Shown here piece by piece: positions 1-64,000 of a stretch of DNA of 64,000 bases; the stretch's first letter is position 1, and every line of letters starts with the position of its first letter. The position numbers and the translations under genes are program-made. This stretch comes from Mizuhopecten yessoensis (Eukaryota), in assembly GCF_002113885.1 (NCBI RefSeq), contig NW_018407068.1, positions 293,849-357,848 on the forward strand. Direction: 5' to 3'. The notes beneath the pieces are model-generated. The model had not been told where the DNA came from, searched no databases, and saw only the letters and a program-made list of their open reading frames with translations.

Positions 1-1016
1 AGCTACAGGCAAAATATCAATATTGATGATTAAAAGTCATTCAAAAGAACCTGTTAAAGATTTAGAAACATTTCACCCCTGTGACCTTGAAAGTTGAACA
101 AGGTCATTATGTTTGAACAAATTTTGTAGCCATTCATCTCAGGATGCAACTTGCAAAATATCTCCACCCTATCCTTTTGTTTATCGAAATAAGGTCATTG
201 AAATGGTTATACATATTTGACCAAATGTGACATTGAAAGTTGGTCAAGGTCATTCAAATGGAAAAGCTTGATAGCCCTTCACCCAAGCATATTACTGGCT
301 AAATATCAACATTCTGGGCCTCGTGGTTATTCAGAAGAAGTTGTTTAAAGATTTTACACAAATTTGACCACTGTGCCTTGAATTTAAGTCAAGATCATTC
401 ACTTAAAATTGGTAGCCCTTGATCCCAGCACGCTACTGACCAGATATCAACATTCTAGGTCTTATGGTTATTCAGAAGAAGTGGTTTAAAGATTTTAATA
501 TATTTGACCCCTGTAACCTTGAATATTATTCAAGATCATTTTTTGAACAAACTTTGTAGCCCTTCATCCAAGCATGCTACTGGACACATATCAACATCCT
601 GGGCCTTTAGGTCATTAAGAAGAAGTCGTTTAAAGATTTTGAACATATTTGACCACCATGACCTTGAATATGGGTAAAGGTAATTTATTTGAACAAATTT
701 GGTAGTCCTTCATCCCAGCTTGCTACTGACCAAATATCACTATACTGGTCGTTTTGGTTATTCAGAAGAAATTATTTACATATAAAGGTTTTTAAGACAA
801 TTAATTGACCCCTGTGACCTTAAATATAAGTGAAGGTCATTCATTTGCACAAACTTATTAGTCCTTCATCCCAGTTTGCTACTGGCCAAAAATCATCACC
901 CTAGGCCTTGTGTTTATTAAGAATAAGTTGTTAAAAGTAAAATATTGACGCCGGACGGACGATGGACGCCACACCATGGCATAAGCTCACTTGGCCCTTC
1001 GGGCCAGGTGAGCTAA
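1..1016 (-). mobile_element. Non-autonomous Helentron-type (HINE-like) element with ~120-bp internal tandem repeats, truncated by window edge
   Basis: Repeats TGTGACCTTGAA...AAGGTCATTCATTTGAACAAACTTGGTAGCCCTTCATCCCAGC, a GGAC microsatellite, and terminal inverted repeat AGCTCACTTGGCCC-TTC-GGGCCAGGTGAGCT. Same family as 6670-7685. Confidence 0.75.
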
Positions 1017-1483
1017 TAATTAAATAACCATGGTGACCTTGTTTTGACCTCAAGAAGGTTGATGTTTTTAGAATTTTACATGCAGTTTCATGACAATAAG
1101 TCTGAAGAGAGGTGACTTTGTTGGGAACACATCCAGGTAGAACCCCGCATACATTTAATAACTTGTTGTGAGGGTATAATTAAAGTTACATGAAGCACAC
1201 ATTTCTTAGTGGAATTATTTAAGAATGCAATGTTCAGCTCAAGGTTTATTTACATCCTGCATTTGGTGTGGAAGTACTTACAAATGATATATAAGGAGAT
1301 TATGAACTAAATGCAAACATTAATTAGGCAACCTAAAAATTACATGTTTTACCTTTGGGATTTTTTCTGCAGATGTACTGAAATATAATTATATCAGCAT
1401 CTTAAAAATCAACATCATTAAAAAGAATTTTAAGGAAAGACTTACAACAGATAACATGTTTGGTTTATGCAGATTTAGTGTAC

Positions 1484-4400
1484 CTTATACAGAAGCCAAG
1501 GGGAGGGATACTCGGCTAGCACTGCATCTGCAATGTCTGGGCTGATGTTTTTAAACTGGAGGAGCTGCTGTTTCCAGACTTTGAGAAGGCCATGACCAGA
1601 CTTATCTACTCTGACACCAGTTGTCCCATCCTCATGAAAGGAGAATACATTCTCTAGTCTGTCTTTCCTACAACAACAACACAACAGTTTATTGAAAGAC
1701 AGAAGTATTTATTTTATATAAACATTTATTTGAAATACGATTCGGTCGTACTGGAAGATATATTATACAAGAGGCACAATAGGCTTGTATCACTCACATT
1801 CAATACTGTTGGCAAATGCATCTCCTATCTGTGACCTTCAAAATTGGTAAATTTCAAATTAACCAACAATATTGATAGCCTTTAAGCCCTGCTTGTCAAT
1901 TGTGATGGCCCTATGATGTTTTGCTTTTCAGAAAATATTAATTAAAGGTTCTAGCAAATTGACTCCTTTGACCTTGAAGGTAGGCCAAAAGGTCATTCAT
2001 TTGAACAAAATCAGTAGCCCTTCATCTCATCACACACACAGGCCAAATACCAGATTTATAACCTTTTTTGGTTATTCATGAGAAATTGCTTGAACTTTTG
2101 ACCCCTGTGATCTTAACAGACGGTCAGGGTCATATATTAAAACCATAAGCTGGAAATGTCTTACATACATCTAGTACATAATTGTTGTCTGTTAATTGGA
2201 AAAATTTGGAAGCAGTGTAATGTCATTGATGATCCATGTTTTCATGCAGTGTTTTCTGACAACAATTTACTTATTGTTCTCACAACTGATCAGTAGTAGG
2301 GTGACCATCCCATTTCAACCAGGCTTGTTGGAATTCAGTGAAAATTCAGATAAGATGAAGACATCTTGCAAGTTCATTGGCAAAATCATAATGCAAGAAA
2401 ACTGAGTGATATGCATCATAAGCCTAGAACAGTTATTGTAATAGAGATAGATGGAAAATATTGACTTTAAAGATTTAAAGTGAGTGAGAAAGATACAGCT
2501 TCAACAGCAGCAGTGAGTGTGCAGAATATGGCAATGTACAAACCAATATCAGGTATTATAGTCATGAAACCACAACCTTCATGTGAAAAACACAACTTTA
2601 CCCTAAATACACAGGAATAAACACCTGGGCCCGTATTCATGAAACCATTCTCATGCTCAAGCATAGATTCTGTGCTCAAACTAATTTTCTTGTAAGTCGC
2701 TTAAATCATGCCAAACAATCAAAAAGTCAAATGTAAACATTGAAAACAGTATTTAGCTTTAAGTCTCTTAATTTCCCCCCAAAATCATTGACAAAATAAG
2801 ATATCTTTAAAAATTTATAACGGGAACAAGAAATAAGGCTTTAGCACAAAATCCATGCTTGAGCTTGAGAAAGGACCCTGGTGTTTACAAATATCAAAAT
2901 GTAGGAGAGATAGGATATGTTTTATTGAAATAGCTTACTTTGCAGGTTTTTCAGCAACAGCCTTGGTGAATGTTTTAACCATTTGTGCAAACTCTTCATT
3001 AGACTCCATCATGTGTACCATGGTTCCTGTCTGGAGCTGTGTTTCAATGACTGCCTGCAGGATAAATAATAAACATACACATTTGTAAGTATTATTGACA
3101 ATAACTTTACCTTCAATATAAGTAAAATATTGCAAATGATGCCATTTTACACTGTGAACAAGGCAAAGCAGTAAAGGGTACCTCTGGTTATATTCCGTCA
3201 TTGCGTATTGCAGAGTTATCTTCTCTTGTGAGCAGGTATTGATTGTTACTTCATTGGTTTGTGTGAGAAAATTACGTCGTTTTCTCAAAAATTGATGACG
3301 TTACTCTCACAAACCAATGACGTAACAACCAATCCCTGCTCACAAGAGAAGATAACTCTGCAGTACGCAAAGACGGAATATGATGACTTGAAATTAATAG
3401 AAAAATCCAGATCAAATTACTGATATCATTTCACAATTTAGTCATTCCTGCTCAAATGTTTAGTGCAAAGAGATACTAAATTTTACATACCAAAAGTTTT
3501 CCTTTATACACAAACAGGGTACATATTAAATGCGTCACAAGGTTTGAAGACCAACTAGTTCCTTTAAATTTGTCAAGATATGAATGCATGTATTAAATGT
3601 GTTGCAATGTTTCAAGAGCAACTGGTCCCTTTGTCAAGCTCTTATTTGTCATAACTTGACAAAGGGACCAAGTGGTCTTGAAACGTTGTGACACGATTAA
3701 TACATACATTGGTTGTCTATGCAGTAAAACTTTGATATTACATATTTTCAAACTGATGAATCTTACTTTTTACGCTTACACCATTGACCGATCATATCGT
3801 CTTCCCTCCTTTTTCTATTGGCCTGATCAAATTCTGTTCAGCATCAAAAATGGCCTCAGTTTTCATAACATATTAACTGCTGACTGAATTGTACTGCAAT
3901 CTGATAAGGTATTTATGAAAATTATTGCTTTTATACAGAAACCAGGAAGTTTAACAGGTAGTTGGACAATATAACCTGACTTAAACATTTTTTGAAGTTC
4001 ATGACAGCCAAAAGCCTGATAAAAATATATAGGTGTTTAATTTTACATTGGCAAATGACTTATATATAGATATATTCCTACCTCCTCCACTTCCATTCTA
4101 GACACTACTGAAGTTGTCTCCCCTGTTTTTGTTTTCTTTGGTCGTGAAGGTTCTCTCTGGTCCATAGAGCGCACTACCTCTTTGTGTTTACGCTGTATGG
4201 CTGTTTTCTGGTCCCTGTTTAGCACGAAAAGTTACAAAATGTAACTTGATCAATCCACCTAATGACCATTTGTTCCCTTCATCTAACTAACTTGTTTCTG
4301 AAAGTATGTACAATTTTCAGCACTGTTCACCAATGCAACAGCATGCATTCATATTAAACTTTTAAATATTTATCTAATGCATATTGTATTGCAAGTGTTT

Positions 4401-7400
4401 TTTTTACCATTGATATGGTTTTTTTATAATACAGTACAAACAAATTCTGCGGTCTATTGCATTATGGATACCAGGTATATGAGAGGGGGGCATGAAACAA
4501 GTATTTTTGTTTTATTTGATGAAAGGATAACTGCTTTAGTATTCAGTTAATAAATCAAACAGAAATTAAAGTATAAAAGAGGAAGAAGCAGAGGAATACA
4601 CATGTCGCTTCTGAGGATATTATTGTTATATAAAAATAACTAAGAAAATTAATTGTAAACAGATGTTCAACAAATGGTTCAATTCATCTTTTCAAATTAT
4701 CTCCTTAATACCTGAAATATTTCTCCATCCCTAAAACAACAGCAGTTAAATGCTTTCCTTGATAATGCTGCTGTATGGTCTTTATATATTGCTTCAGAGT
4801 TGTCTGTCCCTGATCCTCGCCCATCTGTAACTGATAAAATAAAAGCTTGCTGGTTTACTGGTACATCAATCATTCATTTATTTTTCTCTTTATATGATTT
4901 TTCAGTGAAAGGAACAATCCTACAAAGTATGACTTTCTCTGGTCATTTTTTTTTTAAATAATTGTATCGAATGATTATCTTTATGGATAGATATCATCAA
5001 CTTAAATATAACAATCAAGTAAGGCTTCTTCGACATAAATCCCAAAGAGACAGCAGGACCAAAATGTGTCTCATATTGGTTCAGTGTAAATCATGTAGAG
5101 CTGCAGTATTTCAAATCACCTTTTTAAACACACAGCAAAGAAAAGGGATTTAACAATATGTAAACTAAGGTACCTGTTTGAAACTCTTGACAAAATGAAC
5201 GAAGTCTGAAGTAGGTATGAGGGTAAGAACATTATCTTCCACCGTCTGTCTTGTCCATGTATCTACCTGTTAGACATTAAATGAGTCACATTTAGGTATC
5301 TCATACAAAATTATCTTGATCCTTCTCATGTTGAGCTCTAACTTGTGAACTAAAAATATTCATTGCATGACTTTCAAAATAAAGTGTGATATCTGGTATG
5401 TTGCTTACAGAACAGTGTTCTTCTGTAACTTGTTCACTGATTAATCGGATTATTTTCAACAAAAAAACAAAAAAATCTGAAGTGAACAAATATAGTTATA
5501 AGTAAAGTCACTAATCCTAATTTGTTTCTCCTTCTTTACACAGCTTAAGATAATAAAGATACTGGTACGTGAAAAGTGAATGTAAAAACCTTAATATGTA
5601 CAATATAAATTTGCATACATTCTGTAGGTACATATTTGTATATAAATACAAAAGGTGTATCTAGAATTGAAATGAATGATCATTCGTCGATTTTAGTTTT
5701 AAAATCTGGACTTTAGAATAAGAAGTATTTATCTTACCTTTCCTTCTGTAACATCACACTCTGTGACCGTTCTCTGCCAGGTAATGGTGAAGGGGATGGT
5801 CTGGGGCTCAGCCACACACTGTACCCCTAGGGACTCACAACTCTTAAAGATGCTTGCTCCAAGGCCAAGGTCATTCACAAGGTGAGTGTCCAGTATAATC
5901 TTCATAAACTGGGAGTACATAAAACCTAAATCAATACTTTTCCCATGCAATCTTTGTAATCGACTACCAATATCATTTACCTGTTACACTAAATGAAAAC
6001 TTCTCCCTCCTGACAAACCAAATTTACATCCTAATATAACATACTAGCTACCAAGTCCAAGATTATTCAATAGTAAAAAATACCAATGCAATTTATTATT
6101 CAATAAAACTAACTATGAGAGACAAATTTATTATTCATTCAAATCAGCCATTAAATCTCAATACAATACCTTATTCACTAACTATGAATATGAAAGCAAT
6201 GAATTAATCGTTATAGGCTCAAACTACCTTCTGTATGAATGACCAATACAATGTAGCATTCCATCAATGTAAGTATGGAATACTAATATAATTTTATATA
6301 CAATGTACTATTTCCTCCCAGTGACAAGGGAATATCAATACTATGCAATACTTACAGAATGTAACTGCAGAATATCAATGCAATGTCCCAGTATTATTAA
6401 TTAAAATCTTAAACTAACTACCTGATGAAATATATCAATACAATTAAAATATTTTATCAATCTATGAAACTAACAATTTACCAACACAATATAATTCACC
6501 AAAATATACACTAAAACCAATTACAAAGGTTGTCTAAACCAACATCTTTTTACATAAAATAATTACTTATCAAAGAGAAAGATTATCAACACAAAATAAC
6601 AAAGACCAAGACTGTTCACTTAAAATGTTATTAAATAACTAATTAAAAACCAAGACTAAACTGATACTAAACAAGAGGCCTAATGGGCCTGAATCGCTCA
6701 CCTGGTATTAATCTTATACTTGTAATCGTAAAAGTGGACTAAAATACAGCTACAGGCAAAATACCAGTGTTTGATTCAAAAGAATTTATAAAAAGATTTA
6801 AACATGTGACCTTGAAAGTCAAACAAAGAAAATAAGTCGAACAGACTTTATAGCCTTTCATACCAGCATTCTTCTTGCCAAATCAGATTATTCAGAAGTT
6901 GTTTAAAGATTTCAACATATTTGACCCCTGTGACCTTGCAAATGGGTGAAGGTTATTCATTTGAACAAACTTGGTAACCCTTCATCACAGCATGTTACTG
7001 GCCAAATATCCTCATTACCCTGGTCCTTTTGGTTATAGAAGAAGTCATTTACAGTTTTCAACATGTTTAAACCCCTGTGACCTTGCAAATGGGTGAAGGT
7101 AATTCATTTGAACAAACTTGGTAGTCCTTCATCCCAGCATGTTACTAACCAAATATCATCACCCTAGGCCTCTTCGTTATTCAGAAGAAGTTGTTAAAAG
7201 TTAAACATACTTGACCACTGTGACCTTGAATATAAGTCAAGGTCATTCATTTGAACAGGAAGTTGTCCTGATATTCCGAAGAAATTGTTCAAGTTAAACA
7301 TACTTGACCCCTGTGACATTGAATATAGGTCAAGGTCATTCATTTGAACAAACTTGGTAGCCCTTTATCCCAGCATGTTACTGGCCAAATATCATCACCC

Positions 7401-10400
7401 TAGGCCTCTTGGTTATTCAGAAGAAGTTGTTTATATGTTTAAAACATATTTGATCCTTGTGACCTTGAATATAAGTCTAGGTCATTCATTTGAACAAACT
7501 TGGTAGCCCTGCATCCTAGCATGCTACTGGTCAAATATCACCATCCTAGGCCTTTTGGTTACTGAGAAGAAGTTGTTTTAAAGTAAAAAGTTGACGCCGG
7601 ACAGATGAACAGATTGATGACGGACGACAGACAACGCACCATGGCATAAGCTCACTCGCCCTACGAGTATAGGTGAGCTAAAAAAAGATTGAATCAGAGA
7701 TATCCAATGAGATAAAAACAAGAGGCCCAGAGGGCCTGTACCGCTCACCTGAATATGTTTAAAATAATTNGGGGGGGGGGGGGGGGTGTCATAACTACCA
7801 ATTATACAAAATTGAGTCCTCTTGACCCAAGGTTGCACCAGACTAAATAAGGATAAAATCCCTTAATCCTGATGGTCGAAGAAGGATTCTAAAGGTTTCA
7901 CCTCTATTTCTCCTATTGGGCCCCGCCCTTCTGTCCCCTGGGAGACCACACCCACTGCTTATACACATTTGAGTCCCCTTGAAAATTGGTTCCCCTTCAC
8001 CCAAGGGTGCTTCATACCAAATTTGGACAAAATCCTGTCTTTCCTACAGAAGTAGAAGGATTTTGAAGAATTTGCTATGTTTCCCCTATTGGGCCCCTCC
8101 CTTCTGCCCGCAGGGGGGCCACACTCGCTGTTTATACAAATTTGAGTCCCTTATGGTAGAAGAAGGTTTATAAAGGTTTTTACCTCTATTTCCCCTATTG
8201 GGCCCCACCCCTCAGGACCCAGGAGGCCAGACCGAACGTTTATACAAAATTGGTTCCCCTTTACCCAAGGATGCTGCACACCAAATATGGACCAATTCCT
8301 TTCATTCCTACAGAAGAAGGATTTTAAAGAATAATTAGCTATGTTTCCCCTATTGGGCCCTGCCTCTCAGGCCCCTGGGGTGCCATACCCACCGTTTATA
8401 CAAAATTGGTTCCCCTTCACCCAAGGATGCTTCAGACCAAATGTGGACCAAATCCTTTCATTCCTACAGAAGAAGAAGGATTTTAAAGAATTTGCTAAGG
8501 TTTCCTTATTGGGCCCCGCCCCTCAGCGCCCAGGGGGGCCAGACCCACCGTTTATACAAAATTTGTTCCCCTTCCCCCAAGGATGCTTCTGACCAAATTT
8601 GGTCAAAATCTGCTCAGTCGTTAATGACTAGTAGCGTTTTAAAGAAAAAGTTGGCGGACGGACGGACGACGGACGCTGCGGTATGGCATAAGGTGAGCTA
8701 AAAATTGTACTAAGAAAACTGAATGTCAGAAGAATTGTTAATTAAGGAATTTTAGTGAAGTTGCTTTTGTCCATCCAATATTACACTGGATAAGATCATT
8801 ATTCAGGAGCACGAATTAACAAGGGAGTGAAGTGGTCAAGGACAAACACTTACACTAAGACAATCTTTCAGCAGACCATACTGTTTCTTTCTGCTTCTCT
8901 CTGCATTTCTTATAAGTGCTGCTCTTTCTTTCTCTGCCTGTTTTTCGTCTTTTGATTTCTGTCTTTCAAACTTCTGTTTTTCCTTTTCATCTCGTTTCAT
9001 CTGTAATGACAGTAATTTGTTACAATGTCAACAGATAATGAGTTGTGTTGGCCTCATTCAGATACAACTGTTATTAATACACATCATTATGTCTATTTAA
9101 AAATAACCCTTGTATTTATTCATATCCAGCAGCAGATCAATATTTTTTTGAAAAGTGGGGATGGGGACAGACTCTCAGAGACAGATTTTTTTCCTTTTCC
9201 CCCTCCAACAAAATGTCATGAAAAACAAAATCCCCAATTATACATATATACGGGATACCTAGTAGTCCCTAAAATCTGGATTTTTATATTTGAAATACAT
9301 ATATCATAATTTTTCAAGTAAATTAAAATAATATTTTAAACAGAATAATTAGTATTGTTTGATTGTTTTTAAAAGCATCAGGAAATACATGTTACTTCAT
9401 TATCAACTAGCAGGATCCTATAATAAACATTTTGACAATTAAATTTACAGGATATTTTCCAACTTGGACTCAAATTTCACGTTACAGGCACATGCAACAA
9501 GTCAATGCACATAAAAGAACTATGGGGCTACTGGGGATGTCATGATACACCTGGAGTGTTTCACAATGTATTGCAATACAGAAGGAATGCATTTTGATAC
9601 TTATCAGAATATAAATATTCTACTTATGTGTAAGAGTTATCTCCCTTCAAAATAACATTGTACACATTCCTGTATACCTTTTCAAATATGTCATCAATGA
9701 ATATAGTTCACATTACAATTTATAAAAGATTTGTTAATGTTTCTTTGAGGGAAACTTTTTAAAAAGACTTTCATTAGCACGTGTTCAATTGTGACGTCAT
9801 TAAAATGCTTCAATAGTAATTGTGACGTCATCAAAAGTGAATGACGATATGCATACCCCATATGTGTTTTTGTTTACAAACATGGCAGACTATTGTCGGT
9901 GGAGCTGTGACTGAAATAATAGGATGGGAGAAAAATAATCATCCCCTACCTTGAGGATGTAACAGAGAAATCTCCAACCCACGGGGTGATGTTTGTTGGT
10001 TGTCTATCCCTCAGCAGAGCCTCGGGTTAGGCAACCAACAAACATCACCCTTCGGTGTTGGAGATTTCTCTGTCACACCTGCAAGGTAGGGGAAGATTAT
10101 ATTATTCACTCTTATAGTATATCTTGCATTTGAACAAATGCACACCAATACCTGTGCTTGTCTTTTCCTTTCTATGATTTCATCTGCAGTTCTTTTCCTT
10201 GAGTTTTGCATACTGGGAATGGTAGACAGCAAAGTTTTACTTTCTGAAAGTTGACTATATCCTGAAATTTGAATTCCAGGTTCAGCTCCTTGGACATGAT
10301 GACTAACATTTTTATTAGTTAACACAGATGGACCTGTAGTGGTACAGGGTGCCTTACTGATCAGACTGGACAGAGGTTGGTGTTCCAAATCATTGTCACT

Positions 10401-10754
10401 ACATGGGCTGTAGCACCTCAATACACAGCTGTCATTTGAATCGTCGCTAATAGCAACATGTACAGGGCTCCTGGTAAGATCATGGCTGGCTTTATAATCT
10501 ACAATCTCAACATCCGAGGCATCAGAGAATTCTTGGTATTTGTTACTTTTATTTGAATTCTGACAATTAAGAACCCGTTCTTTTAATGGAATGTATGCAG
10601 TTTTACAATTAACTTCATCTGCATCAGAGTCAGAACTATCAGATAAACAGTGGATCTGACGAGTAGGTTGAGACACAACTTGTGGCCCATCAAGATCAGG
10701 TAAATCACAGTCCATATCACTAATGACATCAGTGTCACTCAAGTCACATTCCAT
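1484..10754 (-). CDS. EME1: Crossover junction endonuclease subunit EME1 (MUS81 partner), 3'-partial; 8 coding exons in window
   Basis: Phase-consistent GT-AG exons 10754-10152, 9000-8854, 5908-5738, 5266-5174, 4830-4712, 4214-4082, 3054-2939, 1667-1484. The protein has an acidic disordered N-terminus, a charged coiled coil, then an ERCC4-like region (DCLSFMKIILD..., FTKAVAEKPAK, GVRVDKSGHGLLKVWKQQLLQFKNISPDIADAVLAEYPSP) resembling vertebrate EME1. The last exons lie left of base 1. Confidence 0.93.
1767..2140 (-). mobile_element. Degenerate partial copy of the same HINE-like family
   Basis: ACAAGAGGC...ATCACTCAC terminus followed by decayed ~120-bp units. Confidence 0.6.
2624..2881. mobile_element. 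MITE with subterminal inverted repeats
   Basis: TTCTCATGCTCAAGCATAGATTCTGTGCT pairs with AGCACAAAATCCATGCTTGAGCTTGAGAA. Confidence 0.65.
3191..3380. mobile_element. Foldback MITE (~190 bp)
   Basis: ~80-bp inverted arms TATTCCGTC...GCAGAGTTATCTTCTCTTGTGAGCAGG and CCTGCTCACAAGAGAAGATAACTCTGC...GACGGAATA. Confidence 0.8.
3583..3710. repeat. Inverted repeat (dispersed repeat family)
   Basis: TGGTCCCTTTGTCAAG / CTTGACAAAGGGACCA core with ~55-bp arms; the right arm resembles 20270-20350. Confidence 0.7.
6670..7685 (-). mobile_element. HINE-like element, ~120-bp core family
   Basis: Terminus AACAAGAGGCC-TAATG-GGCCT (hairpin) plus GCTCACCT sub-TIR; about 6-7 core repeats; other end AGCTCAC...GTGAGCT running into an A-tract. 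Confidence 0.8.
7717..8704 (-). mobile_element. HINE-like element with the same termini but a different ~150-160-bp core repeat
   Basis: Runs from AACAAGAGGCCCAGAGGGCCTGTACCGCTCACCTG to GGACGGACGGAC...GGTGAGCTAAAAA. Core unit TTTCCCCTATTGGGCCCC...TTTATACAAAATTGGTTCCCCTT...CCAAGGATGCT. Confidence 0.8.
9935..10100. repeat. ~165-bp foldback palindrome
   Basis: Arms CCCCTACCTTG...ACAGAGAAATCTCCAAC...GGGTGATGTTTGTTGGTTG and CAACCAACAAACATCACCC...GTTGGAGATTTCTCTGT...CAAGGTAGGGG. Confidence 0.85.
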
Positions 10755-11802
10755 TTCTTGTATTTAATGCATATGGATAAGAAAAACTCCTGTTCTTTGC
10801 ATATATACAATGTAATGATGTATATAAAACTCCTGTTTTTATTAATTAATTGTCCATGTGTCATCAATGTTGTTTCTGTAAATAGAAGAAATATTGATTG
10901 ATTACTTGTAATTAATTCTACAATATCTGGGTAACAATCTGTACCTGTAAACATATTATCAGGACAGTATAATTATAGTGTAAACTGGGCGATCCCATTC
11001 TTCCTAATATAGAAGTACATTCTTTCTCAATCATTAATACATATAGTAGCCATGCACTTGTAAATATAAATATAAAGGGGGGATCTCAACAGTGTCATGA
11101 CTTGGGGACTAAGAATGAGGTATAGCCCACAATCAATCCTGGTACACTGTAACACATTTGATTTTGACTCATCATTCACAAACCTAACGCATGTGTCAAA
11201 AAGTGTTCAATTAAAGGCGCTGCTTCTAAAAGTGACCAAATAGTAAAATATGTCCGTCATTATGCAACTGACGGTCGCAAATATGTATTTATTTTTCAAA
11301 AAGTACTTGCATTTAAAGAATTAAAACAAGTAGAACAAGTCTTCTAATGACACAATGTTCTTGTTTGTTGTATCGGAATACCCTGTGAGTGTGTATATAT
11401 GTTCTTTATTCCATTAGTGTCAGTCCAAAGCTTACTCAACCAATCAGTATGGTAACTGATGTACGACACAAAAACTCACAGGAAACACTTTTGACTATGT
11501 ATGTAAACAAAACATGTACATCTTTTGGAGAGAGAAAAAATCTGGAACGAATATTTTTCAAATGATGCCAATTAATAAATAATGTCTAAAAGTGTAAACT
11601 AAAAGTGAAAAGTTAAAACACGCAAAAAAATTGTATTCAAATCAACTTATATTTATTGAACATAAAGTTAACATCTCCAAAAGATATTTCTATCTATCTC
11701 ATTGATTATCCGTAAATATGAACAAATCACATTGGTTGGCAAACTTAGCATGTTGGATTTGCATAAAGAATTTGGTTGAAACATCTTAACAATATCTACA
11801 GC

Positions 11803-13107
11803 AACAAGTACTAATTGTAATGGGGGACCATTACAGATGTCCCCCAAATTGGGGCAGTTTGGGGGACATCTGTAATCTGTAATCCGCAAAGATGCATCAG
11901 AAAAGGATCGCAATCAGAATCCTCTGTGTAGTTGCTATGGCAACGGAACGTATGCAATTGAATTTGTAGTACCCCTATATAGCAATTTTCATCGAAATCA
12001 AACAATATCTAAATTGCGACCAATTAGAATCCTTCTTGTGGTTGCTATCGTAACTAAACTTATGTGGTTGAATTTGCAGTACCCTTATATCCCTTTATGA
12101 CGATTTTCTTCAAAATCGAACAATATCTTAATTTCCACCAATCAGAAGCCTTCTTGTGGTTGCTATATGGTTGCTATGGTAATGGAACTTATGCTGTTGA
12201 ATTTTCAGTCCCCTTATACCCCTCTATAACGATTTTCATCAAAATCAAATAATATCTAAATTTCGACCAATCATAAGCCTCAGTGTGGTTGCTATGGTAA
12301 CGAAACTTGTTGTTTTATTCGCAGTCCCCTAATTACCATTTTTCATAAAAATTAAAAATAAATATAAATTTCGACCAATCAGAAGTGCCTCCATTTGGTT
12401 GCTATGGCAACGAAACCTATGCGGTTGAATTTGCAGTCCCCTTATACCCCAAGGTACCAATTTTCATCAAATTCGAACAATATCTGAATTAGCAGTCCCC
12501 TAATATCGCTATAAATAATATACCAATTTTCATCAAAATCGAACAATAAATAAATTTCGACCAATCAGAAGCCTCCGTGTGGTAGCTATGGCAACGAAAC
12601 AAATGCGGTTGAATTTGCAGTCCCCTAATATCCCTATATACCTATTTTCATCAAAATTGAACCAAGTTTGAAGAAAATCGGTTAACATTTGTTATAGTTA
12701 TTGCACAGAAACAAAACCCAGCAGATAATTAAGGTTTTCGTTACTCAAGGGGCCATAGCTCCCCAAATACGGTCCCCTAAAAGTGGTCATCGAAATTGGT
12801 CAAGCCCTTAAGGCATTTAACCCTGTGACTAAGTTTGAAGAAAATCGGTTGACATTTGTTGTATTTATTGCATGGAAACAAATCGCGGCAGATAATGACG
12901 TTTCATTATTCAAGGGACCAGAACTCTGCCAAATGGGGTCTGCTGAAAGTGGTCATCGAACTTGGCCGAGCCCTTAAGGCATTTAACCCTGTGACCAAGT
13001 TTGAAGAAAATCGGTTAACATTTGTTGTAGTTATTTCAAGGAAACGAAGCGTGACAGACAGACCCATATTAATATCCCCCGTTTCGGTGAAAGCGGGGGA
13101 TAACAAG
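11803..13107. mobile_element. Satellite-bearing non-autonomous element (Helitron/Helentron-like) in the EME1 5' region
   Basis: 19-bp perfect stem at 11828-11874; ~110-bp repeats (GACCAATCAGAAGCC...GTTGCTATGGCAACGAAAC); ~170-bp repeats (AAGTTTGAAGAAAATCGGTTAACATTTG); GACA microsatellite; terminal hairpin TCCCCCG...CGGGGGA. Confidence 0.65.
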
Positions 13108-13129
13108 AAGTAGAGGACCATGAAACATG

Positions 13130-24853: not shown

Positions 24854-27800
24854 TCATTCCACGTCATCTAATCTCTCTAGTTCCACAAACATTAGGTGTG
24901 GTAGACTGGCCTCACCCCTGATGCTCCTCATTACGTGGTACATTTGTGCTACACACATGTCCTTTTTCATGTCCAGTTCATCGTCCAGTAAATCAGGACT
25001 GTAACAGTCCTTGGAAAAGGAGAGGCGATAGGCCTGAAGACTGGGCAGTCCTGCCACTGCTTCCAGCACACACTCATGAACAGGTAGGCTCAGTGAATTG
25101 TTTGATAAATTCACATACATAAGGCTTTCCATGGAGGCTAAGTTTCCTGTAAACAGCTCCACTGAGTCATCGCGTAACTTACAGTCCTGTATTTCCAGTG
25201 TGTGTAACATGGACTTACAGCTCTTTAACAGTTTACTGAAGTTGGCTGCAGCTGGTTGTAGGTTGTTCTCACTGAGGTCCAGCTCTGTTAAACCAGACAT
25301 ATGATGGGATACTGATAAGTATGCAATGTCTGTCAAGGCGAGGCCACATCCCACCAGTCGTAAATACTGCAATGCACTGGGCATATTGGACAAAATCTGG
25401 CGAAGGCGTGTTTTCACACGATTGTTGCTGAGGTCAAGTCGGATGAGATGAGGCAAGGCAGAGAGGAGCTGAGCTAGACTATCACATGATTCCTTGTGCC
25501 TGATACTGTTACAGGACAGATCCAGAGCTATCAAACTATTGAACCGCTCCAGTACAGGTGACAATTTACAGAAGTCTTCACAATTCAGTGCATTATACTT
25601 CAGACGCAGACCTTGCAGGAACTACAAACATCAATATAGATAAGAATTATAAAACAGCCCACAAGAATGTATCAACTTCATGCACATGAAATATAAAACT
25701 TATTAGAAACAAAAATTCCTAATGGTCAGTCTGCAGGTATACAATGCTGTAATGTTCAAGGTACGGTATCAAGTAGAAATTCGCAAATGAAACATCAATC
25801 AATATCATAATAATTTCTGAAATGGCTTTCAACTTTGAGCTTCACTTGAATTCTTCAGATTAATACACATTAACAGAGGTAGTTGTAAAAATATCATCAC
25901 ACTTGAGCTCCTTGTCGTTTAACCAATGTCCCCCAAAAGCACAGTATCCATATTGTCTATAATTGTTACTTAATTACTTGATCTTTGGGCATAAGATTGG
26001 TGTTACTTGTCTTTGTTGATAAATTGGTTTTTTTTGAGTCTTTGAACTGGGATTGGCACAGACAATAGCAGACATGAGGTACACAGCTGTAACTGTTTTT
26101 TGAAAATGAAGTTACAACAAGGATGGTAAATGTAATTTTAGGAATTATTGCGAACACTTACTAATGAAGAACTAACGGAACACCATCATCAACAGTCTTG
26201 AAATAAAATTATATTCCAGAATAGACATCCTACAGAAACTATCAACAAATGAGATTGCATTATGCTAATTGAATATGCATGTGAAATATATTAAGCATAA
26301 AACATGGCCACAGACTTTGCAAGACATATCCACTAACCAAAGCCATACCATACCAATACATGCAAAGTTTTAAACCAGATAAAAACCAGAACTGTAAGTC
26401 ACAAGATAATACCCCTCGCCCCTCTGAAGAAAAACTGTTACAACAATTTTAATTTAGTCTACAGTAGTTCCGGATTTATTTTTGACAAAATTGGGAATAA
26501 ATGGGAATCAAAACAATGCAAGTAAAAAAATATTCACAAGTGCACAACTACAAGGTTTCATAAATGGGAAAAAGGGTGAAGGGAGAAAGCAGTACTTTTG
26601 ACAAAATGTATATTATTAAGCAGAAAATCAGAGAAGGGGCATACCTCATACAGATATAGTGAAAGTCCACAATAAATTGTAAGCTATAACTATATTAGGG
26701 TAATAATGATGTGTACAAAGTTTCATAAATATTGGTCTGTAAAGTAAGCAGGAATAGTTAGATAAAATGTATATAAGGAAATCAGGAAAGGCTCATAACT
26801 CCCACAAAAATGACTGGATCATAACATCAATCACAGACCACAACTTCAGGATTTGTTGATTAAATATCAGTGGAGTTTTTTTTATGAAATTGGGCTGAAA
26901 ACTGTAAGATAAATTGTGTGGACAAGATTTTGTCTAAAAACAGACGGATTAACACTCTGATTTCAGGAAACCCAGCGAACATTGTTACAGGAGTGTAACA
27001 AACCCCATTCACAACACATACATGTACAGTATATATAAATTGGATCATTAATTAAATCATTTCATCAAACAAATATTATTAAACAACAGTGCTCTCAACA
27101 GGATGCAATTATAGTTACGATTGTATGTATGTGTTGTACTGTACCTTTGGATTGACTTGTTGTAGCAGTATATGAAGCTTCTGTTCCCCCAAGCAAGTTG
27201 CATCTAGTGTTTCCAGGACGATTTTTAGTTTACTGTCCTGGAAGCCAGACACTTTGAGAGCTTTACATAGTTCTGCATGTGTCTGATCTGATGTGACAAA
27301 GGCATCCATCTTCACGGTGACTAAAAAACCCACAAGATTGTAGAAAATCAATCATAATTTGACAATTGTCGTACAACAGAGACAAAATGATACAGCTTCT
27401 GTGGTACAAGGGAGACAAAATGATACAGCTTCTGTAAAACAAGGTAAACAAAATGATACAGCTTCTGTGGTACAAAGGAGACAAAATGATACAGCTTCTG
27501 TGGTACAAGGTAGACAAAATGATACAGCTTCTGTGGTACAAGGGTGACAAAATGATACAGCTTCTGTGGTACAAGGTAGACAAAATGATACAACTTCTGT
27601 GGTACAAGGGAGACAAAATGATACAGCTTATGTGGTACAAGGGAGACAAAATGATGAATGATGTGGCTACCATTGTTTATGTGTTTACAACCTATAACAG
27701 CTATGGTCATTTAAGGATGTTCCATGTTTTGGTGGTGGAGGAAAGGAAGAGAAGCTGAGGCTACTGTTGTAAAGGGGGACAAAGTAATGTGGCTACTGTT

Positions 27801-29419
27801 GTACATGGGGGGGGGGGAAATAATAGGGCTACTGTTGTACAGGGGGATATTAATGAAGCTACTATTGTAGAAGGGGATAAAATAATGTGGCTACTGTTGT
27901 ACAGGGGGACAAAGTAATGTGGCTACTGTTGAACGGGGGGGGCAAATAATGTGGCTACTGTTGTACAGGGGGACAAAGTAATGTGGCTACTGTTGTACAG
28001 GGGGACAAAGTAATGTGGCTACTGTTGTACAGGGGGGGGGGGACAAAATAATGAGGCTACTGTTGTACAGGGAGACAAAATAATGAAGCTACTATTATAG
28101 AGGGGACAAAATAATGTGGCTACTGTTGTAGAGGGGGACAAATTAATGACGCTTCTATGAGACAAGGTCCCCAATGAGTAGCAATCCACTGGACCAAAAC
28201 AAGCAAAATTCCAATCTTATTCCTGACATTAAATTATAATCTTCCAAAAGTGTTTTTCAGTTTTTCTATGACAATTATTAGAGGTCTCTGTGCAGTGGTA
28301 CTGTGATTCACTTATATTTCTTATCCAATGAAGTTTCAGTACAGGTTGCAACTGGCATTAGGTTTTTTTCTCTACAAAGCTATAATGCATTGGACATTTC
28401 ACCTACAGCTGGAATCTGGGATGGTCGTATCAGCAGTCATCAGCTGGTACGAAGACTTGTCCGATTCTGTCTGGTCCGGGAGCAGGGTGACCACTCTGTT
28501 GTACATGTCCACCATGACAGTCTGGCGGGCCTCATTGTGTGCCAACATACAGTGGGTCGCCAGGTAAAATAGGATGACTTCCGCTGTAATATATCAGGGC
28601 CAGGTGAAACTAGGCTACATGAATATTGGATATAAAATACATACACTGGGCCAGATTAAATAGGACTACATTAGATACTTTACATACATTTGTATACTGT
28701 ATTTGATGTAATAAAACTGCATCCTCTAGTAAAAAGAAAGACACCCAGGAGATTTTATAAGAAAACATGAGTGCTTAACCAAAACAACTGAATGCATATC
28801 TTAAAATTCCAGATTCCTTTCCATTTCCGTTTACATGTCCAACGTGCCATAAAATCCTTATCTCAAGTTGATTTCAGTTTTACCCAAACATGTATCTAAA
28901 TAATAAACAAAAAATGAATTGATCATGCAATAAAATCTCATAGGTCATCAAAGCTTTACCTGTAGGAAACCCTGTCATGTCAAGATACTTGAGCTTTGTT
29001 GGTGTGCGCTTTTTCAGACACTCCAGGAATGTGTGTGATAAACAGGTGGTGTAGCGTAGACTCTGACGGACAATGTCAGAAAGATAGGTCGAATTGTACA
29101 GGGGCACCACAGATGTGAATAAAGTTGGGGCAAGCTTTTTCAGAGTCAGGCTGTTAAGCGGCCAATGAGATATTAGCGTTTCCATGGAGCGGTCACGATT
29201 ATCGAGCAGGGCTGCCTGCATGAGAGCCACACTGAGGTGGTGTGGGACATGCTGCACTGCTTCTTTTGTAACCGTTGCATCACGCACTATGTACTCTGCA
29301 CACAGATTCACCAGTGATTTTATGGGTGTCTTTCTATACTGTCCATGGTTTGGTTCTGCATGCAGGTCCAGTGGATACACTGCTCCTTGATAATGATCAT
29401 ACTGTAGAGATGCCTGCAT
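24854..29419 (-). CDS. LRRC14: LRRC14/PRAME-family leucine-rich repeat protein, 526 aa, 4 coding exons
   Basis: Exons 29419-28960, 28583-28407, 27320-27145 and 25621-24854 join in frame (1581 nt). N-terminal BC-box-like KSLVNLCAEYIV, PRAME-like segments (LISHWP, KLKYLDMTG) and C-terminal RI-type LRRs (LDLSCNSI, LDLSNNRV, LDLSENNL). The symbol is a family-level best guess. Confidence 0.8.
27368..28150. repeat. ~33-bp minisatellite in two related sub-arrays, LRRC14 intron
   Basis: GACAAAATGATACAGCTTCTGTGGTACAAGGGA (about 27370-27655) and the related GACAAAGTAATGTGGCTACTGTTGTACAGGGG (about 27760-28150). Confidence 0.93.
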
Positions 29420-30262
29420 CTTGTCATCTATTTACAGCTACAGAACACTGGAAATATAACATGCTCACCTGTGGGATAAAAATGAAAATAAAATTCATTT
29501 TAGTCACAAAATAAATTGATGTGTTCTATCACAGATGCTGATAAATTATTTGTTTATGTTGAAGACATCAGCTAAACTAATTAACTAAATACTGTACCAT
29601 TTTAAATATACAAATACAATATATATTTAAATCACATGGATTAAATAGGACTTATACATGAGGTTGAAATTTCAGGCGACTAACATTTTTGGAACCTAAC
29701 TAATTAATTATTATGGGTGAATCTGCCCCCGAGAGCCGATATTTGGGGAAAAAACATACCTCTAAGGTGAAAGTACCTAAATCGGATCACCAAACCATTA
29801 TTTGATTAAATCATTGAAAAATCTGAGTAGGAATTATATTCATTTATGGTTGTATTTTTATATTCTGTGATATATGTCAATGATTGAATTAAAAAACCTT
29901 TTACTAGGTCACATCTATTACTATTCTCAGTCTTAATACAAAATACTCTTTTTTATTTACAAGCTGCAATGTGATTTTAATTATATATTTTATTATAAAT
30001 TGTGATATCTTGTAATAATTACATGCCTATTTTTACCTGAATAAATATTATTATTATTATTAAGGAACAGTACTAGGACCCCTACTCTTCCTTTGCCATA
30101 TAAATGACTTGCCAGACTCTGTGAAATCAGCAGTTCGACTTTACCTTTTTTGTACCGTTTGAGAAGTGTGTACACTGGTCAAACTGGAGACAGTCGATAG
30201 GTTGATGTGACAGAATATTTTACAGCAACAATATAATATTGTCTATCATAGAAAAACCTCAC

Positions 30263-30397
30263 CAGTTGCAAGCGCACCCAAGACATTGATCAGTTGGACG
30301 TAAAAGGTTAGCGGCATCTGACGCTCTATGTTTTGTTTATTCACCGAGATAACGTACAATTCTATTCAGGTTATTCGGGTTGAAAGCCAACTTCACG
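30263..30397. promoter_or_regulatory. Putative compact bidirectional promoter LRRC14/MRPS7
   Basis: A minus-strand donor CTG|GTGAGG at 30263/30262 lies only 135 bp from the MRPS7 ATG; CpG is locally more frequent. Confidence 0.55.
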
Positions 30398-33300
30398 ATG
30401 ACCCTATGTAAAGGGAAATTTCTGTTTCAGTGCTTAGTATCATCTAATTCTCGTTTGTCAAAGTAAGTATGGAATATACTAGCACTTTTGTCTGTGTGTC
30501 ATCATCCGACGTGATAAAATACGATAAAATACTGGTTTGCTGAAATGTAACTTTCTGTGCGGCTTGACTTTCAGTCAGCACTAGCAGATGAGATCTGAAT
30601 TGCATGATACAATATCGCAGTTCTTGGTTTGTCATCAGTAGTTTTTTTACCTGACGGACAAGTGCACACTTTTCTTTTGAATAATATGTTTTACGGCACG
30701 GCCGTTAGTGAGGGCGGAGCCAGTATGTACTGTAAATGTATCGGAATATCGGTACTGTACTCTTTCAAGCATTGCGTGATGTGATAAATTACTAAATCAG
30801 ACCTACATGTATAGCTATACAGTGTATATAACAGTTAAGTTTCCTTTCTTGATTTTTTTTGGCTGACAAGATGTTTGATATCTTGAAGTTTTCCGCCTAG
30901 GTGTATGGTGACATGACATTAATGGGAGAATGCGAAAGGTTCATTAGACTATATAAGTATTTAAATTTGCACCTCTTGAATCCATTACAAAAACAAGTGC
31001 AGCATATTCCACAAAGACACTGAAATAAAACATATTAGGAAGGATATTGTTAATCATGTATAATAGCATAGTTATCTGATATCCACGAAAAGATATACAT
31101 ATATATATATGTATATATCTTTACAAATAAGCCCTTTGGATTACTTCAAACTTAACTTCAATGATTTATAAATATTGCATCCAGAGATAATTTATGCAAA
31201 GTATTTTACAATTTTTGTGCTTTTTATGTGTAAAAATTAATTTGTTAAATGCTATAAAAACTGGATTTATATGAAGTTTCTATTAAAATAAGAAGCATAT
31301 GCGAAATCACAATTTTTGTCATCTTTCAATACCCATCATTATAGCCAAGAGAGTCAATAGATCTATATATCATATATATATTGTGGATGAATAGATTTGT
31401 TTCAGCAACTTACAGTTATCTTTCTTTGAACACTACATCAAAATAGACACACGGAAACATATGAGTCAAAGGTCAATGTGGGTTAAAAGCTTTAAAATTC
31501 ACAAACTTCAAACAATAATATCTTAAGAACAGTTTAAGAGATGTTGAAATGTCTTGTGTTCTAGTTACCAAAATTGGTCTTAAGTTATTTATATGTCAGT
31601 TTCATGTAACAAAAGAAACAGGTGAATGATACTGCCCCTCTGGGCCTCTTGTTTATTCATGTAAAATAAATAATCAAATAAAAAAAATCCCAGCATTCCT
31701 AGTTTTTGTGTTGAGCAGGCCCAAACGACACATTGAAGTAACTTATTGATTGACCCAAAAGTATTTTAATCCTTCATAAAATATACAAGCCTTAACCATT
31801 GTGAACTCAATCTCTCCATTTAAAACTTGTCTCCAGCTATAAACTGCAAAACTACACATATCTATAAACTACAGCTAAAACTACTATTATTACAAACTTC
31901 CTAATTGTCACTCTAGCTCAAACTGAAATTTAAACTCGCTTCTTTATCTGTAGACCTCTGAACTCGGTCTCCCTAACTAAACCTCTTTCCCCAGCCCAAC
32001 TCTCTTCTCCTTCTACGATTCCCAAGCTGAACTACCTTACTATTAGTCCCTTAGCAAAATCCTGTTACATTAGAAATTGTTGATATATACATTAAAATTG
32101 TTGATGCTGCTGAAATCCTGCTAAAATTCAACACCAATACCACAATGTTAAACTGGCCATAAATCCTACTACATTTGACCCTGGTGGTCAGCATCAGGCA
32201 GTGGACACAAACACTGACATCACAGACTGGACCCCCCACCCTCACCCCACCTAGACTACAGATGGTCACCCTAATCCACAGATCCCAACCTTTATCATAA
32301 GCATAATTATCTACGGCTACGGCTACGTAGCTACTATCTTCAGATGAATCTCTGACACTGACCACGAGCCAAGGCTAACAACATGTATTGCAAATGATAT
32401 GTACACTTTGAACAATCAAACGGTTTATAAAAGCATAACAGTGACTGTGAAAAACCAATAAAATTGATTAGGGTCGGCATAACAAAAAANNNNNNNNNNN
32501 NNNNNNNNNGGGGGGGGGAGGGAAGGGACACACAGCTACATTTTTTGGCTCAATCTAATTCTGTGCTGTAAGCTTATATTACTCATCATATGATAAAAGA
32601 ATCTGAATTTACCTGTGAAAAGAACACATCGTTCCATTGGCAACCCCCAATGATGCTGTATGCAGGCCAAATTAAATTGGTCGTTATTGTGAAGTTGTGT
32701 CAAGGTGGGCCTTGTGTAAGGGTGCTACACTTTTAATTGTCTATTTTCAAGTGGTTTAGGATAGTTTGGGCATATACAGGAAGACCAAGGAATATCCATG
32801 CAATCACTTGAAGAAATAATGCAATTACATAATTGCATCTGGTGATTATCAACTCATTTATGTTCAGATGATTTAATAAAAGGTTTATTGTCTTCGCACT
32901 GCAACCAAATTGTTGTGCAACTTGATGGAAAAATGTTTCTTTGTTGTTTACAGCTTTATACAAACACGTTCAAAATGGTACGCTGCACAGTATTTAGAGC
33001 CCACTATAAACGAAAAAGATCTGAAGAAGCCAATTTTGCCTACTGACCAAAGGCTGTTCCGACCAATAATGGCACCAAGGACAGAACAGTCCTTGTCATT
33101 CACCTTTGTCCCTGAAGTTCAGTGAGTATATAGACATGGCATACAAATCTTATAAGATATATAGCATTAGGAAACATACATGTACTAAATATTTATATGA
33201 ACATAAATCTATATGGTCAATGGACTTGCATTGATTTATGAAAGCCTATTATTGAGCTCATTTTCTTAAGAGAAAAAAAACCCCTTTTTTTGCTGTATAA

Positions 33301-36300
33301 CACGAAATAACGCAAAACTATTGTGATATAACGTGTAACTAACATGTAGTAACGCGAAACTTGTTATAAAAAGCGGTTTTACCTTTGCATGGTATCGCAT
33401 GAAAATTTTGACTAGGGGTATAGTTTTTTCAGCACAAACATCAACCCAGTATTTCATTTTCATCTACGTAACAAAGGCAGTGTTGCTTGTTATAAAGTTC
33501 TGGTAGTGTGTACATAATAATTGGTCTACCACGCATATCTAATCCACTGGATATATTGGTGTGTGTTTTCCACTAACTTAGCCAAGTCTCTGTAAAACAG
33601 AAAAGCAGTGACATGTGTATGATAGTAGATTTTGGGTCGCATCATAGGGATTGAATGTTTTTTCCCCCTGATTCTATGAAGTGCAGTGGCTTACATACAC
33701 ATGCCATGAAAAAAGAACATTCAATCCGAATATTAATGTTTTTGGAATCAATGTCAGTGCTTTAATAAGGCGATTATCTTGTAATACGCTGTAAATATGT
33801 CTGTCTAACATCATGTGAAGGCCAATGACAGGACAGCGCTTTGAAAGTCACCGTCATTTGAGCAATTGATTGAAACTGATCCCAAAGAACGAACATTTTC
33901 CAATAATGTATTGAATCCAGCCAAGCGTCGGTCGTGCTTTCAATTACACTATACATGTACTAAAAATATTCGAAAATATTGTTGATCTATGCCAAGGTGT
34001 TGTTGTTGAATAACGTCCACGTAACATCTAAGGTCATATGCAGACGGTATCATTGGTGAATGATACGTGTTTGTATGTGGTGAGTGTTTCTGGACTACTT
34101 GTACTGGAACTAACTCGGGCCGACTTTATAGTGCCAGCACACTGGAATACCATGCCGTAGTCAGACACAAGTACCTGACCCAGACCATTTCCTAGAATAT
34201 CCATCAATACACCCATTGATGGCTATGCCATATGGTTTCAGCGTGTCGTATGAATCAACATGCCATACGTAATCAGGAGCATTACTAACATATTGCTGTC
34301 TATGTAGTTGTTTCCGTTTCCGCCTTAAAAGCCCATGATGCATCCGGATCTTGAACTTTTACTAGATGATACATTGTGTTGCGGGGAACAGTAACACCAG
34401 CCCTGTACGCGTTTGTTATGCATCCATCTATAACCATGAAGTTGTCCAGAATTCTGCAGTTCATTAAGAATGCATACTCCCTGCAATCCCTATCACATAC
34501 ATCAGAATAATGTTTCCTTCTCGTTAAATGTAATGGTTTCAATATTCTCTTTAATGTCGTCTTACTTATGATGATTTTATCTGCTATTGCAAAAAAAATC
34601 AAGATTCAGCTTGGGATAGGCCAAGTTCAAAATAAAACCTAACTAATGTTCTGTCCATCAACTTTTTCCTTTAAAATGCTACTAGTCCAGAACGGCTTTA
34701 AATTTGTGGATTTTAACTAAATTTGTTCTGGAGCATCCTTGGGCCAAGGGGACTCAATTAAGTGGGTGTGCCCCACTGGGGACAGAGGACAGAGCCCAAT
34801 AGGGGAAATAGAGGTCAAACCATTAAAATACTGTTTCTACCATCGGGATTAAGGGATTTTATCCTTATATAGTCTGGAGCATCCTTGGTCCAGGGGGACT
34901 CAATTTTGTATAAACGGTGGGTGTGACCCCCTTAGGGGCAGATAAGCAGGGCCCAATGGGGGAAATAGAGGTAAACCTATAAAATCCTTCTTCTAGCATA
35001 GGTATTGAGGGATTTCATCCCAATTAGGTCTGGAGCATCCTAAGGCCAAGGGAACTCAATTTTGCATAAACGGTGGGTGCGGCCTCCCCTAGGGGCAGAG
35101 AAGCAGGGCCAATAGGGGAAATAGAGGTAACACATTTAAAATCCTTCTTCTTCTGTAAGGATTAAGGGATTTCATCCTTATTTAGTCTGGAACATACTTA
35201 GGCCAAGGGCACTCAATTTTGTATAAACAGTGGGTGTGCCCCCCCCCCCCACCCCCTAGGGGCAGAGAAGAGGGGCCCAATAGCAGAAATAGAGGTAAAA
35301 CGGTTGAAATCCTTCTTCTACCGTAGGGATTACGAGATTTTATCCTAATTTTGTCTCCATCAATTTGTCTATTAGTGCCTGTTACTATAAGGTTGTATTC
35401 ATTAAAACAAGATAGCCACCTGTCCGCCATCTTGGATTTTGACATTTGAAGTTTGTTCTCGCTGCTATATCTCCAGAAATACTGGATGGATCTTTCTGAA
35501 ATTTCATATAGACATACAGTACCTACCAAAGGCTACCATGGAGTGCTATATCTTTACCTCATACCAAGTTCTTTTAACATATCCAGGTGAGCGATACAGG
35601 CCCTCTGGGCCTCTTGTTGTAATTTAATTTCTATTGTTTTAAAAAGTTGCATTAGCAACTTGTTTATATAGTATCGTTCGTGTTATTTCGCGAAAGGTTC
35701 ACGTTATCACGCGATAGTTTCACGAAAGTTATTTCGCAATAATAAAAAGTTTTTTCTCTTACGAAAATGAGTTCAATAGGCTTTCGTATGGATCACTTCA
35801 TAAGTATAATGAGCAACTTTCTTGAATTGAGTATAACATCAGTGGAAAAAAGTGTTGGGGAATTTCTGTATATATATGGATGACCAAAAAAAGTCACCTT
35901 TTTTGTATCTACAGAAAATAAGTTATTTTAAAGTTACATTCTTGTAGACATTCTTGTAATAATAATTGTATTCTCAAAAAAAGTGATTGTGAGATAGATG
36001 TCCAGTTTATTACCTATGTTTTTTTTTGTTTTCATACCTACGTTTTTTGTTTTGTTTTCATACCTATGGGTTTTTTTCATAGGAAATTTATCAACATTGT
36101 GATGAAAAAAGGAAAGAAGAAGTTGGCAAGGGAATCTGTAGAAGAGGTAATTCAGATTATCATAATTAAAGCTGTGGGATTAGTCAAGTTTAATGAAGAT
36201 ATTACTGTATACCAGCTGTATAAATGAAAACCCATTGCATATTACTGTAACAGATGTGCATTGATTAAGTTGCCTTACAAGCGTCAGCTGTAGGGAATTT

Positions 36301-39004
36301 CCCTTTAGCTCAGTGGTAAAGCATCGGGCTGGAGAGTCGAGGGTTCCAGCCCCAGCGACGGCACTATCTTTATCACTATTCTCGTCCTACTACATTACAT
36401 CACTTCTAAACCTTCATCAAGGCAATCACTGATTTTACTCCATGAGAATCCGTAATTGATCGGTAGAGACCACCATCACATTCATATATGTATTTAATAT
36501 TGAGTCAGACTGTCAAAGGAAAATCCTTTAACATTGTCTCCTAATGAGTGACAGTTCAAGATGTTGGACACAAGAATGTGTATATAGTTCATTTTATCTG
36601 CCAACATAATCCCACAATTACCAACATTTACTGAAAATTCCAACACATATTTATTATTGTACAATAGAGGTCAAGACCTAACTGCTCTATACTCAAAATG
36701 TATTAAGGTCTTTGAGATGTAAATATTTAATGTTGATATGTTTTAGACAATATTGGATAGTAAACAACAACAAAATCCGAGCATAGAAATTAATTTTAAG
36801 GGCAGAATTTCAAAATCAATGTAGGCTAACTTGTATCTTAAACAACCAATATTTTGTCCTATATAATATGTATGTGTTATATAATATGTATGAAATAATA
36901 TATACCCCAAGAAGTACCTTGGACATAACTGTTTTTTGTTATCATCTTATCATATTGTTAATATATACGGTACATATAATACATCATGTATAAAGCAAGG
37001 TTTTGTTTCTTTCCTTTTTTTATAGACTTTTATGAAGGTGAAGATTTTACAGTTAGAGAAGTATCACAAGGCAAAAGAAGATGAAAGAGATGAAATAGAA
37101 CTTAATCCTATCAATGTGTTCCTTGAAGCTCTGGAAAACTGTCGCCCCAATGTTCATACAACTAGAGTCCTGCGAGGCGGGGTCATGTATGAGGTAAATT
37201 AATGTTTAGGATGTATTCTTCTGAAGTTTGAATGAGGTTCAAATCTCATGTTGATCTAGTGTTAAATGTTTTTTTTATGAAATGGTGTGTGTGACACACA
37301 GTGTAGGTGTGGTGTGCAACACATCCTTATAATGTGTAGATTTGGTATGAGACACATCATTGTGCTGTGTATGTGTGGTATGAGACACATCATTGTGCTG
37401 TGTAGATTTGGTACATTACACATCCTTGTAATGTGTATGTTTGGTATGAGACACATCCTTGTAATGTGTAGATTTGGTATGAGACACATCATTGTAATGT
37501 GTAGATATGGTATGAGACACATCCTTGTAATGTGTAGATTTGGTATGAGACACATCCTTGTAATGTGTAGATTTGGTATGAGACACATCATTGGAATGTG
37601 TAGATTTGGTATGAGACACATCATTGTGCTGTGTATGTGTGGTATGAGACACATCATTGTGCTGTGTAGATTTGGTATGAGACACATCATTTTAATGTGT
37701 AGATTTGGTATGAGACACATCATTGTAATATGTAGATTTGGTATGAGACACATCATTGTAATGTGTAGATATGGTATGAGACACATCCTTGTAATGTATA
37801 GATTTGGTATGAGACACATCCTTGTAATATGTAGATTTGGTATATTACACATCCTTGTAATGTGTAGATTTGGTATGAGTCACATTGTAATGTGTAGATT
37901 TCGTATGAGACACATCATTGTAATGTGTAGATTGAGACACATTGTGCTGTGTAGATTTGGTATATTACACATCCTTGTAATGTGTAGATTTGGTATGAGA
38001 CACATCATTGTGCTGTGTAGATTTGGTATGAGACACATCATTGTGATGTGTATGTGTGGTATGCGACACATCCTTGTGCTGTGTATATGCAGTGTATGAC
38101 ACATCCTTGTTTCTGTGCTGTGAAGTGTATGTCACATCTGTATGCGTAGGTACATCCTATGTAAGTGTGGTGTATTTTATACATCCTTTCTACTGTGTAT
38201 GTTAGGTTAGGTGTACTTAGGAAGTGTGGTGTATAACATATCACTTGCCTTGTTGGTAGCTGATACATTCTTGTGCTGTGTATATGCAGGTATCTGTGAG
38301 ATCATTATTGCTGATATTTATCGTATGATCGTTGTTTTCAGGTTCCCATTGCTTGTAATCCTAGCACACAAACAGCTAAAGCCATGAGGTTCCTTGTAAA
38401 AAGTGCTATGGAGAAGGAAAGGGAAACAAGATTCACAGATATGCTTGCCAGAGAGTTGATAGATGCGAGCAACAATGAGGCAAGAACTACTGTTATTCAT
38501 AAATGATACTCACAGTAGGATCAAACCAATTGGGTTTTTTTGTTTGACATATCTTAATTTCACATCATTTTGTCTGACAGCATTTTGGTTGTTGGTGTAT
38601 GTTTATTAATTTATATGATAGAAAGCTTGATAGAAACCCTGATATTCATACCAGACAAACTGATATTTAGCTGTACAGCTGTCTAGACAAATGCTTTTTT
38701 ATAACAAATAAGCAAATATTGCACTTCAATCCTTATGGACAATATATATAAGGCATTACATAATTAAGTGACATATCATTTTATATGTGATTGGTCACAT
38801 TTATGCTTCATGTAAGGACATTCTTTTACTTTTTTGTGTGTTTATTTTTGTCATAGTGCTGACAGTAACCATTTAGTTTCTGTACTTGTTGAAATCCTGA
38901 TTGGTTTTGTTTGTGTGTTTTAGGGTAAAAGTGTAAGAAAGAAGCAGGACCTACTGAAGCGCTGTGATGACAATAAAGCATTTTCCTCATTCAAGTTTTC
39001 ATGA
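30398..39004 (+). CDS. MRPS7: Mitochondrial ribosomal protein S7 (uS7m), 6 exons
   Basis: Exons 30398-30462, 32954-33121, 36083-36146, 37026-37193, 38342-38479 (GC donor) and 38924-39004 join in frame. uS7 motifs: KFINIVMKKGKKKLAR, ALENCRP...VLRGGVMYEVP, LARELIDASNNEGKSVRKKQDL. AATAAA signals follow the stop. Confidence 0.93.
33237..35788 (-). mobile_element. IS3EU-like DNA transposon remnant with TIRs and a decayed integrase-type transposase
   Basis: TIRs TATGAAAGCCTATT...CTCATTTTCTTAAGAGAAAAA and TTTTTCTCTTACGAAAATGAG.TCAATAGGCTTTCGTA. Minus-strand fragments 34602-34034 read YVSNAPDYVWHVDSYDTLKPYGIAINGCIDGYSRK. Flanks are ttgatt/tggatc. Confidence 0.7.
34650..35617 (+). mobile_element. HINE-like element (~155-bp core family) nested in the IS3EU-like element
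   Basis: Reverse complement of the 7717-8704 core; ends CCAGGTGAGCGATACAGGCCCTCTGGGCCTCTTGTT. Confidence 0.8.
36284..36395 (+). mobile_element. tRNA-derived SINE-like element, copy 2 (internal deletions)
   Basis: TAGCTCAGTGGTAAAGC A-box; shares 5' TCAGCTGTAGGGAATTTCCC and 3' GACGGCACTATCTTTATCACTA with copy 1. Confidence 0.75.
37287..38290. repeat. 33-bp minisatellite in MRPS7 intron 4
   Basis: Unit TGTGTAGATTTGGTATGAGACACATCATTGTAA; regular to about 38090, then decays towards the acceptor. Confidence 0.95.
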
Positions 39005-39509
39005 ATGAAGTCTCTCTGTATGAACTGTTTGATCAATAAAGAATGTCAGCTTGTACAGACTTGGGTCTCAGTCCTTAGAAGGACCTTCCTCCTGCATCTT
39101 CAGTGTATATAGACCTGGATATCCTGACACATCTACTTGGGAGTAATAAATTTGGAATAAATTGATTTTTTACAATCAAAGTCAAAGCTAAGAAAATCTA
39201 AAGAATATGTTATTTACAGCTAATTTTTTCCAGCATAACCTCTGGTTCCAGATATCTTCAAGCAATGAATAATGATGTTAGCAGTGATTGCTGATCAAAG
39301 AGGGGTGGGGGTTTACAGGTTGTCTGTCTGTCCTTAAACGTAATCTTGCCCCGTGTGCGTACTCCTTCCTGCCAACTTGACTGATTTGTACATTAGGATT
39401 TTTTTCAATGGCAAGATATTTTGTGTTTCAGACATTTTATTGGTATTGTACCTCATTTCTTAATTTTTGAGTGGAATTGAATTATTTAATGCCAATGGCA
39501 TACACTTCT

Positions 39510-39592
39510 AGCACAGGTACAAGCCTTGTCCGTCAATACACCCAATAGTTTATATTATGGGTGTATTGACAGACGAGGTTAGTACCTGTGCT
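39510..39592. repeat. 83-bp hairpin palindrome
   Basis: AGCACAGGTAC...GTCAATACACCCA pairs with TGGGTGTATTGAC...GTACCTGTGCT. Confidence 0.8.
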
Positions 39593-41238
39593 TCTAGTTT
39601 TAACATTGTTTGAGAGAATTTTAAAAGAAAGTTCACGTCCTTTATAAAGTAACAAAAACTGGAAGTATCTGATGTTTTAGAGATCATGCGTTTGTAACCT
39701 TTGTTGAGACAGTGCTAGCATATTTCAAATATCTACACAGAAGTGATTGTTATTTTTTCTACTTTGTTATAATCAACTTTAAACATGTTAAATAACCAAG
39801 TCATTTGCAGGTGTTCTGAACAGCTATGTTTATTTGGTGCAAAATGTCTTAATTCCATTAATTTTGTAGAGTCAAAAAATGTGAAATAGTCAAATATCAT
39901 TTTGGGGCCTCAAAAAAGCCCAGGTCAAGTGAGTGCTGGCATATTGCAAATAACTACACCAAAGTGATTAGGTGTTTTTCCTCTACCAATTTATTTACTA
40001 TAAATACATCACAAAGTCAAATGCAGGCAATCTGAGCAAATGGCTGCACTGAACTTCACAAATGCCTGTAATCAAATTAAGCGTTGGTGCAGAATCTGTT
40101 GTCCATCCAATGTTGACATTCTTTAAGTCTTCAGCAAGCTACTGGCCAGATATGATGACTTCAAGCCCTTGCCATTCTCCAGGTGCAGTTTCAATAAAAT
40201 TCATAGCATGCGAAGTACTGACCAAGTGTAACGACTCTAGGCCTTGTCGATTTTCAGATGTAGTTAAAGTGGTTTAACAAAGGAGGGGTGCCCAATTTGG
40301 GCTTTCTGGTGGCTATCACCTATAAGTTTTATTTTTTGTATATTCATACCTTGGGGTTATGCCTTCATAATATGGCATGAAATGAAGATCAGCTTGGAGA
40401 CCATTCTGAGATATCAGGGGGGTAAAGTGTGGGATCAAAATCACAAATGGGCGCTTTTTGGCAAAACTACATGTTATTTTTTAAAAGTTTCTTCATCATT
40501 TTGGTGTATTGCATAACACTTAAGCTTCAAATATTAAAAATTATCGAAAAAGAACAGCACATTGTTGATAAGTAGGTCACTGTGACCTTGTTATATATTG
40601 GATTAATAATGTCAACAATTCTTTCTTTTTTTGTGCCTAAATACATATTAGAACCATACAATAATATTACCAAATTGTATTAATAAGTATCTAAACCAAA
40701 CCTGCTGCCAAATTCCCTTTAAATCTTTTCGATTTAATAAAATATTCTGAAATTAGCTCTAGGCCATGGTTCTTCAGAAAATATGTTTGAGTGCGAAACT
40801 TGACCCGTGACCTTCAATGAATCAAAGCCATTTCATTTTCGCAAATAAGTGACAACGAGACCTTGAAAAGTCATAAGTTTACTTTGTTTTCTCATGCCCC
40901 TATTATCAGTGCAGTGGCTTAAAGAATATTCACAATGAAGTGCTAACTCTGCACAATGAAAATCCATCACAATGACCTCCATAGTGCGATCAGTCAAGCT
41001 GTCATCATGTTTATAGTAGTTACTTTAATAGGGCAGTGCATGCAGGTCCTGTTGTGGTTGGGATTTCTTATATAGTGGTAAATTATGCTGACAATAGTTG
41101 CGGCACCTCATACTGCATTTTATCCTCAATAGTACTTATGCTGATGTATCGACTTATTGGCAATATTTGTTGCGCCTCAATATGACTTAGTCATTTTAAA
41201 GTGGCGTTGAATTAATATGGATATCAACTTAGTTGTCC

Positions 41239-44200
41239 TCATGGTGCTAGTAGTTGGGATGCTTCAATCATTCCTGCATCTCGAAGCGCCTTCTCCAACT
41301 CTTTGCTGTTAGTCTGACCTCCGGACTTTTCTCTATACTTCATTAAGATCAATGTTGCCTGAAAATACAATTGAAAGGAAAGTCATTGATGTTACAATGG
41401 ATTGATCTTAATGACTATAACTTTGCATGTCTTCTCGAAAATCTGATACAAACTAACATTACTTTCATGAAGATGATAAACATTGGTACAACTTAACACT
41501 GTCCTATCCTGATACAAATGGGTACTGTTCTATCCTGATACAAATGGGTACTGTTCTATCCCGATACAAATGGGTACTGTTCTCTCCTGACACAACTGGG
41601 CGAGACCTTGAAAAGTCATAAGTGGGTACTGTTCTATCCTGACACAACTGGGTCCTGTTCTATCCTGACACAACTGGGTACTGTTCTATCCTGACACAAC
41701 TGGGTACCATCCTATCCCGACACAACTGGGTACCGTTCTATCCTGATACAAATGGGTACTGTTCTATCCTGACACAACTGGGTACCGTCATATCCTGATA
41801 CTAATGGGTACCATCCTATCCTGACACAACTTGGTACCGTTCTATCCTGATACAAATGGGTACCATCCTATCCTGACTCAACTGGGTATCGTCATTTCCT
41901 GATACTAATGGGTACCATCCTATCCTGACACAACTGGGTACCATTCTATCCTGATACAAATAGAAACCGTTCTATACTGACATAACTGGGAACCGTTCTA
42001 TCCTGATACAAATGGGTACCATCCTATCCTGACACAACGTGGTATCGTCATATCCTGACACAACTGGGTACCGTTCTATCCTGATACAAATGGGTACCAT
42101 CCTATCCTGACACAACTGGGTACCGTTCTATACTGATACAACTGGGTATTGTTCTATCCTGACACAACTGGGTACCGTTCTATCCTGATACAAATGGGTA
42201 CCATCCTTTCCTGACACAACTGGGTATCGTTCTATCCTGATACTAATGGGTACCATCCTATCCTGACACAACTGGGTACCGTTCTATACTGATACAACTG
42301 GGTACCGTTCTATCCTGACACAACTGGGTACCGTTCTATCCTGATACTAATGGGGACCATCCTATCCTGACACAAATGGGTACTGTCCTATCCCGATACA
42401 ACTGGGTATCGTCATATCCTGATACAAATGGGTATCTTCGTATCATTATACAAATGTGTACCGTCTTATGCTGATACAACTGGATACCGTCCTATCCTGA
42501 CACAAATGGGTACTGTCCTATCCTGATACAAATGGGTACCATCCTATCCTGACACAACTGTGTACCGTTCTATACTGATACAACTGGGTACCGTTCTATC
42601 CCGACACAACTGGGTCCCGTTCTATCCTGATACTAATGGGTACCATCCTATCCTGACACAACCGGGTACCGTTCTATACTGATACAAATGGGTACCATCT
42701 TATCCTGACACAACTGGATACCGTTCTATCCTGATACAAATAGGTACCATCCTATCCTGACACAAATGGGAACCGTCTTATGGTGAAACAAATGGGTACT
42801 GTTCTATCCCGATACAACTGGGTATCGTCATATCCTGATACAAATGGGTATCTTCATATCATTATACAAATGTGTACCGTCTTATGCTGATACAACTGGA
42901 TACCGTCCTATCCTGATACAACTTAATTGATACCATCCTATCCTGATACAACTTGGTACCATCCTATCCTGATACATCTCAATTGGTACCATCCTATCCT
43001 GATACAACTTGGTACCGTCCTATCCTGATGGAACTTGGTACCGTCCTATGCTGATACAACTGGGTACCGTCCTATACTGATACAACTGGGTACCATCCTA
43101 TCCTGATACAACCTGGTACTGTCCTATCCTGATACAACTGGGTACCATCCTATCCTGATACAACCTGGTACTGTCCTATCCTGATACAACTGGGTACCCT
43201 TCTATGCTGATACAAATTGGTACCGTCCTATGCTGATACAACTTGGTATCGTCCTATGCTGATACAACTGGGTACTGTCCTATGCTGATACAACTGGGTA
43301 CCGTCCGATAAGATGGTACTGTCCTATCCTGATACAACTGGGTACCCTTCTATGCTGATACAAATTGGTACCGTCCTATGCTGATACAACTTGGTATCGT
43401 CCTATGCTGATACAACTGGGTACTGTCCTATGCTGATACAACTGGGTACCGTTCTATGCTGATACAACTGGGTACCGTCCTATGCTGATACAACGGGGTA
43501 CCGTCCTATGCTGATACAACTGGGTACCGTCCTATGCTGATACAACTGGGGACCATCCTATCCTGATACAACCTGGTACTGTCCTATCCTGATACAACTG
43601 GGTACCGTTCTATGCTGATACAAATGGGTACCGTCCTATCCTGATACAACTTGGTACCGTCCTATGCTGATACAACTTGGTACCGTCCTATGTTGATACA
43701 ACTTGGTACCGTCCTATGCTGATACAACTGGGAACCGTCCTATGCTGATACAACTTTGTACCGTCCTATGCTGATACAACTTGGTACCGTCCTATGCTGA
43801 TACAACTTGGTACCGTCCTATGCTGATACAACTGGGTACCGTCCTATGCTAATACAACTTGGTACCGTCCTATGCTGATACAACTTGGTACCGTCCTATG
43901 CCGATACAACTTGGCACCGTCCTATGCTGATACAACTGGGTACCGTCCTATCCTGATACAACTGGGTACCGTTCTATGCTGATACAACTGGGTACCGTCC
44001 TATGCTGATACAACTTGGCACCGTCCTATGCTGATACACCTTGGTACCGTCCTATACACAACTTGGTACCGTCCTATGCTGATACAACTGGGTACCGTCC
44101 TATCCTGAGAGACTCAAGTCAGGATTACGAGCACTACTGTGTTCAAATTTAAGGAATGACAGGTTCGAATGAATCCGGAAAGGAATTGACAAGCTAGACA

Positions 44201-47200
44201 GGCACAACTTGTTTAACAAATTAACTTATTTCAGTACTAAGCGATATCATCTAGATAGGAACCAAGAAGGATTAAAGTAGCCAGTGAAACTCTTTGTCGT
44301 AGAGTCGTAGATCTTTGGAAATGTCTACCAAATGACGTAATTGAAAATGCAGTATGACGCAATCGGATAATGAAACACAGTTGAAATCGTAACTAAAGAA
44401 GTATTCTGCTAGTTATTGCTGTCGACATAATGGTTATACCAGAGACATATAAAGCCAGTAGTATATATACATCTCTGGTTATACCAATGCGCCATAAAAA
44501 AGAACCAGAAGCCCCTATAAATCAAAAGAAAACACACCAGGAACCCACATAAATCCTGTGTCGTTCAGGATGTCCCCTTACATACCAAACTATGCCGTTA
44601 ATCAGGACTGCTGTATAGCATCTTGGGTATTATGTCACAGCAGATAAAGTCCACCCATGCTTATGTTACAAAGCCCTTTCCGGGACAAAATCCTGGCTAC
44701 TTGAAAGGGAATTTTACCGTTCTCTTTGTTCAATCAATCCGTTTAAATTTTGTTAATTTGTATTTAAAACTAACCAGATGCTTATTATCCCGAGATTTCC
44801 CCTTCAATTCGTCATAGTCCTCCTTGGTGAGGCCAAGCTTATTGCAAAGGCGTTCCAGATCCTTGGTATAGATCTTATCTGTCAGGTGCTTGATGGTACG
44901 GTCGGACGGGCTGGCTCGTGCCGTCGAAAACCCGCCGATAAAGGTGCTCGGTGAGGGGGTCGGTGCCGCGCTAGTTTCTCCACTGGCCAGCGCCACGTCC
45001 ATCTGGAACTGTACAACGCAATATCTTGTAAGAAAAATACATAGAAAACAGTTTGTCCATTTTAGTATGGAAATTGGGAAATGATTTCCAGTATGGAGTT
45101 TCAGTGGAAAAGGATGAGAAAGTTTTAGTCTAAGGGGATAGTTAGTCTAAATTGAAGGGGATAAAATGGGATGCAAATGGATGCTAATCTTAGAGAAAAA
45201 GTGGTTGAGGGTGAGCATTATTTGCAATACCAACCTCGGGTAAGTCTTCGTAGAGACGTTCCCTCATGTAATTTGGCAACACTTCGAACTGAAGAACTTG
45301 CTGAAGTATTTCTTCAGATATGGCTCTTTTAATTCCGTCGACAAACTCCTTCTCGCTAAAGTTTCCTGTGTAAATTTTAGTTGAAATTTTAAATGAATTT
45401 TAAATGAATATAGAAGCTTTCTTCAGATGCTGTAGAGATTTTTTTAATCATTTTTAATAACCAACATGTGTAACACTTCGATAACTGAATGCAATATTAA
45501 ATGTAGCAAAACATAACGCAACGCCCATTCAGTCTGTAATATGGAAGAGCCTCGTCTGTCAGGACAATAACCTAGTATTTACAATATTCAGTATTATACG
45601 AGTTACCAACGAAGAATAATACGAACGTTGACTGTTGAACTCACCATTTTTGTCCGAGTCCATTTGGTTAAACACGACGTCCGCAATTCCAGGTATGGCC
45701 TTGCAAAAGACTGACATTCTTACAAACATGCAATAAGGAAATGTCCATTAACTAGAATTCCTTCAAAATTCGAGATAATATCTAATAAAAAAAATCTGTA
45801 CTTTTACAAATGTTTCAAATGCGAAATAGTACGTTTGACGTTAAAGTGATGTCAATTTTTGTTCGGTTTTATTGTCGTCTGATATCTTGCATAAGAAAAA
45901 AACTATGGCCATAGTTCAAGGGTTGTGATGAGAAATCGGCGCATCTCTGTCCGTTATAAAAAGAAGATAAATATGTACAACATGTCGCCTGTAAGCTCTT
46001 GATATGGCCAAAAATACGCTTACCTTTTTATCTTCTGGGTTGTGATATACTATTTCCAAGACCTTTATAAAGTTTGCCCGTGTCACATTCTTTGCACTTC
46101 CTAGCAGGTTGAAAATAGCTGAAGCAGATAAAACAACCATAAAAAACTCTCAGAATGTCCCACTTAATATTAATCGTGCTTACTTCAATATTAATCTGAA
46201 TAAAATAAAAAATGGCCATTTAAAAACGTTTATATACGATATCGACATTTCGTCATTCTGCAGGACTGGTATATGCACAAATAAAAAATTCCAACTACAT
46301 ACAAAAATTACTATAACTCGTGCCTCCCACACAGAAATGTCCTTCATACAACAATTACTATAACCCTCGTGCCTCCCACACAGAAATATCTTTCATACAA
46401 CAATTACTATAACTTTCGTGCCTCCCACACAGAAATGTCCTTCATACAATAATTACTATAACTCGTGCCTCCCACACAGAAATGTCCTTCATACAACAAT
46501 TACTATAACCCGCGTGCCTCCCACACAGAAATGTCCTTCATACAACAATTACTATACCCCTCGTGCCTCCCACACAGAAATGTCCTTCATACAACAATTA
46601 CAATAACTCTCGTGCCTCCCACACCGAAATGCAAACCTCAGAGTTTGGTTTCTTTGGTTCTATTACTCAGTATACAACATACTCTTCTGCCTTGCACACA
46701 GAAGTACGAACCTCGCAGCTTGGTGTCCGTGTCTCCAGCCTCACACCACTTCATCCCTCGAAGGAAATTCTCAAATGTCAACTTCTTTTTACTAGACAGG
46801 AACATCTTCAATATCTAAAAAAAAAGTTCTAGATTTTTAAAAAGTTCAAATACGTTTTCAAGTCTTTGTTATGATATTTCAACAGTACTATTATTGTGAC
46901 TAGCCTGTCTTAAACATTTAATTATCAATAAGGTATTGTCTGAACAGCCTCATAACTAATTATTGGTCATATTAAAAAATGCATGCAACAGACGCACACA
47001 TTTTTTTTTAAATTTGGTAATTCATAACAAATGCCAACTATGAATTGCAATGCAATATATATTTTTTTTCATTCTAGGACTCAACGGTGATGCTAGGGGC
47101 CAGACAAATAAACAATCAAAATTGTCTAAGCTACTGTTGAAACAGAGGGGCATGTGCGTAAAACCCCTTAATTTATTAATTTAAAAATGTAGAGGAGTAC

Positions 47201-50200
47201 TATTCATTTCAAATTAAATCATCTGTAAAGTGTGTATATTATATCATCTGTAAAGTGTGTATATTATATCATCTTATATCATCTGCAAAGTGTGTATGTT
47301 ATATCATCTGTAAAGTGTGTATGTTATATCATCTGTAAAGTGTGTATATTATATCATCTGTAAAATGTGTATATTATATCATCTGTAAAGTGTGTATGTT
47401 ATATCATCTGTAAAGTGTGTATGTTATATCATCTGTAAAGTGTGTATATTATATCATCTGTAAAGTGTGTATATTATATCATCTGTAAAGTGTGTATATT
47501 ATATCATCTGTAAAGTGTGTATATTATATCATCTGTAAAGTGTGTATATTATATCATCTGTAAAGTGTGTATATTATATCATCTGTAAAGTGTGTATATT
47601 ATATCATCTGTAAAGTGTGTATATTATATCATCTGTAAAGTGTGTATATTATATCATCTGTAAAGTGTGTATATTATATCATCTGTAAAGTGTGTATATT
47701 ATATCATCTGTAAAGTGTGTATATTATATCATCTGTAAAGTGTGTATATTATATCATCTGTAAAGTGTGTATATTATATCATCTGTAAAGTGTGTATATT
47801 ATATCATCTGTAAAGTGTGTATATTATATCATTTGTAAAGTGTGTTTATTATATCATCTGTAAAGTGTGTATATTATATCATCTGTAAAGTGTGTATATT
47901 ATATCATCTGTAAAGTGTGTATATTATATTATCTGTAAAGTGTGTATATTATATTATCTGTAAAGTGTGTATGTTATGAACCGTGCTACTACTCAAAAGA
48001 TGTAACTGTGGCCATCAATGTTTTCATCAATGAAATAATTTACTTCAATAAAGGAAAATATAATATACACTTTTTACCGTTTTAAAATTACGCCGAGATA
48101 CAAAAACTGTCCATCCATTGAGAAATGTGTCGTGCCCCATTTCACTCGTCCCTTGACAAAAACATCGTTTGTAAAGGGATATACTCACCGGTTTGTGAAG
48201 GCGTCTTGTTTGATAAAACAACCTCATTCTTTACTCATGAGTTTACTCACCTCTCCCTTGAACAATACACTTTGAAGATGGCGTCATAGATGTTGGGTGT
48301 ACTCGCCCCCTTTGAAGAAGGCGTCATATTTGTGGGGTGTACTCACCCCTTCGACGAATGCATCATTTTTGTGTGGTGTAATCACCCCTTTGACGAAGGC
48401 ATGCTGTTTGTGGGGTGTACTCACCCCTTTCACGAAGGCATACTGTTTGTAGGGTGTACTCACCCCTTTGACGAAGGCAAACTGTTTGTAGGATGTACTC
48501 ACGCCCTTTGACGAAGGCATACTGTTTGTGGGGTGTACTCACCCCCTTTGACGAAGGAATACTATTTGTGGGGTGTACTCGCCCCCTTTGACGAAGGCAT
48601 ACTGTTTGTGGGGTGTACTCACCCCCTTTGACGAAGGCATACTGTTTGTGGGGTGTAATCACCCCTTTGACGAAGGCATACTGTCTTTGGGGTGTACTCA
48701 CTCCCTTTGACGAAGGCATACTGTTTGTAGGGTGTACTCACCCCTTTGACGAAGGCAAACTGTTGGTAGGGTGTACTCATGCCCTTTGACGAAGGCATAC
48801 TGTTTGTGGGGTGTACTCACCCCCTTTGACGAAGGCATACTGTTTGTTGGGTGTACTCACCCCTTTGACGAATGCATACTGTTTGTAGGGTGTACTCTCC
48901 CCTTTGACGAAGGCAAACTGTTTGTAGGGTGTACTCACCCCCTTGACGAAGGCATACTGTCTGTGGGGTGTAGTCACCCCCTTTGACGAAGGCATGCTGT
49001 TTTTAGGGTTTTCCCACCCCCTTGGACGAAGGTAACTGTCTGTGGGGCGCACTCACCCCCTTTGACGAAGGCATCCTGTTTGTGGGGTGTAATCACCCTT
49101 TTGTCGAAGGCATACTGTTTGTAGGGGGTACTCACCCCTTTGGCGAAGGGAAACTGTTTGTAGGGTGTACTCACCCCCTTGGACGAAGGTAACTGTCTGT
49201 GGGGTGCACTCACCCCCTTTGACGAAGGCATACTGTTTGTGGGGCGTACTCACCCCTTTGACGAAGGCATACTGTCTGTGGGGTGTACTCACCCCCTTTG
49301 ACGAAGGCATACTGTATGTGGGGTGTACTCGCCCCCTTTGACGAAGGCATACTGTTTGTGGGGTGTACTCACCCCATCGACGAAGGCGTCATATTTGTTG
49401 GGTGTACCCACCCCCTTTGACGAAGGCGTCATATTTGTGGGATGTACTCACCCCTTTGACGAAGGGATACTGTTTGTGGGGCTTACTCACCCCCTTTGAA
49501 GAAGGCCTCTGTTTGTGGGGTGTACTCACCCTTTTGACGAAGGCATACTGTCTGTGGGGTGTACTCACCCCCTTTGACGAAGGCATACTGTTTGTTGGGT
49601 GTACTCACCCCTTTGACGAAGGCGTCATATTTGTTTGGGTTCTCACCCATTTGACGAAGGCGTCATATTTGTAGGATGTACTCACCCCTTTGACGAAGGC
49701 GTCATATATGTGGGGTGTACTCACTCCTTTGTCGAAGGCATACTGTTTGTAGGGTGTAATCACCCCTTTGACGAAGGCATACTGTTTGTGGGGTGTAGTC
49801 ACCCCCTTTCACGAAGGCGTACTGTATTTGGGGTGTACTCACCTCTTTGACGAAGGCGTTATATTTGTTGGGTGTACTCACCCCCTTTGACGAAGGCATA
49901 CTGTTTGTAGGGTGTACTCACCCCTTTGACGAAGGCAAAATGTTTGTAGGGTGTACTCACCCCCTTTTGAACGCCCTTTGACGAAGGCAAACTGTTTGTA
50001 GGGTGTCCTCACCCCTTTGCCGAAGGCGTCATATTTGTGTGGTGTACTCACCCCCTATGCATCATTTTTGTGTGGTGTAATCACCCCTTCGACGAAGGCA
50101 TACTGTATGTGGGGTGTACTCATCCGTTTGACAAAGGCATACTTGGGGTGTACTCACCCTTTTGACGAAGGCGTTCTGTCTGTGGGGTGTACTCACGCCT

Positions 50201-53200
50201 TTGACGAAGGCAAACTGTTTGTAGGGTGTACTCATCCCTTTGACGAAGGCGTTCTGTCTGTGGGGTGTACTCACCCCCTTCACGAAGGCGTCATATATGT
50301 GGGGTGTACTCACTCCTTTGTCAAAGGCATACTGTTTGTGGGGTGTACTCACCCCCTTTGACGAAGGTATACTGTCTGTTGGGTGTACTCACCCCCTTTT
50401 GACGAAGGCGTACTGTCTGTGGGGTGTACTCACCCTTTTGACGAAGGCGTCATATTTGTTGGGTGTACTCACTCCTTTGTCGAAGGCATACTGTTTGTTG
50501 GATGTAATCACCCCCTTTGACGAAGGCATACTGTTTTTGGGGTGTACTCACCCCCTTTGCCGAAGACATACTGTTTGTTGGGTGTACTCACCCCTTTGAC
50601 GAAGGCGTACTGTCTGTGGGGTGTACTCACCCCCTTTGACGAAGGCATACTGTATGTGGGGGGTACTCGCCCCCTTTGACGAATGCATACTGTCTGTGGG
50701 GTGTACTCACCCCATCGTCGAAGGCGTCATATTTGTTGGGCGTACTCACCCCCTTTGACGAAGGCATACTGTATGTGGGGTGTACTCTATCCCTTTGACG
50801 AGGGCATACTGTATGTGGGGTGTACTCTACCCCTTTGACGAGGGCATACTGTATGTGGGGTGTACTCACCCCCTTTGACGAAGGCATACTGTTTCTGGGG
50901 TGTACTCACCCCGTTTGGCGAAGGCATACTGTCTGTGGGCTGTACTCATCCCTTTGACAAAGGCGTCATATTTGTTGGGTGTACTCACCCCCTTTGCCAA
51001 AGGCGTCATATTTGTGGGATGTACTCACCCCTTTGACGAAGGCATACTGTTTGTGGGGCTTACTTACCCCCTTTGACGAAGGCATTCTGTTTTTTGGGTG
51101 TACTCACCCCTTTGACGAAGGCGTCAAATTTGTTGGGGTTCTCACCCCTTTGACGAAGGCGTCATATTGGTAGGATGTACTCACCCCTTTGACGAAGGCG
51201 TCATATATGTGGGGTGTAATCACTCCTTTGTCGAAGGCATACTGTTTGTAGGGTGTAGTCACCCCCTTTCACGAAGGCATACTGTCTGTGGGGTGTAGTC
51301 ACCCCCTTTGACGAAGGCATACTGTTTGTGGGTTGTACTCACCTCTTTGACGAAGGCATACTGTCTGTGGGGTGTAGTCACCCCCTTTCACAAAGGCGTA
51401 CTGTCTTTGGGGTGTACTCACCCCTTTGACGAAGGCATACTGTTTGGAAGGCATACTGTCTGTGGGGTGTAGTCACCCCCTTTAACGAAGGCATACTGTT
51501 TGTGGGGTGTACACACCTTCTTTGACGAAGGCATACTGTTTGTGGGGTGTACTCACCTCTTTGAGGAAGGCATACTGTCTGTGGGGTGTAGTCACCCCCT
51601 TTCACAAAGGCGTACTGTCTTTGGGTTGTACTCACCCCTTTGACGAAGGCATACTGTTTGTTGGATGTACTCACCCCTTTGACGAAGGCATACTGTCTGT
51701 GGGGTGTAGTCACCCCCTTTGACGAAGGCATACTGTTTGTGGGGTGTACTCACCTCTTTGAGGAAGGCATACTGTCTGTGGGGTGTAGTCACCCCCTTTC
51801 ACAAAGGCGTACTGTCTTTGGGTTGTACTCACCCCTTTGACGAAGGCATACTGTTTGTGGGGTGTACTCACCTCTTTGACGAAGGCGTCATATTTGTTGG
51901 GTGTACTCACCCCCTTTGACGAAGGCATACTGTCTGTGGGGTGTACTCACCCCCTTTGACGAAGGCGTCATATTTTTGGGGTGTACTCACCCCTTTCACG
52001 AAGGCGTCATATTTGTGGGGTGTACTCACCCCTTTCACGAAGGCGTCATATTTGTGGGGTGTACTCACCCCTTTGACGAAGGCGTCATATTTGTTGGGTA
52101 TACTCACCCCCTTTGACGAAGGTATACTGTATGTTGGGTGTACTAACCCCTTTGACGAAGGCATACTGTCTTTGGGGTGTACTCACCCCTTTGACGAAGT
52201 CATACTGTTTGTAGGGTGTACTCACCCCTTTGACGAAGGCGTCATATTTGTTGGGTGTACTCACCCCCTTTGACGAAGGCGTCATATTTTTGGGGTGTAC
52301 TCACCCCTTTCACGAAGGCGTCATATTTGTGGGGTGTACTCACCCCTTTGACGAAGGCGTCATATTTGTTGGGTATACTCACCCCCTTTGACGAAGGTAT
52401 ACTGTATGTTGGGTGTACTAACCCCTTTGACGAAGGCATACTGTCTTTGGGGTGTACTCACCCCTTTGACGAAGTCATACTGTTTGTAGGGTGTACTCAC
52501 CCCTTTGACGAAGGCGTCATATTTGTTGGGTGTACTCACCCCCTTTGACGAAGGCGTCATATTTTTGGGGTGTACTCACCCCTTTCACGAAGGCGTCATA
52601 TTTGTGGGGTGTACTCACCCCTTTGACGAAGGCGTCATATTTGTTGGGTATACTCACCCCCTTTGACGAAGGTATACTGTATGTTGGGTGTACTAACCCC
52701 TTTGACGAAGGCATACTGTTTGTGGGGTGTACTCACCCCTTTGACGAAGTCATACTGTTTGTAGGGTGTACTCACCCCTTTGACGAAGGCGTCATATTTG
52801 TTGGGTGTACTCACCCCCTTTGACGAAGGCGTCATATTTTTGGGGTGTACTCACCCCTTTCACGAAGGCGTCATATTTGTGGGGTGTACTCACCCCTTTG
52901 ACGAAGGCGTCATATTTGTTGGGTATACTCACCCCCTTTGACGAAGGTATACTGTATGTTGGGTGTACTAACCCCTTTGACGAAGGCATACTGTTTGTGG
53001 GGTGTACTCACCCCCTTTGGCGAATGCATTCTGTCTGTGGGGTGTACTCACCCCCTTTGACGACGGCATACTGTTTGTTGGGTGTACTCACCCCTTTGAC
53101 GAAGGCGTACTGCCTGTAGGGTGTACCCATCCCGTTTGACGAAGGCATACTGTTTGTAGGATGTACTCACCCCCTTTCACGAAGGCGTACTGTCTTTGGG

Positions 53201-55054
53201 GTGTAGTCACCCCTTTGACGAAGGCATACTGTTTGTTGGATGTACTCACCCCCTTTCGCGAAGGCGTACTGTCTTTGGGGTGTACTCACCCCTTTGACGA
53301 AGGCATACTGTCTGTGGGGTGTAGTCACCCCCTTTCACGAAGGCGTATTGTCTTTGGGGTGTACTCACCCCTTTGACGAAGGCATACTGTTTGTGGGGTG
53401 TACTCACCCCTTTGACGAAGGCGTCATGTTTGTGGGGTGTACTCATCCCTTTGACGAAGGCATACTGATTGTGGGGTGTACTCATCCCTTTGACGAAGGT
53501 ATACTGTTTGTGGGGTGTAATCACCCCTTTGACGAAGGCATACTGTTTGTATGATGAACTCATCTCTTTGACGAAGGCATACTGTTTGTAGGGTGTACTC
53601 ATCTCTTTGACGAAGGCATACTGTTTGTGGGGTGTACTCACCCCTTTGACGAAGGCATACTGTCTGTGGGGTGTACTCACGCCCTTTGACGAATGCGTCA
53701 TGTTTGTGGGGAGTACTCAAACCTTTGACGAAGGCATACTGTTTGTAGGGTGTACTCACCCCTTTGACGACGGCATACTGTTTGTAGGGTGTACTCAACC
53801 CTTTGACGAAGGCATACTGTCTGTGGGGTGTACTAACGCCCTTTGACGAATGCCTCATGTTTGTGGGGAGTACTCAAACCTCTGACGAAGGCATACTGTT
53901 TGTAGGGGGTACTCAACCCTTTGACGAAGGCATACTGTCTGTGGGGTGTAATCACCTCTTTGACGAAGGCATACTGTTTGTAGGGTGTACTTATCTCTTT
54001 GACGAAGGCATACTGTTTGTAGGGTGTACTCACCGCTTTGACGAAGGCATACTGTTTGTGGGGTGTACTCACCCCCTTTGACGAATCCGTCATGTTTGTG
54101 GGGAGTACTCACTCCCTTTGATGAAGGCATACTGTTTGTTGGGTGTACTCACCCCTTTGAAGAAGGCGTCATATTTGTTGGGTGTACTTACCCCTTTGGC
54201 GAAGGCGTCATATTTGATGCCTTGTACAGTAGATTCTGTGACAATTCCCTCTTTGTTACAGCCGAGCTGGCGGAACCGGAACCACAGTCTCTCCGTCTCC
54301 GCTATACTCACTGTAATATAATTATCTGTTATAAACACGCTGTTTAAATGTCAATGGCAAGACATTTACATAGAAGAGTGTTTCGGTGAAATGTCAACAT
54401 TTACAGGTGATACGTCTCCGTGATGAGATCTCTTCATGTAACAACTAGGTGTCACCTTTCTGACAAGACTTCTCTACAACGGTTTATTTTGTTCTTAAAG
54501 TTGGTGTCTTAAAGTAAAGAGAGGCATCTCTACCTGTCTGATAAATGAGACTCTTCCACCCTACCGGTGCTATCTCCTAACTGACGAGAACTCCCGAACC
54601 AATCCGACGAGACAATTCCGTCTTACTACCGGAACTCATCTCTCCACCCTATTTACGAGACTCTCAAAATTACAGGAAAGACAACGTCTAACCTACCAGT
54701 GCTACTTCTCCTGTTAACTGACTAGAACTTCCATTTTGGCGAGACCTGTCCATCTTACCAGTGAAACCCGTCTCTCTACTGAGACCTCTCAGCGTTATAG
54801 GTGGTACTCTCCTGCATTACGAGTAAGATACAGTATCGATAATGGCAAGCCAACTTTACATTTATTCAAGGAGCATTGGAAAAAAATGTTATTTCGGCTT
54901 GGCATAATCTATCGTCACCATTACCATATCGTCACGTACGTTCTGTTGCTATGGCGTGGGTCGTTATCCAGTTAGAGTCCGTAGACTTAATCTTGTCCTT
55001 GACCACCAAACACTCCGAGTCAGGCAGGAATATTAAACTGGCAACGGAACCCAT
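41239..55054 (-). CDS. Predicted N-myristoylated calcineurin-B/CHP-like EF-hand protein with C-terminal Death-domain-like region, 321 aa, 8 coding exons
   Basis: Exons 55054-54940, 54310-54192, 46814-46712, 46118-46024, 45699-45645, 45365-45235, 45002-44775 and 41358-41239 are all GT-AG and phase-consistent (966 nt). Starts MGSVAS; CHP/CNB-like segments ETERLWFRFRQL, LTFENFLRGM and GDTDTKLRAIF; canonical EF loop DSDKNGNFSEKE; Death-fold pattern DLERLCNKLGLTKEDYDEL...ATLILMKYREKSG...ELEKALRDAGM. Confidence 0.85.
41498..44108. repeat. 26-bp minisatellite (~100 copies) in the last intron of the EF-hand/Death-domain gene
   Basis: Unit GTCCTATCCTGATACAACTGGGTACC and variants; TATGCTGA variants dominate the right half. 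Confidence 0.97.
46308..46632. repeat. 47-49 bp tandem repeat (~6-7 copies)
   Basis: Unit TCGTGCCTCCCACACAGAAATGTCCTTCATACAACAATTACTATAACCC. Confidence 0.95.
47218..47977. repeat. 25-bp minisatellite (~30 near-identical copies)
   Basis: Unit ATCTGTAAAGTGTGTATATTATATC. Confidence 0.97.
48140..54216. repeat. 39-40 bp tandem array (~150 copies) derived from an exon end plus splice donor
   Basis: Plus-strand unit TTTGACGAAGGCATACTGTTTGTGGGGTGTACTCACCCC. The right-most copy overlaps exon 54310-54192 and its donor; copies at 48140-48280 are decayed. Confidence 0.97.
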
Positions 55055-55836
55055 CACTAAAATACAGGACAGGGAAAAAACACAATAATATGCAACACTA
55101 TACATGATCGACAGATAAATAGACGGTACCCGTGATAACTGATATTGTTCCCTATTCGACTGAATACGCCTCCTCTTTGCACTTTTGAGGAGTTACTGGT
55201 ATCGTAATTGGAAATAAATAAAACATTTTCTATTATGCTTTGTTATATTTCATAACATATTATGGGTGGATTAGTCTAAAAAAGAAACTGTCTTCCACAC
55301 GGTCGTCCGGGTTCGATTCCCGTGTGATCGAAGACTATTTATCAGAGATATTCTTCCAACCATTGACCTCCCCATGGCTTTGCATAAACATATGAAATTT
55401 AAAGAAATGTTATTGGTGGTTTATATAAATACTTGTTTTTTACGATATTTCCGAAAATTGGTATGTAATAGAGATTCATGGTGCAACTTTGAAGATTAAA
55501 TATAAGGCAGATATTATAATTAGACTAGAAAGGTATAGACGGTGTAGTACCTACCCATAACACACTCTAGCGCGGTATACTTAATTAATGTCCCACTATC
55601 GCCGTGCTATCTGATCAAAACGTATTCAGCAAAACATTAAATGAACATGAATCAAATCTACAATTAATAATTGTGTTGGAATGTAACAATTATGATAGTT
55701 TAAAGAATTTATGAGCGTAAATTTCGGTACGTCTTTCTATGCAATATTGATAAAATTGGAATGAATGGTGTTATGTGATAATAGGTTTTAGATATATTTC
55801 CCACTGTACAGATAAATAATTCAGTATAATTCTTAC

Positions 55837-55930
55837 CTTTGTAATCCGATCTCACAATTGAAAATCACATAACTTCGTCAAGCTTCTACTTCACACCACG
55901 TACACGTTCACGTTCACCACCACGTTTTAA
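55837..55930 (-). other. Probable 5' UTR exon of the EF-hand/Death-domain gene
   Basis: Strong donor AAAG|GTAAGA at 55837/55836. The first coding exon has an acceptor (tattttAG) 2 nt before its ATG, which implies an upstream non-coding exon. The 5' boundary is approximate. Confidence 0.55.
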
Positions 55931-57399
55931 TGACGGAACCTTACTGTTGAATACCTTTGTTTCGCTTTAGAACAGGGGCACTTGTTAGTCGTATATATCT
56001 TGTATGGCTATGATAAATCCGTCGAAAAAAATGTTCATATCAATATGTTTATCAATGTATTAATCCTGTTTTGATTTAAAATCCAGACCTACACAAATTA
56101 TTCTGTTTGGATGTGATTTTGTATAATGATATCAGAGTTGGAAACTGTGGAAACATGTCGTTAAGTTGATTAGACAGGTAAAATTGAGAACGGGGTGGTA
56201 AAGTGCATGGCGGGTAATTTATATCTGACAGGACTGTTCCAAACCCCTCTTAGAGTCGAGATCACAGTTCCATGCGTACGACCTCTTTGTCACGGTCGTT
56301 CCCCTCTAAGAGTTCTGTAGAGGATTGCGCTTGATAACATCGGATTGTAAATACATGCCCAGCCGAGTTCTCCATACGTACACCTCGATGTGTCTATACG
56401 TATTGGTATTAAACTGCCCGAAATTTGGGAATGCTTTCTTTATTTTACCTATTTACTTTCTTGCATATGTATATCAAATGCTTATTTTTTTGAAAATATG
56501 TAAAAGTGAAATTAATATGTTCTCTTTTACACAAATTTAAATTTTATATATGATCAGCTCAATTATTGTATGCGGTAATTTGCGTGATTTAAGATTAGCG
56601 CAAACCGTTAATAATACAGTATATAATCTAAATGAATCTCTTTCAGAATGATAACGAAGTTGCGGCGCTTGTCAATAACAAAAATTTAAGTTCCGCGAAA
56701 TATAAGCGACATAAACAGTAAAACAGTGCGTATCAGTAAGTATATATACAGTAAAACCCCGATATACCGCCACCTTCCGTTCAAGGACATTTTTTGGCGG
56801 TACAACGGGTTTGGCAGTACGAGTTGTCCCTGCTAAATGACAGGTGGATGAACGCTTGTTTGTTTTGGGGCACATATATATCCAACACTTACCAATGAAA
56901 ACTCAAATATACATGTATTTATGCAATTTTTAATATACACACCGTTTTTGAAAGAATAATTAGTTCGGAAATGTTGACTACACGAGTACCGCGTCGAGAG
57001 TGTCAGTTTTAGGTGCCCGTATTTAGTTTAACTTACAATTGTCAAATAATGTCTGCATAGCGGTGCCAATATTCGCATTTCTCTACTGCAAATGCCATCA
57101 TTTCTGTACGTCAGACTATGTAGCCAAGTGTAAATGTTCGACTAAGTAAAGAACCGTCTCAATATCCTGTTTCTCTGCCGCACACCAGGCGGAGATCGTC
57201 AAGAGTCCGTCTCGTCGGGATTTTTTCACATCAATAATGCCATCGTCTGATAATACCTGAGTGGGTCGCAAGCATCTGCTCATTTCAATAAACTGTCTCA
57301 TAGTCAAACGTAAATCGGTATCGAGATCAAGTCTTATAGACTTACACTCAGCGGCGATTTTTTATTTTTTTTATGTGAAGCTGAATTTAACGAATGGCT

Positions 57400-57900
57400 C
57401 ATCAGGACAGGTAACAAAGATCTTGCAAAAATCCTTCAATTTCACTTTCAGATATATTGACCAAGTCAATACCCTTATACCTACCAACCTAAGTTTTAAA
57501 TGAAGGATACAATCTACCTCAGCCGCAAACTCAATATTTACTTCTATGACCAATAGAGACTGTTCACAGCCGAGTTGTATGATAAACATGACTATTTCGA
57601 ATTAACGATCGTGATGATAATTCCCTTTCTTTCCTTTTTCATGTCACAGTTTTTCGATATTAACATGCTTGCTCAGCACATCATCACGATTTTCCGCTAT
57701 AGATGTAGAATGCACATAAACAAGCTCACCAAACAGCGTTTCGAGTGATGCAAGTTGATGAAGGCTATGGGTTAGTGTATGGTCGCCATATTTATCTCAT
57801 AAAGAAGTAGAAGGAACTATTTCCTTGTGTGATATAAATATCGACGGTTTTGATTATACTTGTTGACACTACCCTTCTTCTTACTTTGAGGACGTGCCAT
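57400..57900 (+). mobile_element. Degenerate Penelope-like retroelement RT fragment
   Basis: KSFNFTFRYID (FRYIDD-type motif) and a downstream LYDK-HD-YF...FPF-like segment typical of PLE RT C-termini; heavily decayed. Confidence 0.6.
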
Positions 57901-60429
57901 TACTAGGAATCAGATGACACTGATCCTCCCGGTATTGTTCTTGTAGTTTTTCAATGGTATCCCTGTAATGTTCCTTGATGGTCCCAAAATCTAGTGTTTG
58001 CAACCATTGTTGGATCATCCCGAAGCTAGTGTCGACTACCACTGCTTTAACCATGTTGTTCAAGCTCAAACTAATTCCTGCTAAATAATGTTACAATATC
58101 TTTGTCCATCCCCACATTCGGAGTATGTTAACATATATGTTGGCGTTCTCAATCTGACTTCTGCTATCGGCACTTACGCCGGCTCGAAATTTTACACCTT
58201 CTTTCAATCATTTGACGTCTGCTGCCAATTCGGTTACCTCAACATTTAGTGTATGGTATCAATGCTATGACATTTGAAAAAAATTGTCAGGACGTATCTT
58301 AATCAGTTATATACTTTTTCATCTTGAGTAACCAAATTTGGTATTGAAGGAGTAGAGAAGTAGGTCACTGTGAGCTATATATGCTTTGACCTTTGACCTT
58401 AACCTTTGAAAAAGCTAGTCCGGGGCTCATTTCAACTGGAACAACGAGATTTAGTATGAAAGTACATCTTGGGATCGTGGAGTGCAGGATACGAGAAGCA
58501 GGTCACTATGACCTATGTTTTGAAAGAAATTGCCCAGAGAATACCTTCTATACTTTTTCACTAGAATTAACCAATTAGGTATACAGGTATACCTTACGAT
58601 GGTAGTGCAATTTACGTGAAATAGGTCAATGTGATATATGCATTGACCACTGAAGCCATTGAAAAAGTTGGTCAAAAGTTTATCTTCTATACTATTTCCC
58701 CTGAAGTAGCCAAATTTGGTATCCAGGTTTATCACAGATGACAGAATTAAGAGTAGCAAAAGCCTTGGACTGCCATCACTGAAAATATACATTTATCGCG
58801 ATAGGTGTTTCTTTTTAGTTTTTTTTTTTAGTTTTTTTTTATACTAAAGTTGGTCCCGAGATAGGTGTACATCTCGGTAAAGTAAGATAATGAGGGACTA
58901 TGGATTGATTGAAATACATTGCCTTGTTCAATATAAGGTGTGTTACATGTTCTATGTGATCACTCCGAAATCTGGAGTCTAGTTCCTATATTACCATTAT
59001 ATTTGTTATACAGAAATCGGGTATGTGTTGCATATATCTATCATAACTGTGGTCATTCCGAAATCTTGTGTTCAGTTTCTGAACTGCCATCAATTTTGTC
59101 ATACGGTAATTGGGCGTGGTATTTTTGCCAATGACACTACTACTTTGGTCGTACAGAAAGCTACTTTGGTCGTACAGATTGCTTGTGTCTTCTGTCGATA
59201 TTTCCACCTGTTTGTTCATGGTCAAACTAGCAAAAGATAAGAAGGTAAATGTGAGATAAAAATGAACAAAGAACAAGTATCATATAAACATATACTTTAC
59301 TTAACCATTGCAGATCACTAACATTATAGACTTGCATTCACAACAATATCTCAGTAATGAGACATTTAGATAATAAATATATATGGATATGTGGGACCTT
59401 TCCCCAGGTACAAATTGAGGAGGAGGTAAACCTACTCCAGCCACAGCTCCTATGACACAATGATAGAATACTGTAGGGTTACACGGGTCAGTAGTAACAC
59501 TATTATCAACTTCTCAGGATTTGGACAAACTGGGTTAGCTCAATGACACTTAAAATGCAAAGTTAAATGAATGATTTTGGTGCAATTATTAAACACTCCA
59601 ATTGAAATTTGATTTAACATCTGATATTTTTGTTGAGGAGGTTTGCTACAACTTTGCCTTGGACAAAAAATGACTTATCATGTTATATCCCAATGATTTT
59701 AATGATAACTGATAGTTTTGATGTTGTGGTTATTTAGTTTACCAATAATGACATTTAAAAATTAACTATCACTCATTTAGTTTAAATAATGATGTTAATA
59801 CAACATGCTATCCCAAGTTTAGTGTATATAACGGTTAATAAAACTGATTTATTTCCCCAAAAAAGCCAATTAAAACGCCAAAGCGATCATATTGAATTTT
59901 GCTATTTATTTGAATGAACTTGGTAACTCTTCACTCCTGCAAGATACAGGCCAAATATCATAGCACTAGGCATTTTCATTCTTGAAGAGTTCGAATTTAC
60001 AGGTATATTTCACACATATGAACTTGAATTTCTGACAATTTGATTAACTTGGACATTTCAAAGTATGTCACACCTGCAAACTCTATGATCCAAATATCAC
60101 GACTAAAAATCTTATGCTTTCAGATAAATAGCTATAAGTTTGTCATCATTAACTTTAATATTATTATCATACATTCCAGCACAGACTTCAGACACGTGTG
60201 AATGACCCCAATTTCTCCAGTTTGTACCAATATCAAATAGGACTTGTAAACATACATCATAATTAACTACGGATGATAGCACTTTTATGGTTAAAAAAAT
60301 CTTAAAAAAACAAGTAATTCAGTAATACATGATTAGATACAGCACCAGCAAAACAAGGTGCCATGCTGTTTTTAAGAGATTGGAGTTAAGATGGTGACAT
60401 GAAAGTGACTACTATAATAATGATACCAG

Positions 60430-60664
60430 GGCCAAGCTGTTCAAAAGGTGATGAGCTTAATCAGTGATAAGCGCAAATTTTAATTTTAGCGTAACTTAAA
60501 ACACAACCATTGAATTAGTTACAACTTTCCAGATATCAAATATTTAGTAGAGTGATATACATGCAAAATTGTGAGATTTTGCTTTGTATATTGACGATAT
60601 CGTTAAAGGATGAAAAATGTCGTTAAACAGTGATTAAGCTAACCCCTTTTTGAGCAACTTGGCC
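60430..60664. mobile_element. PIF/Harbinger-like MITE
   Basis: TIRs GGCCAAGCTGTTCAAAA / TTTTGAGCAACTTGGCC with a 3-bp direct repeat CAG on both sides (60427-60429, 60665-60667). Confidence 0.7.
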
Positions 60665-61894
60665 CAGGACTAGATCTTTACTCACAGCAGTAGGAATTGT
60701 CATCAGATGAAAGTGTCATGAACTATGATTAATCCAATTTTCCTCTTATCATAATTCAGTTAGAATGAATAAATACCATGCATGTTTAGAAGACTAAGGG
60801 AAATAACTCCATTTCTCTTTTGATGATAACAACACTAATGAAGGAGTTCTGTGGTAATTGTCAAATTGGGTTCTCACTCTAAAGTAAAAACAGTAGGATC
60901 AACTAAAACTGGTGGATATTCCATGAGGAGAATGATGTGAAATCTGTATGTATAAATATTACTATATATGATTTGTTATTATGAAATCCATGTCATTAAA
61001 ATTGAAAAATGACATTTGATTCGAACAGGGTAAGTAAACAAATCAAAATAATCTGCTATAGGTAAACAAAATATTCATTCCAGTTCAGATCTTAACACAG
61101 TTATATTTTTATATTAATTATTCCAAAAGATACTAGGTAATTTAGGATGTGAGGACTGTTCCTAGGTCGGGACAATAATACAACCACCATCAGTTAGTGA
61201 AATATTCCCTACACTAAATACGATGATAAATGACATTATATCATAATTGCCCTTATATTAGACTCCCCTGTCACCCATTAAATGGGAGAAGTTTTTAGTT
61301 AAAAATATACGTTAATTAAACAGTTGATTAACACCGGTTGTTATATTTTGATTAAAATGATGACCTTTGGAACATTTAAGATTGAACACATGCGTCAGTT
61401 GTTTTAGTGCTCCTTCATAAAACACATTTCTATAATAAAGCACTAGTACAAGATGGAAATTAATAAAACAAAAACCTTCCTCTTCCAATAAATAAAATTA
61501 TACATTTAACTACATGTAATTTTAATTTTATAGTTTACAATTTCATACTTTAAACAGAAAAACATATAATAAGAAATGAGGTATAGATAGTAAGATATCG
61601 TAAGTGTGAACATACAACATAACACTAAAACTGCTTGTAGTCCTAATCTATGGGGCAGGCTTTGCAAATTATACACATGTTGAAATTCTCCGGTAGCTAT
61701 AAAAACATTTCCAATGTAATTGATTACTTTACAATGCTGTCATGCTTAACAGTAAGTTACAGTACTTCAAACAGATCAAATAGATGTTTGTCACTTAAAT
61801 AGGATAGAAGTCAAAGTTAGCTAGGTTGCCTCCCATCTTACACTATCACAGACAACACAATGGAATGTTTAACTGTCTCAGATTGTAAATGTAA

Positions 61895-62804
61895 ACTTAC
61901 TAGGAATCACTATTTATGTTGTGGATGGTGTACGCTTGCTAGGAATCGCTGTCTATGTTGTGGATGTTGTACACTTGCTAGGAATCACTGTCTATGTTGT
62001 GGATGTTGTAAGCTTGCTAGGAATCACTGTCTATGTTGACGATGTTGTAAGCTTGCTGGGAATCACTGTCTATGTTGTGGATGTTGTAAGCTTGCTAGGA
62101 ATCACTATCTATCTTGTGGATGTTGTAAGCTTGCTAGGATTCACTGTCTATGTTGTGGATGTTGTAAGCTTGCTAGGAATCACTGTCTATGTTGTGGATG
62201 GTGTAAGCTTGCTAGGAATCACTATCTATGTTGTGGATGCTGTAAGCTTGCTAGGAATCACTATCTATCTTGTGGGTGTTGTAAGCTTGCTAGGATTCAC
62301 TGTCTATGTTGTGGATGTTGTACGCTTGCTAGGAATCGCTGTCTATGTTGTGGATGTTGTACACTTGCTAGGAATCACTGTCTATGTTGTGGATATTGTA
62401 AGCTTGCTAGGAATCACTATTTATGTTGTGGATGGTGTAAGCTTGCTAGGAATCGCTGTCTATGTTGTGGATGTTGTACAGTTGCTAGGAATCACTGTCT
62501 ATGTTGGGGATGTTGTATGCTTGCTAGAAATTACTGTCTATGTTGTGATGGGGTAAGCTTGCTAGGAATCACTATCTATGTTGGGGATGTTGTAAGCTTG
62601 CTAGGAATCACTATTTATGTTGTGGATGGTGTAAGCTTGCTAGGAATTATTGTCTATGTTGTGGATGTTGTAAGCTTGTTAGGAATCACTGTCTATGTTG
62701 TGGATGTTGTATGCTTGCTAGAAATTACTGTCTATGTTGTGATGGTGTAAGCTTGCTAGGAATCACTATCTATGTTGTGGATGCTGTAAGCTTGCTAGGA
62801 ATCA
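61895..62804. repeat. 39-bp minisatellite (~23 copies)
   Basis: Unit GCTTGCTAGGAATCACTGTCTATGTTGTGGATGTTGTAA. Confidence 0.96.
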
Positions 62805-63019
62805 ATGTTTCTAAATTATTTGATTTAAGGATCACCGTACCACTGCCAAAAATTTTAACGATGTGTTTGAAACTATTTTTTCCAGCATGACTATAGCTTT
62901 AATTAATTGTTTATGAAAAGAAAACCCAACTTTGCGGGACTTTAATGAGAAATAAAAATGATGAAATAAACAAAATATAATCAACAACAGTTGTTTTAGT
63001 GTAAAAAAACCCAACATAG

Positions 63020-63093
63020 AGGTAAGACCGGGATTCAAACTCTGGACTTCAGGTTGATATACTATCGCTCCAACCGATTGTGCTACCTGGTCA
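63020..63093 (-). mobile_element. Decayed tRNA-like/SINE head
   Basis: Minus strand reads GACCAGGTAGCACAATCGGTTGGAGCG...GAGTTTGAATCCCGGTCT (A- and B-box-like); imperfect cloverleaf. Confidence 0.5.
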
Positions 63094-64000
63094 ACAGAAG
63101 TACCATTGTCCAACTGTGCTACAGTTATATCCAAGCGGAAGTTAAGGGGAGGTAACTGTATATAGGTAAAAGCACATTGCAGTGGGACAGGGATCCTTAA
63201 ATAAAGTCAGATGATGACAATCAAGTAAAAAAAAAACTTTTTTCTTCTTCTATTATTTTAAATTTTGTAAAAAACATGAAAAATAAATATCTATGTCAAT
63301 GTATTGTCCAACCACATTATATTATTTCTATGACCCTTCACAAGTTCATCCACACACTAAATCATATTTGTATATCTGGGTAAGAGAGACTGATAATGAC
63401 AGTCCAAAAGACCAGTACAGGCACACAGACTCATCCAAAACATTAAACAAACATTCATTTTACACACACATTTCAAGTGAAGGAGCTGGCCATGGCTAAT
63501 TGGGTTAAACTTCGTACAGGTATCAGTATAATGTAAACAGAAGCTCTCATTGAACAAGAAATGGAGTTTTGGCAACAATATATCTGTTCTATGTGACCTC
63601 AGGCTCATAAAACAGTCTTAGACCCAAGTCCAAATTTCATATGTTAAAAATATATATATATTTGGAAAAAAGTTTAAAATATTTACTATAATACCTGTAC
63701 ATGTACCGGTTATGTATGAATCACATTTTGAAATGGAACTGAAATATTTTCATGATTGTAGGCCAGGTATGAAAATATTATGACATGATGTGATTATTGC
63801 AACAAACAGAAATGAAAATATCAAATCAGAACACAGATATAGATGGGAGTGAGTAACACAGCAAACTAAACTCCATTTGTGACTGATCGTAACAGATGTC
63901 GGTGAGATCACTCTTTACGATATAACAGACTGACAATGTAAACTCAATGATTTTTGTTTGTTTCTGATACAATAGACTGATGTTTGAAGTTTTATAATTT

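Follow-up and report, generated by a model that had tools for sequence, protein, structure and literature searches.

The Yesso scallop gene LOC110453675, which is expressed and already annotated, carries an EF-hand-like part and a Death part on a single transcript. It lies on the minus strand of the window, that is, the whole 64,000-nucleotide stretch of Mizuhopecten yessoensis DNA analysed here. Taken together, the observations are best explained by a lipid-anchored adaptor that combines an EF-hand-like clamp with a Death domain and that is encoded by one copy of a scallop duplication, a reading to which we assign a probability of about 0.6. With its N-terminal myristoyl group anchored in the membrane, such an adaptor would use the EF-hand-like domain to clamp a helix of a target near the membrane, much as CHP does with NHE1, KChIP with Kv4 and calcineurin B (CNB) with CNA, and its Death domain would bind partners that also carry Death domains, by homotypic interaction. 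Scallop copy A, the gene in the window, is the only one in which calcium could also exert control, by way of its one near-canonical EF4 loop.

Gene model and transcript support

The initial annotation proposed eight phase-consistent exons, and these are confirmed by the window sequence (Table 1): all borders are GT..AG, the phases agree, and the exon translations are exact substrings of XP_021358409.1 (LOC110453675, 323 aa, "uncharacterized"), residues 1-323 of which they tile with the exception of three split codons. The product of the window does not differ from this database protein, a nameless computed model without a described function, while an older model (OWF47985.1, KP79_PYT05440; 242 aa) lacks exons 1-2. 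The gene can therefore not be called hidden, as it had been, since RefSeq and GenBank models exist and about 50 mollusc homologs are present in public databases. All full-length protein analyses described below were run on the database proteins rather than on joined exons. The exon coordinates proposed earlier hold except at the start of exon 7: its acceptor in both RNA and RefSeq is 45008, and 45002, located 6 nt beyond it, is a tandem acceptor. With 45008 an in-frame 'FQ' is added and the protein has 323 aa instead of 321. At 55057/55056 a pyrimidine tract with TAG forms a strong acceptor-like site, which suggests that a non-coding 5' exon is located further upstream of exon 1, and an in-frame ATG at 55105, upstream of the start codon, probably lies within a 5'UTR intron. 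An exon 1-like match on contig C77809 was considered as a third copy and rejected, because the contig, 1.3 kb long, is a redundant one that agrees with positions 54903-56149 of the window at 99-100% identity.

Table 1. Exons of the gene and intronic satellites, in positions of the window.
Feature	Position	Strand	Remarks
Exon 1	54940..55054	-	ATG at 55054; N-myristoylation motif MGSVAS
Exon 2	54192..54310	-	Degenerate EF1; donor GTAAGT
Exon 3	46712..46814	-	Degenerate EF2; e3-e4 junction present in RNA contig (run X1)
Exon 4	46024..46118	-	Degenerate EF3; RNA contig
Exon 5	45645..45699	-	First half of EF4 loop; RNA contig
Exon 6	45235..45365	-	Second half of EF4 and conserved C-terminal helix ending LPE; paralog exon found; RNA contig
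Exon 7	44775..45008	-	'FQ', disordered S/T/P linker, Death-domain helices 1-3; RNA contig
Exon 8	41239..41358	-	Death-domain helices 4-6, TGA stop; loose ends of RNA contig match exon start
39-bp satellite, intron 2	48291..54206	-	Amplified from exon 2/intron 2 junction; this locus only
26-bp satellite	41501..44108		About 100 copies; occupies most of intron 7

RNA was aligned to positions 44650-46295, a span that avoids the long satellites of introns 2, 3 and 7. RNA contigs support the junctions e3-e4, e4-e5, e5-e6 and e6-e7, and one spliced contig links e4-e5-e6-e7 and runs into e8. Because this contig joins their exons, the EF-hand part and the Death part share one transcript, in agreement with the earlier proposal. 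Of the two junctions that had been singled out in that proposal, the one between exons 6 and 7 is found as 45235/45008 in the spliced contig (one contig from one study) and not with 45002 as its acceptor; the other, 44775/41358, is seen as loose ends matching the start of exon 8. For e1-e2 and e2-e3 the basis is the RefSeq model, the colinear ortholog proteins and the paralog on contig C179, whose exons follow the same order. RNA-type runs from several studies contain, of the sequence words of the gene, roughly the exonic share. In run X2 one contig extends unspliced over intron 6 (44933-45366); since X2 covers other introns too, it probably holds pre-mRNA or DNA.

The last 15 nt of exon 2 are the first part of the 39-bp satellite unit of intron 2, and within this satellite 90 donor-like GGTRAGT sites occur on the gene strand. 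Intron 3 also has a long satellite.

The EF-hand-like and Death domains

Both profile and fold relate the first ~205 residues to KChIP, calcineurin B, NCS-1 and CHP. A profile search against the PDB returned KChIP4 (3e-13) and calcineurin B (3e-10, over residues 38-177), with NCS-1, calaxin and CHP1 also among the matches; KChIP outscores CHP. Foldseek retrieved NCS-1, CHP1/2 and KChIP with target-normalised TM scores of 0.6-0.68 (E 1e-5). The full-length predicted model, which is only moderately confident (pLDDT 72, pTM 0.46), has paired helices with short beta bridges in this region, and the four-EF-hand helix-loop-helix fold over about 170-200 residues is recognisable. Orthology to CHP or CNB was not found, the identity to every solved relative being 17-21%. 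The N-terminal sequence MGSVAS matches the N-myristoylation consensus M-G-x-x-x-[ST] at the motif level, and M1, G2 and S6 (MGxxxS) are conserved in at least 90% of 46 homologs, the motif being present in the Lingula homolog as well; the protein is accordingly predicted to be myristoylated at its N-terminus. The domain is followed by a conserved amphipathic helix (residues about 187-207), which closes with an invariant EF (E206, F207); the motif LPEF at the e6-e7 junction is invariant. The initial annotation is thus supported as to the myristoylation motif, the calcineurin-B/CHP-like domain, which has an NCS/calcineurin-B/CHP-like four-EF-hand fold, and the S/T/P linker, which is disordered.

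Calcium binding fares less well. Throughout the family, the loops of EF1-3 are devoid of acidic calcium ligands. EF4 (DSDKNGNFSEKE) is the only near-canonical loop, with D-x-D-x-N-G at positions 1-6, F at position 8 and E at position 12, and is limited to the scallop A clade; outside this clade position 12 is occupied by Q, G, N, K or S. Pfam EF-hand_1 scores 18.9 bits on the window protein, below the cut-off of 25.4, and two or more canonical Ca2+-binding loops were not found in it. Canonical loops number two in CHP1, three in NCS proteins and four in CNB. For the family at large, the probable role of the EF-hand domain is that of a binding module which works independently of calcium. The near-canonical EF4 does lend some substance to the initial annotation's notion of a Ca2+-gated protein, but only in scallop copy A, and calcium gating of the adaptor appears doubtful.

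The C-terminus is, by profile and by predicted structure, a true six-helix Death domain, as had been proposed. Pfam PF00531 is matched by residues 245-320 of XP_021358409.1 (23.0 bits against a cut-off of 22.6; profile positions 4-81 of 86), by the ortholog P0001 (24.9 bits) and by all 46 family members (best E 3.9e-20). Profile comparison with the PDB retrieved the Death domains of RIPK1, ankyrin-3, FADD and CRADD (E 1e-10 to 1e-8). Modelled with AlphaFold, residues 236-323 form six helices (pLDDT 79.7) and superimpose on the Death domains of THOC1, FADD, RAIDD and ankyrin (TM 0.75-0.83, rmsd 1.7-2.6 A); the top 28 Foldseek matches are all Death domains, their E-values (0.03-1) being modest owing to the short length of the domain. 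Searched exon by exon, Pfam was near-empty, the exons being too short: a weak Death match in exon 8 (profile positions 49-82) and a weak USP32_N match in exon 3 were returned. The domain is not assignable to any one Death-domain subfamily.

Mollusc family, scallop duplication and the Lingula homolog

The EF-hand plus Death architecture is found in about 50 bivalve and gastropod proteins of 300-325 aa, mostly one per species and many of them from transcript-sized contigs of 1-2 kb. Every close homolog belongs to this family and comes from a mollusc or a brachiopod. Some of them bear the database names 'ankyrin-3' or 'THO complex subunit 1-like', which mirror the Death-domain match only. The family tree tracks the species phylogeny and places these proteins in a clade of their own, apart from CHP, calcineurin B, KChIP and NCS-1. 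Scallop paralogs A and B are sisters (support 100/96) with stem lengths of 1.0 and 0.14, respectively, and the paralog on C179 has the same eight-exon order; by this phylogeny a duplication took place in scallops only, in a family that is otherwise roughly single-copy in bivalves and gastropods, and of the two resulting copies the window gene (A) is the one that evolved fast.

The brachiopod Lingula anatina possesses a protein of 212 aa (LOC106173230, P0074) that starts with MGxxxS, is homologous in its N-domain (E 6e-56) and is encoded by six exons laid out as e1-e6; however, it stops within the e6-equivalent exon and lacks a Death domain. Some 10 kb further downstream, and in the same orientation, begins a separate gene for a 148-aa Death-domain protein. 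A tblastn search between the two Lingula genes, with the first 163 nt of the neighbour included, did not find a family-like Death exon. One may speculate, in a scenario that we consider improbable in its entirety, that neighbouring EF-hand-like and small Death-domain genes, still separate in Lingula, fused in the mollusc stem into a class of lipid-anchored adaptors without a counterpart in model organisms, and that a functional Ca2+ site later arose in the scallop-specific duplicate, the gene in the window, making it a true calcium-gated Death-domain switch.

Competing explanations and known systems

The protein might instead be a non-immune membrane regulator, its EF-hand-like domain being required as a subunit by a transporter, a channel or an enzyme, in the manner of CHP, KChIP and CNB, and its Death domain having a structural or regulatory role as in ankyrins and UNC5 instead of nucleating a signalosome. 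We regard this as somewhat unlikely. The proteins of solved structure that come closest to the N-domain all act as obligate subunits or target clamps, Death domains of ankyrins rank with the top sequence and fold matches, and about one copy across gastropods and bivalves is what would be expected of a housekeeping gene; on the other hand, the Death domains of RIPK1 and FADD score equally, and the fast evolution of scallop A after the duplication is more typical of functional change.

A Ca2+/myristoyl-switch sensor gating a Death-domain adaptor for innate-immune (NF-kB) or caspase complexes, along the lines of the initial annotation, is unlikely. With its few copies and a tree that mirrors the species phylogeny, the family stands apart from the expanded immune Death-domain families, and the scallop genome has at least 61 Death-domain loci; NCS calcium-myristoyl switches rely on two or three sites, whereas here one loop in four could bind calcium, in scallop A only, with position 12 variable elsewhere. 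The Death profile is nearest to the signalling domains of RIPK1, FADD and CRADD, which, together with the D-x-D-x-N-G and E12 of EF4 in the window clade and the conserved myristoylation motif, would suit such a sensor, yet the ankyrin-3 and THOC1 domains match about equally, and the literature search retrieved no expression or challenge data. That the two parts are mainly separate products (EF-only through retention of intron 6, Death-only from the in-frame ATG at 45002, two codons into exon 7) and the fusion a minor or artefactual read-through is highly implausible, for although the X2 contig over intron 6, that ATG and the arrangement in Lingula are compatible with it, a spliced e6-e7 contig exists, the fused ORF is kept in about 50 species, many of them represented by transcript-sized contigs, the LPEF junction motif is invariant, and X2 probably holds pre-mRNA or DNA.

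The lipid-anchored adaptor with a clamp and a Death domain thus remains the preferred reading. Strong conservation as a nearly single-copy gene across two mollusc classes means that the protein must do something specific. It may couple Death-domain assemblies to a target in the membrane, and possibly to calcium, in animals whose immune and cell-death pathways are little known and of importance to aquaculture. The scallop pair, with a near-canonical EF4 in A and a degenerate one in B, offers a natural comparison for calcium dependence. The surprise is moderate, because the gene is already predicted in public annotation and Death-domain shuffling is well known in lophotrochozoans.

A literature search on LOC110453675 and related gene identifiers found no paper naming the gene, and a keyword search for the EF-hand plus Death architecture found no description of it; the Aplysia immunome paper mentions EF-hands in TIR/ROCO proteins only. 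The view that the architecture is absent from characterised proteins agrees with this outcome. With the gene already in RefSeq and GenBank and no paper found on the family, we consider it an uncharacterised variant of Death-domain adaptors.

Death adaptors and NCS/CHP-type clamps are each well understood, and no studied protein joins both. Like CHP1/CHP2, calcineurin B, KChIP1-4 and NCS-1/frequenin, the scallop protein has four helix-loop-helix units over about 170 residues and an MGxxxS N-terminus (profile E 3e-13 to 1e-5); it differs from them in its three degenerate loops, the extra conserved C-terminal helix and the fused Death domain, which those proteins lack. The six-helix Death bundle is shared with FADD, CRADD/RAIDD, RIPK1, ankyrin-G and THOC1, but its partner here is an EF-hand module, whereas in known adaptors and modules it is a DED, a CARD, a kinase or ZU5-UPA. 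To our knowledge, the sole well-known case in which calcium sensing is coupled to a Death domain in one polypeptide is DAPK1, a Ca2+/calmodulin-regulated kinase with a Death domain in which calcium works via separate calmodulin; the scallop protein, by contrast, has no kinase, and its EF-hand module is built in.

Gene structure and transcript evidence

Eight open segments with canonical borders (AG acceptor, GT donor) and compatible phases run from 55054 to 41239, bearing out, with one correction of 6 nt, the eight phase-consistent exons of the initial annotation. Tandem acceptors lie 6 nt apart at 45002-45010 (AG at 45010-45009, CAG at 45005-45003), and in both RNA and RefSeq the splice falls at the upstream one, by which an in-frame "FQ" is gained. 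The proposed 45235/45002 junction therefore stands as an exon 6 to exon 7 splice seen in an RNA contig, but its acceptor lies six bases upstream of 45002. This choice is confirmed by the E and F at the junction, which are invariant in 46 homologs; use of the downstream acceptor would remove the invariant F. At the 5′ end, a further in-frame ATG is found at 55105, 51 nt upstream of the start codon at 55054. Since a strong acceptor-like site (pyrimidine tract and TAG, 55057/55056) lies 2 nt before the latter, the upstream ATG is probably intronic, and the two features together suggest a non-coding 5′ exon upstream of 55105.

Features of the window and of related loci
Feature	Location	Strand	Remark
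Exon 1	55054-54940	minus
Exon 2	54310-54192	minus
Exon 3	46814-46712	minus
Exon 4	46118-46024	minus
Exon 5	45699-45645	minus
Exon 6	45365-45235	minus
Exon 7	45008-44775	minus
Exon 8	41358-41239	minus
Intron 2 satellite	48291-54206		gene strand minus
Minisatellite	27367-28148
Minisatellite	37301-38085
Minisatellite	41501-44108
Minisatellite	46298-46631
Minisatellite	47213-47977
Minisatellite	61890-62808
Long open frame	24854-25564	minus
Long open frame	28880-29419	minus
Long open frame	16670-17429	plus
Long open frame	10011-10754	minus
Scallop paralog LOC110446688	G000:C179:874754-883758	minus	306 aa; same eight-exon order; shorter linker; non-canonical EF4 loop
Lingula homolog	L008 10001-13232		EF-hand-like part only; stop inside the exon equivalent to exon 6
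Lingula Death-domain gene	L008 23070 onward	same as homolog	148 aa; next gene, ~10 kb downstream of homolog

Seven studies supplied 14 runs that are RNA by record or by guess; these contain 34-47% of the words sampled from 44775-46814, as compared with the ~30% of this stretch that is exonic. Contigs of two runs, X1 and X2, were aligned to 44650-46295. In an 1101-nt X1 contig exons 4-5-6-7 are joined; each skipped part has CT..AC ends on the plus strand, hence GT..AG on that of the gene, and the contig continues into the reverse complement of the exon 8 start. A second X1 contig links exon 4 to the end of exon 3. Splicing thus brings the EF-hand and Death exons together in a single transcript, as had been claimed, against the refuting condition that they belong to separate transcripts. 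X2 has a spliced exon 7-exon 8 form alongside unspliced contigs across introns 4-7, and hence contains pre-mRNA or DNA. One unspliced X2 contig spans intron 6 (44933-45366); should this be RNA, a retained intron would terminate the protein soon after exon 6, yielding an EF-hand-only product resembling the Lingula protein described below. It may, however, simply be pre-mRNA or DNA, as X2 covers other introns too.

Searched with exon 7, a set of 1.8 billion representative proteins yielded a 323-aa protein (87% identity, residues 207-284). Its cluster contains XP_021358409.1, uncharacterised protein LOC110453675, together with an older GenBank model of 242 aa. The translation of every exon occurs letter for letter in XP_021358409.1, and the eight together tile residues 1-323 except for three split codons. 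The gene is therefore already annotated rather than hidden, though unnamed and unstudied; no account of its family was found in the literature.

Intron 2 carries a 5.9-kb satellite of 39-bp units, absent elsewhere in the genome, whose founding unit combines 15 nt from the end of exon 2 with 24 nt from the start of intron 2. Donor-like GGTRAGT sites number 90 on the gene strand, with none on the opposite strand. The period equals 13 codons; splicing at the donor of the following unit (54153) would extend the protein by 13 residues in frame, and after about three units the frame is closed. Minisatellites (periods 25-49 bp) are unusually abundant in the window, three of them within introns of this gene. 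Of the other long open frames, two are leucine-rich-repeat-like segments that probably belong to one gene as exons; the remaining two are a retroelement's reverse-transcriptase fragment and an exon-like frame rich in serine and aspartate.

Domain architecture

Both proposed domains are upheld. The Pfam Death profile passes its cut-off in the window's protein (23.0 versus 22.6 bits) and matches all 46 homologs (best E 3.9e-20). A family profile of the C-terminal region retrieves the Death domains of RIPK1, ankyrin-3, FADD, CRADD, THOC1 and PIDD from the PDB (E 1e-10 to 1e-6), and AlphaFold models residues 236-323 as six helices (pLDDT 79.7), the best Foldseek matches of this model all being Death domains (TM 0.75-0.83). 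Exon by exon, Pfam is almost blank because the pieces are short, apart from two weak matches: exon 8 to Death, where the C-terminal positions of the profile are hit as expected, and exon 3 to the EF-hand-like USP32_N. The profile of residues 1-210 matches KChIP4 (3e-13), calcineurin B (3e-10, over residues 38-177), NCS-1, calaxin and CHP1; likewise, the full-length model (pLDDT 72) matches NCS-1, CHP1/2, KChIP and CNB with target-normalised TM of 0.6-0.68, and its linker (residues 206-236) is disordered. M1, G2 and S6 are kept in at least 90% of the family.

Family history

Profile searches recovered about 50 proteins of 300-325 aa sharing this architecture, from bivalves (scallops, mussels, pearl oysters, oysters, Sinanodonta, Mercenaria, Mya, Mactra, Solemya, Tegillarca) and gastropods (Lottia, Patella, Haliotis, Pomacea, Littorina, Batillaria, Babylonia, Aplysia, Elysia, Physella, Biomphalaria, Lymnaea, Arion, Bradybaena). 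Many sit on transcript-sized contigs (1-2 kb), and names such as "ankyrin-3" or "THO complex subunit 1-like" derive merely from the Death-domain match. The M. yessoensis genome holds exactly two family loci, the window's gene and LOC110446688, versus at least 61 Death-domain loci. A 1306-bp contig (C77809) was rejected as a third copy: it is 99-100% identical to 54903-56149, the exon 1 region, and is assembly redundancy.

The maximum-likelihood tree tracks mollusc phylogeny and places scallop A (the window's gene and its scallop orthologs) and scallop B (the paralog clade) as sisters (support 100/96), with stems of 1.0 and 0.14 substitutions per site, respectively. Of the two copies produced by a duplication specific to scallops, the window's gene is thus the one that evolved fast, and it now shows 88-93% conservation across four scallop genera. 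Outside the molluscs a single relative was found, a 212-aa protein of the brachiopod Lingula anatina (locus L008, LFEI02000389.1, 289825-313056), which has the same six N-terminal exons without the Death domain. The Lingula gene pair may represent the unfused ancestral arrangement, which hints at an origin of the family by fusion of neighbouring genes.

Putative calcium binding and function

The proposed Ca2+ gating fares less well. The EF4 loop of the window's protein (DSDKNGNFSEKE) is near-canonical, but its EF-hand_1 score is below cut-off (18.9 versus 25.4 bits) and EF1-3 lack acidic ligands across the family. Within EF4, family-wide conservation is limited to positions 1 and 6 and a position-10 glutamate. 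At position 12, the bidentate one, E is confined to the four scallop A orthologs, and the residue varies elsewhere (Q in scallop B, G in Mytilus, N in oysters, K in Solemya). Judged from these loops, gating is possible for the window's gene and unlikely for the family, and would involve a single site at most.

The initial observation thus holds after the 6-nt correction, and its interpretation is supported in part. Most likely, the protein acts as an adaptor with a putative myristoyl anchor at the N-terminus: a target helix would sit in an NCS/CHP-like groove, and the flexible linker would present the Death domain for homotypic recruitment. Candidate outputs are immune or apoptotic signalling, as initially proposed, or regulation of a membrane protein. 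As a variant of Death-domain adaptors, the gene is conserved and uncharacterised; its Death domain is about equally similar to signalling (RIPK1, FADD) and non-signalling (ankyrin, THOC1) ones.
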